A stretch of DNA of 63,253 nt, counting the filler, from Psammoneis japonica (Eukaryota), in assembly GCA_008632985.1 (NCBI GenBank). It is 10 parts of 10 records of this genome, joined end to end, with 100 filler letters (N's around TTAATTAATTAA, not from the genome) between each part and the next. Parts side by side here need not be neighbours in the genome. Positions count along the whole stretch, not along the records: positions 34,240 to 40,804 come from QPGO01000557.1; 9 more parts are not named here. One strand, given 5' to 3'. The notes under the pieces were generated by a model, which did no database searches, was not told where the DNA came from, and saw only the letters and a list, made by a program, of their open reading frames with translations. This document shows positions 1 through 63,253 of this stretch, one piece after another. The position numbers and the translations under genes were made by a program. The number at the start of each line of letters is the position of its first letter. Position 1 is the stretch's first letter.

Positions 1-337
1 CTTTCTGAAGCATCTCCGACCGGAGTCAAAAGCTCCGCGACGCCAAGAAGGCCAAAAAGAAATGCAAAGCTGCTGCTGTGTCCTTGGAAGCTGAGTCGGT
101 CGATGCCAAAACTCGCGCTGTAAAGAAAGCGGCTGTTGCCGGCCTGCTGCTCAACCTGCTGATGCACCGAAAGACTCCGACGAGCCTGATGAACCTGCGC
201 CAATGCAGGCACCCAGCTTGGATGCAGCGCACATGGAGAATAGGAATGAACAGTTGCGCCAGCACTGAAAGGCACAGAACCGAATGTCGCTAAACCTGCT
301 GGCCACTGTTTGTTTGTCTGGGTGATTCTCAAAGGAT

Positions 338-1828
338 GTGCATGTCTCTTTGTCATCTGCTGGAAATTCAGATGACGAAGCCACCACTGATTTAGACTCG
401 CACGCTGACACGTGTGCTGTTGGGTCCAATTTTGTGATGTGCTCTGACATCGACAGAACTGTCGTGGTGCACCCCCACTTCCAAAGAGCACGCGCCAATG
501 GAAAACACTCCTGTTTGCGCGGCTGCTGCCGTGTGGGTTGATCCAACTGATGGACAACCATGCTTGCTGCCAGTCCACGAGGCCATGTTTTTTGGGGACA
601 AGATGACCAACACCCTTCTGTGCCCCAACCAACTGCGAGCAAATGGGCTGATTGTCCACGACACCCCTTGCCAGTTTGATCTGACTGGCACGCACTCCAT
701 TGCTTTCCCTGACTTGAAGATCAGGGTGCCACTGCGAACAAGAGGCGTTGCTTCTGTCTTTGATTCACACGAGCCAACAAATGAGGATCTGGAGAACCTC
801 CCCCGGCTGGAACTCACATCGCCCCCAAGATGGGAGCCTTCTGCTGATGCCATGGCGCAAAAGGAGGAAGCGCGCGCATGTGCCAGTGTGCGCCAAGGAC
901 CAGCAAAGTCGGGCGGATGGTCGACGACAATGAATGTGACCAGGTGTGTTGCTTCCATTCATTCACACCAAATGTCCTGTCATGACGAGAGCATCATTGT
1001 GGACACTGATGACGACAATTCATTGCATTGCCGCATGGTTGCTCAGGTGAATGTCTCCCACAACGACACCGAGGGAGACGGGCCACACGACCGGCATGAC
1101 CTGGATGTCCACCTGGATTGTGCCGAGCGGAAACGGGTGCATGCACTGTCGACCTGAGTCGTGCATCAACTGTCACGCCCAAGACACTCTCTAAAAGGTG
1201 GAACATTGGCCTGACGGCTGCTGAGAACACCATCAGAGTGATGACCCAGGCAGGGGTCCGCAATGTCTGCACACCATCCGAACGGAAAGTCCGGAAGAAA
1301 GCCCCTTGGCTCAAGTTCCCTGCTGTCAAGGGACGACTCTACTCTGACCAGATGTTTTCAAAGGTCAAATCGACACATGGCAAGATGGGAGGAAGCGCAC
1401 TTGCCAACGGAAGAGGGTGTGACAGGTTCCATCCTTGGAAGAGGAAACAGGACCACCCAGATGCCGTCATGTCATTTGTGCATGACGTTGGCACACCGCA
1501 GGTCCTTGTGTCGGATGGCGCGCCGGAAATGGCGGAAGGCCAGACCAAGGAGATCTGCAAGGAATGCAGGATGCACCAGGAGGTGTCCACTCCATGCAGC
1601 CCCTGGCAGAACCTGGCCGAGGCATCCATTCGTGAGTTGAAGAAAAGAGCCTGTGTGACTCTGCGCTGGACTGGCGCTCACAGACGACTTTGGTCCCACA
1701 GCGCCAAATGGGCATGTGACATCCGACGCATGATTGCAGCCAGTGTGTCAGACATGGGAGGACGAGTCCCAGAAGAGGAGGTGACAGGTTCAACACCCGA
1801 CATCTCTTCCCTCTCTCTCTTTGATTGG
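338..1828 (+). mobile_element. Degenerate Ty1/Copia (diatom CoDi-like) pol fragment: aspartic protease region and integrase core, frameshifted
   Basis: Successive ORFs carry LDSHADTCAVGSN (protease-like), LLCPNQLRANG, LSKRWNIGL...TQAGVR, VSDGAPE and PCSPWQNLAEASIRELK (integrase D..E core, normally PYSPWQN). It ends abruptly at TPDIS..FDW, where a satellite begins. Confidence 0.85.
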
Positions 1829-2091
1829 TGAAAACAAACATGTCTTTTCAAGGAAAACAAACATGTCGTTTCAAGGGGAAAAAATGTCTTTTCAAGGAAA
1901 ACAAACATGTCGTTTCAAGGAAAACAAACACGTGTTTTCAAGGAAAACAAACATGTCTTTTCAATGAAAACAAACACGTCATTTCAAGGAAAACAAACAT
2001 GTCATTTCAAAGAAAACAAACACGTCGTTTCAGGGAAAACAAGCGTGTCATTTCAAGGAAAACAAACGTGTCTTTTCAAGGAAAACAAACA
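1829..2091 (+). repeat. 23-bp tandem satellite array A (GAAAACAAACATGTCGTTTCAAG-like)
   Basis: Head-to-tail 23-nt units, opposite in orientation to arrays B and C. Confidence 0.95.
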
Positions 2092-2510
2092 CCCCACCTC
2101 AAACCAAGCAAAAGCAGGCATGGAGCAGCGCCGCCAAAACTTGCAGACAGGCTCAAGTCCCACTCTGGCACTCAACTCTCAGCTTGTGCTCCGCACAAAA
2201 CCCTCAGACAATGCTTGGCTCCAGTTGGCACCCAGAGGACTCAGTTGAAGAAACTCTGACACAAGAGCAACAGCTCTTTTCCTTTGATCTTGTTGACATG
2301 ATCATGTGGAACCATGGAGATGCTGCCGTGCACGTCATCTCTCCTTGATGACCTGTGTTCTCCCTGGCTGGACCTTTCTCACCAAACAGTTGCTCGCCGC
2401 TGAACAGAGAGCAGCGCGGGTCACATTGTCAAATGTGGGCGCAGCTGAAACACAAGTTGGCTCATCTTGTGTGGCCCGCAAGGCTTGAGACCAAAAAAAA
2501 ACCAAACCCT

Positions 2511-2581
2511 AATTTTAAGTGCCATTGCACCTTTGCCCAGCAACACCGGCACCGGCCAACCCACACTTCCAGTGCACCCTG
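2511..2581 (-). mobile_element. Probable DNA-transposon terminus (starts CAGGGTGCACTGGAAG on the minus strand)
   Basis: The 71 bp are the reverse complement of 59884-59954 except for one CA/TG dinucleotide. Homology stops exactly at CAGGG, and TA follows at 2582-2583. Confidence 0.65.
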
Positions 2582-2952
2582 TAGAGGATGCGGCAGAAAT
2601 GTGGTGCAGTTGGCCGGTTTCGGTGCCCCCATTAGAGGGCGCCCGACGGAGACAGCTGCAAATGGCGCAAGCGCCGCTTTTTGCCAGTCGTTTGGCTTCT
2701 TTCAGGCTGTCTTTTAGTCTTGGACAGACCACAGAGATCCAGTTTTGGATCCTTGTTGTTGAAAATGACAGTTGTTCTTCGACCAAATCCAGCAATGCGC
2801 CTCTGTCCTTTGCCAAGCATTCTTGTCGTTTGTTGCATGTCGCCGTCAGTTTGGCTTCCGCCTTCCTCTGTTGAGATGATTTCCAAGAATCAACATCGTG
2901 CCCGTGAACCAACTTGTTGTGCTCTTCCCAAAGTTCCCACCAGCACCTCTGC

Positions 2953-4480
2953 CATGTTTGTTTTCCTTGAAACGACATGTTTGTTTTCCTTGAAACCACA
3001 TGTTTGTTTTCCTTGAAAACACATGTTTGTTTTCCTTGAAACGACATGTTTGTTTTCATTGAAAAGACATGTTTGATTTCCTCGAAACGACATGTTTGTT
3101 TTCCTTGAAACCACATGTTTGTTTTCCTTGAAAAGACACATTTGTTTTCTTTGAAACAACATGTTTGTTTTCCTTGAAATGGCATGTTTGTTTTCCTTGA
3201 AACGACATGTTTGTTTTCCTTGAAAACACACATTTGTTTTCCTTGAAACAACATGATTGTTTTCCTTGAAATGGCATGTTTGTTTTCTTTGAAACGACGT
3301 GTTTATTTTCCTTGAAACGACATGTTTGTTTTCATTGAAAAGACATGTTTGATTTCCTTGAAACGACATGTTTGTTTTCCTTGAAATGACATGTTTGTTT
3401 TCCTTGAAAAGACACATTTGTTTTCCTTGAAACAACATGTTTGTTTTCCTTGAAATGGCATGTTTGTTTTCCTTGGCATGTTTGTTTTCTTTGAAATGAC
3501 GTGTTTGTTTTCCTTGAAACAACATGTTTGTTTTCATTGAAAAGACATGTTTGATTTCCTTGAAACGACATGTTTGTTTTCCTTGAAACAACATGTTTGT
3601 TTTCCTTGAAAAGACACATTTGTTTTCCTTGAAACAACATGTTTGTTTTCCTTGAAACGACATGTTTGTTTTCCTTGAAAAGACACATTTGTTTTCCTTG
3701 AAACAACATGTTTGTTTTCTCTGAAATGGCGTGTTTGTTTTCCTTGAAACGACATGTTTGTTTTCCTTGAAACCACATGTTTGTTTTCCTTGAAATGACA
3801 CGTTTGTTTTCCTTGAAACGACATGTTTGTTTTCATTGAAAAGACATGTTTGTTTTCTTTGAAACAAAATGTTTGTTTTCCTTGAAAAGACATGTTTGTT
3901 TTCCTTGAAAAGACATGTTTGTTTTCTTTGAAACCACATGTTTGTTTTCCTTGAAACGACATGTTTGTTTTCATTGAAAAGACATGTTTGATTTCCTTGA
4001 AACAACATGTTTGTTTTCCTTGAAACGACATGTTTGTTTTCCTTGAAAAGACACATTTGTTTTCTTTGAAACAACATGTTTGTTTTCCTTGAAACGACAT
4101 GTTTGTTTTCCTTGAAACAACATGTTTGTTTTCCTTGAAATGGCACGTTTGTTTTCCTTGAAACGACATGTTTGTTTTCCTTGAAAACACACAATTGTTT
4201 TCCTTGAAACAACATGATTGTTTTCCTTGAAATGGCATGTTTGTTTTCTTTGAAACGAGGTGTTTATTTTCCTTGAAACGACATGTTTGTTTTCCTTGAA
4301 AAGACATGTTTGTTTTCCTTGAAACCACATGTTTGTTTTCCTTGAAACCACATGTTTGTTTTCCTTAAAATGACACGTTTGTTTTCCTTGAAACGACATG
4401 TTTGTTTTCATTTGTTTTCCTTGAATTGACATTTTTTTTGAAATGACACGTTTGTCTTTCTTAAAACAACATGAGTTTGC
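2953..4480 (-). repeat. 23-bp tandem satellite array B (ATGTTTGTTTTCCTTGAAACGAC on +)
   Basis: About 1.5 kb of 23-nt units with a 3-5 nt variable segment. It produces spurious repetitive ORFs (MSFQGKQTCRFKENKHVVSRKTN). Confidence 0.97.
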
Positions 4481-4610
4481 CTTGAATTCTGCGCAAGAAC
4501 GCACTGACGGAAGCAAACCAACACGATTCCATGTGCAGGAGAACAGCATCTGCACCCCACAAGAAGCTCACGCCTGTCCCCAAGTTCAGTTGGATCCATG
4601 AGACTGCAAT

Positions 4611-5120
4611 GTGCAGCAATTTGTGGGGTTGATCCTCTCCCAGATGAAAATGTGTGACACCTCTGGAATGCTTGAGCAGCACCCACAATTGAGCAACTCC
4701 TTTTTTGATGTCTGGCGGTCAAAACCTGCCACCGCCAATCCAGCACCACCGGCAAAGAAGAGAAAGAAAAATGAGACTGTTGAGCCAATGAGCCTGAGAC
4801 TTCAGGCAGTGTTGAAGAGAATGGGCATGCAGGCAGCGCATGGTGCGCTGAAACCAGAAGTGGAGAAGGTGGCTGGAAATGATCTCTTTTCACAGGTGAA
4901 GTTTCTCAGTCCATCAGAATTGGCAAGCAATGGGAGCGTCTCAATGTTTGTCAAGAAACAGATTGCTGGTGGCAACATGGACACTTCAAATTGGTCAGGA
5001 ACTTGGGAGGAATGGGCAAAAGAGGCGGCAAAAAGGCAAGTTGACAATCTCAGAAACACGGTGTGCTCGGCTGTTGGGGCGGAGGCAATGGCCCGCAAGT
5101 TGGGTGACCAATGTGTGTGA
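4611..5120 (+). pseudogene. Repeat-associated hypothetical protein remnant, resembling part of 47850-48986
   Basis: LFSQVKF...WEEWAKE...DNLRNTV parallels VWPHCQF...FWEECKE...NRKRNNV. The ORF has no Tyr and lies in TpA-depleted DNA. Confidence 0.4.
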
Positions 5121-5653
5121 CTCAAGAGTTGCGCGCATCTCACAAGAAGATGACGGTGATGCTTTGTCTGTGCAGGCGTTGTCACCAAGGAAGAGGGAAA
5201 GGAAAAAGAAAAGAAACTCAAGGCGGCAGTCAAGAGGAAAAAGCAAGGCAGGAAAAAGTCAAGCCGTGACAAGAATGAAAAGAAAGACATCCCGATTGTG
5301 CCGACATGGGATCTGCTTGGCCCAGACACTGTCGCCGGCAGCAAACGAAGGAACAAGCAGGCGTGCAAGTGGTTCTGTGATCACACCCCTGTTTGCAAAA
5401 ATTGACAAACCAAGGATTGTGCGGCAATGCAACCATGGATTGGCACATGGCAACAAGGTGGAGGCAGAAATGGCGATGTGGGCACAGTGAAAAAATGGCG
5501 CACATGATTCTCAACAAGTTGTCGCGACATTGGCACAGCAAACTTGCAACCAGAGGTTGGCCTGTCATTGTGCGACAACAATTTTTTGCAACATTTTGAC
5601 AAATTGCCATCATGCAAATCCACACATTTTTAACGTTTCGTGCACTCTGATGC

Positions 5654-6518
5654 GTGTGTTGTGCACAGCATCATCGCACAGCATTTGTCCAACTCTCCCT
5701 CTCATCGCAGGATGGGTTGTCGCCATGTGGTGCATCTGCACAGCGGACTTGCGAATTTGACCATGCACTCCCTCTGTCAGGCAGGATGGGTTGGTGCCAT
5801 GTGGCGCATCCGGCCAAGGGAGGAGTGGGTTCGAAGCCCAGCCGCCCACCCCGGATGGGGTTGGAAAGGGGCAGGCCGAGAAAGAAAAGGAGGCTTGGAT
5901 TTGAGGCCGATTCGAGCCAGCGACCTCAGGAAGCGCAAAGACTCACAACCACTCAGAACGCTGCACACTGCCCTGGCGAGTGCAGGAGGTTCTCAACAAC
6001 CCAACAGGCAAAGAAGTTGCCACTCGGCTGGCTGTTGAGTCCCTTCTCCGCGCACACATTTGGGCGTGTGTTGTGCGCAGCATCGTCACACAGCATTTGT
6101 CCAACTCTCCCTCTCGTCGCAGGATGGGTTGTCACCATGTGGCGCATCCGCACGGAGGACTCACGAATTTGGCCATGCACTCCCCATGTTGGGCAGGATG
6201 GGCCAGCGCCATGTGGCGCATCCGGCCAAGGGAGGAGTGGGCTCGAAGCCCAGCCGCCCACCCTGGATGGGGTTGGAAAGGGGCGGGCTGAGAAAGAAAA
6301 GGAGGCTTGGATTTGAGGCCGATTCAAGCCAGCGACCTCAGGAAGCGCAAAGACTCACAACCACTCAGAACACTGCACACTGTCCTGGCGAGTGCAGGAG
6401 GTTCTCAACAACCCAAGAGGCAAAGAAGTTGCCACTCGGCCAGCTGTTGAGCCCCTTCTCCACACACACATTCAGGCATGTGTTGTGCACAGCATCGTCA
6501 CACAGCATTTGTCCAACT
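5654..6518. repeat. Tandem duplication, unit about 412 bp (two copies plus the start of a third)
   Basis: GTGTTGTGC.CAGCATC.TC.CACAGCATTTGTCCAACT recurs near 5655, 6067 and 6479, and the intervening sequence aligns. Confidence 0.92.
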
Positions 6519-6519
6519 G

Positions 6520-6933
6520 AACATGTCCTTTCAAGGAAAACAAACATGTTTTCCTTGAAAAGACATGTTTGTTTTCTCTGAAAAGACATGTTTGTTTTCC
6601 TTGAAACGACACGTTTGTTTTCCTTGAAACAACATGTTTGTTTTCCTTGAAATGACACGTTTGTTTTCCTTGAAACGACATGTTTGTTTTCCTTAAACGA
6701 CATGTTTGTTTTCCTTGAAACCACATGTTTGTTTCCTTCGTTTGTTTTCCTTGAAAGACATGTTGTTTTCCTTGAAACGACATGTTTGTTTTTCCTTGAA
6801 ACAACATGTTTGTTTTCCTTGAAACAACATGTTTGTTTTCCTTGAAAAAAGACACATGTTGTTTCCTTGAAACAGACACATGTTTGTTTTCCTTGAAAGA
6901 CATGTTTGGCTTTTTCCTTGAAAAGACATGTTG
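6520..6933 (-). repeat. 23-bp satellite array C with an inversion point at its start
   Basis: Same unit as array B. 6521-6568 reads ACATGTCCTTTCAAGGAAAACAAACATGTTTTCCTTGAAAAGACATGT, a near-palindrome. Confidence 0.93.
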
Positions 6934-7033
6934 NNNNNNNNNNNNNNNNNNNNNNNNNNNNNNNNNNNNNNNNNNNNTTAATTAATTAANNNNNNNNNNN
7001 NNNNNNNNNNNNNNNNNNNNNNNNNNNNNNNNN
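6934..7033. other. Artificial contig linker N44-TTAATTAATTAA-N44 (first of nine)
   Basis: Identical 100-nt linkers with six-frame stops also occur at 13838, 20700, 27505, 34140, 40805, 46714, 52296 and 57854. Contig lengths roughly decrease along the window. Confidence 0.99.
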
Positions 7034-8489
7034 GCTCGCAGAACAATTCTATTTAAGGGGTGCTGTGCATCCTCGTAATGTGGATCTTAATCAACTCTTG
7101 ACAATGAGGAACAATAAACAACCAGTCCAATGACCCACTGACGTGGTCCGTGATTAAGGACGCAATAATCAGAGACATAACGACACGACCACAAACTTGG
7201 AGGTGAGGGCTCTTTTAGACGACCGCCTCTGGCAACGTTGCAAATGCAGCGGCGAAACGGTCCAGCCTAGCCTCCCGTCATCGCATTGCACACACAGCAC
7301 TTGTGATGTGATTCAAACTGGAATGGAGGGTTTCCCAAGTAGAAATGAAAGAATGGAGGATCGATCGATAATGGATGGTTTTCGATCGTGGAAACTCAGT
7401 ACGGAGCTCCCCGTGGATTCTACGCAAACGCGATTGGCTCAGCTTTCGCTCTCGATTCTCCCAATACCCATCGTTTTTGGTGCAATATTGAGTGGTGTGT
7501 TGGTGCGCGGCGAAGAAGCATGCTGCCCTTCATTTTGGGAATGCACCTTAGCCTCTCAATCATTGTAGGAGTCAGCAAAAAGCGCAACGAAAAGGTCGCA
7601 GCGCGTTCCACCGTCGGTTTATGACAGCGCTCTGCTGTAATCGTTATGAGTCGTAAGTCAGACACTTTCCATACATAAGTAAAACAGAAGACTGGCCATA
7701 CATTATATCTACAGTATTGTGGCAATCATAACTCTGAGCGCGCGAGGCGGCGCTATGAGGGCATAACCGTGGCTCTTCTTGAATATGAGTACATGAAGAA
7801 TTAAATTCTGCAGGCTTGAGAGATGCCGCTGGAGGCTGCGGCTACTCTTTACGCTACGCACGAGCTCTGCCTCTGCTGTAGCCAGCGGATTTGGAGATTT
7901 GTCTGAGTGTCTTTGGCGTTTTGACTGATGCATGGCATACATCGGTGTTGAATATCTGAGCCTGTGTGTTCAATCTGGTCATTTTGGACACGCGAAGAAA
8001 AAACAAATGTGGCTGATCCAGAATTTCTATGGCATGCTTCAGGTCAAAGCATTGGAGATACAATCATCATCACGTGTGCAGCAAATATCTTCGTTGCTTC
8101 CGGCACGCGATTCACAATGTGAGTTGGCCCGGCCCGAGCAACGGAGCATATAGACACACTGCCGTGACGATAAATGCAACGAGCCTATATTCCGCATTCA
8201 TCACACTCTTGGTGCCACATTCTATGATTACCCAATTGCACCGGCGATGCCTGTACAGAGAACTGCGAGTAGACTCGTGAACTGGTGAACGCAAGGTTGC
8301 GGTTACAACCCGAGCATTGTTCCTGCGCTGTTGTGCGGTGGAAGTGATGCTACAACTTGTCTCCTCTGTTATGATGACGCGACTCTAGCACACTCTATAG
8401 AGAGATCGGAGAAAACGATAGGGTGATAAGCAACAGTTCGGGGACTACATAATGTAGGAATCAACGTCCAGACGGAAGAGACACAGTGT

Positions 8490-10773
8490 ACCCCGATGCG
8501 CATCGCGAGTCCAAACAAAAAGACACAACCCTTTCAACATACCAGTTTTTTAACAGCTTCCGCTCTATCGTCAATATCAAATGTGGCCTTTGGATAGTTT
8601 CCTACTCAAAGGCGCCGTTTCGTTTTGTACGGCCGCCGCGCTGCGTTGGGGGGCTCGCGTCGAGCTAGGAGGTGCTTCAAGATCTAGGGCCTACAGGACA
8701 CTATCTCATCGCCACGCAGTCTGCCCCAAAAGTTCAATAGTACCTCGATCGAGTCACTTCATTTTCGTCTAATTCAATGTGCTACCGGTATATCTTCTCT
8801 TAAAGGGAAACTGAGGCGCAACCAATACGTTGGCAGGCGCACGCGTCTCCGTGTCTCATAGCTGATATGTGCTTGAATCTCTTCTCTGTTCCAGGCTCTT
8901 TGTGACAACCACGATGCCGGCATAGTTCAAACCAGACACAAGAGATAGCTTACCCTGCGCATCATCGCGAGTCCAAATAACAATACATAACGGTTTCAAC
9001 AGATAGAACTTCCAACAGTTTCCGCTCTCGTCCACATCGAATTGTGTCCTTCGTTTGTCAACAGGGAGGGAGTTTCCTACGCAAAGTAGCCGTTTCGTTA
9101 TGGACAGCCGCCTGCATTGTCAGGCTCGTCGAGCTGAGAGACGGTTCAAGTACGGGATGCGTTATCTCATCGCCGCACGCGCAGTCTGCCCGCAGAAAGT
9201 TGCGGTCCCACGATTGCGAGTCTGCAATGTGCTAAATCTTCTCTTCAAGGGAAACTGACGAGCCGCAAGCAATACGTTGGAAGGCGCACATTTGTGTCTC
9301 CGTTTCTCATAGCTTATATGCTTGAATCTCTTCTCTGTTTCAGGCGCTCTTTGTGACAATGTTCCATTGCCGTGTAGTTCCAACTAGAGTAGACACCAGA
9401 GATACAGCTTACCATGCGCAATGCGAGTCCAAACAATAAATACATAACGGATTCAACATGTAGGGCTTCCAACAGTTTCAGCTCTCGTCCATAATAAATT
9501 AGGTCAACCGGGGAGAGTTTCCTACTCAAAGGCGACCTTTCGCTATTGTGGACAACCGCATGCATTGCGTGAGGCTCGTCGAGTTCAAATGTGGTTCAAG
9601 TACGGGACGCTATATCACCGCGACGCTCAGTCTGCGCCCAGAAGTTGCAGACCCTCGATCGAGTCACTCCAGCCATTTTCGTCCGGTGCAATGTGCGCTA
9701 AGTCTTCTCTTCAAAGGGAAACTGAGACACAAGCAACACGCGTTGGCAGGCGCACGTTTGCCTCCGTTTCTTCTCAAAAAGCTTATGCTTGAACCTCGTG
9801 TCTGTTCCAAGCTCTTTTTGACGACCGCATTGCCACGTCCGGAGTAGTTCAAACCAGACACAAGAGATAGCTTACCCTGCGCATCGCGAGCCCAAGCAAT
9901 AGTACGTAACGGTTTCAACGTATCGAGCTTCCAACAGTTTCCGCTCTCATCAATATCAATTTGTCCTTCGTTTTCAACCGGGGAGAGTTTCCCACTGCTC
10001 AAATCGGCGCCGCGTTTCGTTCGTTATGTACGGCCGCCTGCGTTGGGAGTAGGCTCGTCGAGCTGAGAGGTGATGCTCCAAGTACGGGACACTATCTCGT
10101 CGCCACGCGGTCTGCCCAGAAAGTTGCAGTCCCTCGATCGAGTGGCTAAATTTTCGTCGGGTGCAATGTACTTGTTCTTCTCTTCAAGGGAAACTGAGCC
10201 ACAACCAACACGTTGGCAGATAACGTTTGTCTCCATTTCTCGTTGCTAGTGCTCTTTTCTATTTCAAGCTCTTTGTGACAACCACATTCTTGCCGTGTAT
10301 AGTTCAAACCAGACACAAGAGGTAGGTTACCCTGCGCATCGCGAGTCCAAACAATAATACATAACGGTTTCAACAAAGAGTTTCCGCAACAGTTTCCGCT
10401 CTCGTCCGTATTAAATTCGTTTGTCAACGGGGGAGAGTTTTCTACACAAAGGCGCCGTTTCGTTATGATGGACACCATCAGCCGCCTGCATTGGGAGGCT
10501 CGTCGAGCTGAGAGGCGGTTCAAGTATGCGGGACGCTATCTGATCGCCGCACGCGCAGCAGTCTGCCCTCAGAAAGTTGCTGTCCCACGATAGAGTTACT
10601 TCATTATTGTCCGGTTTGCAATGTGCTAAATCTTCTCTTCAAGAGAAACTGATGAGCCGCAAGCAATACGTTGGAACGCGCACGGTATGGTCGCTGTTTC
10701 TCATAGCTTCTGCTTGAATCTCTTCTCTATTCTAGGCTCTTTGTGACGACCACACATTGTCGCGTGCAGTTCC
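8490..10773. repeat. Diverged non-coding tandem repeat, unit about 460 bp, five copies
   Basis: A CATCGCGAG-type anchor occurs near 8501, 8963, 9419, 9882 and 10337. GGCTCGTCGAGCT, TCTTCTCTTCAAGGGAAACTGA and GCTCTTTGTGACAAC recur with the same period. Confidence 0.93.
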
Positions 10774-10858
10774 CACCCTTCAATCGCAAGCTCAACAGCT
10801 ATAGATACAGGGTGCTTTGGATCACCTTTTGTGAAATGATGACTCCTCTCCTACGTGT

Positions 10859-11686
10859 TTATTCTTCTTCGTTCCATACCTTTCCACAATCTTGACATTG
10901 ATATTTCATCATGACGGTATCTACTCGATCCTTGTTCCCCCACGTTTCTCCCTTGGTCAACGCCGTGTCTTGTCTTATACCGGAGTTCCCTGCATTGACG
11001 ACCTTGGTGCTGTTGCAAGACGAACACGTGACGCCAGCAGCTGTATCGTTTTCGACGGGAGGATACGTCTTGAGCGTTGCGCTTGGGGGTGGTGCGTCTA
11101 GTGCTAAATTCCAAATCGACTTGCGAGATGCCTTGCGGCGTTTGTATGGATTGACCTCGTTGCTGTTGGTACTTGCAGCAATTACGGATGCATCCTGCTT
11201 TTGTCGTTCCTGCTGCTCTTGTTGTCGGCGCATTCGTTCGGGGATCGGAACCGTTCTCAAGAATCCTCCACCGGCATCACCCGGTGATTGTTTCTTTTTC
11301 GGCAATCCAGCAGCTCGTTTCGGTTTGCCTCGCAAATCATGTAGAACCGCAAGAGGATCTTTACTCTGCTTTTTATTGGTAAAGGACCGCGCTGCCGTTT
11401 CGGATAATTCTTGCTGCAACTCGATAAATGCCTGTGCAAACAGCGGCTGCACCTCTTCCAGTTGTTCCTGTTGCGTATCATCCATCACTTGCACCTTATC
11501 GGGATCCACACGAACCGCACGGGTTGTATAATAGTGCAGCCAACAATATGGTTTCTGACTGCTGCGTCGTCTTCGATCAATCAAGCTTGATTTCTTTCGA
11601 GTCGAAAAGTCGACCAGTACCGCTGCTGCTTTCTCTCCACAGAAACTGCACAGTTCTTGTTGCTTGCGTGAATCGGAACTTTGCAT
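10859..11686 (-). CDS. 275-aa protein with a C-terminal TFIIS-like Cys4 zinc ribbon and an N-terminal CxxC...CxxH motif
   Basis: Intact ATG-to-stop ORF with CSSC...KGETWG...YQCQDCGKVW and CSFC...YCWLH. Tyr and TpA content are normal. Confidence 0.8.
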   Translation of the reverse strand: MQSSDSRKQQELCSFCGEKAAAVLVDFSTRKKSSLIDRRRRSSQKPYCWLHYYTTRAVRVDPDKVQVMDDTQQEQLEEVQPLFAQAFIELQQELSETAARSFTNKKQSKDPLAVLHDLRGKPKRAAGLPKKKQSPGDAGGGFLRTVPIPERMRRQQEQQERQKQDASVIAASTNSNEVNPYKRRKASRKSIWNLALDAPPPSATLKTYPPVENDTAAGVTCSSCNSTKVVNAGNSGIRQDTALTKGETWGNKDRVDTVMMKYQCQDCGKVWNEEE

Positions 11687-12249
11687 ATTCTCAATCTACA
11701 GTATATAATCCGTCGCCTCGAGCTTCTGATTGCGCTTATTATATTAGAACTGTTACAACAGCGTCACAGAAAACAGAAACGCAGACAACGACGACATGAA
11801 CGGTTGTGTGCTGTCGGCAATGAGTTGGGGTGGGAGTGAGTGTCGTCAATCAGTCGTTGTCGCTGCAGAAGCGTGGAAAGCACGTAGAGTGTCGTATTGA
11901 GCGATCCAAGAGCGAGCGCTCACACGCTTTCAACCGAAGGTTCGACTGATTCGAATATCTAAATATCCGTAGGAAAATATCATATTGCCCCGTGAAATTT
12001 GTAAAGCTTCATGTCTTAATGTAAATCATAAAATGACCGCTGTCATAATCCAACGCACGCACGGTGTGTCTCCTCCCTGCTGAACCGAGCACGACCCAGA
12101 CCTGGAACCGGATTGCATTATTTTATTTTGTGTCGAGGTTGGTCGAGGTTGATGTTGATGGCCCCAGGAGTAGCAACCTTGACACAACCGACCACGAAAA
12201 GGCCCTCTAGACGTCCCAGCATGGTGAACGCATCATTGCTAAACACGAT

Positions 12250-13415
12250 GGATGAAGCAAAAGTTTTTAAATGGAAATGGGAGCGACAAAGGACAAGAGC
12301 ATGTGGGGCACGTTGATTGTTTCCTTGTTGAGCGACTTGTTGATGACAATTTTTATGAACATCCACAGGCAATTGCCAATGAGACTTGGGAGCTTGCAAA
12401 GATCTTGAGTGATCCAGATGGTCATTGGCCAAAGCACCTGGGACAGATCATGATTCATGACGCAATGTCGCTCCTCAAGAGAAACTGGGTCGGCAGATGT
12501 GGTGGTGATGGCCGTGTTCTCAGCGACAATCATCACATCATGGGGAAAGAAAATGTCATTCTCAAGATGGGTGCAAGTGGCATGCAACTGGAGTTGGGAG
12601 CCCAAGCCTCTCCCGCTTGCGCCGGAGTGGGAGGCGGCCTTCGTGAGGAAGCCATTGTCAAAGCTGCCTGGAATTTCAGTGGAATGGGATTTGTTCAGGC
12701 TGGGAGCTGGGAGGTGGCCTGCTGTTTGATGTCTTGCCAATGAACTGCACTTTGCCAATGATTGGCATTTGCCATTGCATGTTCAAGTCGAAAACACCAC
12801 AAGGCTCGATGGATTCCAAAGGCTGAAACACGAACGTGCTGGAGATTCACGTTGATGCTGTGCAGCATGATCGGAACACAAGTGCAACGACGAAGACAGC
12901 AAGCTTCAGGACATTGTGTTTGCCATGGCTGACAAGGGATGCAAGGACCAGTGTGGTGTGGCTGCCATCACAAAGGCAGGGTCTCATCGATTGGGGTGGG
13001 AGTTTTGTTGAAGCCTGCATGCTGCAAGCAGCAGTTGTGATGGCGCTTCATGCAGTGGCATGTGCTGGCTTTTGGACATTCTCATTGGCCTGGAGGCATG
13101 CAGTGTGGACTCACCAGATGCTTGTGTGGTCACTGTCCTTTGCATGTTGGCACAGCAACATGTGACGCATCAGCAATCAAGCACTTGCTCTCGAAAGGAG
13201 CGGACAGTTTGGTCAAGAACAACGCTGGTGAGACGCCCCTTGATCTGCGAAAATCTGAGGACGGACAGCAAAAGATGAACACGAAATGTGCCAGTGTCAC
13301 TTTTTGCAAACTGATGTGGAAGCACAAAGAGAAAATGCAGGACTCCCAGTGTGGGCTGTTCTTGAGATTGTACATCTTCCCCTGGCGGCATTTCAGCTGC
13401 ATTCTCTGCTTCTAA
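12250..13415 (+). pseudogene. Disrupted ankyrin-repeat gene in TpA-depleted DNA
   Basis: IKHLLSKGADSLVKNNAGETPLDL is a canonical ankyrin C-terminal motif, and ALHAVA lies upstream in another frame. The frames are broken. Confidence 0.6.
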
Positions 13416-16400
13416 AGATCCTTCGATTTGCTCGTTTTCTCCTTCAAAACACAGTCCTTTGGATTCTGCTGAAATTTTCCAGGCATCCTCATCCTCACCA
13501 GTGTCCTCACTGCCTGCTCCTTCTTCTTCTTCTTCACCGTTCTCGTCCACTGCAGATTCGTCGCCGTTGCTAGAGTCGTTTTCCTCTGGCCTGCCAATTT
13601 GCTTCTCCATGTCTCCCATTAATTCCATGTTTTGAATGGATCGAATCGCCTTCAAAAGGATGCTCAGTCGAGGTGACAAGGATGCCATTTCGACATGTGA
13701 AGTGCCTTGACAAGCAACGACCACCAATCTCTCTCTTTGTCTCTGTGAATGCCCTGCAAAGTCGCAGCTTGTCGTCAGCAGCTGAATCTGGACGATCCAT
13801 GCAAACGAAGTTAGTGTTCTGGAAGGTTGAAAGAAGCNNNNNNNNNNNNNNNNNNNNNNNNNNNNNNNNNNNNNNNNNNNNTTAATTAATTAANNNNNNN
13901 NNNNNNNNNNNNNNNNNNNNNNNNNNNNNNNNNNNNNCTCTTTCTGTCGTTCAAAAAGTCTTGTGTGTGTGTGTTTATCTAACTCTGTATCGTCCATGTT
14001 GTATCCGCAGCAGTGAGAATGGGTGGCGAGAAGGTTATCTGGCTCTGTGTCATCTATGTTGTATCTGCAGAGGTGAGAATGGGCATCGGCAATGTGATTG
14101 TATTTATGTTGTTTGCCAAGGGGTCCTATTTTGATACTTTATCGAAAAACGAAAACGTATGGATAGTCAATGATAACATCTAGCCGATCTTGATTCCTTG
14201 AGAAATTCCAGCTTGGATTTCGAAACGGAATGCGAAACCCAAGATTGCTTGTCAGTCATGGTTATCGTTTTCGGTCCCGCCCGGGAATTCCGCGTTGGCA
14301 GCCGAAGAATTGGGTTTGTCTTCGGCAAGCAGGACTTCCCAACTCTCTCGCAACTTCTGCTCGGTTACAAAAAGCGAATGCAAGACGGCGAGCATAATGA
14401 GTGAAAGATTCTTTGCAGCAACAGAGCAAGATGCATTAACAAATGCCACTTACTTCGAGAGCGAGCTCATACGGACGGATTGCTTCATCGGCGAACTTGG
14501 GACTCTTGAGGAAATTCAAGTGCGCCTCGTGCTTCGAGACGCAGTCCGCCCAAGCGTCCTGCAACCTCTCTTCAAGAAACGCGACCAGTTTTTGTTGAAG
14601 CTCTTCATTCCCATTGGACACAGTCAATTCACACATGTCGTGGGCGTCTTGCACCTCTTTGTGCGAGGCTGCCAAGGCGTCCAAATGCTCCTTGTGTTCT
14701 TGGAATGCCCTGTCGGCCATGTCGTACATGGCCTTCAACTGACGGGAGAACTCACTGTTGTTCATGGTGGAAAAGGCAAATGCAAACACTTAGCAGATAG
14801 TTGCTGTGGGGTCGGATGCAGGAATTGTGAGGAAAAGCGCAAGAAGTGAGAAATCGAACGATTGGCGAAAACAACCGCGTGGCGGATACTGTAGCTGCGG
14901 GAGCCTGGCAGTACTAGACTGCGTGGAATTCCACGACGAGCTAAATCATTCGCTTTTCAAGACAAAACCATGAATGCGCTCGAGTCATGGGACATGTAAT
15001 GTGCTACATCAAAACACTAATAAATGCATATGATCCACTTATTGATCGCGTTTTTCTACTCACTCATTGGACATTGCTGTCCATGTCATGTGCGATTGTT
15101 TTAGCCTCTCCTATGGCCTCTACTACCGGTAGACTAATCGTGACTATCGAGATGTGTGGAGAGGAGAGCACAAGGCCAGAGAAGCAACTCAATACGAGAT
15201 CGTACGTGCCACGAACTTTGAAAAGTCCGCCACCGCAACGCACCTGGAGAGATCACTCTAGGGCCCTACTACTGTAGTACAGTAGAGTGCGACCGAAGAC
15301 CGAAGGGCTCTACTCTAGAGCCCTGCCTGCATACGAAACACACAAAACGGCAACGAATAAAGTTCGGTTCACCAGTGGTTACTCTTGAAAGGTTTAATTT
15401 TCTGTCCCTGCAAAAATACCGTAGGAGCTGAAAAGCATACCGCTTGTCCAAAATCTTTGCACGCCAAGCAATGGCAAAACCGATTCCACTCGCTACGCTT
15501 CAATCAAAATAGTGTGACATGTGGGGTACCAAACCGAATACGAGTACGTCTGGTGGGAAATTGTGTGTTTTGTTTGACTACCGTCTCGGGTTCTTTTTGT
15601 ATTCTCATCCATTGTCGCTCCTTCCCTCACTTTTTTCAACGGCAGCCAAACTGATGTTGCAGCGGGTAGATGACTGGACTGACGAGAGTTTCCAAGAAGA
15701 TTGCTATGGTGAGAGCTGACAAGTAGAGAGGATCGTCGGCATTATCGTGTGCCCAAAGTTGCATTGCTTTCTTATTCTCACATTATTGTCATCCAACGTT
15801 CTTGATCCGTAGTGGACATTCGTGCATACGGTACGCTTTGATTTTGTGCCGTTGTGGCATTATGCTGTTGGCACCACTTACCATCTCCTTTTGATGTACT
15901 TTTTTCTTTTATAGCAAAACCTGAGAGAACTCGTGAGATGGTTCTGGACGGAATGGAAAAAGTGCAACAAGCGTTCAAAGAATTTGATTTAGTTGCGAAT
16001 GTTCGATTGGAAACCTACAACGGCGACCAGTACTTTCATGTGCCACCGCCATTGAAAAAGTAAAAGCTAGAGAACGAATGTTATCTTGCCAAACTATAGG
16101 AAGTATGGTGAAGTTTTTTGACATGGAGGAATTGAGTATGCCCACATAAAGCACTGATACGGCAAGAACATCGAATCGGCATGCAAGCAGTTTTCCTCCA
16201 GGTATTCCGCGATAAAGAATCCTAATGGCCCGGAAACAGGATAGAAAACCAGGGAGAAGATGGGTGACTCTTGCTTTTATGTGTGCAGTGATGCTTCTAA
16301 AGATGAATCCATGTATAGGCACATCTCGATAATGTCCAGCATTGAGACCACCATTCTTGTTCATGCAACTGTGATCACGACGAGGAGTCGGCTGAGGCCT

Positions 16401-17024
16401 TGTGTGGTGTACTACAAAGATCATCCGACCTACCACAATCTCATGGGATGTGGTGGAGAGGAGAAGCTGCGTAAAGACAAATTCTCTATATTGTCGGAGG
16501 GTTTCCTTGGATTGCTCTCGGGAGATGTTCTCCTCCACCTGGCAATGGGACGCCGACTGGCAAAAGTCAGCGACTGAAAGGCGTCCTGTACGTCCTCTAA
16601 TTCAATAATTGTCAAGGCTACCTCCTCCATAATTCATCAACGTGTTGAGACTCGGTGGTGCTATACATCCCATGTATTCGACTGTGTGCTTTTCTTGTAT
16701 ACTGACTGGAGATGTAGTGAGACGATGAGATGTGTATGTTTCAGGAAGGATCAGGACTCCTCTCGATATACCCATGCATCGAACTCAATACAACTCTCAA
16801 CATTTGTGTCGTATTGAAAACAATACTTTATAGACAACGCAGCCATTGCAACGCTTCAAAGAGTGCAAAGCCCCATAAAATAATGAGGCAGAGACGCACT
16901 AGTCATAATACTATATTGCACTACCGGTACAAGTAGGTAGAGCAAGTGCATCACGTTGTAACAGCAAAACTCAAACTCTATATTATTATGCTTTCTCTAG
17001 TAGCGAAACGAATCGAATCATCCT

Positions 17025-18281
17025 TTAATCCTGATCGTCATTGCCATCTGGAACAAAACCAATATTCCCATAACGTCCCGAGAGACAATGAAAGTCTTCC
17101 GGCTGTCCGGTTGGGCAAATGGTATACGTTTGTCCCTCGCTGAGTAGCTCTCGTCTAGACTCCTGTTCAATGGTATAAAAGGTACAATCGCGTTCTTGGT
17201 CCACATTATAGGGTGGTAGCAAGACATCCAAGACGGCGGCTCCTCGAGGTCCCGCCACAAACTCGTGTAAATTGCCTTGGTAGGGATAGAGTACAGTCAC
17301 ATTGGGAGCCACCAAATAATCAACACCGTTGTAAAGAGCGCATCTGTTGTTGTTGTTGTTTTCGGATTGTGGCTTTTTCAAAAAGGAGGATAACCACGAG
17401 CTACTGCTACTGTCGTTATGATTGGAGGACGATGATTCTTCTTGTGGTATCAAATCCAGAGACGTTCGATGCAAGTCGCCGTACAAGACGCGTGACAAGA
17501 CACACATACCGGGATGATCGTGCAGGGGTATGCTCGTATGCGGAGGAAAGACAAAGACTCCAATACTATACTTGCCCTCGACTTCGGATACATGAAGATA
17601 GCGAACAGCATTCTCACGTGATGGCTTTGGTGGTTCGATCTTGGCGTGTATTGGTTTGCAAAAGAGCCTGGGGAATAACAACAGAGGAGGAGCAGAGAGT
17701 GTTATTATATGAGCATACCGTGCTGCATACAGTACCACAGATTAACCATAAAAACAGAGCATTTAGACTCACCCTTTTCGAACTCGGGCTCCGTCTCGAC
17801 TCGTGCTTTTCTCGAGATCTAACACGGACTCCGCCTTGACTTCCTCCAAAGCTTTCCGAATCGGTTCCAAGTACTGTTGTAGCGTTTCTTGATCAATCAT
17901 ACTCAAGTCACTACTATCACCGATCACATTTTTCAGCAGGGCCAGAGGAGGCGGAGTCGAGGAGAGTGTGGAGGACGAAGACATGTCGCTTCTGCTGCTA
18001 CTGCTGATGTTTTTGCTGTTCTTGAAAGAATAAAGTGATTGAGAAAACGACATCACGTTTCGGGAGGTTGAAGTCGATCGACGCCCCGTAGAATCAGTAC
18101 TGGGGTCTACGTGACCCAAATGAGAACTGTTGGCACGAGGCATCAAACCCGAACTTTTGAGGCTCGTTCCTCGCTCGTCTGCTGGTAAGGCATTGTACGT
18201 TTCCATTTCATGGCTTTCGTCACACTCGTTCCCGGTTGTCTCGTCGAGTTGTTGGAGCAGAGGACGTAACGATTGCATCAT
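17025..18281 (-). CDS. ADO: Plant cysteine oxidase / 2-aminoethanethiol dioxygenase (PCO/ADO) family, 2 exons (18281-17773, 17667-17025)
   Basis: Cupin motifs IGVFVFPP..IPLHDHPGMCVLSRVLYG, GNLHEF, VLDVLLPPY and RDCTFY. A GTGAGT...TTCCCCAG intron at 17772-17668 joins the two ORFs in frame (RKG|LFCKP). Confidence 0.9.
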
Positions 18282-18939
18282 TTTGTTTTCACTCGGTGCC
18301 GTCGCTTTGTTTTGCCATTTTCGCAAGAGCAACAACGTGAGTGCGTGAGTGGTCGAGATGGTTCGTTATGTCATAATGACGTTGAAGGGCAATAGGATTA
18401 GGGGCACGTATGTTGTGACACATAAGAGTATTGAATATTTGGGTTCTTTGATATATATAAGTCACATTCACGTAAGTGTGACATCACCGTCATTAATTGT
18501 TCGCTCGGACTGCGTAAAGCACATCCACCTGTTAGAAATCACTTTGATAATACCGGTACGGCCTTCATTCGGAGGGAAGATTTTTGATCGTCATGCTTTA
18601 TTTCTTCTATCCGAACGAGACACGAGACTGAAAGAAAGCTCAACAAGATGCTTGTATATGGAACAAGATCAGTGTTTTCGTAGTTGTCTCTTGGCTTATC
18701 TCTCGGTGACCTTTGTGACAAAGTGCCGCTCGCTCTTGACTATTGTAGCACAAACCCGATCCAATTCCAATGCCGTAGGCATGATCCTCAGTGAGACTGA
18801 CTCTTGTGGTGCTAATATGCTGTGTCAACTGGTAAAGACACGTTCAAATACACTGTTAGTTTTCAAATGGACTGTAACGCTAAGACTAGGAAAGACGTCG
18901 AATAATACTATGGTATCACTACTATTTGTTATGAATGAT

Positions 18940-19531
18940 TTAGTAAACCTCAACATGCCACTGCTTGGCCTTCTTGAGTCCCTTGAGCCACTCATCGTAG
19001 TCAAGTCCCTTGGACTCGGCAACTCCCTTGAGCATGTCCTGGATTCCGGGCATCATACCCTTGAGGCCGCAGAAGTAAATGTGGGCACCGTTCTCAAGCT
19101 TGGTGAAAACCTCGTCGGCGTACTCCTCAACCTTGTCCTGGATGTACATTTTTCCTCCCTTCTTGTTTTCTTGTTCACGGCTCAAGGCGTAGTCAAGACG
19201 GAAGTTGTCAGGGAACTTCTTCTTGGCCTCTTGGAACTCATCATCGTACAAAAGGGCATCGCTGTTGGCAACACCCAAAAAGAGCCAGGCCTCACCCTTG
19301 TAGGCACGGGCGGCGGGAGTGTCCTCGGCGAAAAGACGACGAATGAAACCACGGTAGGGAGCAATACCCGTTCCGGTGGCAACCATAATGTAGTCGGTGG
19401 TGGGGTCTTCCTCGGGCATGAGCATGACCTTTCCGGCGGGTCCGGTCATTTGGATTTCGTCACCCGGCTTGGTATCGCACAAAAAGTTGGAGCAGATGCC
19501 CTTCTTGGCGGGATCATCCGCTTTCAACTCG

Positions 19532-19564
<33 letters not shown>

Positions 19565-19585
19565 CTTCCCGTCTTTCCAGTCATG

Positions 19586-19629
<44 letters not shown>

Positions 19630-20285
19630 ATGGGGCTTTCCGTCCTTTTCGCGAACACCCGGGGGGATGACACCCCACGATTGTCCCTCCCAGTAGGGAA
19701 AGTCACCATCGTGATCAATGATAATGTGGCAAGTTTCACCAGTGGCCTTGGGTCCGACAATGCGCTTGGTGGAGACAATCTTTCCGGTGAAGGGAGCCTT
19801 GTTCTTGTACACATTGACAGGAACAGTGGACTGGTCGTAGTAGGGCTCGGCCTCCAAGAAATCCTCGGCAGCGAGGTTCGTGCTGTATGTTTAAGAAGGA
19901 AATAGACTAGATTGTTAGGATAAATGCGATTGGTGGACATCAAAGTAGTTCATCGAGTATGATTGGCGGCGGTCCATCGTGGTCGTCAAAATGTGACGAT
20001 CAGATATTGCGCCAGATATTGCACGAGATCCTCAGCGAATACCGAAAGAGCAATCCAAATACCCAAGCCCAGTCCAAACACTGTTGGATGTACAATGCCA
20101 AAAAGCATTCCTCTCAAAAGAAAAATGGATCTATTCCGACTCGTCGAATTATGAACGACAGAAATCTACGCTCACATTTTAGCGTGCAACACGTCAAGAT
20201 TAACTTACGTGAAAACCGGCTTGGAAGCGGGAACAAAGGCGGCAGCCGAGGCCACACAGGCGGCAAAACAGATAGCGGTCTTCAT
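18940..20285 (-). CDS. petH: Plastid ferredoxin-NADP+ reductase, 2 exons (20285-20209, 19882-18940)
   Basis: Motifs [35 protein letters not shown] and terminal WHVEVY. Exon 1 encodes [23 protein letters not shown] (signal peptide plus ASAFAP-like motif). The GTAAGT...ATACAG intron keeps the frame. Confidence 0.97.
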
Positions 20286-20633
20286 CGTTACTTCTCCGAA
20301 AGAATTGTGAACGCCACAAGTTGTTGTCTTTGACAAACGTCACAAGGATCTTTACACTTTCGACGTGGTTGTGTGACATGGTGAACACGTACGTGTGACC
20401 TGGCCGTCACTCGTTTTGCATTCCAAACCGTGAAATAATGAATCTCAGGCTTGAATATACATGAATAGCCACGCAAGCACTTAAAAAGGAATCCGGAATC
20501 ACGATCCTCCAGATCCTAAAAAAACCATTGCAAAGTCCGTCCGTCGCCCCATCGTCGATGTCGAACTTTTGACTTCCGGGTATCTTTTGTTTGACCCCAC
20601 ACGCGCCACCGCACACTTCTGCAGAAGAGAAAA
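20286..20633. promoter_or_regulatory. Probable bidirectional promoter between FNR and a divergent gene
   Basis: A 348-bp spacer between head-to-head ATGs at 20285 (-) and 20634 (+). Confidence 0.5.
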
Positions 20634-20699
20634 ATGAGGCTGTTGTTGAGCGTCGTTGCCGCCGCCATGGCGGCTTCAGGCGTCGTGTCGTTTCTCGCC
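20634..20699 (+). CDS. 5' end of a signal-peptide-bearing, possibly plastid-targeted protein, cut by the contig end
   Basis: AAAATG start followed by MRLLLSVVAAAMAASGVVS/FLA, a hydrophobic signal peptide followed by Phe. Confidence 0.55.
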
Positions 20700-20812
20700 N
20701 NNNNNNNNNNNNNNNNNNNNNNNNNNNNNNNNNNNNNNNNNNNTTAATTAATTAANNNNNNNNNNNNNNNNNNNNNNNNNNNNNNNNNNNNNNNNNNNNG
20801 CCACAGCGCACC

Positions 20813-23800
20813 ATGGGTCAACCCAGTGCCAGCAGGTCCGGCCAACAACGACGCCCGACCGAAAGGATGCGCGAGAGCCAACTGCAACAGGCTCAAGGCA
20901 TGGTCTCCCACAATGCCGAGGCAGAGGCACACCATGATGTGATGCACGAAGATGATTACAAACTGCAGGACAACATGGACTCACCTGTCTCTTTTCTGGC
21001 GAGCTCGGACCCCGACACCATGTGCTTTGACCAGGCCATGCGCGAACCTGACAGAGACGAGTTTGTCAAAGCCTGTGTTAAAGAGGTCAATGATCACATT
21101 GAAAGAAAACATTGGACACTCATCCCAAGAGAGGACGCACCTGATGATGTTGGCGTTCTCCCTTCGGCATGGTCTGTAAAGCGCAAAAGAGATGTCAAGA
21201 CTCAAGCCGTCTGCAAATGGAAGTCCCGACTCAATGTGCGCGGCGGGAAGCAAGAGTGTGCTGTCAACTGCTTCCAGACCTGCTCTGCTGTGGTCTTTTG
21301 GTTCACTGTCTGGCTCCTGCTGATCACAGCCATTCTCAAGAAGTGGCACACACGCCAAGTCGACTTCGTTCTGGCGCATCCGCGTGCTGATGTCGAATGT
21401 GACATGCATGTGGAGTCACCTGCAGGAGTTGAGACAAAATGTGGCAATGGCAAGACTCATGTTCTGAAGTTGCTCAAGAACTTACATGGACAGAAACAGG
21501 CAGGGAGAGCATGGCAAGAACACTTGCGTGATGGATTGTTAAGGATTGGTTTCGTACAATCAGCGGTTGACGAGTGCCTCTGTTTTCGTGGCAATGTCAT
21601 TTTCACCCATTGTGTCGATGACGGCATCTTTGCATCCCCTGACAAGTCTGCTGTTGACAAGGCGATGCAAGATGTCAGAGATGAGAATTTTGACATTGAT
21701 GATCAAGGCACTCTGGACGACTACCTCGGTGTCAACGTCGAGACGCCACCAGACGGCAGAATGAAACTCACCCAACCTCACCTTGTCAATCAGATTCTGG
21801 AGATGGCCAACATTCCCAAGAGACTGCCAAATGAGTCTGCTCCTGCTCCTTCTTCCAAGATCCTCCACAGGCATATGAGTGAGCCTGCTTTCCAAGGGAG
21901 CTTTCATTACCGATCCATCATCGGCAAGCTCAATTTTCTGGAGAAAAGCACTCGACCGGATGTCGCCTACGCGGTGCACCAAGTCGCACGTTTTTCCTCC
22001 GATCCCAAGGTTTCTCACGGTGAAGCCGTACTATGGCTCTGTAAGTACCTAAGGTCAACCAGAACTGAAGGTATTATACTGCAGCCCTCAACGGATAAGT
22101 CCCTTGAAGTTCACGCCGACGCGGACTTTGTGGGCAATTGGAACAAGCTGACAGCACCCGATGACGTCGGCACTTCCAAATCTCGAACTGGGTTTGTCAT
22201 CACCTACGCAGGGTGTCCGATTGTATGGACGTCCAAGCTACAGACTCAGATCGCGCTCAGCACTACTGAAGCTGAATTTATCGCTCTTTCGGAAAGTCTT
22301 CGAAGCGCCATCCCAATTATGAACCTCATTCAAGAGTTTATGAGTCACGGTCATAATGTCCCTTCCAAGACACCAGTCGTACACTGCAAGGCTTTTGAAG
22401 ACAATTCTGGAGCACTGGAGATCGCGAGATTGCCTAAGATGCGTCCTCGGACAAAACACTTCAACCTCACTCTCCACCACTTTAAAGACCATGTTCGCAA
22501 AGGTCTCATATCAATCCTACCAATTGATACGGCAGATCAGATTGCAGACAGTTTCACCAAACCACAGCGGTTTCCGCGCGAGAACGGTGAGCGTGTTTGT
22601 CTGTGAAAAAAAATGTTCGGGTGTGCCAAATCAAACTGGAATTAGGAACTTCTGAATCTTCAAAGTTTTGAAAAAAGCACACTGTCACCGCACAAAAAAA
22701 ATTTGTTGCTCAGAACCGCAGTCACCATGAATCGACAACAGCCGGTTCTACTTCATGTAAACTGCCGACACTGAGGAAAAAAATGAGATATGTTGTCGTT
22801 CATGGCATTGTTGAGGTCACATGTCGTTTTTTCCTTAGTGTAAGATGTTTTGATGTCGTCGTTATCGACATGGTTGACAATGGCGGACGGAATCTCGGTT
22901 GCGCCTTTTTTCGTTGAAATCATCGTAGATTTCTACGTGTGGTTTGTACTGGATTGTCGGAACAAGTTTTCGTCGACTTGTTGTCATCGATCTGACGGTG
23001 GCCTTGTTGATGGTATTTTGACTTGCCTCTCCCAGCATCTCCCATGTTTCAGCTCTCTGTTGTGTCTAACCATCATGCTGTGCAAAATTGTTTCATCTGT
23101 AGAAGCCCAGAGAGAAAAACACAAGATCATTCTTGCCGCTCCTGACGACGAGATTCATGCCACGATGCCGGGACGAACGAGCTTGACTGCAGGGGTGGAT
23201 GAAAAGCCCAGTGTGGACCACACAATGCAGCGCAGTCTTGGCATGCTTGTCAAGACTTGGTGTGATGGCAGTGGAAGTGTTCTGTCGGGATCATCCGAGC
23301 TCAAATTAGCTCAGGCCGCTGTTCTCTGTTAGTTGATGAGAAATGCACCGTCGGGCTGATGCAGCAGGTCGATGATCCAGGTAAGTTCACTTGACAAGTC
23401 TTGTGCATTTAACATCTTGATGGTGTGGGCGATTCTAACAGGTAGAGGCAATGGAAATTGTTTGCTGGGAAGGTCCATTTTTAAACTGCTCATGAGGTCA
23501 AATCCTGCCAGTCGACGCAGGCCATGAACCAACCGACATGCAGTGGCAGGCAATCATCTCTGGCAGTCTGCTGCGGTTGAATCTTACACACACAATGCCT
23601 GGAGTGACAAGTCATGTGCTCAAACTAGCCATCCAGTGCTCCCAAGCATGTTTCCTCGAGCAAAGAGTGGTCGCTGAGGGCTGAGAGGAGGTCTCAGACA
23701 AGCGTTGCTTTGCAAGCAGGGTCCACCAAAGTGCAGCAGAATCTGCTGAAAGAGAAACAATGCCATGTTCACTTTCATTGTGTCCAGTCCTGCCACGGAT

Positions 23801-24567
23801 GCAAAAACACCAGCATGACTGTCAACATCAAATCGTCTTGAACGGGGCAACTTCCATGTTTTTGTCGTGCAGCTTGGCTTCCAGTTCAGCCTGTCGAGAA
23901 ACCAATCGTCATTCTTGCCACTTGGAACAGTCTGCATTGGTGCCAAGTCCATCAATTGCAGCGTCAAGCTCGGCTTGATGATCGCGGTGCGATCGTTCCT
24001 GACAACAGGCCCAGCTGCTGATTTCTTGAGCCGACGCAATGTGGCAATCGTCTTGGAATTCTCCAATTCCTCCCCGAGCTCTTCCGGAGTGTCGTGCCAG
24101 AATCAGCTGCCGTTCGGGACAAGACAAAAGACAATCAAAAGACGAATTGTTCAGGCAAGACGATGGAGAGGAAGGAAACCAAAAAGGCAGCAAAGGGCAA
24201 ACCTTGCTGTCGAGACAGAGACTGTGCTGTAGAACAATGTTGAGGAGTCGGGTGGGGATGCATGTTGGCGGGGAAGAAGGAACTTCTGACCAACACAGTT
24301 GGCAAAATTTGACTTACCTGTCTTCTCTACATGGTGTGTTACAAAGGGGTGTCAATGATGCTGTAGAGTTACATCTTCAATTGACAAAGAGTGCCATCGT
24401 ACTAATAGACTTGAAGACGTGCAATAAAATGAAGAATCGGCGAGGGAAGGAGAAATAGGTAATGAGCACATTTCACCGTTCGCCCTGAAATGCGCGTTGA
24501 AACCGCTGTGAAACCTCTACCACAGAACCTCTTCGTTAAACACAGGAAATCGCTCCTTAAGTGGTAA
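20813..24567 (+). mobile_element. Ty1/Copia reverse transcriptase-RNase H, split by a nested DNA transposon
   Basis: RT motifs QVDFVLAHP, LHGQKQAGRAW and THCVDD, and RNase H motifs ADADFVG, LSTTEAE and EDNSGA. The frame stops at ADSFTK (22562) and resumes at 24511 as KPLPQNLFVKHRKSLLKW-stop. Confidence 0.95.
22563..24510. mobile_element. 1948-bp apparently non-autonomous TIR DNA transposon with CAC termini and a 4-bp TSD (CMC/Chapaev-like)
   Basis: Perfect 12-bp TIR CACAGCGGTTTC / GAAACCGCTGTG plus an inverted subterminal GAACGGTGA. AAAC is duplicated at 22559-22562 and 24511-24514. Removing the element restores FTKPLP. Confidence 0.9.
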
Positions 24568-24602
24568 GACGTTTTCGAGTCATCATTCCACCCGACATTA
24601 TT

Positions 24603-24968
24603 GAAGGGAGTGTGACAATATTCATATTTTCATGGCAATGCATCAACGTATTCATATTTGGATGTTTTGCAATAACGCCGAACTTCCAACTTTTCATTCG
24701 CCAACAATCGCTACCATCAGATCTGAAGATACAACATATGATCCAAGATTCGAACCCCGTGTGCGATGCTCAGTCTCGAATCCCGCGGAAGCCGAGTCAC
24801 GAATGCGATGTTTGTTCCCAGCTTCGCGCTTGTTTAACTTCGCGTTTCTTTTAGATAGCAGCTGCATCTGCTCATAAAAACTGCTCATAATCTTTCTAAC
24901 GTACTGATTATCACCTCTCAACTTTTGGTACAATAAAGTTACTGATTGATTGTTGCATCGCAATCACA
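24603..24968 (+). repeat. Polypurine tract and probable 3' LTR of the Copia
   Basis: GAAGGGAG(TG) shortly after the pol stop, then TG(TG)ACA..., with a candidate end at ...ATCA(CA) near 24966-24968. The partner LTR is not in the contig. Confidence 0.6.
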
Positions 24969-25085
24969 GCTTTTAATCACCGAAAGTGCAGACGAGTCCT
25001 AGAATTCTGGCTACTTTCCCACAGCCATGTTGCACCCATTGAATCTATTCATCATAAAACTCCTTTTTCTGACACTGGTAAGATC

Positions 25086-26003
25086 TTGACAGACACCAAG
25101 GTTTTGCTCAAAGCTCGATGCTACATGGTTCAGCCATTGTGGAAGGTCACAGTGCTGCCGTGCTCTCGATCCCCATCAGAAAACTTTGCCGTGGCAGTGT
25201 CCATGTCTCATGTTGCGGGGGATGGCCATACCTTCTACGCTCTGTACAATGCGTTAATGGGAAATAGTGGGATGCCGAAGCTGGTGGCAACGTGCATCGA
25301 AACGACCGTCATGCAACAAGAAGAGGCTTTGGGCAGAAGCGAGTTCAAGTTCAATGCGTTGGTTGGGTTTGTCTTTACGATCTTACGAGGTGTCATCACA
25401 ACCAAGTTATTTGCTCCTCAAATTCAAAGTCACTACTTCCTCTTGGATACAGGCGAGATGAAGTGAATCAAAGATTCAGCCGTGAGGGGCACCTCTCTCC
25501 CTTTTGTGTCGACCAACGACGTTCTTGCTAGTTGGTTTTTCCAGAACTCGGGTTGTCAGCATGGTCTAATGGCAATCAATTTCAGGAATCGTCTCCAAGG
25601 ACATGAAGACATCCATGCAGGCAACTACGAGAGTGTCCTGTATTACCGTGTGCTTCAGGACACAACGACCCCTGCACTCATTCGAAGATCTCTGTCAAGC
25701 TTGAAGCGAGTCGTAACAAAGTCCGAACCTCCTCGTAGCATGGAAATGTTTGCGGCAAACATCTCCTTGATTTCCAACTGGGCCTCTTTTGCGGATGCCA
25801 AAAATGTCCATCTTATTCCTGGCTGCGAGGAGGAGTTGCATCTTCCATTGTTTGACGTTGGTTCTTTGCTACCTTCTACTCTGGCGCTCTGTGTCATCTT
25901 CCAAGCCAGATCGAATCAGCTGGGTATCCTTCTAACGGGGACTTCTACGCAAATGTCGAAAATCTTGGATGCACCCTTTCTAGCTTGTCCTTTGTCGTTG
26001 TAG
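25086..26003 (+). pseudogene. CoA-dependent acyltransferase (HxxxD, transferase/BAHD-like) pseudogene
   Basis: Motifs SMSHVAGDGHTFY, VSTNDVLASWFF, NFRNRL and AGNYE. There is an in-frame TGA at 25464-25466, and the 5' part abuts the Copia LTR. Confidence 0.7.
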
Positions 26004-26289
26004 AGGAAGAACGAACAACTTGTTTCCGTAATGCCGGCACGTTGCAAATCCAATCGCACACTTGTCAGGAATGAACATCAGCGATAACATCAACACTACC
26101 AAGTACCTTCACGAATTCTATCAAGATACCAAGCTATACGCCGGATTGACAATAAATAGCGGCATTTCCTACCATCTTTCGATCCAACAACAGACACATC
26201 ATTAAACACTGCGTAAGAGGAGTGGATTAAGGAGCATTGGAAGGTGATTCTCGAGCCGTCCTGCGTCAACAAGTCGAAATCACAGATTA

Positions 26290-26700
26290 TTCGCTGGCTA
26301 TGTTCGTTGAGTAGCGATCGCAAACCGTCGTGTCCCAGAGAAGAGGAACGTATTGTGAATACTGGGGACTTTGTGGAAGGCGGCAGAGTAGACGGGGACG
26401 TGGCCGTCAGTCTCACTTTGGGAGACTTTCGTTTCAAAAACCCAACCATTGTAGTGGAACGAGAGCCGTCTCAGATCGGTCTGGTTGCCATTGAGGCAAG
26501 CGAGAAGAGGATGCCCCTGGCGTTCCAGAAATATCCGTTCACAATCGTGGCGTGAAAAAGGATTTATTCTTGGTGTGTGTTTGTGATGGCATTTGAGACG
26601 TCCATGCTAATGAGGAGGGCGCAGCCTTTGTCGCAGATTTGTTCATGCAGGACGAGTCTAATGTGGGGCTTGCATGCGAGGAGGTGAGGCACGAAATGAC
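26290..26700 (+). pseudogene. PP2C (PPM-type) phosphatase C-terminal fragment
   Basis: LSSDRKP..PREEERI...VEGGRVDGDVAVSLTLGDFRFK, then after a frameshift PDISVH...DLFLVCVCDGI*DV (consensus CDGIWDV). Confidence 0.8.
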
Positions 26701-27604
26701 TTTCATTGTACCATTCATCAATTGTTACTTACTCTTGTTGCTCAGTTGCTCGACATGTCTCTGGATCTTGGGAGTCAAAACAACATGTGACTGCAATAAT
26801 CGTGATGTTTCTGGCACACACAGTCTGGGAAGGCGGTGGAGTTGAAGCACGACTAAAAGAACGGATCAACATGAAAATAAACGGAACTATTCACTAAGAA
26901 TGGTGTAGGGACCAACTTCAATCACGTGCTCGTCAAACTCAATTGTACGGACGTATCGAAGTGTCTCGCTCGTTCAGGAGTGTATAAGCCCGGCGGTAAA
27001 AGTACTGGTTGGCCCGTGTCATACCGGTAGGCATGTCCAAGCTTGCATTTTGCCTTGGGGTATCGTTGCTACCGTTCGGTTGCCTTGCTCGGTGACTTGC
27101 TGAAGAACGAGAATGGGGAATCCAAGTTGCTGTAAGAAGGGGTCTCCAATGCTATGAATCCCTGGTCTAGCATGGAGGTTTGTCGTAGTCACAAAGTTTA
27201 TGAGACTGTATGGCATATAACTACTTCTAAGGTTCCTTTTCTTAGTATATACCCTCGTTATCTGCCATGTATCTGTTAGCGGGACTCCGGACTATCTACG
27301 GGTAGCAGCTCTATGTTTCTCAAGCTCGAGAGACAGTTTTGCTTCCCAGTATCAAACAGAAACGAAGTTGCAACTAAACCCCACATATCAATCAACTCAC
27401 CCTTCAATAATCAAGCTTTCTACAGTAGTAAAGATTTTACGAGGCTAGCATTGTTCTGATTTATCCTCTCGATGTAGTATTATCAATCCAAAGTAGAGAG
27501 TCGGNNNNNNNNNNNNNNNNNNNNNNNNNNNNNNNNNNNNNNNNNNNNTTAATTAATTAANNNNNNNNNNNNNNNNNNNNNNNNNNNNNNNNNNNNNNNN
27601 NNNN

Positions 27605-30600
27605 CTGAATGGTTGACAACGTTGCCGTGGCAAGCTCTTTCTGCATTTTCTCATTTTGTGCCATTTGAATGCTTGCCAAAGATTGTTGTTGCATTTTGTC
27701 ACAGCTTGCGAGGTCGATTGATCGTCTCACACGGTCGACTGCAGCTTCAGCAACATTGGCAACATTTTTCACAACGTTTGCACCGCCACAGCACATCTGT
27801 TTGGGAGCCTTGTGCTTCACCCCACTTTGCATCCTTTTGATGCACCTGTTGTGCATGTTAAGATGGATTTGTGCCTTGCTTGATGTCCTTCTTGGGGGCT
27901 TGGTCCAAGCATGATGATGGCATGTCATTTTTGGGTGTGTCAATTTCTCAAAAGTGCATGCCGTGGAAACAAAATGACACAATGGAGCCTCAGGGATGCT
28001 TGTGTTGGTGGCATTTGTCAGGCAGACTTCACATGCTCCAAAGAAGACAATCCTCAATCCTGTGATTTTGTTGTGATTGACTGGGTTTTAGAGTCATTTT
28101 GATGAAAACTCTCACACCTCACAAGCCTTTTTTGTGCATCTCATTCATGCATGCAGGTGTCTGGTCTGTGACGAGCCTTTCTTCTTGCTCTGCAATTGAT
28201 TCTCTTTGTTGTCTGAGGCACAATGTTGTCCACATCATGTGGGGAGATCTTGGCAGTGTGCCAACGAGTCCAGGCTTTGAACTGGGCAAATGGAGAGGTG
28301 GGGGCTTGCCCTGAGATGGGCTCCTTGCCTCCTCTTGGATGCTTGGATGCCACAAACTGCTGGCAACACTTGGGGCCTTAAAACTGGGCAGGGTGTCTCA
28401 GAGCCACCTCTGAAAGCTGTCACAATGAGCATGCTGTGACATGTGACCTCAGTGGACTGGCATTGTGGCTGTGCATGGCTCTGCTCACATTTTCATTTTG
28501 CAAGTCATTTTTTCAGCACAGATGTCTTTGACTGTGAGGGCTTGCAGTTGCCTTTCCATGCCAAAGCTCTCCATGACTTGAGCATTTTGATGTTCTTTGT
28601 TGATGTGGGAAAATTAGATCCTGGAGCTTTCTGCATCCAGTTGGGTCCAGAGAGGAAATGGACAAAATGAGGTGGAGTCGGCTGTCAAAAGTGATGGAGT
28701 TTGGCTCAACATGTTGTTGAAACAGCAGACAATGCATTTGGGCAGATGACGGCATGTTGCTGTTCTTCAATGTGTTTGCTCTGGAGAGGGCTGTGTCTGC
28801 ATCGGAAGCGCTGGTTGTCAGGGCATTGTGCATGTGCGTTGAACGCATTGCACACACTGCGAACACACATTTCCCTCTCTCCTTCTCCTTCTTCTCCTCT
28901 TCTTTTGTTCATAAACTCAGAGCTGTCTGCATGACCAGACACGTGCCTGATGCCAGGCAATTGTCCAGCTGCACTGGTGGCTCTTCACAAACTGTGCAGG
29001 AAATGTGCTGGAGCTTGTGCAGAATCCCATGATGACACAATTCCATTTTGACATCAACAAGCAGAAACACACACAGTTTTCCAGTGTAAATTTGATGGCA
29101 ACACCACAGATGGAATCATTGTCAACGTGCCAATCACTGCATCATTTGAGGGTTTTCAATCACAGGGAATTCCTTGTTTGGCGCTGAATTTCCTCAGACA
29201 AGGAAAGTCAAGGAAACAAGACAAGGAAAAATCAATTGGTGATTCAATGCATGGTTGCAACCATCATGATCATTTCATCTGGCTGTTGATTTGTCCAGAG
29301 CCTGTGGCAGCTGAAACTCCTCTTTTTGTGCACCACTGCACTCAACGAGTGAGGCAGATGCTGCTGGGGTCCACTTTCTCAAGGACAAAAAGATGTGCTT
29401 CCATGATGGTCTCTTCAAGTGCGCTGTCTGCTCCAAGGAAGCCCACAAAAAGCTCAAGTTGGTGTGGCAAATTGTGCAACAAAATAAAAGAGGAAAACTT
29501 CTTTGTTTCCTTCATTCAACAAGCCAATGAGGGGGAAATCAAGATGTGAGCATGAGCAGCGTTTTGGGTCGTGGAGGCTCCTTGCAGCCCCAGATTTCCT
29601 CAGATGAAAGGAAGACATGTCCTGCACTTGTTTGGTGCCAGTTTTGGCCAACACAGTCCTTTCATCTTGCAGCAACATTGTGGTCCTTTCATCTCAGTTG
29701 GTGGCCAGTCCAGAGTGCAGCTGCTGCAGTGCTTCAAGTGGCCAGCCACAATGATGAGAAGCTTGGCTGCTTGTCTCTTTTGTGCAGCACATGGCTCCTT
29801 TCATTTTGCCATCATTTTTTCATGCAGAGCTGGCAGAAATGCCAACTGACTGCAGTGGTGCAGCTGCATGAGCTGGCCCAACGCCAACATCATGAGAGGA
29901 GGCTGGCCAGCAGCACAGCACTGCAAACAAGCACATTTCCTTTGACACCAAACCACAGGAAAATGTGCTCTTGATTGCTTGTCTCTTGTGTTGCAGCAGG
30001 TGGATCCTTTCCTTTTGCAGTCATTTTTTTCACAAAGAGCAGGCTGCAGGGCTGCCAAGCAGCCTGGGAGCTGCTGCTCACAGGTGCAGTGTGTGACAGC
30101 AGAACCTGACACCTGATTGCTGAGAGTCAGCCTTCAATCTGTCAAGCACAAGCTCAAAAATTGAAGTGCACAAGCTGTGACAGCTGAGAGCCTGAGTCTT
30201 GCAGCAAAGCCATGCAAAGAGCCTTTGTGTTTGTCCCACTTGCTTGGGTTGTCTCCTGCCTCTCTTTTCACTGGTGCACTTGCCAAAGAGAAACAGCATG
30301 GCATGCTGCTCATCAGCAGTTTTGGCTGGAAAGGTTTGGCAGCAAACAGAACATTGGCTGTTGCTGTGCAAGTTGTGAGAGTTTAGAGTCTGGGCAGCAG
30401 CACAGCTGCAGGAAGGAGCTTTTGTTGTCCATTTTTGGGTTTTCTCCCACATCTCCTGCCCCATTGACACACTTGTCACAGCAAAATGTTCATGTCATGC
30501 ATTGATGTTTTGGAGGGACAAGGTTTGGTGGCAAGATCAAACATTGGTCATTGCCACATCATGGTTGGTTTGTTGTTTCCATCTTTTGTCACAGCAGCAC

Positions 30601-31050
30601 AAAAATTGCAAAACATCTGGCCATCCTGATTGAGGATTGAATGTGTGGCATTCTCTCCTCTCTTCCTCCTTTTCCTTTTTTTCATGAGCTTGGAGCTGCC
30701 ATGAACTTGGAGCCACCTGCATGACCGGACATGTGCCAAACAACAAATGCCACCAAAAATGCAGATGCTGACATCATGACAGGCAAGCAAAGTGGAAATT
30801 GGTCATTTCATGAGAAAAAATGAAGTGGATTTTTTACTTGTCTTTGCTGCCAGCTTTCTGCGTGCAATCCAAGCACAGTCTGTCCATCACTTCAAAAACA
30901 AGGAAAAGCATGAACAACATGTTTTTCACAGGGCCAATTTGCATGGTGGCATGCATGACCATCACAACACAAGTCATTCAAAAATGTCACAAGAGTCACA
31001 ATTGGCATTTTGCACAAGGAAAAACACCAAATCTTGCAGAAAGTGTGCAC
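27605..31050. other. Unclassified heavily mutated repeat-like DNA (TpA- and CpG-depleted)
   Basis: Very few TA or CG dinucleotides, an excess of TG/CA, and many short Cys/His-rich ORFs with no recognisable domain. Confidence 0.55.
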
Positions 31051-31093
31051 AGTGTCACAAGAGGGTGATCAGAGCTGCCAACCTTTTGGAAAC

Positions 31094-31179
31094 TCAGTTG
31101 AAACATCATCCAATCAAAGGTGTTTTGATTTGCATGGTTTGATCAGATGACACCTTTGATTGGATGAATTTTCAATTGA
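31094..31179. repeat. Inverted repeat / hairpin
   Basis: TCATCCAATCAAAGGTGT (31106-31123) pairs perfectly with ACACCTTTGATTGGATGA (31150-31167). An imperfect outer stem extends it. Confidence 0.85.
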
Positions 31180-31273
31180 TTTCCCGAGAAGTTGACATTC
31201 AAATGCAGATGGGCAGGCAGACTGACAACAATTGTTTCTGGTGCTCTTCCGCATGATTTCCATGCAATGACTC

Positions 31274-34139
31274 TGTCAGAGTGCCAAAAAGCAAGAGCAA
31301 CAAGCCAGAGAGCTCCCCACAAACTGGTGACAGTGGATGACACATGTGCCAGTGAGAAAGAGTGAGAGAAGATCTCAAAGAGATCATCTCGACTGTCTAA
31401 AAACATCTGACCATCATCCGCAAGCAGTCTGACCATGTGCGGGGTTGGCTGACACCCTCCCCTGATCCAGCATGTCCAACAAAGAGACTGCAGATCACAG
31501 ACAGAATGGAAAAGGGAAGGCAAGAAGCAACCAAAGGCAACACAAAACAAACCAGATGACTCCTGAAAGACTCCTGAAAGAGTCAGACAGGGAAAGAGCA
31601 ACTCTGCAGATGCTGGGGGACATGTGGCAGCAGGACTCAATGGAAGTGTCCCATCATCCAACAAGCATGGCAGGCATGTGGCATTGAGCCAAGAGCCTTG
31701 GTGAGGACGTTGCTTGGGTTGATGATGCCAGGGATGTGTTGAGTGACAACATGACCAGCCTCCTTCCAATCTTGAAGGGCAAGCCACTCAAGGTTGATGT
31801 GTTGGGAGTGTTCAGTGGGGACCCAGTTGTTGATGAATGAGTGTGGCCATGTTGGGGAAGCCAAGTTCATGAAGTGCAGATTGGAGACACAGGACCTGTT
31901 TGGAAGCAGCTCCAGCAGAATGAAATTTGGCCTTGGTGGAGCTGGTGGCTGTGATGGTCTGCATCTTGCAGCAATGAGAGACAGCAGCACATGCCAACAC
32001 ACATGCATGCCCTGTTGTGGTTTGGTGGTTGCAAAGGTCATTGCCATGTGCTGCATCCAGGAAAGCTTGCAATTGAGCAGGCAAGTCCGGGGTGGGAATG
32101 AAGGCAACATGACACCCGGTGCAAGGCACTTGAAAGGGTGCATTGGAAGGGCAGGAACTCTTGTGCAGGATTCTTGCAGTTGATGTCCCCCAGTGCTTCA
32201 TTCAATGGAGATGCTTTGCCACACCTTTCAAAGCAATGTAATGTGCCAGGGCTGGATGAGAAGCAAACTTTGAAAGCGCTGCAATGGCACACCCGATGTT
32301 CAGCTGGCAAACCATGCATGCATGCCACAATTGACCAAGGATGTTGCAATGCACAAAACCATGGAGTTTGGCCAACTCCTGATGCTCAGGGGTCCCTTCC
32401 TGTGGGCCTGCATCAGAGCAGAGGTGAGGAATGGAATCCACAGGTGTTGGGGTGACGTGGAAGTCAGAGCCCAATTTAGCCACAACAGGGTGGAGCCAAC
32501 CATGTGACATGAGAACACAGTCAAGGCAGCTGTGGCATGCAATCAATGTTGAGTCATCATGCTGATGCACATTCACACCATTGAACTCAGCACACAGGCC
32601 CAAATGCTTGAACGGGATCTCATCTTTGCTGGGAACACACAGGGCCTCACCAATCAAATCACAAATCTTGGTGGCAATTGATTTTTGGGACATGCAATCA
32701 CAAAATCATGAACCTGGCAGAGAAGGAGAACAAGTTTGCCTTCAAAAGCGTCAGCACAAATGCACTTGAAGTGTGCTGCATTCCAAAGCAGTGGCTTTGC
32801 ATCTGCCAACACACTGTTGAAGTGGGTTTCCCACATGACACCCAATTCCGGATGTCCCTGCAGTGCATGAAGGACAGGGAGTGCCGTTGACCAGTCAAGG
32901 TCTGCGCAAAAGTGGTCCTTGCACCAAGAGGCACTGGCTTTGTCTGTTTGGATGTAGAGCAGAGTTGAAGGGCAGGGAGAGTGAGCGCAAGCATCCTGGG
33001 CATCTTTGCAATGCACTTGGCAGGCCATGGAAGCCAAGAGAGCAAAGAACAGCGCCATCTCATTGGTTGTCACACACAAGAAGAGTGGGTGGACTGGAGA
33101 CAATGTGGAGCAGGGGCAGCTTGTGGTTTTCAATCACAACAACAGCATGATTAAATGTGCCACCCATCTTGACATCATGTTGCCAGTGGGAGCGAAGGAC
33201 AACAGCAACTTTTGGGTGGGGAACAGGTTTTCCAAACACACCCAGAGTGCAAAAATGATCCAACTGGTGCTTGAATTCACCATCTCTTCATTGGGAGCAC
33301 ATGGGGAGTTTCTTGAGTCAGCGCCGGGCAAAGATGTCCAGTTCTTGTTCCTCTGGGGTCACTGCATGAGAGGAGAGAGCAAAAACGTTGAAGGTTCCAG
33401 ACTCTGGAGCAATTGCAGGTGAGAACTTGGGGTTCACATCATCTGCACCAGGAACCACAATTCTGCAATGGAGCATGCATCACCTGATGTCATCTGCACC
33501 AGGAACCACAATTCTGCAATGAAGCGTGCATCACCTGATGTCAATTGTGGAACATGCTCCTCTTCACCTTTGGCAGGAGGAGAAAAAATGTCATGTTCAA
33601 TCGGAGCACGTTGGAGATGTTTGGAGTCAAGATGGCAATCAGGAGCAAATGCAATTTCAAATTCCGGATTGTCTGCATCATGGTTGAGGCATTGGATTTC
33701 AGCAATGACTTGGCCCTGATTGAACACATCAATGCCTGCTGATTTGTCTTGTGGGCATCAAGCATGTGTGCAACCACATCATCACATTCTTCAGCAAAAG
33801 ATGGATTGGAGGTCTTGAGGGATTTGTCAAGAATGTTGTTTGAGTCAGGGAGGATGAGTGGGTGGGAAAAACATTTCCTGTTGATCAATTGGCCACAGAT
33901 GGTCACACCCTGACCAGAGCAAAGTTGATGTTTTGCCACATGCTTGCATGTCATGAAACTTGAGCAAACAACCCACCGTGTGGTCCTTCTTTGGGCCGCC
34001 AGTGCAGACAGCAAAAGCACATTTGTCAATGAGGGCAGACTGGAGTTGTGGGTTGCAGCAAGCACACACCAAAACGCACCCAGCTTCATCTGCCACAGGG
34101 ATTGCAAGACATCCAAAGCCATGGGGAACAGCAGTGTTG
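31274..34139 (-). mobile_element. Highly degenerate Copia RT-RNase H with PPT and a possible short 3' LTR
   Basis: HALQGHPELGVMWE, LLLCQVHDF (consensus RQVDDF) and HIPGIINPSNVLTKALG...MMGH. The PPT GGGGAGGG (31462-31455) is followed by TGTCA. Confidence 0.8.
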
Positions 34140-34561
34140 NNNNNNNNNNNNNNNNNNNNNNNNNNNNNNNNNNNNNNNNNNNNTTAATTAATTAANNNNN
34201 NNNNNNNNNNNNNNNNNNNNNNNNNNNNNNNNNNNNNNNGCTGTGCATTTCGTTGAGCACTCACACGCTCACATTCTTTCAACTTACACATGTGTTGTCT
34301 TTCCTCATTGTTGTTTTGTTCTGTAGGGTCTCCCTTGCCATGGGCCATCCCTGAGAGAGAAATGCTTGCTTTGAATGTCACTTCTACCTTGCAACGGCCA
34401 CGGCAGTCTGACGACAAGTCCAAGTCACAGATGCAGCATCCGGATGACTTCATAATAAATATAGAAGCTTGGGTCTGTGGTGTCTGAAGATGTTCAAGCT
34501 CTTGGCAGCTCAGATTTGTCGTCGAGCAATTTTGACGCGCATTTGACGTGCCTCCAGAAGG

Positions 34562-34799
34562 TGTTGTAATTTATCCTTCTGGTGACTATTTCAGAGCCAC
34601 CTCAGTCCTCTAAGGTCTGATCCTGAGGCTAAAATAGACAAGCTTGTTATCACAATGCTTTCTAAGAGTTAAAAGAGAATAATGACTGCTTTCATCGGCA
34701 GCTTCAGTGCCTCACGTAGAGCACATGAGCGCTGGCGCATGCGTCTTCTTCGCGCCATCTAATTTCGGTGTTTGAACTTTTAATTCACCATTTCCAACA
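34562..34799 (-). repeat. 3' LTR (238 bp)
   Basis: Aligns without gaps to 39959-40196 with 8 mismatched positions. Confidence 0.97.
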
Positions 34800-37700
34800 C
34801 ACTCCTGCTGACCAACGACACGATTCTTGCCATTTCCAAATTTGACCATCTCAGGCACTTGGATGTTCATGATGGCTTGACGATCAGAAATGAACTTTTT
34901 ACCAACCACTGGTTTGGTCATGCAATCTGCCATCATCTTGTCTGTTGGGCAGAACTTAATCTCAAGTTCTCCTCGCTTGATGAGGTCAGTGATGTAAAAA
35001 TGCTTGATGTTGAAATGCCTCGTGCGTTTGCCCGAGCTGGCCTTTCCATTTTGTTCTAGTTTCATGCAACTTTGATTGTCTCGATGCATGATGTTGCGCT
35101 CGACTTCAAAACCTTGAGCTTCAACAAAACGCTTGGTCCAAAGGACCTTTTCCAAAACATCGTCTCCTGCGATGATCTCTGCTTCCGTAGAACTCCTGGT
35201 GTTGATCTTCTGCTTCGTGCTGACTGATGCAATGACACCTTTTCCAAGGGTCATGGTAGAACCTGTGTGACTTTTACAGTCCGGATGGACTGCAAATGCG
35301 GCATCCGTGTGCCACTCGATGACAACTTTGTCTCCAGCCGACATGACTGCGACATCAAGCTGGGTTGTCTTGAGGAAATTCATGAGCCTCACCAGCTTTG
35401 GCCAATCTGATTCGCTCAGATCCTTGACCCTGGTAGAGAGAGAAGCAATGCCAGGCTGAATGTCCTGTCTGGCTCTCTTGCACACAAACATGCCCTTCAT
35501 CACAAAAGTGCAAAATGCTTGAGCATGCTTGAGATCTAATTTCTTGGCTGTCTCATCCACCTTGTTGAGCTTCTCGCTCCACGGGCAATCCACGTCACCC
35601 GACAATTCTTCTGGGAATTTCTTGAAGAATTCCTTGACCATTTCTTGCACATGAAGCACCATGTCAACTTGCAATGCTCCTGGAATGGAGCAATCTAGAG
35701 TTATGGCTAGACAGTCATGCCTCTTTCCACGCGTGACTTTGACCTTTCCGATCTCATCCGCACAAGTTTTGTCCAACCAAATCTTGAATTCATCGTTGAC
35801 CTTGCTGTCAACATGGCTAGACTTCAAATCGTCCACATGCCATGTCACCGTGTGTTGTTTTCCATTCACGATGTGGTTGGCGACACATGGATCATGAGGA
35901 CCAATCTCAAATCCGATTCCTTCGATGTCTCTGCGGAACTTCTTGCAACAAAGAATGGAAGACACCAGCATTCCGTAGAGTGCCTTCAACATTTCAACGT
36001 AGAGAACCTTGTGTTTGCCTTCGTGCACGACGCAGTCCTGGCAAGTGTCTGGATCCAATTCCAGCAACATGTCCACCATCCTTCCACTGATCTTCATGAT
36101 GATCTTTTCATCCTTGACCTCGATGTCCGTTTGCACAAATGCATTTGGAATGTCTGCCATCATAACGTCTCTGCCTTGCTTGGCATCAATCACTCCTGCA
36201 ATGAGAACAGATTCTGTTGATGCTGTCGGACTGGCGGTTTCATCTCGGTCCATGCACTCTCGTTGCGTGCTTCCGTTTGCACACAACCTTGACTTGATTC
36301 GTCCATCTCTCTTCTCTGTGAGAAACATGAGGCTCTCCATGGCTCTCTTCCTCTCCAGTGGAGTCATGTCCTTGATGCAAATGGGTTTGAAAACCACTCT
36401 ATCATGGATTTGCTTCAGCTCTGACACTGCCGACTTGTGGCCTTCTTCTCCAAACTTCTGGAGTCCTCGTGCCAAGCTGCAAGTCTGAATAAATTGGTGT
36501 GCTTCTTCATCAGTGGAAATCGTGCTAACCTTTTTGTTCCACTGGCACATTGTCATGGCCATGATTCTGGCCGTCTCTAAGCTGCATGCTTCTTCTTGTG
36601 AATGGGCTTGAGTCTGCAGATGGCATTGGCAGTCTCCCAATCTAACTGGAGGTTTGAGAGTCCTTCCTGCCCTGGATGTAGCAACAGGCTCTTCTTGGAC
36701 ACTTTCTTTGGTTTCACTCTGCTCCTCTCCAGATTCGTCATCAGATTCCAGGTCTTTCATTTCGTCGATGATCTCTTGCACTTCCAGAGAGTGTTCCTTC
36801 TCTTGTTCCAGCCTCTGTTGTTCATCAATGTGGTCAATCATGTCATCGATTTCTTGTGAGATTCCGCTGCCGTCTGATGGTTGAGAACCAACTTCGTCAT
36901 TGTCTCCGAGATGCTCATCATTGGAGGTTTCTTCTTGAGTCTCGTCTTGTTGTTCACTGATGTAGCTGGCTTCTTCATCCAATTCTTGTTCCCGAACTAT
37001 GTCTTGCAGCTCTTCTTGACTAACTCTGTCGCAGTCTCCCCAGCCTAGCTCTTCTTCCTCATCATCTTCAGTTTCAATGTCTTCTTCTAGATCACAATCT
37101 TTGTCTTCAAATTGATCTTCATCACAATCCACTCCTGCAAGCCAAGCACCGTCGCACAAAACAGTTCCAGTGCGGTTCTGAATCTTGAGACCATTGGGCA
37201 TCTTGTTCATTTCAGCCAAATGATGAACCTGCTTTATGATGGCGGGAGTGATGGGCACAGGGGTGACCTTGCGACGAGTGATCTTCTTGCCGGTTTGCAA
37301 GTGCAGCAACTCATGTCCAATCTGGTTGCTGTCGGTGGGGCGCAAACAAATGCAATCCAAGGTCCGTGACTCTTGAGTGTTCTTGGGGTCCGGGTCGTTG
37401 TGAGCTTGCACACAAGTGCCGAACGTGATCTTGCAGCTCTTGTCATAGTCTAGATTCTTTTGATGGAGAATCATTCTTGGACTGCAATGTTTGGAAACGC
37501 CGTGCTTGGCTGGAAAACAATTGAGCTTCTTAGCAGCTTCGGTGACCATGACTTCAACCATGAGTTTTGGTAGATGCTTGAATGGCAGCTGATGATGGAC
37601 TGCCCTGGCACGTTCTTGAATGACTCGGTTGTTTCTTTCGGCTTCTGGGACATGCTCCTGAGCATTTGTGCAGTTCACCTTGAGATCAAACTTGTCTTCT

Positions 37701-39856
37701 AGTGCATTCCCAATGGGCCTGAATTCGTTGTCGCAATGAATGCGTGTGACCTTCAAATCGGCCTTGTTGTAGACTCGCAGCACATCTTCCAGAGCTTCTT
37801 GATGAGTTGGTTGGGTCAAGTCCTTGAGCGGTTGTGCCGTGTGATAAAAAATGTTTCGTGACACTGTGGTGAGGAATGGCAATCCATTCACCTTGAGGCC
37901 ATCCAGGCAAAGAGTGACCTTGTGCTGTGCTGCAATGAGCTCCTTCGGGATCTCTGTGCAGTCTTCTACAACTGGGTCTGGCTTCTGCCTTGTTGCCTTG
38001 CCTTTTCGACTTCCAATGTCTGGTCCAAAAATCTTCTCGGCCAAATCTACGTCCTCCATTGTGATGGGATTGTTCTTGATGCTGTTCATGCGAATGATGG
38101 CCTTCAGATCGTTCACGGTTGGGTTTCCCAACGCTTGCAATGGTTCCCCAGCCCTCTTGGCTTTCTTGAACTGTCGTGGAGTGTAGAACTTCTTGTTCTC
38201 TTCCACACTCTGCACAAATTGGAGCTGAGCTCCAGTGTCATTAATCTTGGGCTTGTAAACGTGCAGCCCTTTTCCGTCCTCCTCGAACCCAACCTTCTTG
38301 TTGGGGAGATGAACGGTGAATGCGTTGTCTTGCTTAGAATCACTTGTGATTCTGTGCTTCTTCTTCATGTCAGAGCAAGCAAAAATGTTGGTGATTGCAT
38401 CTGGGTTAAACCAAGTCTCACCAAACCCTGGCACTGTGGCCTTGTGTGTCGTGACCAGGACTCCGCCATTGGTGTGCAAACGCATGGCTTCATCCGACGG
38501 ACGGATGTCTGCAACGAGCTTCTCATTGCAGAAGATTGTGGTTGTGGACTGGTTGTCCAATAAAATCCAGTCTCTCATGCTGCCAGATTGATCCTGGTAG
38601 AGAGATGCATCGATGTGCGTGCCAGCCCATCCTGAAACAGCAGATTTTGTTCCAGTGGATTCTTTGGCAGAAGAGTTGGCTGCACTGGCATCGTCACTTG
38701 CTTGAGCGTTGCTTGCTTCTTGCTTGGCTTTGGCCTTGTTGATGGCCCATTCTGCTTGAGGTTTTCCTTTCCTTTCCCAGCAATTTTTGGAATTGTGTCC
38801 AGCCTTGCCACAGCAGCAACACTTGCCTTCTAACTGAGCGAAGGACAGCGCAATTTCTTGGTTTTCTTCTTGTTTCTTGGAGTCAGAGTTGTTGTTTCGA
38901 TTGTTCCTGTTACGGTGGTTGTCAGGCTGACCAACGTAGTCAAAAGTGTGGTTGCTCAACACCGTGTTGGCTTCCGTAACAGACTTGGGATGTTGGTCGT
39001 TCTTGAGGGACTGCTGAGTGTTCAATCCTGTTAGAATTGATCCGCACTTGCACTGATCTGCATTCTCCAAGTGCATGTAACCCATCAATTGGCTGAATGC
39101 CTTTTCTTGACACTTCTTGATGGCATCCGCATTGTGCTCGTCACATTCTGACATGCCTTGCACTGCCTTGGTGAGGACAATTGGTCCTCCAATGTGAGAC
39201 TTCATGATGTCCCTTGCAACCCTGAATCTCTTGGTGCAATCTTGGAGACTCTCCTTCTCCTTCTGCTTGGTTTCTAGCACTGCTCTCATTGAATCTGAGA
39301 TGATGGCCATGTCATGCCTGTGCTCTTGGCAGTTCAATGCATGCTCCTTAATGGCCTTGAGCAACTCGACAGGATCGTTTTCAATTTTGGCTTGGAAGTC
39401 GGTTCTTGCTTGAATCTTGTTCTTCATGGCCTTGGAGCATCTCTCCCAGAGCAAAGCACAAGCCTTGACAAGGTTGTTCTCATGAGTTTGGGTCCTCTTA
39501 ATGTGAGCATCAAATTCTGTCTTGAACTCAATTTCATGCTGTTTGTTCAATGGCACGTCCACCTTGTCATCTCCAGTCAAGCTGACCTGCAAAGTCGGCT
39601 TCTTAGAACTCATGTCACATGGAGTGAAAGTGTTGAGTGCAGTTGCAATGTCATTTCCAAACTCATGAGTCTTCTTGATGTAGTTGATGATGAACTCAGC
39701 AGCAATCTGAAAATCAGATGCTTGCTTGGCACTTCCAACATGATGGACATGATCATTGATGCCCTTGTTGCTTTGCTTGCCACTCTTGTTGCCCCTTCCT
39801 GAGGGTCCTCTTCCTTGGCTTCTATTGCCATTTCTGCCTTTGCCTCTTCCACTCAT
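34712..39856 (-). CDS. Copia gag-pol polyprotein, open but heavily Tyr-to-Cys/His substituted
   Basis: Zn knuckle CCCCGKAGHNSKNC, protease WILLDNQST, integrase IHCDNEF and HVPEAERNNR, RT ADIPNAFVQ and TWHVDD, RNase H WHTDAAFAVH and SSTEAE. The first ATG is at 39856. Confidence 0.93.
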   Translation of the reverse strand: MSGRGKGRNGNRSQGRGPSGRGNKSGKQSNKGINDHVHHVGSAKQASDFQIAAEFIINYIKKTHEFGNDIATALNTFTPCDMSSKKPTLQVSLTGDDKVDVPLNKQHEIEFKTEFDAHIKRTQTHENNLVKACALLWERCSKAMKNKIQARTDFQAKIENDPVELLKAIKEHALNCQEHRHDMAIISDSMRAVLETKQKEKESLQDCTKRFRVARDIMKSHIGGPIVLTKAVQGMSECDEHNADAIKKCQEKAFSQLMGYMHLENADQCKCGSILTGLNTQQSLKNDQHPKSVTEANTVLSNHTFDYVGQPDNHRNRNNRNNNSDSKKQEENQEIALSFAQLEGKCCCCGKAGHNSKNCWERKGKPQAEWAINKAKAKQEASNAQASDDASAANSSAKESTGTKSAVSGWAGTHIDASLYQDQSGSMRDWILLDNQSTTTIFCNEKLVADIRPSDEAMRLHTNGGVLVTTHKATVPGFGETWFNPDAITNIFACSDMKKKHRITSDSKQDNAFTVHLPNKKVGFEEDGKGLHVYKPKINDTGAQLQFVQSVEENKKFYTPRQFKKAKRAGEPLQALGNPTVNDLKAIIRMNSIKNNPITMEDVDLAEKIFGPDIGSRKGKATRQKPDPVVEDCTEIPKELIAAQHKVTLCLDGLKVNGLPFLTTVSRNIFYHTAQPLKDLTQPTHQEALEDVLRVYNKADLKVTRIHCDNEFRPIGNALEDKFDLKVNCTNAQEHVPEAERNNRVIQERARAVHHQLPFKHLPKLMVEVMVTEAAKKLNCFPAKHGVSKHCSPRMILHQKNLDYDKSCKITFGTCVQAHNDPDPKNTQESRTLDCICLRPTDSNQIGHELLHLQTGKKITRRKVTPVPITPAIIKQVHHLAEMNKMPNGLKIQNRTGTVLCDGAWLAGVDCDEDQFEDKDCDLEEDIETEDDEEEELGWGDCDRVSQEELQDIVREQELDEEASYISEQQDETQEETSNDEHLGDNDEVGSQPSDGSGISQEIDDMIDHIDEQQRLEQEKEHSLEVQEIIDEMKDLESDDESGEEQSETKESVQEEPVATSRAGRTLKPPVRLGDCQCHLQTQAHSQEEACSLETARIMAMTMCQWNKKVSTISTDEEAHQFIQTCSLARGLQKFGEEGHKSAVSELKQIHDRVVFKPICIKDMTPLERKRAMESLMFLTEKRDGRIKSRLCANGSTQRECMDRDETASPTASTESVLIAGVIDAKQGRDVMMADIPNAFVQTDIEVKDEKIIMKISGRMVDMLLELDPDTCQDCVVHEGKHKVLYVEMLKALYGMLVSSILCCKKFRRDIEGIGFEIGPHDPCVANHIVNGKQHTVTWHVDDLKSSHVDSKVNDEFKIWLDKTCADEIGKVKVTRGKRHDCLAITLDCSIPGALQVDMVLHVQEMVKEFFKKFPEELSGDVDCPWSEKLNKVDETAKKLDLKHAQAFCTFVMKGMFVCKRARQDIQPGIASLSTRVKDLSESDWPKLVRLMNFLKTTQLDVAVMSAGDKVVIEWHTDAAFAVHPDCKSHTGSTMTLGKGVIASVSTKQKINTRSSTEAEIIAGDDVLEKVLWTKRFVEAQGFEVERNIMHRDNQSCMKLEQNGKASSGKRTRHFNIKHFYITDLIKRGELEIKFCPTDKMMADCMTKPVVGKKFISDRQAIMNIQVPEMVKFGNGKNRVVGQQECVGNGELKVQTPKLDGAKKTHAPALMCST

Positions 39857-39958
39857 GACAAAAAGGCAAAGCAGCAAAACATCTCACACACCGTGTGGAT
39901 GACTCTTTTCTTTCTCACTTTCTTTTCACAGCTCTCAGCTGGATTGTTCTCTTTCAAC

Positions 39959-40196
39959 TGTTGTAATTTATCCTTCTGGCAACCATTTCAGAGCCACCTC
40001 AGTCCTCTAAGGTCTGATCCTGAGGCTAAAATAGACAAGCTTGTCATCACAATGCTTTCTAAGAGTCAAAAGAGAATGATGACTGCTTTCATCGGCAGTT
40101 TCAGTGCCTCACGTAGAGCACATGAGCACTGGCGCATGCGTCTTCTTCGCGCCATCTAATTTCGGTGTTTGAACTTTTAATTCACCATTTCCAACA
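39959..40196 (-). repeat. 5' LTR (238 bp)
   Basis: Partner of 34562-34799. Confidence 0.97.
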
Positions 40197-41423
40197 GAAG
40201 GTGATGCGTGGTTTTATTCGACAGAGAAACGAGCCATGGCAATTGTGATGGCTTACATTGAGTCTTGCAGATGCAAGGCAGTTTATAACACAGAAACATG
40301 TGACTCATTTGCCTCATCTGCTAAGCCTGTGCAACACATTTAGATGTTAAAGTCGGGGCAAATTATGCACAATGCCAAGTCTCCAAAAACAGCACAAGAG
40401 TGCAAGCCCAAAAGAAGAATTGGCTTTGCAACTTGTCATGGGAGTGTAGAGCTTGTTTTTCTGGGGCATCATGTCTCTGTTGTTTTCATGGAGTGGACAT
40501 TCGCTGGTGTTGTTGCCGCCAACGTGCGAGTTCGCCTTGACAACATGTTGCACTGTATTCTGAGAGTTTGGAATGAAAAAACAACTTGCACTTGCATTGT
40601 TCTGTCACAACAGAAATGTGTGAGCTGTCCCTGGCCCTTTTGGAGAAATGGGGCAAGTGAAAGAGGAGCTACAGAAAGACACGGACGACGCCATTTTGAT
40701 GGATTGTCGTCAGGTGGTGTGTCGAGAGGAGTCGTGATGGAGTGCCGCTTTGTGTTTTTGCACTGCGTCCATGTGGGAATGTACGTGCTTGGCTCTCGTG
40801 TAGTNNNNNNNNNNNNNNNNNNNNNNNNNNNNNNNNNNNNNNNNNNNNTTAATTAATTAANNNNNNNNNNNNNNNNNNNNNNNNNNNNNNNNNNNNNNNN
40901 NNNNTTCTTTCGGGGTGTTCTGTCAGACTTTTGAATTGGCACATACACACATTAGAGGCACAAGCAAATTTAATGATATGTTGAAGCCTCAGAGACCCAC
41001 ATAAATTTATGTTCTATGTAGACCGCGTAGATTGTGTACCGGCGGAAAATCCACCGCCTGTCAACTCATCAGCAGTAATTCTACGCAAATTCTACTTACA
41101 CCTCACACACGCACACACGCCTGCACAGTCTAATAACCACGCACTACGTGCGTGAGAATTCTTCATCACTGTGCAGAAGACTCCACTGTCATCCCATGTA
41201 AGCAGAGTAGTCGCAGTACAGGGCTCGCTGATCTAATTGAAATCGCGCAGCGCACACATCAAGTTGCGCGCAGACTTTGGCGGCCACAGAAGGAGGAAAG
41301 GTGGTGCTGGGTGGGCGGGCACACGATTGATGGAAAGGGTGATGGGATGATGTGGGCAAGGAGGGGGGCAGCAGAGCAAGGTGACAGGCTTGTTGCTGTG
41401 GTGTGGCAAATGTTGAGTGTTGG

Positions 41424-44400
41424 TGCAGCATGCAGTATGCGACTGTTATATGCATATTCATAATTATATATTATTTATATATCAATCGTACCACAGTCGT
41501 GGATGCGTACAAAGGACAGAACGATCACACAGAGTTGAAAATTGCAAATACGATCGATTGACGATGTTGACATCTTACGTGTCAATAGCAATCGTATTCG
41601 GACAATCTGTTGTCACGAATATATTCTCCGAAAGGCCTTTTGTCTGCAGAAGCAGTGCAGAAACTTTAGGCCATTGAGAACTCGTTCGGAGAAACCAAAA
41701 ATCACAGAGCAAAATTTAATCTCATAATTTTCACTTTTCATACTTGATTCTACTTTTGTTCATGCTCGTTCTTCGAGCATGGTGCATTGTGTGTACACAC
41801 CACAGAAGGTAAAAACACGGAAAATGAAAATTTTAACTAATGTGCCTTTGTAAATTCTTCCATGAGCAGGTGTGAAATGCTTCAGTTCTGCTGGAATCAA
41901 TTTCTGAGCGGAAGCAGCTCAATCTGAGCAGTACCTCAAGATGGAACCTTATTTTTCGTCTACAAGACAAGAGGATTTGTTCTAATACGATCCATTCCAA
42001 GTGTCCCAGGACCAAGGACTGTACAAGAGCACAGCATTATCGAAGTGTCCACACCAAGTCATGGTTGGATAGAATTTCAAGTCTTGAGTCGATCAGGTCC
42101 GAGAAATACATCTACTGTTCAAGGAGAGACTATTGGAGAGTTTTATGAGACCAAATTGATGAGCCTCGAGTCCAAAGGGCAGGAAGGAACCATTGGAAAG
42201 TACCTCAAGAGTCTCTTATCTCATGTCTTTCCAAGAATTGCACTTCAGAATCAGAACCATTATTTTCAAGATGATCTGAAGAAACCAGAGCTGCTTAGTC
42301 TAACAGCAAGAAAGCCTCTGTTGGACCCAAGAGGTCAATGAAGAGCGTCCACATGACCCTTCAATTGATTCTAAGTTGAATCTAGCGGGAAACCGAGCCG
42401 TGAGCTATCAGCTATCACTCGCACCGCAAGGATGGCAGCATCAGCCTACTGTCCAAAACACTGAACTGTTGGAACTTACCTTTGACGAGCTGATTGAGTT
42501 TTGAGTCGTCTAGAAGTCGTTCATGACGTCTATGACAATGAACCATATCAAATCAGGCTCTGATAGCGGAATTGATTCCAAAACCAAAATGGTTCCAAAT
42601 TTGGTTCCAAAAATGGTCTCCTGTATGGTGCCTGAATAATCCAAAGTGAACAAAAGGTGCAATCTTTGAAAAAAGAACACCTGCATCACGGATTGAAGCT
42701 ATTCTGAAAATGAACTAGTGAAAGAACGCCGTGGACACATTGAGCGTGATCCGAAATGGCGCTGTTCAAATGGCAATCGCACGTGGCATCGCGATGACGA
42801 AAATGCCGCTCGCAAAAAGGAGTTGAACGTCATGAATGATCAGACAGTTCAAAAAAAAAAACTCAAAGCGAGTTCCTCGAACAAAGAAAAAGAGCATAAG
42901 GGCAAAGAATTGGATTCTGATGCCCTCAGTGAAGAAAATTACCAATTTGATCGGATGATCCAGAGTGAATCCGAGGAATAATTTGGGTCTATTCAAGAAT
43001 TATATGCTCTACTGGATATTAGGAAGCCTAGAAAAAAGGCAGAAATAATTCGTGCTAGTCCAGGAGTCATCATTTATATGAACACTTCCTTGGGAAAGGA
43101 GAGAAAAAAGCATCTACGTGTTCCTATCGACAACGGAACATCGTCAACCACAATTTTGCGCAAATTTGTGCGAAAGTTGAGAACACAAGAATCCGCCACC
43201 AAAAACTTGGAAAACCAAGGGTGAGCTCTTTACGACTGACAGTAAATGCCGAATTCAGTTCTCACTGTGCGAATTTAAGACATGCTGATGTTCAAACAGC
43301 ACATGTTGACAACAACAATTCTTCTTCAAGTCCATGTGATGTGATCATGAGACGCGACTTAATGTCCAGTCTTGAAATCACAGTGGACTTGCAAATGAAG
43401 AAATCAAAAAGGAAGAAGCAACTGCATCTATGAAGAATGTTGATCCACTCTTCGAAACCGATGTTTCCAGCGACGTCGTGAATAGAGTTAATGACGGAAC
43501 CAATGGTCCTCGACTCACATTGTCTCACGCTGCTAATCTCAACAATGTGACAGCTGCGGCAACTTATCTGACTCCAGAGGAGCAGAAGCTATTGATCTTC
43601 CCTTTGAAAAGATTTAAATCTCTTTTCGATGGTTCTCTAGGCGAGTGAATCGGAAAACCTCGCAGTGAAAGCTGGCTCGAAACCGCATCACGCGAAAGGT
43701 TTCCTGTTTCCACAAGCCTTGGAGGCAACTCGTAAGGAGATTGAAAGGCTCTGTAAGCTAAAAGTCCTAAAGGAAAATAAACTGTTCTGAATGGACAGCT
43801 CCAACCTTTAAAAAATAGAAAAATGGTCGAAGCTCGGTTTCTGTCCGACTTTCGTGAACTGAATAAGAGGCCAGCACGCATGCCGTATCCTCCACCAAAT
43901 ATTCAGAACACACTTCAGAAACTAGAAGGGTTCATATATATGACCTTACTCAATTTGAATGTGGGACACTGTCACATCAAATTTAAAAAGCACATGTCGT
44001 GCCAACACGAAAATCATGCCGTGGGGAGAAAATAAGTGCTATGGACTTCCTATGAGAAGCTATAGAGCCCCAGATATTTTTAAACAACACATGAGTGAAC
44101 TCATAACAGGTTTGAAGTTGTCAGAACGACTGTATATGATCATTTATGCCTGACAAAAAGTGACTTCAAAATATCACCTGTACAAGTGACAGCTTAATAC
44201 GGCATTCAAACGACTAGAACAGTTGCTTAGAAGGTTAACAACAAAAGTCCTTCACTGTTTAACTTGAAATAAACTATGAAGACTTCCATGCATAACGACA
44301 TGCATTCGATTACAAAGAAAATGGAGGTGATTCAAACAATCGCAACACGAGAAAAACGTAAAGAACACTACGACATCTCATCGTTATATGTCACTGCTAT

Positions 44401-46348
44401 CGAGACATGTAGTCTCAACGATCTCCTGTACAATGCTAGCCAGATTCACCTCAATGAAGGTCAAATGGCAAAAGTACAAGTACGGAATGAAAAGTCTCCG
44501 AAAATATGGAGCGTATCAAATCAAAAACTATGTTGTTGTCATACACGAATTTCAACATTATACGTTACAACGGAAAAAAGAACTTCTGTCCATATTGAAA
44601 ACACTTATAAAATTCCGAAATATGCTGTTTGGCCAACAGATTAATATACACACGGATTATAAGACACAACGGACAAAGTCATACGTTGGTGACTTACAAT
44701 AGAAAACTTCAGTCCCGAAATATAAAATGCATCGAGGGCAAGGCGAATGTCATCGCGATACTGTCGATCGACACGATCAGCCGACTTACTATAAAAAAAA
44801 TTGAATCCTACAACAATGTCCTACCGTTAAAACGGGATAAAGACATTTCCCTCCAAATTGTCGGACGCGACACATCATACGAACACTTTTCGTGGAGGCG
44901 AGCGAGATCTAAAAATGCTCATGTCATAAGGATAAAATCGCCTTATTAAATTACGGTTAGAAAAAAACTCTGTGACAGATTGGTACACGACATTACAGCA
45001 CCCACTTCACACTGGCAAAAGACAATCTCACAAACACCCGTACGGTTGTACTGTACAATGTATGAGGCAAGACATAAATAACTTATCATGTCGACACACG
45101 AGATGTGCCAAAGATTCAGAAAAAAAGAAAAGAAAAATGGACATTTATCCACTAGTGCACGAAAGCAGTGCCTTCGGAATGACAAAATGACACTGGCATG
45201 TCAGAAAGAAACGTCCAAATAACGATTAAAATCCAACTGATAGATGGTTGAAGTACAAAAAATCCATAATGGAATTCATAACCATCACAGGATTGATTGT
45301 CAAGACGAAATGGTCATATCCTTGACCATCGTTAATTACCACTTAAGAAACGTGGTAGTGCAGCAGAGCAATGTAGCACATGATATGAAGTGAGCCCACC
45401 AAACTGCACGAAATCCACAAGCAAGTAAGTGAACGCCAATTAAGAGCGTACACATCGAGTGCTGGGCAAAATGCTATGTACAATCGACACCATGAAAGAA
45501 CAGCAGGACAATTGGTCCTTGTGTTCACATGAATAAAAGAACGTCAGAGAGAATGCTTGACGCAATACCACATATATAGAGAGAGAGCATGAGACAAAAG
45601 ACATGCTGGAACATTATCAGCAGTAGCATTTGCAGTACGTTCTACGTATCATACTACTGCGCAAGCTACACCTGGACAATTAGTCTTCAGAGACATAACA
45701 TTTAACATCCAACATGTCACAGACTGGAAATTCATCCAGCAGCGCAAACAAAAAATCATAAATAAAAATAACGCTTGAGAAAATACTCGATGTACTCCTT
45801 ACATGTACAGAATAGGAGAAAAGACACTGCTCAAGAAAGACTTGCAGAAAATGGAACGGCCCTATGCTGGCCTATATATATAAAACAATGACAGTCATTG
45901 CTAATGGCACAATGCAGTTGACGTGGAGACATTGTTGACACTGTCAATGTCCTTCGAATTATTCCACTTAACGAATAACTCTAATGTGCAATTAGGGAGG
46001 CAAATGCAGCATGCGACTGTTATAGGCATATTCATAATTATGTGTTATTTACATGTCAATCGTACCACCGTCATGGATGCGTACAAAGGACAGAATGATC
46101 ACACAGAGTTGATCGGATGTCGAAAATTGCAAATACGATCGATTGACGATGTTGACATCTTACGTGTCAATAGCAATCGTATTCAGACAATCTGTTGTCA
46201 CGAATATATTCTCCGAAAGGCCTTTTGTCTGTAGAAGCAGTGCAGAAACTTTAGGCCATTGAGAACTCGTTCGGAGAAACCGAAAATCACAGAGCAAAAT
46301 TTAATCTCATAATTTTCACTTTTCATACTTGATTCTACTTTCGTTTAT
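41424..46348 (+). mobile_element. Decayed Ty3/Gypsy LTR retrotransposon
   Basis: Direct repeats of about 330 bp (about 41430-41763 and 46005-46348) with the PPT AGGGAGGCAAA before the second. Fragments occur in PR-RT-RH-IN order: IDNGTS; RFLSDFRELNKR..PYP..LQKLEGF; KELLSILKTL..FRNMLFG..HTDY; AFAVRSTYHTT..ATPGQLVF. Many frameshifts. Confidence 0.9.
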
Positions 46349-47849
46349 TCGTGCCCTATGTATGTACTAAGCGCTGAAAAAGAAGATGTGTTATGACTTT
46401 GTCGTTGTGAAAATTATGAGCTAGTTTAGAGTAGAGAAAATGGGATCGTGCGAATAGGGAATCTTGCCAAATCCCTATTCGTTCGCATTTGGATCGTATC
46501 AAATCGATCGTGCGTTCGCATTATGGATCGTGCGAATCAAGCCATCACGCGCTATGCACGAGTGATGTCATCGTGTGGAATCACGCTACCATCGTGGGCC
46601 AGACGACGGGCTAGTGTGCTTCACACGGATGCTCTCTTAGCATCCTTCTGGAATTGCCTAAGACCTAGAGCCACGCCCTCCTGTGGTCGTGCTTCCCAGG
46701 TACGTGTTAACAANNNNNNNNNNNNNNNNNNNNNNNNNNNNNNNNNNNNNNNNNNNNTTAATTAATTAANNNNNNNNNNNNNNNNNNNNNNNNNNNNNNN
46801 NNNNNNNNNNNNNAAGGACCAATGTGATGGATCTGCACACCTCCTGTGCAGCCCTCCAGTCACCCAAAGTCACTCTCTTTTCATTGTGTGACACCAGCAT
46901 AAACAGGAGGGAGAGGCTGGCACAGCACATGCAAAACTTGGCAACATCAAATCATCCTTTCCACTGCAGTGCACCCCCAGTGAGGAGCTTTTTGCTGCTG
47001 AAACAAAAATGTTGCTGCAGCAAGAGTTGGTCCAGCAGTGCAGGGTCAGCTGACTCAAGCAGGGCTTGGGCAAAAATGTGAGCTTTGTGCCTCAAAGCTG
47101 TGGCAATCTCCTTTGCCCCTTTTGTCACAGTGCTGCCTCTGCACATTTCTTTGTGGAGGGTTGTTCTCCTTTGGTTTTGGCCAATTGCATGTGGGTGTGA
47201 CATGTGCAGCTGGCAAAATGTGGGAACAGCTGCAGAACGTGGATTTTGCAGGTTTGAAAAGCTGGTGGCTCACTCTGCGTGTGCTGTGTGTGAGTCAAAT
47301 TTTCTTCTGTGGGCTTGTTGCATGATTTGGAGGGAGCCCTCATGCTTCTCGCATGCAGCTGGCAACTGGCAACATGGGAGAACAGCTGCAGAATGTGGGT
47401 TTTGCAGGTTTGAAAAGCTGGCATTTCACTTCATCTGGGACGCCAATAATCTGGGTCTGACAGTCTGCCACAATCTGGGCATTTGTTGACTTCAATCCCA
47501 GATTATTGTCAACTTATGAGCCAAGTCTTTCCCCAAAGATAACATGAGAACTACATGAGTTTATAAGCTTCTAAAGCCTGAATCGCTTCCCACTTTTAAG
47601 TGTGATCATTCTTTGCACACAATGGTGACCTACACCCCAATTGACATTTGTGGTTTCTTGTTCCTTAAACACATTTGTTTCCACTTATAATCCACACTCC
47701 TTGTCTGCCATTTCATCCTACATTTCATCTCTTTGCCATGTTGTTTTCAAATCCAAATGTCCAACTGCCACACGTTTTTGTATCTAAACCGCTTTGCAGA
47801 AAGTTTTTTTTTCATTTTTCCAGATTTTATCGTTTGCTGCAATTTACTT

Positions 47850-48986
47850 TTACACACCAGTTTGGTTGGTTGCCATGGCAGCAATTGCTCCCGCTCCGTT
47901 GCCGGCTGCCACTGCCTGCAATGGCAGGTCCTCACCCATCGGCACTGCCCATCCTTCCTCTCTCTCCTTTCTCTTTTCCTCTCTTTTGCGTTTCTTGTTT
48001 TCCTCCCTAGACAAGTTTGTCTTCTCTTGCCTTCTCTCCTTGAACCATGCACCAAATCCATGGTTGTTCTCTCTGTCTTTCACCACCCACTGACACAGAT
48101 CATTGCACTTCTTGATCCCATCCTTGCTCCATCCTTGGTTCCTCTTCACCGATTCCCCCGCTGCCTGTGCTGTGCACTTTGCAGGAGCAGCATCTTGCAC
48201 CGTCAGCTTCCTTCTCCTTGCAATGTTGTCTTCCTTTTCCAACTTCTCTGCCGTGTCCATCACCTTGTTGCAGTGGTTCAAGTGCACTGGCAGAGCAAAT
48301 GCCTCCGACAAAATGGAAAGCCACTCTTGGAGCATGTTGGTTGTGCTTCTACCAAACTGTGCTTGTCCCACCACCATTGGCACCACAGTTTCCAAGAACC
48401 ATGCACATGTGTCCTTGTCAGCTCTTCCCTTTGTCAAATCTTTGTACTCCACCAGTGATCCCTCTAAAGCAGCAACTGCACAGATAAAATCAAAGGCAGT
48501 GACACTCATCCCATTGGACAATCTCCTCCAACACAATTGAAGGCACGCACACAGCTGCTCACCTGTCATTCTCCTCCTAATGTTGTCCTGCACATTGTTC
48601 CTCTTGCGGTTGAGTTTGGTTCTGAACACCTCTTTGCATTCTTCCCAGAACGCCTCCGGCAAAGACACCATGCTCCTCAACTCCTGCAGAACTGTTTTCA
48701 TGCAATCTTCTCCTGCGGCCAGTTCTCGGTCGAAGATTGTGAACTGGCAATGTGGCCAAACACTTTCATTGATTGCCTTTGTCAGCATTGATCCTGTCAA
48801 TTTCTTGCCCACCGCTGGTGCATGATCCAACACAAGACATCCCTCCATGGGAGTCACCACAGAACTTGAATCCCCCCCATGCACTGGAATCTGTTTAATT
48901 CCCCATGTTCGTTTCTTTGTGCATTGAACAAGGCTGCCACCGCAGGACTCATGGTGACTTTGCGTGACACCACACAGGTAAATCAC
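47850..48986 (-). pseudogene. Repeat-associated hypothetical protein (SEAFAL...GWSKDG motif), with a probable GT-AG intron near 48563-48478
   Basis: 378-aa open frame with LSEAFAL..LN, KCT and GWSKDGIKKCNDLC..V.KDR. I associate this pattern with DNA-transposon accessory ORFs from recall, not from a search. The DNA is TpA-depleted. Confidence 0.5.
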
Positions 48987-49635
48987 AGGTCGTTAGTTCA
49001 CCAGCAACTCTTTGTCATGCCCTTTCTCAACCTGACTTACCACTCGACGTTTCACTTCCTCCCTCTGTCACTCCTGTTACAACTGTCTCCTCCATCTTTT
49101 TGTCCTTCCCAATGGCTGCTCCTTGTTTTGAACTTCCATCCTTTCCTGCTGATTTATGAACAGGTGATGTGCGAAATGAAGGCACTTTGCATGTGATTTT
49201 CTCTGTTTTGTCATTGCTCGCGTATCCTCTCTTGATTCAAACAGGTGTTTGTATCAATTTTGAGTGCTCATTTCCAACCCCATGTTTGAATTTCTATCAA
49301 TCTTCCACTGTTTTGAATTGTGCACCTTTGTGAGCCAATCCAATCCCTCAATGAAGATCACAATGTGTTTTTAAATCAATGTCAAAAACAACATGTCTTT
49401 TGTTCTTGTCTTTGTGCATGCATTGTGCCTGTTTCCTGACACAACATCAGTTTCATTTGGTTTAAAAAATTGTGTCAAACCCCCTGTTCTTTCACACAAA
49501 TCTGTGTCTCTCACTGCCCTTGTTTATCCAATCATGTCTTAATCGATCATTCCCTCAACTTCCCTGATGCCATCTCTCTCCAACTCCTCTCTGTGTCACC
49601 CAAACTGATCCAGTCCCCCTTTTAATGTCGCATGT

Positions 49636-50544
49636 GTGTGTGCACATGGGAACGCATCCATCCACAATTCCACACATTCTCTTTTGCTCCTCCAATGGTG
49701 CCAAAGCATCACATTGTCACTAAGATGTGGTTGTTGTGAATCGTTCCCATCACAGGAATGCGCGTTCCCTGCATTGCAGCAATGTGCCACCCCCATCGAT
49801 GATCAAATGGGTCGTGTTGCTGGTGGCGGTGTGGAATCACATGGTGGTGCAGCAAGCTTTGCCTTCTCCGATGAGGTTTTTTGTCACCCCGTTCTCTTTG
49901 CTGCTCACACTCGAAGCCCTTTTAACATCATCGACATTGGTGGTGGTTGTGCCGGTTTTGCAATTGCCTGTTGTTTGCTTGTTCCTTCCTGCAATGCCTG
50001 CAGCATTGAGTCACACCATCCTTGTCATGATTTGGGCTCTGAGTGGTGTCGTGCTGTCTGGCCCAACTTGCCCGGTTGTTGTCCTACCCTGATCAATCAG
50101 GATTTCCTCTCTGAAGATGATTCAGTTCACCGTTTGTACCATCAGAATAACACAAAGATTTTCTTCAACAATTTCAATGGGTGGATGCTTTTTGATGACA
50201 TTGGGACACAGAACCAACTCGAGGAGACACTGTCCAACAAGTGTCCTGAAGGTGCCATCGTCATTTCACTGGACGTGATGTTTTGTGGGCACACCCACAA
50301 ATGGAGGCATGCAGCATTTTTTGTTCCTGCCTGTCCAGACAATCTATCATGGGGAGGCGGTGTCAACAGGCACCTGCTTCACAAGTGCACCAAGAAAAGA
50401 GATGGCACTGTCGAGCCAAGGCATTCCACTAGGAACAACCCAGGGACTGACATCAAACGAAAGTTCAAGCCTTCCAAAAGTTGGCAGCTTGGTGCTGTCC
50501 TTTTCCTTAACTTTTTTCTATGCAAGCAATGCAATGTCAATTAG
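49636..50544 (+). pseudogene. DOT1-like class I SAM-dependent methyltransferase ORF, hypermutated
   Basis: Ordered motifs ESHGGAASF, IIDIGGG, SIE, QDFLSED, TKIFFNNF and QLEE...EGAIVIS parallel the DOT1 motifs YGE, DLGSG, GVE, GDFLSEE, VIFVNNF and EGGRIVS. Confidence 0.65.
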
Positions 50545-52729
50545 CCATTTACACCAATTTACTTCCTGCCTTTACCAGCTTACAACTTAGCTAGTTTTGC
50601 AGTCCAACAAATTCTTGTTCGTGCGCTTGCCATGTCAAAATTATGTGCCAGACATGCCATGTTCCTTCAATCCAAATTGGTTTTGTCAGGCAAAGCATGG
50701 TGCAGCATTCTTGCATCAAAATCAAATGCAGTGCCTGCTTCTCCCACCAGCAATTGTTTTTCCAAACCCAACCCAACCAAGAGTCTTTTGTGTTCTTTCT
50801 CATTCAACGTTACCTGGCAACCATCCAGCCTTGTCTTGATGGCACCATTGTCCTCCGTTGTGTCATCAAGGAACAGAAACACTGTGAAAATTTTGTTTCC
50901 TGGAAACAATTCTGTTTCCATGTAATCGCAATGAATTTCCCCCTTTGACCAGAAGTTGGACCTTGAACTTGAAGCAGGAGCATTTGCTGCCATGTGCCTG
51001 CTTGTCTCTTTCTGTCTAAATCATCAGCCATGGGAAAGCCAGGAATTAAGTCCAACATTTTTTCTGCCAACTCAATGCCCTCCGCCTTGTCCTTTTTGTT
51101 AATGGCAAACTCTCTGACAAAACGGTGTCCTTCCTTTTCTTGTTTGCTGCTTGGTGCCTTGTTTGCAAGAGCAGCAATTTGTTTGAGCAAGGGTTGTGGG
51201 GTTTTGAATTTTTGCAAGTGGCCTTTTTTCCCTTCCTGATGCAAACTTTCTTTGCACCTGGCCGCCTTCCTCTTGACGACATGTGATTTCACTTCATGCA
51301 GGTGGGTTGGCAACTTGCCATGTTTCCGACATGAGGTTGTCGGCCAATGTGCAAATTTCCTGCATCCATCAACAGAACACTTTCACACCATTCTCTGAAC
51401 ATGCGGAATTCTGCCAAATCAAATGGGACTTAGTCTGTTCATCATGCAGAACGCACCCAATTCAGCGAACGACCTCGGCTGTTTCTTTCCCATGCAATCT
51501 GTGTTGCACACGGCATCTGTCGGGTGCATGGCAGACATTTCTTTTGTAAACAGTCCCATGTGTTATGATCTTTGACCATCTTTTTTCCTTGGTGTTTTCA
51601 TTCAATTGGTGATCCTGGCTGCCTCAAAGCTTAGACACACCTTTGCTTCCACACTGTCATGTCATGGTTGTGGTGTGTCCCTTTGTTTTCAACACCGCCC
51701 CTGACACAAAGGAACAGTCACTGTCCCATGTTCATTCCGCACTCATTGAGATTATGGTGTACAATGAACATGCGCAAATCACACATTTGTCTGTCAACCA
51801 ATCATTTTGGTGTCAATTTTTTATGAATTCACACAATGAGAGCATCTCATGCATTTGTCTTGCAACAAATCAATTTGGCAGCACTTTTTTATAAATGCAA
51901 TGAACAAAAGCCTTTACATTGTTGTGATGTGTTGTCAATCTCCCGCAGCAAACAGCATCCTCACAATTCTGGTCCAATCACTGATCAACGAATGTTGGTC
52001 AGTTGTCGGACACTGTTGGGGCATCGTCATCTCTCTTTTCCATGATGTGCCATTCCCTGTGTGAAACAACAACCTCATCATGATCCCACCCTGTAGAATG
52101 CTTGCCAACCCGTTGCAAAACGGCTGCCTCACCTGTTGTGCCATGTTGCCGCAATGCAACCAACGAATCTCATTTTCCTCCAACACATCGCACTTCTTTC
52201 CTCTGATGTCCTTCCACCCAACACAACCTGGTGTTGCTTTGCCACTGCCATGTCACACAAAAGCATCGACAACTGTTCCATGTGGCCTTTGCCCCNNNNN
52301 NNNNNNNNNNNNNNNNNNNNNNNNNNNNNNNNNNNNNNNTTAATTAATTAANNNNNNNNNNNNNNNNNNNNNNNNNNNNNNNNNNNNNNNNNNNNAACGA
52401 CGACGACGTTTTGGTACAAACACGTTGTTGTTTCCTGGCATTTAACGTGAAACCACTGACAGGGAAACTCGACTCTGATTTGAAACGAGCATACAAGTTA
52501 AGTTGTAGACTACAGTAGCATGCACGCCACACGCCAGCTATCACCGGATGCTACTGTAGCTCATACCGGTAGTGGAGGTCTGTTGATGGTTCCGTTTAGT
52601 TCATTTTGCCGTTCTGCGATCTGCTATGGGTCCCAACGCCATGCTTCCACGTGTAATCACAAACCCCATTTTTTACTTTTTACCAAAATGGGTCGGAAGC
52701 AGAGGGTTGCGTTAGGCACAGAGCTGTGA

Positions 52730-55700
52730 CTAAAAATCGTCCCTCATGCTTTCACGTGTGATGAAGGTGCTCCGCGAAACATCAGCTCCATTTTCAAATG
52801 CCCGACACCATGAACAATGCACACTGCCCCACTCCATTCTTGCCAGATGTTGTCTTAAAGGGTGGAAGACAGACAATGCTCACATCTTGCGCATTTTGTG
52901 GCTCTGGCTGGGGGGTCAAAGTCTGGCCAATTCTGCCAAAACTGTTGAGTTGAGTGGGTCATGTGGGATTCAATGCATGTGTGCCGGCAGACCACTGCAC
53001 GAACCACGCCACGCAACCTTCTCTGATGGTGTCCATCAAGAATGCCCTGTGGGTGTTCCCAGTTCCAACAAAAACTCAAGTTGAGCTGAGCAGTTTTTTT
53101 GGAGATCTCCAGGAGGCCGGGGAACAGTGCAGTGGAAATCAGCCAGAAATTGACAGAACGCGGTGGGCAACCACCACTTGAGAACACATGGTTGGCTTTT
53201 CTGCTTGTTGCACTCCTGCCAATGTCAGACAGGTTGGCTCCTTCCTGCGCCATGAACAGACCAAGACAGTGCAATGGCCAGTGTCACCATGCTGACACAC
53301 TGACAAAAATCTTGCCAGCCAGGAACATGCCGCCGTGAGATCATGATGCACTCACATGCACCAGGCAAAGGCGACCCAAGCTGTTGGAGCTTTGCGGCTT
53401 GTCGACTGGCACACATTTGGTCTTGCCATCTCTGAACTCACCACATGGCTTTCAAACACACCATTGCTGTTGCTGTCCACTGCTGTTGCCATCATGTCAA
53501 CCGGGTGCAGAAGCCAAAAAGTGAGCACAAGACCCGCAACTCAACCCAAGTCAATTTTGCCAGAGTTGCCAGGAACATGCCACTGTGATGTCATGCTGCA
53601 TTCACACTCACCAGGGAAAGGAGACCTGAGCTGTTGAAGCTTCAAAGCTTCTTGCTGATGAGCACATGTCTGGTCTTGCCAGCATCTCTGAGCTCACCGT
53701 GGTGTGGCTTGCAAACACATTGCTGTTGCTGTCAGCCACTGTCACCATGTCAACCAGGTCAGAAGCTCAAAAGAGAGCACAAGAGGACCTGCAACTCAAC
53801 CTGAGTTGTGAGTGCAAACTTGCCATGTTGTCCACAATCCTGCAACTTTGTCTCTGTCTGTCCTGGAAAAATGCCTCCAACCTCAATGTTCAACACAACC
53901 ACTCCTTCACACAAGCTGTCAATTGATTGGCCTCATGCACATCAAGCACAGGAGGATGATGACACTTGAAGTCCATGCCACCCAACACCATGTTGACTGC
54001 TCTGATGGCTCTGATGGCCCACACCATCTGACTCTGTCAATGAGTGGTCATTGTCAGGGCAATCTTTTCTCACATCATGCCCAACCTCATTGCATTTTGA
54101 CTTCATCATCCAATCTGCTTCTTCTTGCTCAGCCCAATGGGAACTGCCAATGTTGGTTCTTCAAGACATGCCACAGTCTTTGGTGCCTTCCATTGGCACC
54201 ACCACAGACAACTTGTGCCCTTTTTCATTCTGGGTGTCATCAGCACCCTTGCTGAACCCATCTTCTTTCCTGGCAACTTTTTCAGATGCAGGTGGGAATC
54301 TGTGTGACAATGGGCCCACAGAATTCCAGGTGCAAGTTCTGCAGCAAAAACGTCAGGTTGTGAGTGTGCCAATGACTGTCAACAGAAAGGCCAAAGAGGC
54401 CATGTTTTGTGGTTGTGTGAACTTGTTCATGTGCTCAAATCACACTGGCTCTTGTTTGCCCTGGGGTGCATTCTGCAAACATTGGAGAATGTGCTGCTGC
54501 CTGGGCCAATTTTTGTCACTCAAATTGACAAAATAAAAAGCCTTCAGCTTTGCAAAAAACAGGGAGCACAAATCAATTCTGTGGAAGACAGCAAGCAGAA
54601 ATGGCACATGCGCAATTGACACAGAGGGTGGGCTCAGGGAATTTTGTGAGCTGGCCTGACTCTCATCCTGAAACACAAGATGTTGAGTGCTTCTCTAAGG
54701 CCATCAACACACTGTCAACAACTCAATTGCATTGTCAACAAATGATGGTTGCATGATGACAAGACTGGCCACAAGAAGGACTCTGCACGCACCATGGCTG
54801 GATGCAAGTGCAGAACATGCCTGTCTTGTCTGCAATTGGAAATGGCAGCAACAACACCTGCCTGCACTGGAAATCCCAAGACAGTGGTGGGTGATGGCAC
54901 GGATCTTGCCACTCCCCACACCTTTGCTGTGCATGAGGCTGAAACTTGGGCATGGAGTCCATGGAAGCTGCAGAAAAGACATTCTGAATTTGTTGAAACA
55001 GACACAGCAGATGGCAAGGATGGAGAAGTGCTTGTCATGAAGGAGCTTTGCAACAAAATCTTGAAAGATGACATGACTTCAAAGATGCCGCATTTCTTGA
55101 ATGGAACAGAACAAAAGCCATCAAGGCATGCATGAATTTTCTTGTGAAGAAAGATGCGGACAGGGCACAGTGCTCTGATTTCATCGTAGCTTGTGCAACA
55201 AAACCTTTTCACAACCAGATGAAAAGAAAAAAAAACCACATTTTGACCATTGCTTCAACACAATGTTTCCTTGCCTCAAGCAGGGTCCTGTTCAGCCAGT
55301 CACCAGGGATTTGCATCAAGTGGGATGCCACATTTGATCTGGCTGAGAGAATGGTGGGATCAACCCAGATGCAGAAGAAAAAGTCAATGCCTCAGTGATT
55401 GTTTTTGGTGGATGTGGTGATGTCATTGAACTGCGCTTTTGTGCAGATGCAAAGTGATGACTTGTCCCAAAAGCTCAGCTGTTTTCTCCACAAATGTTGT
55501 GAATGACTTGGGCAGACTGACATTGAAGGAGTTCCTCATTTTGCACACTCCAGTGCATGCTGTCTGTTGTGTGTGTGGGGGGGGGGGGGCAATGACTGCA
55601 AAGCCTGTTGGTTTGCACAGTGCTGGCATGTGTGGAGGAGGTGCCTTTCAAAAAGACAATGTGCACAGACAAAAGAAAGTTTGCAAGTCTGCTCATGGAC

Positions 55701-57340
55701 ATGACCATGAGCTGCACTGCACACTCACCAACTTGTTTAAGTTGGAGTGCCTTCAGTTTGATGAAGCCAGCAGCATCCATGCCTTTGAGCCATTCCAGAA
55801 AGAGTCCAACCAAGGGCATTTAATGTTCAAGGGAATGGGGGCCCCTTGAGCTGAAACACCAGAAATGCAAAGACAAAACTCCAAATCATGTTCCAGAAGC
55901 AGGTGCCATGGCAGAGGAAATTGAAAAATGCTGCGCCAACATGGAAAAAAGCAGATGAAAAGCTCAGAGCTGAAGAAACCTTCAAAGAGAATGAACACTG
56001 GTTGTGTGCTCTAAAGCCGGTGAAAGGAGAGCACTGGGGAGCTGAGGCTGAGGCTGACAACATGACAAACACACTCGCAAAGGCTGCTGTTGCTGTGCTT
56101 TGGGATTGATCCAGATGATGAGCACTCAGACAATGTGAGAATTTGGTCAACATTGCAAGGCAAGTCTTTCAACAAACATGCAAAGCATCTGGTGTGAGAC
56201 ATGAATCAGTTGTCACAAGGTTTTGCAAACAAAAAGCTGTGGCTCCAAGTGACACAATTCAATGTCACAAAGACAAGAAGCTTGTGAAGCTCTTAAAAGT
56301 TTCAAACCCTTGCACAACTGAGTGGCATTTGCGTGAAGCACTCATGTCTGTTCACTCTGGTCTGTTGTGGCACTCATGAGGAACAAGCAAAAGTGGAAGA
56401 AGAGCTGTCACTCATGATGTGGGTGTGGTTGGCTCATCAAATGAATGCACATTTTTGGAGCTGATGAGCAACAATGTTGCCATGGCTGGCACCACCAATG
56501 CTCCTGCTGCTTCTGTTTTCCCTGCTCTCATTGCTGCTGTCATGGCTTTCATGCCCAGAGTGCCAACACTGCCCCAGCCTTGTCATGACTCCCACACTGC
56601 TGCCATTGCCACTTTGAGATGCATGGCTTTGACACCCAGCACCAACATTGCGATGGCTGTCATGACTCCTGCTGCTGCTGTTGCCACTTTGGGAAGCAAC
56701 ACAAATGTCGCCCCTGCCTCTGACTTTTGTCATGGACAACAAGCATGGAATCAAAAGTTGAGCAAGATGGACATGGCTCCTGCACTCCAAAACACACACC
56801 TTGTGGAGTCAAAAGTGCTGTTGGATTGGCAGTTGAGGTTCAAAAAGTGTTTGGAAAGAACTTGAGAGATGGTGAGTTTTGTGACCACATGTCACAAGTG
56901 CACGAGACTGTCAACATGCAAGTCCAATGGAAATGTGGGAGGTGTGCTTGGCCTGGGCAGAAAGATTTGACCATGATCACATGTCAAGAAGCTTCTCAAG
57001 GAGCATGGCAGAAAAACATGCTGATTGCAGCCAGAGGCAGGAAATGACACAGTTGCAAACCGGGGATGACTGCCCAGGGCAGCTCTCACAAAATGCATGA
57101 TGCCCAGCTTGTCATTTGCTGACACATTGCCATGCCTTCAAGCAACAGGTGCTCCAATCATGAACACACCAAGCTGCTGCAACACAAATCTTGCTTGACC
57201 ACTTTGCTTGGAAGCCTGAAAATCACAAATTGACAATCCAGCAGAAGCCTTTCTCCATTTCTCCTTCTGTTTCTTTTCTCTCTCTCTTCCCCTTTTCTTC
57301 CTCTCCTTTTATTCTTCTGGGCCGCCTTCGGCGGGCACCC
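52730..57340. other. Unclassified TpA/CpG-depleted block, probably a transposon relic, between TpA-retaining flanks
   Basis: Composition switches at both ends. Broken ORFs on + (54749-56400) have no recognised domain. Confidence 0.55.
53320..53810. repeat. Tandem duplication, unit about 250 bp
   Basis: CAGGAACATGCC at 53320 and 53570, followed by aligned sequence through GCAACTCAACC. Confidence 0.8.
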
Positions 57341-59883
57341 TCTTTATACTTCGCACATTGCAAAATCTCCTCCTTGGGAGAATGGCAAATTTCAGTGACG
57401 AGTAAGAAAACAACAAATGGTTTTAAGAGAACCAATTCTGTGTAGCGCAACACAGATGTTTCTAGCAAAAACTGAAAATGCCAAAAGCTATGTTACAACT
57501 AACNCTTTCATTGCTCTCGCAACAAAACAGCGCATCAAGGTGTTGCGCCATCTCTGAATCCTTGTCACTGATGCTCCATAAATTGCTATGAAGCTTGATG
57601 GCACAAAATCTCGAATCATTTCGGTCGCTTCTTCCACAGACAATTTCTTAAATTTCAAGCCAGTCATACCGGTACGAGAAGGACATGGGGGTTTCTGGGG
57701 GAGGATCTATCATTATATCACAGTCGAGCCGGGGAAAAGTTAGACCACTGGCTGAACCGTCACGGTGGAAAAAGAAACTTGTCAACCTTTCCTTGATTTC
57801 TTGTGGGGAAGTGGCTTCCTCAGCCTCAGCTAATAGAACAGCCAGCCAGCTACNNNNNNNNNNNNNNNNNNNNNNNNNNNNNNNNNNNNNNNNNNNNTTA
57901 ATTAATTAANNNNNNNNNNNNNNNNNNNNNNNNNNNNNNNNNNNNNNNNNNNNTTGCTTGGTGATGGATTGTTTGGGTGGCAGGGGAGAAGTGTAGAAAG
58001 ACAGGGTTCATTGTTGGCTCTGTTGCTCTTGTTGCATTGCCAAAGATGAGGTCATGTTCTTTTTGGAAGAGTGGTTGCATGTTGCTGGGCTTGTGACCTT
58101 GAGCCAGAAGGCAAAGGCAGAGAGCAGCCTCATTTTTCCTGCATCAACGGGGTCAGAGCAAAGAAGGCTTTTGAACTGAAAAAGTGTGTCCATGACAAAG
58201 CTCCACAGTGCCACAGCTGGGCAAGCTGAGCATGGTGTGGCCCACACAGGTGCAGATTCATGGCTTTTCTCACTTTCTCACAGAAGATGGTTTGGATGTG
58301 CGGTCCTTGGAGTGAGGTGGTGAGGTCAGTTCACAGAGTTCAATCAGTGTGGTTGTGAAGTGGCAACACAGATGAAGCTCAAGTCATTGAGTCAGGAGGT
58401 GAGTGCTTCCCACATGTCATCATTGGTGCTGGCTGGATTGGCAATGTGCCAAATGCCAAAGATGACTTCTTCATGTGTGCTGTTGTGTGTGTGGTGGGTT
58501 GGGTGCTGTGTTGGTGCCAGGTGGTGTTCCTGAAGGTGAGGGTGTCATTCTGTGTGATGATCCAAAGTGTCTGGATGAGGGCTTCCATTGGCTGGGATTG
58601 GCCCAGGTGTTTGTGGTGGCACAGGCCCATGGCAATCTCATTGAAGGCTTTTCCAGCAGGGGTGTTGGAGCCATGGGCCTCATCATTGGATGTGAAGAGG
58701 AGGCATCTGGGCAGTGCAGACTCATTTGGGCATTTTTGTTCTTGAGATCTGATGCACTCTTGAGGCTGCCTCAGCTGCTGGTTTCTTTGGCAACTTGTTG
58801 GAGTTTGTGGTCCACCCAAATCTCCATCCACAGAGTGGGCTTCTGCTGGCAGATGCACTTGATTGCAGTTGCAGTGATGGGACTGGGGCACACCTTCAAG
58901 GTGAGGCAGAAGACCAAACTTGAGATTTTGTTGGCTGCTTTTCTGCGCAAGCACCCACTGGCAACCCCTGCGTGTGTTTCTACGCGTGCTCTCGCACTGA
59001 TGTCGCCCTTTTCAGACGGCGTTTCGCTGAGTCCCCTGTCAACCTTTTGGCCCCTTCTACCATTGGCACACCCTTTTATCTCCATGATGTGCAACAATTT
59101 TCAGTGGAAAACGACTGGCGTCGACACTTTATGGTTCGCACGCTTGTTGTCTTGTTTGGCAATTTTTTGCGGATTCGGTGCAATTTCTACACAGAATCCA
59201 GTACAAATTCTACGCGCTTCAGAAACATACACCGACAGTCATTGCGTCTCCGATACGATCAACTTCCATCCTTGCCCGAAAGCCCCCAACAATTTCTTTT
59301 ACTCCTGCTGGCCACTCAAGTTCTTCACCTCATGTGGTGAAAGTGCTGTCCCTGTTGTGGCGCCTGCGAGTGTTCGCATGGACAAACCATCGGCATCATC
59401 TGACCACCGTCCATTTGCTGTGCGGATCGGCTTTTCTACGCAAGATTCAGCATCAATTCTACGTGAGAATGACATTTCTTCCGACGACCTTCTCGTCACA
59501 TCACCAAGACTTCCTGTTTCATCCTTGCAAGTCACGAACATCCCCTTTTCTGCTTGCTGGCCCACCAAGATCACTGTTCCGAGCAGTGAACTGCACATTG
59601 TTGTTCTGGTTCATGCAATTGTGAAATTCAATCAGTCTTTGTTGAAGACAAGATTCTCCCTCAGAGGCAAAGATTTTCTCTCAGAGTGTGCGCTGACTTT
59701 GAATTCTCTGCTTAACTTGATTGTCCTTTGCTGTGGCGGTTTGGGTGCCTCACATCCTCTCCGAAAGAAAGCAACAATCTCATTCTGGTGCAATTTTTCC
59801 TTGACCTTTTATCACTGGTGCGCGTCACTGCAAAGCGGCACGTTGACTGACTGATCGCACGACATTCTCCCACACTCTCCTCG

Positions 59884-62800
59884 CAGGGTGCACTGGAAGT
59901 GTGGGTCAGCCGGTGCCGGTGTTGCTGGGCAAAGGTGCAATGGCACTTAAAATTGGTTTTTTTTTTTTTGAGATTTTGTTGGCTTCAATTTGATTTTCAG
60001 GAACTTGCACTCTGCAAAAGAGAGCTGGTTTTGTGCCTTGCAGCCTGTGACCTGGCAGAGTTTTCAGGTGGGGTGCTCCTGTGCTCTGGCTTCAAACCTG
60101 ATTGGGTGTTAACGCACGCACTTTGGCACTGTCAATGTTGTGGCCAAAAATGTCCTTGTGACGATTCACTCAGTTTTTCAACAATGGACAATGAGGAAGT
60201 CATCTTGCCTGTGAAGATGGCCAGGATGCAATGACAATGAGACAGCAGATTGTGGCTCCTCCTTGCCATTTGACAAAAAGCTTTTCAAGCTGTGCTTCGA
60301 AGCCTGCACAGGGGCAAGCATGGGCACTGGAGAGCTTCTGGTGGGGTGGTGTCTAGCTGGATCTCACACACATTTAGGAGCTGCAGTCTCCATCAGTGAC
60401 AATGGCAGTGCTGGCAAAATGGCCAAGTTTGCAAGGTCTTGTTTGAACTGCCCAATTGTGAGTTCTTGGAGAATTTGAGGGAGTTTCCATTGATTGTTGG
60501 CAAAGCATGGGGTGGAAACAACTTTGGGGCTGAGGCCAAGGAGTGCGGGTGAAGGTTCCTGAGATGTTGGAGTGGTCTGCCAAAATTGGCACCACCAAAT
60601 CCTGTTGGTCTTGGAGTGCTGCTGCTTCATTGTTGTTTGCTGTTTTGGTTGTAAGAGCCATGGCTGATTTTGTCGGCACAGTGTTGTTGTTGGCAGCATT
60701 GGCTTTCTTCATGGTTGTGCTGTTGGCACAGCTTCTTGGAGAGATCTAACAAGGCACCTTTGCCTTTTTCTTGTGATGAGGTGCCGGTGGTGCTTGGCTG
60801 GCCCCTCTGCCTGTTAGACTGACCCATTGACTTGATGTTCTGGCTGGCAAGTTCTTGACATGCCAGCTGAGAATGTCTCGCATTTTTTTCAAACTCTTTC
60901 TGAGCCAGTTCCTGGATGTTGGCTGGATCAGCTGATGGCTTGGCATCTGGCTGTCTCCATTGCAGCTTGTTCAGCAGCTTCTAAAACAAAACTCTCTTTG
61001 TCCAGTTTTCAAGGCTGGAGTCATTTTTTCTTGGAATCCAAATGGGCAGGCCCAAGGAGAGACAGAGATGCAGTGCCAAACAAACCACTGTCACCACACT
61101 AAATCAAGGAAAGTCAAGATGAAAAGCTCCAGTCTGAGATTGATTGGCCCAAGCTTTCTGTTGGTGGCACCAATGCTGGCTGACACAACAGCTGTTGGAG
61201 ACATGCGTGCTGCTCTGCTCAAAGAGGAGAGATGATCCAAGATGGGGTTGAACAACAAGCCAAAACAGAGAACAAAGAGACAAGCCTCACATGTGAGGTG
61301 CTCCAAGAATGGAGCAAGCATGATGCCCAACCTTCCAAGCTGTCTGAAGTCTGCCATTTGTCTGGCAAGTCATTGACAACTGTCTCCAGCCTTGTGCAGC
61401 AAATTCCCATGGCAGCCCAAGCACCCCAACAACCTCTGGATGCGACCCTAGAAAATTCCCACAAAATTTGCGAGCCATGGCACAAATGCAAAATGCCAAG
61501 AGCTCACAACAGCAATGTGGAGAATTGGTTTCTGGGACCAACAACAATGGGCTGAGCCTCAGCAACATGGGCATGAGGGGTGGTGCTGTAATCCCAGAAA
61601 TGCCAGTGCCTGCAAGCTGGACTTTTTATCTTTGTTGAGTCAATGACAGCTCAGCTCCTCCATTTGGTGCTGTGCCACCCTTCATGTCATTAAAAGCTCC
61701 TCTTCTCTGACAACAACAGACACCACAAAAAATGCCTTCATGTGCAGCTGCAATCTCTGAATGACATGGGTTTCCAAAATGAGACAGAAAATGTGTTTGT
61801 TTTTGGCAACAATGTTGCAGCAACATTGAGAAGGACACTGCTGCTAGAAAAATGATTGAGCAACAATGAGGCAGTTTGTGCAAATGCGCAGCAGCAGGTT
61901 GTGTGGTCAATGACAACATTTTTTCCAGCACATGTTTTGTTGCAAAAAACCAAGAGTGGCATCGGCTGACAGCACAACAGAGACAAAACAAGAGGGAATC
62001 AAACCTGAAAAAAGAACGAAAAGCTTGTTTCAAGCAGACAAAAGGCACTGCTGAAGCACTTCAACAAGTGAGCACGCCCATCCTTGACAGCAATCCGTTG
62101 CTGTGACAAGGGCAGCCCAACTGCTGTGCAGAGCCTTGTGCCTGCAAAATGACAATCATGAAGGAAGAGGAGACAAGGGGCTGCCCAGGGCACTCAAAAG
62201 GGCGTCTTGAGTGGTGGCTGCTTGCGGCAATGCAAGTGGCATGTTGACTGTGCTGGCCTGACTCGGGTGCACAGCACACAGCACTTGGCATGTGGTTTTG
62301 GCAAGTCTGCTTTCTTTGGTCATTTGTGGCTCTCCACTTGATCTGTTTGATGCCTTGCTTGTCATTGGGCTAAAAAAAAACAGCTGCTGTCTGGCTCAAG
62401 CTTCATCTTCCTTGTTCAGCCAGATCGCCTCATCTGGCGGTGGGGTGTCAAAAAATGCCAGGAAACAACACAGGTTGTGCTTTGCAGGAATCCAGCAAAG
62501 CATCACATGTGTCTGCAACCAGCATGCCCATGTCAGGTTCAGAGCAAAGAACATTGCTGTTGCTCAAGCCAAAATTTCTTCTCCCAAAAAGGGCTTGAAA
62601 GAGCAAGTGCACTTGGCTGCACGCCGTGCACTGCACATGCTGGCGTGCATTCATCCAAACAAGCCACCTCAAGTCACAGCACATGCTCAGGCAAGAAATT
62701 TCTGAGCAAAGCACAAATGCATCACCGCAGCTTGACTGTTGCCACAGCACCAAAAGACACTCTGTCAAGCACGCACTGCTGGGGGACGCCTGCCAGAAAT

Positions 62801-63253
62801 CAGCGGCTTGTCTGGCCACCCTGGCTCACAGCAGTGTTGAGGAAGTGCCTGCAAATCACATGTGTCTTGCTGGTTGGACAGAATTTGAGGATTGTTTGGC
62901 CATCCTTTGGGCCCCATCTTGACATTGTCTCCGGGTTGAGCTGCCCTCCTCCCCGCTGATCTTGCTCGGAGGCGGTGTGTCTGCCCAAGCTGAGCCCACA
63001 GCAGACAAGGTGCACACCCCCAGAAAACTGGTTTCTGTGGCAAAACTTTGGGCAGTGACATGATGACAGCTTTTTGCACATTTTTTGATGACCAAACTGC
63101 TGGTGGAGAGAGTGCAAGTCAGCAGCTGCAAGTTGTTAAAGTGTGTGAAATTCTTGGTGGCCAAACAAGACAAGACCTGGTTTCTAAAAAATGCGTCCAC
63201 AACTTGAGCACACCTGCCCTCGACTGCAATCTGCACTCTTTGTTCCAGACAAC
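59884..63253 (+). mobile_element. Probable DNA transposon relic starting at the CAGGGTG terminus, with a TpA/CpG-depleted interior
   Basis: The first 71 bp match 2511-2581 in reverse complement. No transposase motif is recognisable in the interior. Confidence 0.5.

Follow-up and report, generated by a model that had tools for sequence, protein, structure and literature searches.

The LTR retrotransposon at positions 34562–40196 raises the question whether a mutation process turning TpA into TpG and CpA has acted on repeat DNA in the diatom Psammoneis japonica, in which direction and on which molecule it acts, and whether it amounts to a genome defence, as the first-pass annotation had proposed. 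The window, i.e. the whole stretch of DNA analysed (63,253 nucleotides), consists of ten contigs (C1 to C10) joined by N44-TTAATTAATTAA-N44 spacers. Its FNR gene is 94% identical to that of Pseudo-nitzschia and every named match is a diatom.

Observed/expected (O/E) ratios of TpA, CpG and TpG+CpA, the check suggested in the first-pass annotation, were computed across the window and revealed TpA depleted and TG/CA raised in sharp-edged tracts found in seven of the ten contigs, with TpA O/E 0.03–0.22 against 0.64 in gene-bearing DNA. Counted per contig, the ratio is 0.03 in C1 (17 TA in 6933 nt) and C5 (14 TA in 6535 nt), 0.09 in C10, 0.13 in C9, 0.19 in C8 and 0.22 in C6, which holds the retrotransposon, and 0.52, 0.63, 0.63 and 0.44 in the gene-bearing contigs C2, C3, C7 and C4. 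The O/E of TG and CA is 1.5–2.0 in TA-poor contigs compared with 1.1–1.3 in the remaining contigs, and the TpA deficits relative to the host ratio of 0.64 give Poisson P values of 1e-39 to 1e-108. When dinucleotide O/E is compared between host DNA and tracts, TA is, besides CG, the sole depleted dinucleotide; ApA/TpT stands at 1.10 in host DNA and at 1.20 and 1.30 in tracts, TC/GA at 1.13 in host DNA and at 1.11 and 0.98 in tracts, and ApG/CpT shows no rise in tracts relative to host DNA. The loss of TpA with gain of TG/CA in the tracts is confirmed as real and very strong, in agreement with the earlier statement that transposon DNA in most contigs is poor in TA and rich in TG/CA while host genes are normal.

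Tract borders were obtained by a three-state segmentation (host-like, moderate, heavy) on TA against TG+CA, which gave the following tracts, all unstranded:

6..6932, heavy TA-free tract, all of C1; 17 TA against 1342 TG+CA, CpG O/E 0.63
12272..13828, heavy TA-free tract that closes C2, with a sharp edge towards gene-like DNA; 6 TA against 315 TG+CA
27606..34138, heavy TA-free and CpG-poor tract, all of C5; 14 TA against 1505 TG+CA, CpG O/E 0.15
34786..40801, TA-poor tract of C6, moderate class; 78 TA against 1148 TG+CA, CpG O/E 0.49
46820..52290, TA-poor tracts of C8, heavy at 46820–47444 and moderate at 47853–52290, with a 405-nt host-like island between them
52745..57268, heavy TA-free tract of C9; 8 TA against 1062 TG+CA, CpG O/E 0.14
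57955..63250, TA-poor tracts of C10, in the order heavy, moderate, heavy

The genes adjoining the tracts in the same contigs are normal: the gene-like DNA at 7039–12268, next to the heavy tract of C2, has 223 TA against 754 TG+CA, and the host-like flanks in C9 hold 19 TA (52412–52731) and 22 TA (57310–57851). The tracts also tend to be CpG-poor (CpG O/E 0.06–0.6) and are probably methylated, silent chromatin. The two depletions are uncoupled, as TpA O/E is 0.03 in both C1 and C5 with CpG at 0.63 in the former and 0.15 in the latter.

Recognisable transposon proteins are present in two of the seven TA-poor contigs (C4 and C6), while C1 contains a 23-nt satellite as well as a remnant resembling an integrase (peptide PCSPWQN at 1592–1612). 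A Pfam search of 101 ORFs of at least 110 aa from the TA-poor tracts outside the C4 and C6 transposons gave none above the cut-off, the ORFs of the C5 tract had no Pfam match, and the 462-aa ORF of C10 (58466–59851) had no relative among 1.84 billion representatives. TA-free DNA is without TAA and TAG stops and therefore harbours long false ORFs, at 3.5 per kb compared with 1.4 per kb in host DNA. Matches to "Grass antifreeze beta roll" are satellite translations. The earlier description of transposon DNA in most contigs is thus borne out by recognisable transposon proteins only for C4 and C6. When the ten contigs were compared with each other by blastn almost no families in common were found, so that changes had to be polarised through homologous proteins and through two pairs of repeats. 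The satellite of C1 was dropped as a polarised set, its variable columns (CG, TG, CA) looking CpG-derived with no ancestral TA inferable.

The retrotransposon in C6 has the following parts:

34562..40196, minus strand, complete Ty1/copia-type LTR retrotransposon, 5635 nt, TpA-hypermutated (LTRs, target duplication, RVT_2, homologues)
34562..34799, minus strand, 3' LTR; 13 TA, O/E 0.68, without RTAY-type TA
39959..40196, minus strand, 5' LTR; 9 TA, O/E 0.48
34715..39883, minus strand, gag-protease-integrase-RT-RNase H polyprotein, open frame of 1723 codons; RT box HVDD

The LTRs form a direct repeat of 238 nt with 97% identity and have TG..CA ends, and the element is flanked by a 5-bp target duplication (GAAGG). 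A contig of run X2 (four X2 pieces matched) joins 34554 to 40195 and skips 5640 nt, which equals the element together with the duplication. The polyprotein is 54% identical over its full length to Copia polyproteins, with homologues from Fragilaria and Nitzschia; its RVT_2 domain (residues 1191–1371 of 1723) scores 30.3 bits, just below the cut-off of 31.6, and its integrase domain gave no Pfam score. The assignment to Ty1/copia rests on the paired TG..CA LTRs, the 5-bp duplication, the single polyprotein and the position of RVT_2 downstream of the integrase. The polyprotein is very likely non-functional. Its frame is kept open because a change of TA to TG or CA cannot make a new in-frame stop. 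Loss of a stop codon was considered as the reason why the ORF enters the 3' LTR and was rejected, several homologues having the same C-terminal ...GQQECVG extension.

To establish polarity, 36 alignment columns were used in which Tyr is carried by 80% or more of the 41 full-length homologues. At these columns the Copia ORF reads Cys in 18, His in 10, Tyr in six, and Leu and Phe in one each, while in the same alignment its non-Tyr conserved residue types are kept at 83–100%. The replacement of Tyr by Cys or His with other conserved residues kept sets the direction as TA to TG/CA on both strands, as had been claimed (A:T to G:C); 28 of the 36 columns are so changed here. Tyr makes up 0.75% of the ORF compared with 2.95–5% (median 3.95) among the 120 homologues listed. 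Over all conserved columns the ORF differs at 79 of 607, and 35 of these differences are explained by one TA to TG/CA change, six by a CpG change and only two by an A:T to G:C transition outside TpA. A recount reproduced the 13 Tyr given for the 1721-aa ORF, and all eight quoted Tyr-loss peptides were located where expected; the FNR reading frame has 18 Tyr in 316 aa from stop to stop, where 17 in 305 aa had been given.

The other recognisable transposon protein, in C4, agrees in direction:

20801..22603, plus strand, second Copia fragment, covering the RT region, truncated by the end of the contig and hypermutated in part; RVT_2 98.7 bits

At 16 conserved Tyr columns this fragment reads Tyr in five, His in five, Cys in four, and Phe and Leu in one each (nine of 16 Cys or His), and 21 of its 41 differing conserved columns are TA-type. 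The TA-poor parts around it are 20802–21872 and 22533–24310, and a 655-nt stretch within the ORF (21874–22528) is spared and host-like, which places tract edges inside an ORF. The process had been called transposon-focused; with recognisable transposon proteins in only two of the seven TA-poor contigs and a spared stretch inside one Copia ORF, transposons as such are no more than a candidate target.

Changes later than insertion could be followed in the two repeat pairs, the LTRs of the Copia element and a second unit:

41430..46348, plus strand, unit in C7 bounded by direct repeats of ~334 nt; near-normal TA, early changes

The LTRs differ at eight positions, comprising four single TA versus CA/TG sites (changed in the 5' LTR), one site with CA in the 5' and TG in the 3' LTR, one CpG-type change and one other C/T change. 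This corresponds to six changes among 28 TA site-copies against one among about 400 other positions (Fisher P 3e-7). TA-type differences between the LTRs of one insertion must postdate integration. The C7 repeats are 92.8% alike, with an 11-nt indel and 13 substitutions, of which six are TA-type, five CpG-type and two transversions; five of the six TA-type changes are in the right copy, all of these in RTAY context. The post-insertion LTR differences, the TA-free satellite and unclassifiable repeats and the tract edges inside an ORF bear out the proposal of a process acting on chromosomal DNA.

Most of the loss in the Copia element seems to be older than the insertion. Its interior has a TA O/E of 0.17 compared with the 0.68 and 0.48 of the LTRs, and 28 of 34 Tyr codons are lost against six of 28 LTR TA site-copies changed (P 2e-6). 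The family is multi-copy in contigs of run X1, and places where other copies keep a TA that is lost here are few, with three single sites among the 40 listed of 165 rows, which suggests that most losses are common to many family copies. The comparison drew on assembled contigs of essentially one public run, from which the assembly itself may have been made, with four matching pieces from run X2 and none from run X3, and raw-read support is accordingly partial and non-independent; 375 of 1527 contig pieces matched at 99% or better, with no indels among the matches listed. From the far stronger depletion of the interior and the few private losses it follows that most of the loss predates the insertion at 34562–40196. 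If the losses are common to the family, copying continued in a lineage that had already been edited, and this is hard to square with an efficient defence.

When surviving TA were classed by flanking bases (palindromes halved), host DNA, which as a baseline represents gene-rich DNA and not unmutated transposon, gave 289 RTAY, 511 mixed and 151 YTAR, moderate tracts 6, 74 and 49, and heavy tracts 3, 28 and 39. TA is lost most in RTAY, less in mixed contexts and least in YTAR. Within the Copia ORF, all 13 surviving Tyr codons are preceded by a pyrimidine, and the mutated codons amount to 14 of 14 preceded by a purine and 23 of 31 preceded by a pyrimidine (P 0.044). The two strands are hit about equally, with Cys:His 18:10 (binomial P 0.18), and TG and CA are balanced and randomly interspersed in 12 of 12 tracts (runs z -1.2 to +1.2); no strand-coordinated runs were found for Cys versus His in the ORF or for TG versus CA in the 12 tracts, and strand bias or clustering of the ADAR/APOBEC type is absent. 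Among pyrimidine-preceded Tyr codons the A before a pyrimidine is favoured 14:5, while three LTR changes with a strand choice show the opposite preference, so that strand choice in mixed contexts is inconsistent.

The reading preferred here, and considered likely, is that chromosomal repeat DNA has been exposed to a mutator changing A:T to G:C almost only at TpA, in sharp tracts. An adenine struck on one strand would give TpG and on the other strand CpA, and in the Copia coding region some four fifths of the conserved Tyr codons would have gone in this way, TAY turning into TGY (Cys) or CAY (His). Such a mutator would strike individual sites on either of the strands, with RTAY the quickest to change and YTAR the slowest, would be confined to sharply bounded tracts and would come near saturation in old repeats. 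As to the chemistry, a TadA/ADAT2-like deaminase that converts adenine in DNA to hypoxanthine is the most likely candidate, one that we put forward tentatively; the natural tRNA substrate of TadA/ADAT2 has a U before the target A.

The same targeting could arise by another chemistry, in which the thymine of TpA is modified (e.g. to 5-hydroxymethyluracil, 5hmU, by a TET/JBP-type enzyme) and misread or misrepaired as C, the primary change being T to C. 5hmU opposite A is not known to be strongly mutagenic. A change of A on one strand is by sequence indistinguishable from a change of T on the other, and in dinoflagellates, also of the SAR group, PMC11572971 describes 5hmU as made by a TET/JBP enzyme and as silencing transposons, with older work having found it to replace thymine preferentially in TA and TC. 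TC/GA is undepleted in the tracts, however, and a literature search for 5hmU in diatoms returned dinoflagellate matches only, so we regard thymine modification as doubtful. A much poorer prospect is editing outside the chromosome, by ADAR-like A-to-I changes on retrotransposon RNA or by deamination of cDNA, with copies arriving already mutated. To our knowledge ADARs are found in animals only. The stronger depletion of the interior compared with the LTRs and the losses seemingly common to family copies would be expected of such editing, and a U preceding the edited A is preferred by ADAR according to work cited in 10.64898/2026.01.13.699255. Against it, the strands are about equally affected without coordinated runs, TA-type changes separate the two LTRs of a single insertion, TA is likewise missing from the 23-nt satellite and from repeats that defy classification, and tract edges lie within an ORF.

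Changes from A:T to G:C in repeats would also result from repair synthesis by an error-prone, polymerase-eta-like enzyme acting at the WA motif, or from GC-biased gene conversion among heterochromatic repeats, and the CpG-poor state of the tracts fits repair of deaminated 5mC. Since AA falls within polymerase eta's WA motif, the undepleted ApA/TpT and unraised ApG/CpT, with changes restricted to TpA, argue against the polymerase-eta-like option listed in the first-pass annotation, and biased gene conversion has no dinucleotide rule, whereas 35 TA-type changes stand here against two A:T to G:C changes outside TpA; repair or conversion is therefore very improbable. Nor is it at all probable that there has been no mutation process, the TA-poor usage being native and kept by selection, or an artefact of sequencing or assembly at modified bases. 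Close family copies in run X1 are TA-poor as well, and the single run used for comparison may have been the source of the assembly, as a native state or an artefact would have it. However, 28 of the 36 conserved Tyr have given way to Cys or His, among them that of the RT catalytic box (HVDD), a loss at odds with the Tyr content of the listed homologues; both repeat pairs differ at TA sites; the edges are sharp, with normal genes adjacent in the same contigs; and the matching of 375 of the 1527 contig pieces without listed indels disagrees with an artefact, as does the need for a miscall giving TG at some TA and CA at others, consistently. The mutator of chromosomal repeat DNA remains the preferred reading.

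Among known systems, RIP of Neurospora and other fungi changes C:G to T:A, chiefly at CpA, and enriches TpA. The pattern described here resembles RIP as a dinucleotide-specific transition hypermutation that ruins chromosomal repeats and leaves sharp-edged, skewed tracts, but runs in the opposite direction, TpA being destroyed (0.03–0.22) while CpA/TpG and G+C rise. Decay of methylated CpG yields the same TpG/CpA products and affects the same tracts, but consumes CpG, whereas here TpA is consumed and the two depletions are uncoupled. ADAR (on dsRNA) and APOBEC3 (on cDNA) make strand-biased, clustered changes on RNA or single-stranded cDNA. They would share with the present case base deamination that hypermutates mobile elements, if a deaminase is at work here, and in ADAR the preference for U before the target A; here, both strands are changed, without clustering and after integration, and non-retroelement DNA is affected too. 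The dinoflagellate 5hmU system is likewise a SAR base modification aimed at transposons with a preference for the thymine of TA, but it is an epigenetic mark that is not reported to act as a mutator, and it prefers TC too, undepleted here.

The closest likeness is to the chlorarachniophyte Bigelowiella natans, in which DNA integrated from giant viruses and virophages is hypermutated at TpA alone, as described by Mettrop et al. (bioRxiv preprint of 2026, 10.64898/2026.01.13.699255), and the earlier remark that no described system of this kind was known in diatoms needs bringing up to date. In mutation-accumulation lines this spectrum accounted for 230 of the 231 mutations of two viral regions, those from A:T to G:C all at TpA, the de novo rate in culture was about 1000 times background, and an ADAT2-like candidate is proposed (10.64898/2026.01.13.699255). 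Both cases have A:T to G:C changes at TpA giving TpG and CpA, confinement to foreign or mobile DNA and a lasting TpA depletion with CpA+TpG enrichment, and in B. natans the TA-poor coding sequences are enriched for reverse-transcriptase and DDE domains. In the present window the A:T to G:C changes are likewise restricted to TpA, give both products and are confined to regions (with transposon identity in two of the seven contigs). The two cases differ in host, a diatom (stramenopile) here and a rhizarian there; in targets, which here are LTR retrotransposons, satellite and unclassified repeats and there integrated viral DNA; in depth, near saturation here (O/E 0.03) compared with 0.45 in the viral region there; and in evidence, the process having been seen de novo there and being deduced from its footprint here. 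The terms "flanking", "trinucleotide" and "tetranucleotide" are absent from the preprint text, so that the order RTAY over YTAR and the random interspersion of TG and CA are, relative to that text, additions.

No description of TpA hypermutation in diatoms was found in the literature search, subscription journals lying mostly outside it. A TpA-only mutator of mobile DNA has been shown once, in the rhizarian alga (10.64898/2026.01.13.699255), and the diatom footprint adds a second major SAR lineage; the enzyme could be traced by setting lineages with the footprint against those without it, and candidates can be matched to a finer specificity, a preference for RTAY over YTAR on both strands and without processive runs. 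The findings also bear on transposon control in diatoms, on the evolution of GC content in repeats and on annotation (false ORFs), and a natural adenine editor of double-stranded DNA at a defined dinucleotide would be of interest to builders of base editors. Diatoms and chlorarachniophytes could plausibly, if still tentatively, share an old enzyme-driven TpA editing of double-stranded chromosomal DNA, by adenine deamination or thymine modification, preferring RTAY, independent on the two strands and aimed at silent or foreign chromatin, not at repeats as such. If true, such editing would be widespread among eukaryotes as a counterpart to RIP that runs by the opposite chemistry, and a natural base editor specific for TpA in DNA could be derived from it.

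The evidence base consisted of the ten contigs of the window (63,253 bases; 5.3-6.9 kb each, with spacers N44-TTAATTAATTAA-N44), public protein collections and one public run. The host is a diatom; the named matches of its ferredoxin-NADP reductase (FNR) gene are diatoms throughout and the named Copia homologues come from Fragilaria and Nitzschia. The following features are referred to in the text:

18943-19890 (-), third contig (C3): FNR gene, 94% identity to Pseudo-nitzschia multistriata
17028-17741 (-): host gene carrying a PCO_ADO domain (cysteine/cysteamine dioxygenase), with 13 Tyr among its 238 codons
34562-40196 (-), sixth contig (C6): complete LTR retrotransposon (LTRs, target duplication and open frame), the flagged Copia element
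20801-22603, fourth contig (C4): second Copia fragment
41430-46348, seventh contig (C7): 4.9-kb unit with direct repeats of ~334 nt at its ends (41430-41763 and 46004-46348), 92.8% alike

The Tyr content of the PCO_ADO gene indicates that normal genes retain TA. TpA observed/expected is 0.44-0.63 in the gene-bearing contigs and falls to 0.22 in C6, 0.19 in C8, 0.13 in C9, 0.09 in C10 and 0.03 in both C1 (17 TA in 6933 nt) and C5 (14 TA), the deficits against the host level having Poisson P values of 1e-39 to 1e-108. The contrast between TA-poor transposons and normal genes drawn in the first-pass annotation held up. A three-state segmentation divided the DNA into a host-like (gene-type) class and two TA-poor classes, moderate and heavy.

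Dinucleotide observed/expected, pooled over contigs and strand-symmetrised
TA: host-like 0.64; moderate 0.17; heavy 0.04
CG: host-like 1.00; moderate 0.39; heavy 0.31
TG/CA: host-like 1.19; moderate 1.60; heavy 1.73

The remaining dinucleotides, including AA/TT, AG/CT and GA/TC, are near-constant across the classes. CpG loss goes with TA loss yet is uncoupled from it, CpG being 0.63 in C1 and 0.15 in C5 at the same TA value of 0.03. The tract edges are sharp; at 12268/12272 there are 223 TA per 754 TG+CA on one side and 6 per 315 on the other, and in C9 a 4.5-kb tract with 8 TA has host-like DNA at either side. Two TA-free patches within otherwise normal gene-bearing contigs, 14481-14787 (307 nt, 1 TA) and 41238-41433 (196 nt, 0 TA vs 46 TG+CA), may be small old repeat fragments. 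Amid heavy tracts an island at 58981-61691 (especially 58954-59953) has lost only part of its TA and is near-normal in CpG (15 per 250 nt); it looks like younger sequence placed in repeat DNA that is old and saturated. In C2 (7034-13837) a diverged internal tandem duplication at about 8470-10750 (71-74% identity over 1-1.9 kb) is TA-normal, so TA depletion is not universal among repeated sequences.

The flagged element has LTRs of 238 nt that are 97% alike with TG..CA ends, a target duplication GAAGG and a single open frame of 1723 codons, which matches Copia polyproteins over its full length at 54% identity, gives RVT_2 at 30.3 bits, slightly under the Pfam cut-off, and has HVDD as its RT catalytic box. 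A contig of public run X2 connects 34554 to 40195, omitting 5640 nt; this equals the element plus its duplication, and the contig thus represents the empty-site form of the flanking DNA. The flanks (34240-34561 and 40197-40804) are high-copy in run X1, and X2, a run from the same sample, contains them in insertion-free form; the element is therefore nested in another repeat. At 34453-34463 the window has TA where other copies of the flank have CA or TG.

In an alignment of the frame and 41 full-length homologues, drawn from the best 60 of at least 120, 79 of 607 conserved columns (at least 80% agreement) differed. The 36 conserved Tyr columns read Cys 18, His 10, Tyr 6, Leu 1 and Phe 1, while each of the other residue types was retained at 83-100%.

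The 79 differences at codon level
Single TA>TG or TA>CA change: 35 (TA>TG 25, TA>CA 10)
CpG change: 6
Other transitions: 7, only 2 of them A:T>G:C outside TpA
Transversions: 20
Two or more changes needed: 11

The last two classes probably reflect ordinary divergence from relatives of only 54-66% identity. Tyr makes up 0.75% of the frame against 2.95-5% (median 3.95) in 120 of 120 homologues among the matches listed, and native Cys or His at these sites was hence not found among distant relatives. In the second Copia fragment, compared with 40 homologues of its own, 16 conserved Tyr columns read Y5 H5 C4 F1 L1, six Ile>Val, two Met>Val and three Val>Ala substitutions are among the further changes, and 21 of 41 differing columns are TA-type. 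Both elements thus bear out the proposed direction, TA to TG/CA; all eight peptides quoted in support of it were recovered, and the accompanying Tyr counts held except for the FNR frame, which has 18 Tyr in 316 codons and not 17 in 305.

Since LTRs are identical at insertion, TA-type differences between them arose after integration. The LTR pair differs at 8 positions: four single sites with TA vs CA or TG, one site where the two LTRs have TG and CA respectively (two positions), so that both copies must have mutated in opposite directions, one CpG-type change and one other C/T change. This corresponds to 6 mutations per 28 TA site-copies vs 1 per about 400 other positions (P 3e-7). The C7 repeat pair shows 6 TA-type and 5 CpG-type differences, 2 transversions and one 11-nt indel; the unit is AT-rich with nearly normal TA content and has no ORF over 137 codons, and possibly represents a non-autonomous LTR element scarcely touched by the putative mutator. 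Because TA-type differences occur within both pairs, the mutator works on integrated DNA.

The loss of TA depends, moreover, on the flanking bases (R purine, Y pyrimidine).

TA sites by context (palindromes halved; the baseline is gene-rich host DNA, a weakness)
RTAY: host 289; moderate 6; heavy 3
Mixed: host 511; moderate 74; heavy 28
YTAR: host 151; moderate 49; heavy 39

No ATAT is left in 33.8 kb of tracts, and in the moderate class TTAA, CTAG and CTAA/TTAG still stand at 59-66% of host density. The polarised data agree with these counts: the Tyr codons still present in the flagged frame are all preceded by pyrimidine (13/13), those mutated amount to 14/14 after purine vs 23/31 after pyrimidine (P 0.044), and in the C7 repeats 5/14 RTAY sites are mutated vs 1/12 others (P 0.17), all five mutated sites of the right repeat being RTAY. 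Strand choice in mixed contexts is inconsistent: Tyr codons prefer A followed by pyrimidine (14:5), and the three LTR mutations that offered a choice go the opposite way. Both strands are hit, as had been proposed, with a Cys:His ratio of 18:10 (P 0.18) and a random order of TG and CA in 12 of 12 tracts tested (runs z -1.2 to +1.2); strand-coordinated stretches, as left by enzymes moving along one exposed strand, were found in none of the 12.

A host-like stretch of 655 nt (21874-22528) lies within the C4 Copia ORF, keeping 4/4 conserved Tyr while 9/10 are changed upstream (residues 44-271). Satellite and unclassifiable DNA is likewise TA-free, and tracts therefore differ from elements. In TA-free C1 a 23-nt satellite occupies 2953-4409 (main array, about 64 copies), 1830-2091 (inverted) and 6547-6932, its units varying chiefly at CpG (ACGA/ACAA/ATGA) and at CATG/CACA/CACG; Pfam matches to 'Grass antifreeze beta roll' are false and come from the translated satellite. 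The peptide STPCSPWQNLAEASIRELK at 1592-1612 (+) resembles the remains of an integrase/transposase core in which Cys has replaced Tyr, and the 243-codon frame around it gave no Pfam match.

A TA>TG/CA change never creates a new in-frame stop, since TGA arises from TAA, already a stop. This explains why the 1723-codon frame has stayed open despite heavy mutation, and why heavy tracts hold 108 TAA+TAG vs 1122 TGA and 3.5 ORFs of at least 110 codons per kb vs 1.4 in host DNA. None of 101 such ORFs from TA-poor tracts had a real Pfam match, and the longest had no relative among 1.84 billion representatives.

Within the flagged element TA observed/expected is 0.68 and 0.48 in the LTRs vs 0.17 in the interior, and conserved Tyr codons were lost more often than LTR TA site-copies (28/34 vs 6/28, P 2e-6); the gap is partly one of context, as the LTRs lack any RTAY site. 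Run X1 (46% of sampled words) is possibly the source of the assembly and supports the consensus partly, not independently. Its contigs gave 1527 pieces on the window (375 at >=99%, 561 at 95-99% and 591 at 90-95% identity), with up to 13 distinct contigs at one place, indicating a large Copia family, and 156 variable places, 142 of them transitions. Were each copy mutated independently to about 80%, nearly all lost sites would be expected as TA/TG/CA polymorphisms. Among 40 rows listed of 165, most are TA, TG, CA and CG interchanges, with four TG-vs-CA doubles and only 3 single sites with TA in other copies and TG here. From this partial table (40/165 rows) we tentatively suggest that most losses in the flagged copy were inherited from an already-edited, still-copied progenitor, which intact relatives may have mobilised in trans; if so, a simple 'defence that kills transposons' reading is weakened.

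The footprint is strong and real, that of a putative chromosomal, TpA-restricted A:T>G:C mutator on diatom repeat DNA. Polymerase-eta-type error-prone synthesis has the motif WA and would be expected to affect ApA too; besides CpG, TpA alone is affected, and the undepleted ApA tells against such synthesis. A rival chemistry is thymine modification to 5-hydroxymethyluracil, which in dinoflagellates is TET/JBP-made, silences transposons and reportedly takes the place of thymine with a preference for TA and TC (PMC11572971); TC, however, is not depleted in the window. Our preferred guess, given somewhat less than an even chance, is adenine deamination by a candidate TadA/ADAT-like enzyme. In the tRNA substrate of TadA/ADAT, U33 directly precedes the target A34.

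A mutator at TpA is of a kind described only very recently, in Bigelowiella natans. In that work (Mettrop et al., bioRxiv 10.64898/2026.01.13.699255), an integrated giant-virus region and a virophage region took up 231 of the 302 nuclear mutations of mutation-accumulation lines, 230 of these 231 being A>G or T>C, each at TpA, at a rate of about 6e-7 vs 3.5e-10 elsewhere. Reverse-transcriptase and DDE domains are over-represented among TA-poor coding sequences, the giant-virus region exists as a single copy, and an ADAT2-like adenosine deaminase is proposed, as a hypothesis only (10.64898/2026.01.13.699255). The terms 'diatom', 'flanking', 'trinucleotide' and 'tetranucleotide' do not occur in its text, and no diatom report of TpA hypermutation was found in full-text literature that covers few subscription journals. 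The footprint in diatom repeat DNA carries the same signature as the B. natans process; added here are a clean polarised test in two Copia elements, the order of flanking-base preference, the absence of strand-coordinated runs, ORF-internal tract edges and a hint of continued spread of edited lineages.

What the first reader, a model, noticed from the sequence alone, without database searches (positions are those of the whole stretch)
39959..40196. LTR pair indicates post-insertion changes on both strands
Seen: of 8 mismatches between the 238-bp LTRs, four are TA versus CA or TG (ACTAT/ACCAT, GTTAT/GTCAT, GTTAA/GTCAA, AATAA/AATGA). Two more form a TG-versus-CA pair (GGTGAC/GGCAAC), one is CG/CA and one is C/T elsewhere. 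The same LTR carries both CA-type and TG-type changes. Established: LTRs are identical at integration. Inference: the mutations arose in double-stranded chromosomal DNA, not by RNA editing. The pair alone cannot set direction, and the TG/CA pair could derive from CG. The LTRs keep more TA than the interior.
Basis: partly seen in the sequence, partly recalled or inferred. Interest (0 to 1): 0.75.

Follow-up and report, generated by a model that had tools for sequence, protein, structure and literature searches.

The report
TA-erasing mutation in diatom retrotransposon ends
The two end-repeats of a jumping gene in what looks like a diatom genome show that, after it landed, its DNA lost TA letter pairs to TG or CA on either strand, a fast and targeted kind of mutation that I found described only in one 2026 preprint on an unrelated alga.

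Summary
Direction is now set as TA to TG/CA: the copy keeps 6 of 36 conserved tyrosines (18 Cys, 11 His), and no TA gain appears in 860 control cells. In 10 TSD-flanked pairs, at least 83 of 224 TA steps were lost, against 34 of 168 CpG steps and 38 of 3,946 other bases. Changes are strand-symmetric (62 TG: 62 CA in self-complementary context), prefer 5'-TAY, and also hit piggyBac DNA transposons, so no RNA step is needed. The LTR facing TA-normal flank is the spared one (8 of 10 pairs), which points to chromatin-domain targeting. The best mechanism is adenine deamination in silent chromatin; the enzyme is unidentified. The same signature is published for viral insertions in Bigelowiella natans (bioRxiv 2026). 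This scan noted the process many times on other DNA of this genome. Six of 145 outside reverse transcriptases show the same Tyr-to-His/Cys shift; the one tested matches this genome at only 47%.

The parts
39959..40196 (-). 5' LTR of the Copia element (the finding); has lost 4 TA steps that its partner keeps
34562..34799 (-). 3' LTR; keeps 13 of the 16 family TA columns
34557..34561 (+). target-site duplication GAAGG, left copy
40197..40201 (+). target-site duplication GAAGG, right copy
34715..39883 (-). single open frame, 1723 codons stop to stop: gag, protease, integrase, reverse transcriptase, RNase H in Copia order; 0.75% Tyr against a median of 3.95% in 120 homologues; reads on into the 3' LTR
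   Evidence: (RVT_2, E 3.9e-7); domain order read from motifs by own knowledge
34800..34806 (-). short purine-rich tract just inside the 3' LTR, shared by family copies (probable polypurine tract)
   Evidence: function inferred
39984..39985 (+). CA here, TA in the partner LTR
40045..40046 (+). CA here, TA in the partner LTR
40067..40068 (+). CA here, TA in the partner LTR
40077..40078 (+). TG here, TA in the partner LTR (opposite strand to the other three)
39980..39981 (+). CA here, TG in the partner: two independent CpG losses, not TA
   Evidence: CG 8, TG 19, CA 3, TA 0 of 30 copies
40127..40128 (+). CA here, CG in the partner: CpG loss
34240..40804 (.). the contig that holds the element (G000:C558); both flanks are themselves repeated DNA

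Best explanation
After insertion, the element falls inside a silent, CpG-poor chromatin domain in which a host process converts the A of 5'-TA-3' (best when followed by C or T) to G in chromosomal DNA, on either strand, a few sites at a time over many rounds. Read on one strand this gives TG or CA and destroys the target, so the domain ends up nearly TA-free; Tyr codons become Cys or His and TAA/TAG stops vanish, leaving an open but probably crippled frame. SHOWN here: direction, post-insertion timing, both strands, DNA level, TAY preference, regional (not sequence-fixed) intensity, co-location with CpG loss (about 0.93 for this part). INFERRED: that the domains are methylated heterochromatin and that the process is defensive. 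COMMITTED GUESS for the chemistry: deamination of dA to inosine by a TadA/ADAT2-3-type (or ADAR-like) enzyme on transiently single-stranded DNA, fixed by replication. The confidence given is for the whole statement, chemistry included.
For: Direction: 6 of 36 conserved Tyr kept, 18 Cys, 11 His, 1 Phe, while every other residue is kept at 82-100%; over 22 aligned segments TA 57, TG 274, CA 141, with both TG and CA in 25 of 36 columns, and TA in 0 of 860 cells at conserved His, Cys, Gln and Trp. Timing: 83 of 224 TA steps lost in 10 TSD pairs, 19-fold per base over other transitions, a lower bound; copy C21 keeps 16 of 16 TA columns in its 3' LTR but only 6 of 35 conserved Tyr inside. Strands: 62 TG: 62 CA at RTAY Tyr columns; 29: 25 for private events in self-complementary contexts, p = 0.68. 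Context: A followed by Y hit 72 times, by R 19 times. DNA level: piggyBac L088 vs L101 41 losses vs 3 reverse, L089 vs L100 49 vs 2. Regional: spared LTR faces the higher-TA flank in 8 of 10 pairs, rho 0.73, p = 0.016; 54 of 200 1-kb windows of contig C1 have TA O/E < 0.2, in sharp blocks, and none of the 37 windows with CG O/E < 0.3 has TA O/E above 0.4. No same-strand runs: 69 of 134 vs 72 expected. Chemistry: TadA8e editors leave A>G/T>C genome-wide off-targets at TA (PMC13225742, passages); E. coli TadA's substrate is UACG (PMC12265680, passages); the B. natans preprint proposes the same. An ADAT2 gene with HxE-PCxxC and the later N is present; no MPG/AAG glycosylase match, control rang in 4 of 14.
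Against: No enzyme is identified. The deaminases found are ordinary: plastid-type TadA, ADAT2, dCMP deaminase, two guanine-deaminase-like, RibD, ADAT1 and an ADAR-like domain; the ADAR-like protein has 270 homologues, the named ones from many diatoms, while 0 of 79 related metagenome loci are TA-poor, so its presence explains nothing. Endonuclease V is present. A>G at TA equals T>C at TA on the other strand, so sequence cannot tell which base is damaged. No methylation, chromatin or RNA data were available. The edge effect rests on 10 pairs, 3 without a matched TSD, with 2 exceptions. Copies are related, so pooled counts are not independent. TG/CA splits per column are overdispersed (p < 1e-8), which is unexplained.
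Confidence: 0.55

Rival explanations
1. Error-prone synthesis: a Y-family polymerase (eta-like) copies or patches methylated chromatin and makes A:T>G:C errors at TA.
For: Five Y-family loci are present; TA loss co-locates with CpG loss; polymerase eta favours WA motifs (own knowledge).
Against: The AA half of WA is not hit: AA/AG 72 of 2,771, TT/CT 45 of 1,488, against GA/GG 45 of 2,667 and TC/CC 44 of 1,622; AA and TT O/E are 1.23 and 1.21 in TA-free blocks. Transversions are rare (11 in 1,973 sites).
Confidence: 0.15
2. The thymine is the modified base: T in TA is oxidised (5-hydroxymethyl- or 5-formyluracil) as a silencing mark and mispairs with G.
For: The pattern is identical on paper; 5hmU is tied to transposon silencing in dinoflagellates (PMC11572971, PMC11071213; search listing only).
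Against: No TET/JBP match, but the control was silent, so absence is not shown. No 5hmU data for this organism.
Confidence: 0.12
3. Adenine in TA is first methylated (6mA) as a repeat mark and then deaminates or is deaminated to hypoxanthine, in parallel with 5mC loss at CpG.
For: TA and CG loss share the same blocks (rho 0.64 over 200 windows); 27 cytosine-methyltransferase matches show an active methylation system.
Against: Known eukaryotic 6mA is mostly at ApT (own knowledge) and ApT is barely reduced (0.83 vs 0.91). Adenine methyltransferases were not searched.
Confidence: 0.1
4. Targeting rival: a mirror image of RIP, triggered by pairing of repeated DNA rather than by a chromatin domain (chemistry left open).
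For: All affected sequences identified here are repeats: Copia, piggyBac, satellites, multi-copy methyltransferase fragments. Diatom DNMT4 is related to RID (10.1101/2021.06.11.447926, passages).
Against: Two once-identical LTRs of one element are hit very unequally (9:0, 10:0, 0:9) according to their flank; no same-strand runs; some repeated gene-region windows of C1 keep normal TA; the B. natans region is single-copy.
Confidence: 0.2
5. Editing during the retrotransposition cycle (A-to-I on the RNA, or on single-stranded cDNA), as APOBEC3 and ADAR do to retroelements.
For: In this pair alone 3 of 4 TA losses are TG on the sense strand of the 5' LTR; private interior events are 94 TG: 52 CA.
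Against: 20 of 44 5'-LTR-specific losses are CA; the TG excess disappears in self-complementary contexts; DNA transposons and satellites are hit; one copy has a TA-complete LTR with a depleted interior.
Confidence: 0.03
6. Artefact (base-calling at modified bases) or reverse direction (CA/TG to TA, true RIP).
For: The library type of the assembly is unknown; only 46% of sampled words occur in run X1 and some bases of this copy are in no X1 contig.
Against: 1,624 Logan contigs of X1 lie on the stretch, 375 at 99% or more; loss scales with copy age and stops at block borders; TA gain is 0 of 860. X1 may be the source sample, so it is not independent.
Confidence: 0.02

Closest known systems
TpA hypermutation of integrated NCLDV and virophage DNA in Bigelowiella natans (Mettrop et al., bioRxiv 10.64898/2026.01.13.699255; parts 1-3 of 5 read, plus a term search; supplements closed)
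   Same: TpA to TpG/CpA on both strands of chromosomal DNA, confined to blocks of foreign or mobile DNA, long-term TA depletion with CA+TG gain, adenine deaminase proposed but not shown.
   Different: There: a chlorarachniophyte, measured directly in mutation-accumulation lines, two viral regions, TA depletion mild (rho 0.45 in the NCLDV region), transposons only suggested from Pfam enrichment; the main text has no occurrence of diatom, CpG, LTR or retrotransposon. Here: a probable diatom, Copia and piggyBac elements, near-complete erasure (O/E 0.05), TAY preference, co-location with CpG loss, an edge effect; no rate measured.
Repeat-induced point mutation (RIP) of ascomycete fungi (RID/DIM-2); features from own knowledge
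   Same: Post-insertion, two-strand, dinucleotide-specific transition mutation that ruins transposons.
   Different: RIP turns CA/TG into TA, enriches TA and makes stops; this runs the other way and removes TAA/TAG. RIP needs homology and hits in runs; here position decides and no runs are seen.
TadA/ADAT2-3 deaminases and TadA-derived adenine base editors (PMC13225742, PMC12265680; passages)
   Same: A>G/T>C with a TA preference; the natural TadA substrate is UACG, matching TAY.
   Different: Natural TadA/ADAT act on tRNA; DNA activity of the ADAT2 here is untested.
APOBEC3 and ADAR editing of retroelements (own knowledge)
   Same: Host deamination that mutates mobile elements.
   Different: Those act on cDNA or RNA, give one-strand patterns and leave both LTRs alike; here the change is chromosomal and strand-symmetric.
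Diatom Ty1/copia elements (CoDi; PMC2806351, passages)
   Same: LTRs, TSD, Copia domain order; named homologues are from diatoms at about 57-62% identity over RT-RNase H.
   Different: All 120 listed homologues keep 2.95-4.89% Tyr. CoDi lineage not determined.

Membership tests
Ty1/copia LTR retrotransposon | TG...CA LTR pair with a short target-site duplication | tested here: met
   238-bp LTRs, TSD GAAGG
Ty1/copia LTR retrotransposon | Copia-type reverse transcriptase, integrase before RT | tested here: met
   RVT_2 E 3.9e-7, 30.3 bits, just under the 31.6 cut-off; homologues score 44 bits; order read from motifs by own knowledge
CoDiI or CoDiII lineage | placement in the RT tree with reference CoDi elements | not tested
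   no reference sequences fetched
B. natans-type TpA hypermutation | A>G/T>C confined to TpA, direction TA to TG/CA | tested here: met
B. natans-type TpA hypermutation | acts on chromosomal DNA, both strands | tested here: met
B. natans-type TpA hypermutation | confined to blocks of foreign or mobile DNA | tested here: met
   blocks in C1; Copia and piggyBac hit. The content of the oldest blocks is unidentified: 0 of 127 frames match Pfam
B. natans-type TpA hypermutation | rate about 1000-fold over background, active in only some lines | not testable with these tools
   needs mutation-accumulation lines; lower bound here 19-fold
B. natans-type TpA hypermutation | integrated giant-virus or virophage DNA is the target | not tested
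   viral insertions were not searched for in G000
B. natans-type TpA hypermutation | same (homologous) enzyme | not testable with these tools
   enzyme unknown in both; an ADAT2 gene exists here, as in eukaryotes generally
Fungal RIP | C>T at CpA giving TA enrichment | tested here: not met
   TA gain 0 of 860 cells; TA O/E 0.05 in blocks
Fungal RIP | both copies of a repeat hit, in same-strand runs | tested here: not met
   one-sided LTR pairs; runs 69 of 134 vs 72
APOBEC3/ADAR retroelement editing | one-strand pattern, needs an RNA or cDNA step | tested here: not met
Polymerase-eta (WA) signature | AA mutated along with TA | tested here: not met
5mC deamination at CpG | CG to TG/CA in repeats | tested here: met
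   a second process on the same DNA: 34 of 168 CpG steps; methylation itself not measured

The most novel reading that the evidence does not exclude
A natural DNA adenine deaminase is recruited to silenced chromatin domains and acts as a general genome defence that erases TA from every kind of mobile DNA. It is shared by a diatom and a chlorarachniophyte, and active in further lineages, as the Tyr-to-His/Cys reverse transcriptases from other data sets suggest (6 of 145). Its reach is set by domain borders, so LTR pairs map those borders to within a few hundred bases.
Probability: 0.4. Interest if true: 0.9.

Novelty: new variant of a known kind. Interest (0 to 1): 0.7.

Why it matters
It puts a mutation signature reported so far in one preprint, for viral insertions in one alga, into a second major lineage and onto ordinary transposons at large scale (54 of 200 kb sampled on contig C1). 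It gives a fingerprint (5'-TAY, both strands, silent domains) with which to look for the enzyme; a natural DNA adenine deaminase would interest both genome-defence and base-editing workers. It also has practical effects: LTR dating is badly inflated here (7 of the 8 mismatches are TA- or CpG-driven), and dead elements look like intact genes because TAA and TAG stops are removed (1.7 and 1.0 per kb in TA-poor blocks against 9.0 and 8.9).

Tried and rejected
Inheritance from partly mutated parents: one search seemed to show it (discordance 0.17-0.31 within the clade, 0.39-0.49 against the distant copy L042), but that site list admitted sites that may be CG-derived. On known TA sites the gap nearly vanishes (0.26-0.28 vs 0.28-0.31) and discordance does not follow neutral distance (rho -0.05). 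Dropped. A built-in 5'-LTR bias (44 vs 8 losses): reversed in 3 pairs without matched TSD and better explained by the flank. A sense-strand bias (94:52): explained by context. The 117-nt 'repeat' every 6 kb is the N linker. The H of the RT HVDD motif is native to the family. In one search one pair had wrong coordinates, so its totals cover 9 pairs; searches use 10. Pfam on 127 frames of TA-poor blocks: 0 matches. Enzyme searches gave only ordinary genes. DNA for the outside Tyr-poor proteins was not retrieved: the scan with P0320 gave 79 loci with best identity 72%, none TA-poor; viral contigs gave none. No RNA holder listed. Empty-site contigs in X1 and X2 cannot be told from other copies of the host repeat. 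Literature: ten searches found only the B. natans preprint; a 2025 diatom TE preprint (10.1101/2025.10.24.684338) has no occurrence of TpA, dinucleotide, hypermutation or RIP. Subscription papers are not covered, and the preprint's closed supplements may list diatom or transposon cases.

Full report
Setting. The window is a chain of ten small contigs joined by N linkers from a 91.4-Mb assembly in 597 contigs. Named homologues of its retrotransposon protein and of a host gene of the same genome come from diatoms, so I treat it as a diatom; this is inferred. TA O/E in the window falls to 0.01-0.05 in some 1.5-kb steps and is 0.5-0.8 in gene-bearing parts.

The observation. The element spans 34562-40196 on the minus strand, with 238-bp TG...CA LTRs, the duplication GAAGG and one open frame of 1723 codons with a Copia reverse transcriptase. 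Four fall on TA steps (p = 0.009). Among 30 LTR copies fetched of the 40 listed, each of these four sites shows TA, TG and CA, whereas the TG/CA double shows CG 8, TG 19, CA 3 and never TA. So 4 mismatches are TA losses, 3 are CpG losses and 1 is background.

Direction. In 120 homologues (Tyr 2.95-4.89%, this copy 0.75%) 36 columns are conserved as Tyr; the window copy has 6 Tyr, 18 Cys, 11 His and 1 Phe there, while all other conserved residues are kept at 82-100%. Over 22 aligned segments of family copies these columns read TA 57, TG 274, CA 141, other 24, and 25 of 36 have TG in some copies and CA in others. The reverse change appears in 0 of 860 cells at conserved His, Cys, Gln and Trp. 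The change is TA to TG or CA.

Timing and rate. In 10 pairs with a matched TSD, at least 83 of 224 TA steps were lost after insertion, against 34 of 168 CpG steps, 38 other transitions in 3,946 bases and 11 transversions; per base this is 19-fold over other transitions, a lower bound because parallel hits are invisible. In 9 of these pairs C/T before A was 24 of 227 and A/G after T 26 of 214, against 2-6 of 213-346 in non-CpG contexts. The copy on C21 keeps all 16 family TA columns in its 3' LTR but only 6 of 35 conserved Tyr in its interior, so it most likely landed with its TA steps intact and lost them in place (inference). I first read pairwise sharing as inheritance from mutated parents; a cleaner test removed that signal.

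Strands and substrate. Losses specific to the 5' LTR are 24 TG and 20 CA. At Tyr columns in the self-complementary RTAY context the result is 62 TG: 62 CA with no TA left; in YTAY it is 193: 67 with 49 left. Private events give 29: 25 in self-complementary contexts (p = 0.68) and 72: 19 for an A followed by Y against R. The target is 5'-TAY on either strand. Events do not run on one strand (69 of 134 neighbours alike, 72 expected), which fits many rounds with few hits each. piggyBac transposons, which have no RNA step (own knowledge), show the same loss: 41 vs 3 and 49 vs 2 between TA-rich and TA-poor relatives at 73-80% identity, and 31 of 69 mismatches between two copies 97.9% alike. The 23-bp satellite region is TA-free too. 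Editing of RNA or cDNA is thus not the cause.

Where it acts. In 200 kb of contig C1, 54 of 200 1-kb windows have TA O/E below 0.2, in sharp blocks of about 6-20 kb, between stretches at 0.45-0.75. In the blocks TA is 0.05, CG 0.26, CA 1.74 and TG 1.78; AA, TT and AT are near normal. None of the 37 windows with CG O/E below 0.3 has TA above 0.4, and 10 TA-poor windows still have CG above 0.5, so TA goes first. Two LTRs of one element are often hit very unequally (9:0, 10:0, 0:9). The 3' LTR is spared in most TSD pairs (44 vs 8 losses) and the 5' LTR in three pairs without matched TSD. The spared end is the one whose outer flank has more TA in 8 of 10 pairs (rho 0.73, p = 0.016; over 26 single LTRs rho 0.56, p = 0.003). 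For the window's own pair the flanks are short and nearly equal (0.30 and 0.33), so it adds little. Position, not sequence, sets the load; I infer a chromatin domain.

Artefact check. Run X1 holds 46% of the sampled words; 1,624 of its contigs lie on the stretch, 375 at 99% or more, with differences almost all transitions. It may be the source sample, its library is not on record, and some bases of this copy are in none of its contigs, so this is partial support only.

Other organisms. None of 120 full-length homologues and none of 79 metagenome loci (TA O/E 0.42-0.82, from few data sets) is affected, so the process is not general. But 6 of 145 cluster representatives carry His or Cys at 45-82% of the columns where most have Tyr (median 0). 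They come from Logan, JGI/IMG and ENA records without organism names. The one tested, P0249, matches G000 at 47% at best (80 of 495 candidates scored). Their DNA was not seen, so this is a lead.

Enzyme. G000 has an ADAT2 with the HxE-PCxxC motif and the later Asn noted in the preprint, ADAT1, an ADAR-like deaminase domain that is widespread in diatoms, plastid-type TadA and metabolic deaminases. Endonuclease V is present, MPG/AAG gave no match, TET/JBP gave no match with a silent control, five Y-family polymerase loci and 27 cytosine-methyltransferase matches exist. Nothing singles out a candidate. The TAY preference matches TadA-type enzymes (PMC13225742 and PMC12265680, passages) and the lack of AA change argues against polymerase eta. 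I put adenine deamination at 0.55.

Comparison. It measures TpA to TpG/CpA mutation about 1000-fold over background in two integrated viral regions and proposes an ADAT2; it does not mention diatoms, LTRs or CpG. The signature and the substrate are the same; the host, the targets, the depth of erasure, the TAY rule and the domain-edge effect differ, and a shared enzyme is untested. It works like RIP in purpose but fails RIP's defining features. Ten searches found no other report. Hoguin et al. (10.1101/2021.06.11.447926) and Maumus et al. (PMC2806351) were seen as passages only.

Verdict. Observation confirmed, interpretation supported, direction settled. A new variant of a recently described kind, real and genome-scale, with the enzyme unknown. 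The scan holds 21 notes with these words, the 8 shown all from other pieces of this genome; they were not used as support. Interest 0.7.

Noticed in passing
window:41430-41763 and 46004-46348: A second LTR-like pair: 7 of 14 mismatches are TA losses (5 right, 2 left) and 5 are CpG losses, around a frameshifted interior with a weak Gypsy-type RNase H match that keeps much more TA (O/E 0.4-0.7).
   Followed up: partly
window:1830-2091, 2953-4409, 6547-6932: A 23-bp satellite in both orientations with almost no TA; its long open frames are probably a by-product of stop loss.
   Followed up: partly
window:8500-10750: Five diverged copies of a unit of about 460 bp with normal TA and CG content; a repeat that seems to escape the process.
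   Followed up: no
window:20801-22603: A second Copia reverse transcriptase frame (RVT_2, E 5e-28) with intermediate TA depletion.
   Followed up: no
L038 (G000:C28:333063-338564): The two target-site copies read GTGTG and GCATG, as expected if one TA or CG step mutated on opposite strands in each; the element also has an internal inverted LTR piece.
   Followed up: partly
L035, L036, L040, L033/L034: Family copies nested in each other, inverted or in tandem sharing an LTR.
   Followed up: partly
L081-L083, L087 (G000:C301, C297): Multi-copy cytosine-methyltransferase fragments, 90-96% alike, that are TA-erased (O/E 0.00-0.09) but keep CG (0.67-0.84); possibly carried by a mobile element.
   Followed up: partly
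L074:316-1791 (G000:C79): A zinc deaminase domain fused to a 2OG-Fe(II) dioxygenase in one 490-aa frame; probably nucleobase salvage, not tested.
   Followed up: partly
L109:3672-5388 (G000:C79): An ADAR-like deaminase domain without a detected RNA-binding domain, besides ADAT1; widespread in diatoms.
   Followed up: partly
P0249, P0320, P0332, P0247, P0331, P0299: Copia reverse transcriptases from outside data sets with His/Cys at conserved Tyr columns; possible other organisms with the same process.
   Followed up: partly
table, G000: Stops inside old Copia matches are nearly all TGA (about 160 against 12 TAA/TAG, counted by hand), which could be mistaken for a changed genetic code.
   Followed up: partly
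window:37640-37897: One X1 contig at depth 423, several times the usual 40-90, with 3 differences: perhaps a group of near-identical young copies collapsed in the assembly.
   Followed up: no
L072/L073 (G000:C41, C317): A two-domain dCMP deaminase gene present twice with identical scores; allelic contigs or a duplication.
   Followed up: no

Follow-up and report, generated by a model that had tools for sequence, protein, structure and literature searches.

Flank-dependent loss of TpA from repeat DNA in a diatom assembly, with an adenine deaminase as the probable agent

Introduction

Genome defence by mutation that removes one dinucleotide from repeats is so far known only from fungi, in the form of RIP, and from an unrelated alga described in a 2026 preprint. 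In Neurospora and other ascomycetes, RIP changes C to T at CpA, which makes TpA and creates stop codons. The process analysed here resembles RIP in that repeat DNA is mutated in place by transitions at one dinucleotide, on both strands, leaving dead transposons behind, but its chemistry and direction are opposite: RIP makes TpA, whereas the present process destroys it.

The alga is Bigelowiella natans, in which integrated giant-virus and virophage DNA undergoes TpA-restricted hypermutation, exclusively A>G and T>C, and in which TpA>TpG/CpA changes arise de novo in mutation-accumulation lines, the preprint counting 231 de novo mutations (Mettrop et al., bioRxiv 10.64898/2026.01.13.699255). This is the one published case of TpA hypermutation; a tRNA-type ADAT has been proposed as its candidate enzyme, and the main text of the preprint gives no rule for the flanking bases (bioRxiv 10.64898/2026.01.13.699255).

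The window analysed here is a stretch of 63,253 nucleotides from the assembly of the diatom Psammoneis japonica (GCA_008632985.1), composed of ten unplaced contigs, in which TA depletion is regional (rho TA of 0.01-0.2 in some stretches and 0.6-0.8 elsewhere). As described for Bigelowiella in the preprint, A>G and T>C changes at TpA yield TpG and CpA on either strand and TA is depleted in the long term; in the alga the process is confined to foreign or repeat-like DNA. The pattern of almost only A>G and T>C changes, all at TpA, is also found in the window, where, at codon position 1, A has become G at 5 of 11 places preceded by T and at 3 of 172 preceded by another base, 43 of 58 ancestral tyrosines have become cysteine or histidine, and TA-type changes make up 6 of 12 and 6 of 9 of the differences in two LTR pairs. 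The hosts differ, Bigelowiella being a rhizarian alga from another supergroup. The targets differ too: the preprint reports integrated viruses, while in the window LTR retrotransposons are affected together with a satellite and entire contigs of repeats, and the depletion is far deeper in the window (rho TA down to 0.01).

Results

Contrast between the LTRs of a Gypsy-type element

A preliminary description of this DNA had singled out two matching, unstranded 21-mers in a Gypsy-type element, one in the 5' LTR (41463..41483) and one in the 3' LTR (46037..46057), and had proposed on this basis a mutation that prefers the RTAY context. The letters match as quoted. All seven TA sites are intact in the first 21-mer, reading in order TTAT, ATAT, ATAT, TTAT, TTAT, ATAT and ATAT; in the second, every one of the four ATAT sites has changed (A>G at three, T>C at one) and the three TTAT sites all persist.

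The complete LTR pair (LTR1, 41430..41763, and LTR2, 46004..46348, both on the plus strand) differs by 12 substitutions, comprising six TA-type changes, four CpG-type changes and two transversions, and by an 11-base indel. Five of the TA-type changes lie in LTR2, all of them at RTAY sites, three being A>G and two T>C, so that both strands are affected within a span of at most 44 bases; the sixth belongs to LTR1, which reads GCAG where LTR2 reads GTAG. Of the 14 RTAY sites in the whole LTR, 5 have changed in LTR2 and the other 9 are intact in LTR1 and LTR2 alike; among the 11 remaining TA sites 1 has changed, and the contrast taken alone is not significant (Fisher p=0.18).

No ORF in the interior of the element (41764..46003, plus strand) exceeds 137 aa. 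The sole family match there is to RT_RNaseH, below threshold (E 6e-5, 23.6 bits, cut-off 24.8), and the Gypsy label is weakly supported. With its LTRs included (41430-46348), the element lies at the unmutated baseline in all three flank classes, with observed/expected TA counts of 82/81.4 for RTAY, 130/137.5 for RTAR and YTAY (hereafter the mixed class) and 50/47.6 for YTAR.

Direction of the change and restriction to TpA

The window also contains a Copia element with LTRs at 34562..34799 (the 3' LTR in the element's own orientation) and 39959..40196 (the 5' LTR), and a gag-pol ORF of 1723 codons (34712..39883), all on the minus strand; the ORF is open but dead. No metagenome locus was more than about 72% identical at the DNA level to this element or to the loci L047 and L060 discussed below, and the changes were therefore polarised through protein alignments. 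Among 58 columns with an ancestral tyrosine, the window ORF now has 24 Cys, 19 His and 7 Tyr. Its amino-acid shares have moved correspondingly, with Y, H and C at 0.8%, 3.7% and 3.3%, compared with 4.1%, 2.7% and 1.2% in 48 homologues. The conversion of conserved tyrosines to Cys or His establishes the direction of the change as TA to TG or CA. The polymerase HVDD motif was considered as a mutated YVDD and rejected, the consensus of the homologues likewise being HVDD.

The change is restricted to TpA. At codon position 1, A>G was found at 5 of 11 sites with a preceding T but at only 3 of 172 with any other preceding base (p 1.5e-5), the latter dividing into 2 of 25 after A and 1 of 147 after C or G; A-to-G changes outside TpA are not elevated. 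In the depleted regions ApA is not depleted (rho AA 1.14-1.25) and rho CA reaches 1.5-1.9; AT, AA and other non-TA dinucleotides are near their usual values. Loss of CG coincides regionally with loss of TA, and most of the remaining differences in both LTR pairs are of the CpG type. The CpG flank classes, however, present no comparable gradient across the window tiles, which indicates that CpG decay is a process separate from TA loss.

Dependence of TA loss on the flanking bases

Expected counts were taken from 55 unmutated Copia loci (196,231 bases, 10,633 TA sites) whose relatedness is limited to about 54% protein identity and which probably belong to other species. Against this baseline the window Copia retains 0 of 93.3 expected RTAY sites, 43 of 157.5 mixed sites and 35 of 54.6 YTAR sites. 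The same order emerged when the window was divided into 500-base tiles. From normal (17.5 kb) through intermediate (23 kb) to saturated tiles (18 kb), RTAY counts fall from 272 to 43 to 0, RTAR/YTAY counts from 454 to 209 to 17 and YTAR counts from 123 to 111 to 33 (chi-square p 6e-17 for normal versus intermediate and 1e-20 for normal versus saturated), so that the NTAN contexts are very unequally depleted. TA is hence destroyed in the order RTAY >> RTAR/YTAY >> YTAR, and the proposed purine-TA-pyrimidine preference holds in the window Copia, in L060 and in the six depleted contigs.

The preliminary description had also regarded CTA/TAG as relatively resistant, and it proved to be the most resistant half-site in Copia, with kept/expected counts of 9/9.1 for CTAG, 18/24.4 for CTAA/TTAG and 17/31.2 for CTAC/GTAG. 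A joint fit to Copia, L047 and L060 rejected a context-free model (chi2 102.6, 9 df, p 5e-18), while a half-site model with multiplicative flanks was compatible with the data (p 0.18) and a purely additive one was marginal (p 0.022). The half-site values were 1.44/1.90 for A and 1.19/1.87 for G, and C at -3 of the half-site, equivalent to G at +2, was neutral (0.98). The 5' flank on either strand ranks A~G > T > C, CTAG is almost immune, and the fastest and slowest TA contexts are at least one order of magnitude apart.

The Copia ORF contains no RTAY site, and the count of tyrosine codons given earlier was confirmed at exactly 13, nine following C, four following T and none following a purine. 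Among the 1092 tyrosine codons of 23 homologous ORFs free of the mutation, 46.7% have a purine before them, which places the 0 of 13 in Copia beyond chance (P=2.8e-4). The nine TAs common to both LTRs are, as listed before, GTAA, TTAT, four CTAA, ATAG, GTAG and TTAA, and none is RTAY. The 3' LTR has no RTAY site left. The 5' LTR differs from it by four single TA-type changes, at CTAT, TTAT, TTAA and ATAA, and one further site has been altered differently in the two LTRs (GTGA versus GCAA), so that 6 of the 9 differences are TA-type. Codon usage has moved to the synonymous CTC (10.4 to 19.7 per 1000 codons) and GTC (15.1 to 20.9). Part of the TA loss in Copia looks older than the present copy and filtered by selection, and some of the survival values consequently mix mutation with selection.

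Alignment of 1775 contigs of one sample to the Copia contig yielded 812 variable places. Among the variable places listed, 34 were classified, a small and selected set in which the X1 other depth equals the total depth: TA in the window versus CA or TG in the others at 6, the reverse at 4, CpG-type at 9, other transitions at 8 and transversions at 7. Runs X2 and X3 gave next to nothing for this contig.

Other loci and contigs

The flank order RTAY, mixed, YTAR is identical in all six TA-depleted contigs, and three undepleted contigs are near the baseline shares. Two contigs (unstranded, like those that follow) are saturated: 1..6933 (S1), with rho TA 0.03, a 23-base satellite and surviving RTAY, mixed and YTAR sites numbering 0, 6 and 11, and 27605..34139, with rho TA 0.03, rho CG 0.15 and 0, 6 and 8 survivors. 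Depletion is strong at 46814..52295 (observed/expected RTAY 6/91, mixed 42/153, YTAR 25/53) and also present at 52396..57853 (7/90, 25/153 and 17/53) and 57954..63253 (3/88, 14/148 and 15/51). A second, unrelated Copia-type element, represented by its C-terminal RT/RNase H part (20801..22606, plus strand), is partly mutated, its 21 ancestral-Tyr columns including 6 His, 5 Cys and 6 Tyr. The 23-base satellite has no clear ancestral TA column, and a self-BLAST of the window returned as repeats only the two LTR pairs, one 412-base duplication and satellites. A Pfam scan of five long ORFs, three of them from depleted contigs, gave no matches, and thus none that would mark the undepleted stretches as genic; long frames in TA-free DNA are probably open by chance.

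Outside the window, the environmental Copia L060, an independent metagenome contig, presents the same conversion of Tyr to Cys or His as the window Copia and the same flank order (observed/expected RTAY 1/38.9, mixed 10/65.7, YTAR 5/22.8). The locus L047 is likewise TA-depleted (rho 0.23), yet it has kept 9 of 19 ancestral tyrosines, with 7 now Phe and almost no Cys or His events.

Strand reading of the target

The preliminary description had envisaged a palindromic target. The preference for RTAY stands, but palindromy is not established, given the asymmetric products at YTAY. When ancestral tyrosine codons were pooled over Copia, L060 and S4, with the tests run both with and without L047, those following a pyrimidine were found as 29 Cys, 11 His and 18 kept, and those following a purine as 9 Cys, 15 His and 2 kept (His versus Cys by 5' base, p 0.009; mutated versus kept, p 0.026). 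The excess of Cys over His among the YTAY products (p 0.006), based on 40 tyrosine events, suggests a T-A-Y reading of either strand, in which the purine at -2 has less influence. Of the six polarised mixed-class LTR events, two favour this reading (GTAA>GCAA and GTAG>GCAG) and four go against it (CTAT>CCAT, TTAT>TCAT, ATAA>ATGA and GTAA>GTGA). In saturated tiles other than those of S1, RCAR/YTGY is raised by 27 per kb and RTGR/YCAY by 13.5, and the two are equal in intermediate tiles, in a comparison whose products are also fed by CpG decay.

Discussion

Proposed mechanism

The 21-base difference between the LTRs is best read as an early snapshot of a TpA-specific, flank-dependent A:T-to-G:C hypermutation of repeat DNA, probably carried out by an adenine deaminase reading 5'-(R)-T-A-Y-3'. 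Such a process would convert TA to TG or CA in place, on both strands, in the repeats of a diatom-type genome, at a rate strongly set by the two bases flanking TA. The most likely candidate would be a DNA adenine deaminase converting A to hypoxanthine, which is read as G. Each strand would be read as 5'-(R)-T-A-Y-3', with the pyrimidine after A weighing more than the purine at -2; so tight a four-base rule points to an enzyme with a defined recognition pocket. A pyrimidine 3' of the A on one strand pairs with a purine that lies 5' on the opposite one. RTAY would therefore offer two good targets, a mixed site one and YTAR none, and the apparent palindrome may thus be a by-product. Moreover, TA to TG or CA cannot create stop codons, which is why the ORFs stay open.

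Comparison with known deaminases

ADAR-type editing prefers G as 3' neighbour and U or A as 5' neighbour, and acts on dsRNA. In the window, on the other hand, TAG/CTA is the most resistant half-site (CTAG 9/9.1 kept), and ApA is not depleted. Fungal A-to-I mRNA editing by Tad2/Tad3 (ADAT2/3) takes place in RNA hairpin loops, with C or U at -2 and A or G at +1, that is Y-U-A-R, frequently at UAG or UAA (PMC9600606, PMC11156358). It shares with the present process an edited adenine and a dominant U/T at -1 (PMC9600606, PMC11156358), T at -1 being what the window exhibits, but its flanks are a mirror image, Y-U-A-R being the class spared in the window (Copia survival of 0.64 for YTAR and 0.00 for RTAY), and its substrate is RNA hairpin loops rather than genomic DNA (PMC9600606). 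Bacterial TadA natively targets A with U at -1 and C at +1 in a tRNA loop, with a strict G at +2, a context rule that the evolved TadA8e has almost lost (PMC10586758). The T before and the pyrimidine after the target A are common to both (PMC10586758), whereas in the window G at +2 is neutral (0.98) and the position after A accepts T at least as well as C.

Amphioxus ADAT2, which occurs naturally, acts on DNA and deaminates both A and C there, in the contexts GAA and TCG, respectively (PMC10354150). An ADAT2-type enzyme of this kind, able to mutate both bases, would fit the joint loss of TA and CG, but its contexts are not TpA (PMC10354150), and the CpG decay in the window, which has no parallel flank rule, argues for two processes, unlike a single A and C deaminase. 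APOBEC enzymes edit vertebrate LTR retrotransposons by C>U on the cDNA during reverse transcription, with a strand bias (PMC4866542). They too are host deaminases leaving clusters of context-specific transitions in retroelements (PMC4866542), but the window change is A:T>G:C, affects both strands and extends to satellites and whole contigs. None of the deaminase contexts considered above hence coincides with the RTAY specificity, and the comparison with TadA-type deaminases called for at the outset indicates that the TadA- and ADAT-type enzymes, as described in these sources (PMC10586758, PMC9600606, PMC10354150), lack the flank rule of the window, a point against the proposed mechanism.

Alternative explanations

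It could be argued that no directed process is involved, and that the pattern results from GC-biased gene conversion, drift, oligonucleotide selection or a fungal-type RIP read backwards, with CA/TG turning into TA in the other copy. Polarity is indeed not readable from two LTRs alone, but the homologues polarise the change as Tyr to Cys or His, non-TpA A>G is limited to 3 of 172 cases, and TA is depleted (rho 0.01-0.2) rather than enriched. RIP is further contradicted by rho CA of 1.5-1.9 and by the open 1723-codon ORF, which it would not allow. GC-biased gene conversion, which raises all weak-to-strong changes, disagrees with an A>G that is bound to TpA and with non-TA dinucleotides near their usual values. 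The flank rule excludes drift and biased gene conversion, in agreement with the original suggestion of an enzyme or lesion, and as far as the present data go this family of explanations has a practically negligible probability. It is very improbable that the agent, in place of a base-modifying enzyme, is a polymerase eta-like enzyme with its WA hotspot, making errors as it synthesises patches. The polymerase eta WA signature comprises A>G at both AA and TA, and the rate of A>G after A (2/25, versus 1/147 after C or G) provides a weak hint of it; the comparison with this signature, also proposed in the preliminary description, speaks against it, however, with ApA not depleted in the depleted regions (rho AA 1.14-1.25), a four-base rule and a near-immune CTAG not expected from WA, and mutations that are almost purely transitions. 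An artefact of sequencing or base calling, by which modified bases in silenced repeats (methyl-C at CpG, modified A or T at TpA) would be misread in a flank-dependent manner, would account for the apparent loss of TA and CG in the same regions, and the single run in which the sequence occurs may be the one from which the assembly was built. It is just as improbable, since the independent contig L060 presents the same Tyr>Cys/His changes and flank order, the Copia shift to synonymous CTC and GTC is impossible by TA>TG/CA misreading, family copies differ at 812 places, and de novo events are reported for the Bigelowiella mutation-accumulation lines (bioRxiv 10.64898/2026.01.13.699255).

Two further explanations retain the notion of a specific agent. 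A symmetric, dimeric enzyme that recognises the duplex palindrome R-T-A-Y in the manner of restriction-modification systems, and converts either A, draws support from the superiority of the multiplicative over the additive half-site model (log-likelihood 131.3 versus 128.3; additive p 0.022), from the absence of RTAY survivors in Copia, against about 10.8 expected under the additive model (Poisson 2e-5), and from the early LTR2 changes, three A>G and two T>C, which affect both strands in a stretch of 44 bases. Such an enzyme does not predict the asymmetric products at the half-good YTAY sites (29 Cys, 11 His, p 0.006), and a strand-wise reader using both -2 and +1 fits the survivors just as well; no enzyme is known to have RTAY specificity, and we consider this reading unlikely. 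Alternatively, the target could be the T in 5'-R-T-A-3', modified (for instance oxidised to a mispairing derivative) or excised and misrepaired to give T>C. The T-A-Y rule is exactly R-T-A on the opposite strand, where a change of TA to TG reads as T>C. Every count is therefore equally compatible with thymine as target, and the A-directed (T-A-Y) and T-directed (R-T-A) readings are indistinguishable in the present data. No observation speaks specifically for a thymine target, however, and the Bigelowiella authors proposed adenine deamination for their case (bioRxiv 10.64898/2026.01.13.699255); we regard a thymine target as distinctly unlikely.

Implications

With the flank rule, what was an oddity of composition becomes the fingerprint of an enzyme and could help find the one responsible; the rule also argues against the tRNA-type ADAT put forward for Bigelowiella. 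Oligonucleotides carrying RTAY or YTAR would provide a simple assay for candidate enzymes, and the base-editing field would have an interest in a naturally occurring activity that changes A:T to G:C in DNA at a defined motif. For annotation, such DNA is dead and yet has long open reading frames, and Tyr-poor, Cys/His-rich transposon proteins in diatom data are to be read as products of the TA-erasing process.

In a more tentative vein, diatoms may carry a sequence-specific DNA base-editing defence, with an enzyme that reads the four-base duplex word R-T-A-Y. Retrotransposon lineages would then be engaged in an arms race with it, purging synonymous TA and exchanging Tyr for Phe while active, much as phages avoid restriction sites. 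If this possibility, doubtful as it stands, were true, the flank rule would be a direct handle on the enzyme, which might be an editor of natural origin that acts on double-stranded DNA and changes A:T to G:C only at its motif.

Flank dependence of TpA loss

The window comprises ten separate contigs in descending order of size (6.9 to 5.3 kb), rather than a single locus. Each linker (6934-7033, 13838-13937, 20700-20799, 27505-27604, 34140-34239, 40805-40904, 46714-46813, 52296-52395 and 57854-57953) consists of TTAATTAATTAA with 44 N on either side; adjacency across these linkers is meaningless, and they add artificial TTAA sites to counts unless masked. Dinucleotide content is extreme and varies by region, with TA odds ratios of 0.01-0.09, low CG and CA/TG of up to 1.5-1.9 in 1-6000, 28500-33000, 54000-57000 and 60000-63000, and TA odds ratios of 0.6-0.8 in 7500-12000 and 15000-19500. 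ApA is not depleted.

With linkers masked, 500-base tiles were grouped by local TA content into normal (17.5 kb), intermediate (23 kb) and saturated (18 kb) sets. Across these sets, RTAY sites (R, purine; Y, pyrimidine) fell from 272 to 43 and 0, the mixed class (RTAR/YTAY) from 454 to 209 and 17, and YTAR sites from 123 to 111 and 33 (chi-square p 6e-17 for normal versus intermediate and 1e-20 for normal versus saturated). No comparable gradient was found in the tiles for CG, AT or GC cores. In 28500-33000, 54000-57000 and 60000-63000, CpG falls along with TA (odds ratio about 0.1-0.2), with no R/Y gradient in its flanks. GCGC is undepleted in saturated tiles (50 sites versus 48 in normal tiles), and TCGA is down to 0.14.

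As a matched baseline we used the 55 of 70 related metagenome Copia loci whose TA odds ratio reached 0.55 or more (196,231 bases, 10,633 TA sites). Against it, the Copia element (34562-40196, minus strand) presented 0 of 93.3 expected RTAY sites (ATAT 0/33, ATAC/GTAT 0/43, GTAC 0/17), 43 of 157.5 mixed sites (ATAA/TTAT 10/54, ATAG/CTAT 7/33, GTAA/TTAC 9/39, CTAC/GTAG 17/31) and 35 of 54.6 YTAR sites (TTAA 8/21, CTAA/TTAG 18/24, CTAG 9/9). The nine TAs common to both of its LTRs are those listed in the preliminary description (GTAA, TTAT, four CTAA, ATAG, GTAG and TTAA). Survival followed the order RTAY < mixed < YTAR in all six depleted contigs, and flank-class shares were near baseline in the three undepleted ones.

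Two of the 70 environmental loci, L060 and L047, are TA-depleted. L060 (odds ratio 0.12) retains 1 of 38.9 expected RTAY, 10 of 65.7 mixed and 5 of 22.8 YTAR sites; of its 21 ancestral-Tyr columns, 11 now hold Cys and 2 His. L047 (2695 bases, TA odds ratio 0.23) has an identical flank order and retains its tyrosines; 9 of its 19 ancestral tyrosines are kept and 7 are Phe, a conservative TAY to TTY replacement in which the TA disappears. Instead of having been killed by the mutator, this element may be escaping it.

A joint Poisson fit to Copia, L047 and L060 gave log-likelihoods of 84.4 without context, 128.3 with additive half-sites, 131.3 with multiplicative half-sites and 135.7 with ten free classes. 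These values reject a context-free process (chi2 102.6, 9 df, p 5e-18); multiplicative half-sites describe the counts adequately (p 0.18), additive half-sites only marginally (p 0.022). Half-sites rank by 5' base as A~G > T > C. Baseline counts, contig order and joint fit thus support the proposed preference for RTAY with CTA/TAG resistance: contexts are depleted unequally, RTAY most and YTAR least. This flank dependence is a real and strong effect that recurs from contig to contig, and at least one independent environmental element shows it as well. One base further out there is also an effect: among TA sites surviving in every depleted window tile and in L060, the -3 position of the half-site has A at 0.66 and T at 1.43 of baseline share (p 3e-15). 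Part of this skew arises where a change at one TA site alters the flank of an adjacent one (TATA to TGTA).

Direction and specificity of the changes

The Copia polyprotein (gag-pol ORF 34712-39883, minus strand) has relatives bearing diatom names (Fragilaria, Nitzschia) wherever these are named. Compared with 48 full-length homologues about 54% identical, it presents 0.8% Y, 3.7% H and 3.3% C (4.1%, 2.7% and 1.2% in the homologues), and at its 58 ancestral-Tyr columns, defined as those with Tyr in at least half of the homologues, it has Cys in 24, His in 19, Tyr in 7, Phe in 5 and another residue in 3. These shifts set the direction as TA to TG or CA, opposite to that of RIP. As previously observed, its 13 Tyr codons all follow C (9) or T (4); a purine precedes 46.7% of the 1092 Tyr codons in 23 unmutated homologous ORFs, which gives P 2.8e-4 for 0 of 13. 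Of 21 ancestral-Tyr columns in a second, unrelated Copia-type fragment (20801-22606), 6 now read His, 5 Cys and 6 still Tyr.

At conserved A-initial codons of the Copia ORF, the A>G product was seen in 5/11 cases after T and in 3/172 after other bases (p 1.5e-5). Non-TpA A-to-G changes are hence not elevated and, together with undepleted ApA, this indicates a TpA-specific process rather than general weak-to-strong drift.

In the Copia ORF, the codon before an A-initial one ends in C in 52% of cases and in T in 4% (27% and 20% in the 23 homologous ORFs), and the share of A-initial codons is unchanged (0.335 versus 0.340). NTA codons drop from 47 to 12 per 1000, compensated mainly by synonymous codons (CTC and GTC among them) that cannot arise via TA>TG/CA. 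TA loss in this ORF looks filtered by selection, which suggests that synonymous TA was purged during the active life of the lineage and tyrosines were lost later. The mutated family seems to be multi-copy: 1775 contigs of read run X1 aligned to the Copia contig, including 375 with at least 99% likeness (34554-40198). In some, 34554 is followed directly by 40195 and 5640 bases are missing, as in a solo-LTR or empty-like form. Others run from about 40076-40143 back to 34708-34744, the kind of LTR-to-LTR junction that tandem or circular copies have.

Early hits in a Gypsy-type element

Both 21-mers quoted from the LTRs of the Gypsy-type element 41430-46348 (41463-41483 and 46037-46057) were recovered letter for letter. 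In the LTR alignment (41430-41763 with 46004-46348), LTR2 has ATGT, GTGT, ACAT and ATGT at the four ATAT sites of LTR1 and matches it at the three TTAT sites. The pair differs by an 11-base indel and 12 substitutions, of which 6 are TA-type, 4 are CpG-type and 2 are transversions. Five TA-type differences lie at RTAY, with LTR2 changed, and one at GTAG, with LTR1 changed; 9 of the 14 RTAY sites are untouched in both LTRs. In this pair alone the RTAY preference is not significant (5/14 versus 1/11 other sites, p 0.18).

The five RTAY hits affect both strands and span at most 44 bases (permutation 41/2002, P 0.02), a cluster (46010-46060) that hints at patchy, local action. The element is at baseline in every class (RTAY 82/81.4, mixed 130/137.5, YTAR 50/47.6), so its LTR differences represent the very first hits. 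Its interior (41764-46003) contains no ORF longer than 137 aa, despite LTRs about 96% identical and normal TA content, and is either broken by an agent other than the TA mutator or non-autonomous.

Satellite and open frames in depleted DNA

A 23-base satellite occurs in both orientations at 1830-2112, 2812-4486 and 6536-6932, and the main array holds about 64 copies. The repeat is nearly TA-free, and TG and CA are replacing CG in its CG column. Depleted DNA also presents long open frames of 255-462 aa on either strand (2421-4364, 47691-50544, 58466-59854), as expected of a TA mutator that removes TAA/TAG and cannot make stop codons. Three scanned frames (47850-48992, 49609-50544 and 58466-59854) returned no family match, and these frames are probably not genes.

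Strand-wise and duplex readings

The base 3' of the A in a Tyr codon is always a pyrimidine. A Cys product (TGY) reports a change of the coding-strand A; a His product (CAY) reports a change of the other-strand A, whose 3' neighbour complements the base preceding the codon. Pooling Copia, L060 and the Copia-type fragment at 20801-22606, tyrosines preceded by a pyrimidine yielded 29 Cys, 11 His and 18 kept, and those preceded by a purine 9 Cys, 15 His and 2 kept (His versus Cys by 5' base, p 0.009; Cys versus His at YTAY, p 0.006). These products fit a reader that would act on each strand at T-A-Y, with a weaker effect of a purine at -2. The palindrome would then be only apparent, since both strands of RTAY would be good targets and neither strand of YTAR would.

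Three other results weigh against this strand-wise reading, to which a symmetric duplex reader is the alternative. Polarised mixed-class LTR events split two for and four against strand-wise T-A-Y (n=6), and a product-tetramer test, inconsistent in outcome, was counted against it. Furthermore, the additive model predicts about 10.8 RTAY survivors in Copia and none was observed, an under-prediction of RTAY loss which implies that both flanks matter. The data are equally compatible with adenine-directed chemistry at T-A-Y and with thymine-directed chemistry on the opposite strand (R-T-A).

Comparison with known systems

Outside tRNA, the ADAT-type activity that has been studied best is fungal Tad2/Tad3 mRNA editing. 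It is described as preferring U at -1, C/U at -2 and A/G at +1 (PMC9600606), and this preferred class (Y-U-A-R) is the one spared here. Native TadA is reported to read U-A-C-G and to require G strictly at +2 (PMC10586758), a position whose equivalent here is neutral for G, and amphioxus ADAT2 to mutate DNA at GAA and TCG (PMC10354150). R-T-A-Y equals none of the contexts these sources report. The comparison with TadA-type deaminases advised in the preliminary description hence indicates that the responsible enzyme, if a deaminase, has a specificity unlike these three.

A full-text literature search for TpA-restricted A:T>G:C hypermutation found a sole description, a Bigelowiella natans preprint. 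In two integrated viral regions it reports 210/211 and 20/20 de novo mutations to be A>G or T>C, always at TpA; its main text is silent on flanks beyond TpA, and its authors propose an ADAT2-like deaminase (bioRxiv 10.64898/2026.01.13.699255). The suggestion of an enzyme rather than drift is supported here by TpA specificity and the four-base flank rule, which appears to mark an enzyme-like, four-base-specific TpA mutator, a kind of process described just once before in the literature searched.

What the first reader, a model, noticed from the sequence alone, without database searches (positions are those of the whole stretch)
49636..50544. DOT1-like histone methyltransferase ORF inside a hypermutated, transposon-like block
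Seen: six motifs in DOT1 order (ESHG, DIGGG, SIE, QDFLSED, IFFNNF, EGAIVIS), divergent from a repeat-associated ORF (47850-48986) in a TpA-depleted contig. The HG fits a YG-to-HG change. Established: DOT1 enzymes methylate H3K79, a mark that opposes silencing in yeast and animals. Inference: a large DNA transposon may carry a chromatin-modifying anti-silencing cargo, which was itself mutated.
Basis: partly seen in the sequence, partly recalled or inferred. Interest (0 to 1): 0.7.

Follow-up and report, generated by a model that had tools for sequence, protein, structure and literature searches.

The report
Transposon-borne DOT1-like methyltransferase, dead copy
A large cut-and-paste transposon in an alga carries its own gene for a DOT1-type protein methyltransferase, and an unrelated rolling-circle transposon in the same genome carries a relative of that gene, which suggests a chromatin-modifying tool useful to mobile DNA, although this copy is broken.

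Summary
The ORF is a real DOT1-family methyltransferase: a profile of relatives ranks 18 DOT1 chains first in the PDB, and its predicted fold matches Dot1 best. It is cargo of a Plavaka (CACTA-related) DNA transposon of up to 14.8 kb, with CATCT...AGATG ends, mostly 2-bp target duplications and a PhyH-type dioxygenase gene next door. About 48 loci carry this form; a 35%-identical relative rides on a 14-kb Helitron with TET/JBP- and SET-like genes. Earlier notes of this scan describe that Helitron on other DNA of this genome; I found none on the Plavaka element. Both families are riddled with TpA-to-TpG/CpA changes. The window copy is dead (start codon lost, 2-bp insertion, conserved Arg and Tyr changed). 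Substrate and anti-silencing role are untested: H3K79 methylation is repressive in brown algae, and one DOT1-like enzyme is known to spare histones. I found no paper on DOT1 as transposon cargo.

The parts
46814..52295 (.). The contig that holds the finding (G000:C563, 5,482 bp), bounded by artificial linkers at 46714-46813 and 52296-52395
47432..47451 (+). Left terminal inverted repeat of the Plavaka-type element (about 20 bp, imperfect, begins CATCT)
   Evidence: Homology with all other copies starts here; seven run contigs have unlike loose ends before 47432
47432..52295 (+). Left 4.9 kb of the transposon (family A); the transposase and right end lie beyond the contig end. Other copies are 6.5-14.8 kb between both ends
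   Evidence: 78-89% DNA identity to other copies over the whole stretch
47850..48992 (-). Accessory ORF1, divergent from the DOT1-like gene, function unknown, present in nearly all copies
   Evidence: no Pfam or NCBIfam hit
49736..50487 (+). DOT1-like methyltransferase gene, inferred true extent of about 250 codons. Start codon reads GTG here (ATG in 1 of 12 aligned copies). The end is inferred from stops at the matching codon in 3 of 12 copies; the open frame runs on to 50544
49790..49791 (+). Private 2-bp insertion in a C run that shifts the first 18 codons out of frame
   Evidence: absent from 11 of 11 other aligned copies
49834..49845 (+). ESHG(G): the clade's version of DOT1 motif X; the His is ancestral
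49933..49947 (+). Motif I, DIGGG (SAM-binding loop)
50002..50025 (+). Motif II Glu and the clade's near-invariant Arg, here changed to Cys (codon 50023-50025)
   Evidence: Arg in 55 of 57 outside homologues; CGT in 8 of 12 aligned copies
50158..50175 (+). Motif IV, IFFNNF, aligning with human DOT1L FVNNF
50344..50397 (+). Motif VIII (LSW) and the last strand HKCTKK, where outside homologues have Tyr-Lys-Tyr
   Evidence: Tyr in 39 of 57 and 54 of 57 outside homologues at the two places
50640..51382 (-). PhyH-type 2-oxoglutarate/Fe(II) dioxygenase gene, convergent with the DOT1-like gene (His-x-Asp at 50933-50925, distal His at 50702-50700). Broken here by a frame change near 51010 and a TGA at 50669-50667; its 5' part extends further
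   Evidence: PF05721 over the curated cut-off in 4 of 4 other copies tested whole; window frames

Best explanation
The ORF is a decayed copy of a small (about 250 aa) DOT1-family, SAM-dependent protein-lysine methyltransferase. It travels as an accessory gene on a Plavaka DNA transposon of a diatom-like alga, beside a PhyH-type dioxygenase (shown; about 0.95). A relative of the same clade rides on an unrelated Helitron with TET/JBP- and SET-like genes (shown). The host attacks both families with TpA-to-TpG/CpA mutation plus CpG decay, and this killed the window copy (mutation pattern shown; that it is a host defence is inferred). Most likely mechanism (inferred): in an intact element the enzyme enters the nucleus through its basic tail and methylates a nucleosome core lysine, probably H3K79, without needing H2B ubiquitin, as trypanosome DOT1A/B do. 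It would thereby set the chromatin state of the element in the element's favour, together with the dioxygenase. I put a nucleosomal substrate at about 0.5, and a net benefit through escape from silencing at about 0.4.
For: Family: 18 top PDB rows are DOT1 (E 7e-12 to 1.2e-10; first other row 7e-8). Model pLDDT 88.5; all listed Foldseek ranks to 31 are DOT1; VIA best is yeast Dot1p, Z 19.1, rmsd 3.4, 196 aligned. ESM Atlas top cluster is DOT1, commonest taxon Bacillariophyta. 16 of 69 outside homologues hit PF08123 at E<=0.01, 11 at or over the cut-off. Cargo: inverted ends and 2-bp duplications in 7 of 9 two-ended copies, 3-bp in 1. PF18759 is over the cut-off in the transposase next to the C37 copy. 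23 of 48 family-A loci have a convergent transposase piece within 17 kb, 0.15 expected by chance. Helitron: Helitron_like_N and PIF1, Tet_JBP lead, weak SET hit (E 0.047). Long-term constraint: families A and B share 74-79 of 205 residues with codon-position identity 0.55/0.59/0.36 (protein-guided alignment, so biased). Motif VI is Gx6D, aligning with the Asp of trypanosome DOT1A, which PMC10951340 links to ubiquitin-independent nucleosome binding. Host H3 has the target lysine context. Precedent for such cargo: PMC12730594 and 10.1101/2025.02.11.637652.
Against: No activity or expression data. Motif X is SHGG(E/A), not VYGE; the Glu that PMC10951340 calls essential in human and yeast enzymes is Ala in family A and is kept in only 9 of 57 outside homologues. 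The N-terminal helical domain of Dot1p/DOT1L is missing, and a DOT1-like bacterial enzyme of similar size does not methylate histones (10.64898/2026.01.11.698932). H3K79 methylation is linked to repression in brown algae (PMC13076208, PMC7784034) and varies in sign among protists (10.1101/2025.03.17.643675). I could not establish that diatoms have H3K79 methylation (no main-text mention in PMC4504042; figures and supplements not seen). No purifying selection is detectable between two subfamilies of family A (codon positions 7/6/8, 5 synonymous and 12 non-synonymous, p=0.4). Every copy seen is heavily mutated, so the cargo did not protect them. Transposon context of homologues in other organisms is not shown.
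Confidence: 0.45

Rival explanations
1. The enzyme is a DOT1-fold lysine methyltransferase for a non-histone protein, for example a host silencing or mutator factor, or the element's own transposase.
For: Non-canonical motif X and no N-terminal helical domain; the bacterial DOT1-like chain 9NE1 is the best PDB hit of the own-copy profile (E 0.0034) and second in VIA (Z 17.1); the paper on LpDot1 reports non-histone substrates (10.64898/2026.01.11.698932, passages).
Against: Trypanosome DOT1A/B are equally small, lack motif X altogether and still methylate H3K76 (PMC10951340, passages); trypanosome DOT1A is the top hit of the wider profile; in the Helitron the gene sits with SET- and TET-like genes.
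Confidence: 0.25
2. The enzyme works with the neighbouring 2-oxoglutarate dioxygenase in a two-step modification of DNA or RNA bases that shields the element.
For: Both carriers pair it with a 2OG/Fe dioxygenase, PhyH type in the Plavaka element and TET/JBP type in the Helitron; some Atlas look-alike clusters are viral; an RNA methyltransferase scores Z 17.0.
Against: The two dioxygenases are of different families; sequence motifs IV and VIII are those of DOT1 lysine enzymes.
Confidence: 0.12
3. Passive cargo: a gene captured once, swapped between elements by recombination and carried without benefit.
For: No selection signal on the one recent branch tested; many copies are internally deleted or frameshifted; PMC12730594 calls TET/JBP transfer between fungal transposons frequent but passive.
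Against: The two carriers' genes differ at about 63% of residues yet keep every core motif, with third positions near saturation; the clade lies apart from the host's DOT1-like genes, so capture is old and retention long.
Confidence: 0.13
4. The cargo promotes a repressive mark (H3K79 methylation as in brown algae), so that elements damp their own activity or hide in heterochromatin.
For: H3K79me2 goes with low expression and repeats in Ectocarpus and other brown algae (PMC7784034, PMC13076208, passages).
Against: Its partner in the Helitron is TET/JBP-like, a class proposed to lift silencing (PMC12730594). This reading shares the substrate with the best explanation and differs only in sign.
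Confidence: 0.05

Closest known systems
Fungal PlavakaB transposons, some with TET/JBP genes (PMC12730594; passages read)
   Same: Plavaka transposase (PF18759), CATC... termini, 2- or 3-bp target duplications, a 2OG/Fe dioxygenase as cargo; cargo shared between Plavaka and Helitron lineages
   Different: Algal host; ends CATCT...AGATG rather than CATCA...TGATG; dioxygenase of PhyH type; DOT1-like gene not mentioned in the passages read
Giant red algal Plavaka elements with accessory genes PAG1-3 (10.1101/2025.02.11.637652; passages read)
   Same: Giant Plavaka with several accessory genes including a methyltransferase and a 2OG oxygenase; accessory genes move between transposon families
   Different: Their methyltransferase gene has N6-adenine and SET domains, not DOT1; homology of PAG1/PAG3 to the ORFs here was not tested
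Kinetoplastid DOT1A/DOT1B (PDB 8FJM; PMC10951340, passages read)
   Same: Minimal DOT1 enzyme under 300 aa, motif X replaced, motif VI Gx6D; top hit of the profile
   Different: Host genes with proven H3K76 activity and a CAKS loop; here SHGG and transposon-borne
Yeast Dot1p and human DOT1L
   Same: Fold (Z 19.1 and 15.5), motifs I, II, III, IV (NNF) and VIII (SW)
   Different: No N-terminal helical domain, no VYGE, 15-20% identity
Bacterial DOT1-like enzyme LpDot1 (10.64898/2026.01.11.698932; abstract and passages); PDB 9NE1 is titled a bacterial DOT1L
   Same: Small horizontally mobile DOT1 fold
   Different: Bacterial, methylates non-histone proteins
TpA hypermutation in Bigelowiella natans (10.64898/2026.01.13.699255; first fifth and passages read)
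   Same: T/A to C/G transitions confined to TpA in foreign DNA
   Different: Measured there in integrated viruses of a rhizarian; here seen in transposon copies of a diatom-like alga, together with CpG decay; the paper has no occurrence of 'diatom'

Membership tests
DOT1 methyltransferases | Class I SAM fold closest to Dot1/DOT1L | tested here: met
DOT1 methyltransferases | Sequence profile homology to DOT1 (PF08123, PDB chains) | tested here: met
   Through homologues and profile. The window ORF alone has no hit; 1 of 24 own copies hits PF08123 weakly, E 0.016
DOT1 methyltransferases | Motifs I (DLGSGxG), II (GxE), III, IV (NNF) and VIII (VSWT), as defined in PMC10951340 | tested here: met
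   DIGGGxG/A, SIE, DFL, FNNF, LSW; last Gly of motif I and Gly of motif II vary
DOT1 methyltransferases | Canonical motif X (VYGE) and motif VI (Gx6K) | tested here: not met
   SHGG(E/A) and Gx6D; kinetoplastid members also depart at both motifs (PMC10951340), so this excludes the canonical yeast/animal type only
DOT1 methyltransferases | Methylates H3K79 on nucleosomes | not testable with these tools
   needs an assay
Plavaka (CMC/CMCT) DNA transposons | Plavaka transposase | tested here: met
   PF18759 over cut-off at C37:437587 and below cut-off (E 3e-4) at C267:68234, both family-A elements; hmmscan of the C129 ORF gave no Plavaka hit; the transposase lies outside the window's contig
Plavaka (CMC/CMCT) DNA transposons | CA...TG termini with inverted repeats | tested here: met
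   CATCT...AGATG, about 20 bp, in 9 two-ended copies
Plavaka (CMC/CMCT) DNA transposons | 2- or 3-bp target-site duplication (PlavakaB) | tested here: met
   2 bp in 7 of 9, 3 bp in 1 of 9, none in 1 of 9; not testable for the window copy
Plavaka (CMC/CMCT) DNA transposons | Placement within PlavakaB in a transposase tree | not tested
   no reference transposases on hand
PhyH-type 2OG/Fe(II) dioxygenase (neighbour gene) | PF05721 over cut-off; His-x-Asp...His...Arg | tested here: met
   4 of 4 whole domains over cut-off; Asp is Asn in 2 of those 4
PhyH-type 2OG/Fe(II) dioxygenase (neighbour gene) | Double-stranded beta-helix fold | tested here: inconclusive
   model failed, pLDDT 32
Helitron (second carrier) | Rep-helicase ORF, no terminal inverted repeats, 3' hairpin | tested here: met
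   PF14214 and PF05970 over cut-off; ends; Helitron1 versus Helitron2 not tested
Endogenous virus | Viral hallmark genes or relatives in viral contigs | tested here: inconclusive
   No viral hallmark seen in the ORFs scanned; four scans of viral contigs found no relative, with low sensitivity; two central ORFs of the full element have no family

The most novel reading that the evidence does not exclude
An unnamed 'SHGG' clade of DOT1 enzymes is a mobile chromatin-writer module of diatom DNA transposons. It is exchanged between unrelated superfamilies (Plavaka and Helitron), is paired with a 2OG dioxygenase in both, and acts as a counter-defence against host silencing or against the TpA mutator that destroys repeats in these genomes.
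Probability: 0.3. Interest if true: 0.85.

Novelty: new variant of a known kind. Interest (0 to 1): 0.62.

Why it matters
Transposons that carry TET/JBP, SET or other modifying enzymes are known, but my searches found no report of a DOT1-family writer as transposon cargo. Its presence on two unrelated superfamilies in one genome suggests a reusable tool in the conflict between mobile DNA and host chromatin. It gives a direct way to ask what H3K79 methylation does in stramenopiles, where the mark appears repressive and DOT1 genes have expanded. Intact natural homologues exist in public data and can be assayed. The copies also record a TpA-directed mutation process so far measured in a rhizarian alga, here in a different lineage.

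Tried and rejected
Single-sequence searches of the window ORF found nothing in Pfam, PDB or the 5.8-billion protein set; hypermutation hides it. YG-to-HG was rejected. Recent capture of a host DOT1 gene is unlikely: ten PF08123 matches elsewhere in the genome have ordinary TpA (0.44-0.61) and CpG, and the eight put in the tree fall apart from the transposon clade; that tree is the quick version with long branches and support of 69-84, so it is only suggestive. Selection between the window+C57 subfamily and ten other copies: no signal in the DOT1 core; the dioxygenase rows of that test were not in a verified frame and are disregarded. No RNA holder listed; the one run laid was DNA contigs, possibly the source sample. 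The single metagenome scan gave one 6.1-kb contig (L070) with a distant homologue and no recognisable transposase; its neighbours did not match Pfam or the TET-like profile. Four viral scans were blank. The dioxygenase had no homologue among longer proteins, no PDB sequence hit and a failed model. PDB profile searches for the Helitron's TET-like and SET-like ORFs gave nothing significant. Literature searches for DOT1 as cargo: 'DOT1, transposon, diatom', 'DOT1, Helitron', 'DOT1, transposon, accessory gene' (0 papers), 'DOT1-like, transposable element, cargo, methyltransferase, anti-silencing' and 'Plavaka, transposon'; none listed such a report. The library lacks most subscription journals, bioRxiv supplements are closed (the curated element table of 10.1101/2025.02.11.637652 and the fusion table of 10.1101/2021.11.30.470311 could bear on this), and Repbase was not searchable. 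No complex prediction was run, since no binding claim is made.

Full report
Setting. The window is not one locus. It is a string of contigs joined by an identical linker, and the finding lies on a 5,482-bp contig, w46814-52295, which is G000:C563. A plastid-type ferredoxin-NADP reductase on another contig, a eukaryotic histone H3 and the named relatives of the ORF (Cyclotella, Bacillariaceae) point to a diatom-like alga. This is an inference about the lineage only.

The observation. The frame 49609-50544 is open and holds the six motifs in the stated order. TpA is depleted across the contig (0.14-0.26 of expectation). The ORF alone has no hit in Pfam, the PDB or the large protein set, but the ESM Atlas ranks DOT1 clusters first (score 0.96).

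It is a DOT1-family protein. A profile of 24 copies from this genome found 69 proteins at E<=0.001 among 1.84 billion; one, a sushi-repeat protein, is a false hit. Sixteen of the 69 hit PF08123 at E<=0.01 and 11 reach the cut-off. An alignment of 7 own copies and 57 of these homologues (the sushi protein, short fragments and one long protein left out) ranks 18 DOT1 chains first in the PDB, E 7e-12 to 1.2e-10, with the first other chain at 7e-8. The window protein folds with pLDDT 88.5. Foldseek lists only DOT1 structures down to rank 31, and VIA ranks yeast Dot1p first (Z 19.1, rmsd 3.4, 196 aligned), then a bacterial DOT1-like chain (17.1) and an RNA methyltransferase (17.0). Against the motif definitions in PMC10951340 (passages read), motifs I, II, III, IV and VIII are present, motif X is SHGG(E/A) instead of VYGE, and motif VI is Gx6D as in trypanosome DOT1A. 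The protein is minimal, about 250 residues with a basic tail.

The His is ancestral. It is His in 44 of 57 outside homologues and in 37 of 37 motif matches among this genome's copies. True Tyr columns behave differently: the last strand is Tyr-Lys-Tyr in outside homologues (39 and 54 of 57) and its second Tyr is split between Cys and His among copies.

The carrier. A search of the genome gave 118 matches. I entered 88 of these rows, dropping by eye those that repeated a place; they merge into 87 loci, 48 of the window's type (family A, 48-100% identity) and 39 more distant. These are lower bounds. Family A homology begins at w47432 and runs to the contig end. Nine copies with both ends measure 6.5-14.8 kb, end in imperfect inverted repeats of about 20 bp (CATCT...AGATG), and are flanked by a 2-bp duplication in 7, a 3-bp duplication in 1 and none in 1. 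The long ORF at the far end has the layout of a Plavaka transposase and hits PF18759 over the cut-off in the C37 copy and below it in C267; hmmscan of the C129 ORF missed it. Using 33 of the 59 transposase rows (at least 43% identity, repeats dropped), 23 of 48 family-A loci have a convergent transposase piece within 17 kb, against 0.15 expected. These features match PlavakaB as described in PMC12730594 (passages read). Gene order from the left end is ORF1 (-), DOT1-like (+), dioxygenase (-), further ORFs without family, transposase (-). The dioxygenase domain passes the PhyH cut-off in 4 of 4 copies tested whole.

A second carrier. Thirteen of the 39 distant loci, all with 33-37% identity, proved to be one 14-kb family at about 86-96% DNA identity. 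It has no terminal inverted repeats, a Rep-helicase ORF (PF14214, PF05970), a TET/JBP-like ORF (Atlas score 0.96, Tet_JBP on 16-36% of cluster members), a weak SET-like ORF (E 0.047) and the DOT1-like gene. Four other distant loci were examined: C28 is a decayed relative of family A with the same layout, and C27, C117 and C5 stay unassigned. The remaining 22 were not read. Earlier notes of this scan describe the Helitron on other pieces of this genome; I found it independently before the look-up. No note matched the window protein or the Plavaka wording. The two carriers share no DNA similarity by blastn. Their DOT1-like genes keep 74-79 of 205 residues, with identity of 0.55, 0.59 and 0.36 at the three codon positions (the alignment is protein-guided, which inflates this contrast). 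The genome also has ordinary DOT1-like genes with normal dinucleotide content, which lie apart from the transposon clade in a weak quick tree.

Mutation. Tyr makes up 0.04% of 2,255 codons in 11 family-A copies and 0.28% of 1,800 in 9 Helitron copies, against 3.5% in 17 outside homologues. Where one copy keeps TA, the alternative is TG or CA in 37 of 41 cases in family A and 21 of 21 in family B; over five whole Helitron copies TG and CA give 492 of 508 substituted states among the ten commonest listed. CpG decay contributes too: columns that mix TG and CA more often hold a CG than a TA (27 versus 3 in family A). The TpA pattern matches the hypermutation reported for Bigelowiella natans (10.64898/2026.01.13.699255; first part and passages read). 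The window copy is dead. Its start codon reads GTG, with ATG left in 1 of 12 aligned copies; it has a private 2-bp insertion at w49790; the near-invariant Arg is Cys; and its dioxygenase has a frame change and a stop.

How it most likely works. Shown: a DOT1-family enzyme gene carried by two unrelated DNA transposon superfamilies, in each beside a 2OG/Fe dioxygenase. Inferred: the intact enzyme methylated a lysine in the nucleus, most likely on the nucleosome core at H3K79, in the ubiquitin-independent way of the small trypanosome enzymes, and this favoured the element. I give the nucleosomal substrate about 0.5 and the whole reading 0.45. Against it: motif X is not canonical and its Glu is Ala in family A; a bacterial DOT1-like enzyme spares histones (10.64898/2026.01.11.698932; abstract and passages); H3K79 methylation goes with repression in brown algae (PMC13076208, PMC7784034; passages) and varies among protists (10.1101/2025.03.17.643675; passages); I could not confirm the mark in diatoms (PMC4504042 and PMC12070036, term searches only); no selection is visible between two family-A subfamilies (7/6/8 changes by codon position); and all copies seen were mutated regardless.

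Comparison and novelty. Transposons with chromatin- or DNA-modifying cargo are a known kind: TET/JBP on eleven fungal lineages including Plavaka and Helitron (PMC12730594), adenine-methylase/SET and 2OG-oxygenase genes on red algal Plavaka elements (10.1101/2025.02.11.637652; passages), and SET fusions with transposons and DOT1 homologues in giant viruses (10.1101/2021.11.30.470311; passages). Five searches listed no report of DOT1 as transposon cargo, within a library that lacks most subscription journals and with preprint supplements closed. The finding is a new variant of a known kind. Whether the clade is transposon-borne outside this genome is open: the one outside contig read shows no transposase, though two near-identical outside proteins differ by Tyr-to-Cys/His changes, which hints at repeated, mutated copies elsewhere. 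Verdict: real feature, right family, right context, wrong detail on His-Gly, function untested; interest 0.62.

Noticed in passing
whole window; linkers such as 46714-46813: Nine identical N44-12 bp-N44 linkers join unrelated contigs of falling length, so neighbours across a linker are not real neighbours.
   Followed up: yes
G000 Helitron copies at C18, C83, C9, C32, C41: The TpA mutator has a flanking preference: for example the A of TTAC is changed 72 times against 7 on the opposite strand, and no ATAT column keeps a TA (counts are conditioned on columns where one copy keeps TA). This could help identify the enzyme.
   Followed up: partly
proteins P0004, P0005, P0006, P0071: Close outside relatives of about 610 aa, two from diatoms by their labels, have the DOT1-like domain fused to a second methyltransferase-like domain with an EFGAGKG loop.
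   Followed up: no
proteins P0085 and P0086; L070: Two near-identical homologues from another organism differ by Tyr-to-Cys/His changes, suggesting the same TpA process there; L070 has TpA at 0.23-0.53 of expectation.
   Followed up: partly
L091:8363-9808, L092:3-1567 (C129 element, central part): Full-length Plavaka copies carry about 3 kb of further ORFs on the + strand with no Pfam family.
   Followed up: partly
window 51400-52295 and matching parts of other copies: The region upstream of the dioxygenase domain encodes a repeated Cys/His-rich unit that may be a DNA-binding part of the same protein.
   Followed up: no
window 34562-40196 and 20756-22606: A Copia-type retrotransposon with 238-bp terminal repeats (97% alike) and a 1,723-codon ORF, also TpA-depleted; a second RVT_2 fragment at 20756.
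   Followed up: no
window 8500-10760: Five diverged tandem units of about 460 bp with normal TpA and CpG; nature unknown.
   Followed up: no
window 41430-41763 and 46004-46348: Direct repeats of about 340 bp (92-97% alike) 4.6 kb apart around AT-richer DNA with little TpA loss; possibly a young LTR-type element.
   Followed up: no
window 1834-2132 and 2812-4400: A 23-bp satellite in two opposed arrays, almost free of TpA.
   Followed up: no
window 17025-17741 and 18940-19890: Ordinary genes: a cysteine/cysteamine dioxygenase (PCO_ADO) and a plastid-type ferredoxin-NADP reductase.
   Followed up: no
L068 (G000:C27:13039), L111 (C5), L112 (C117): Further decayed DOT1-like genes of the same clade whose carrier was not identified.
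   Followed up: partly
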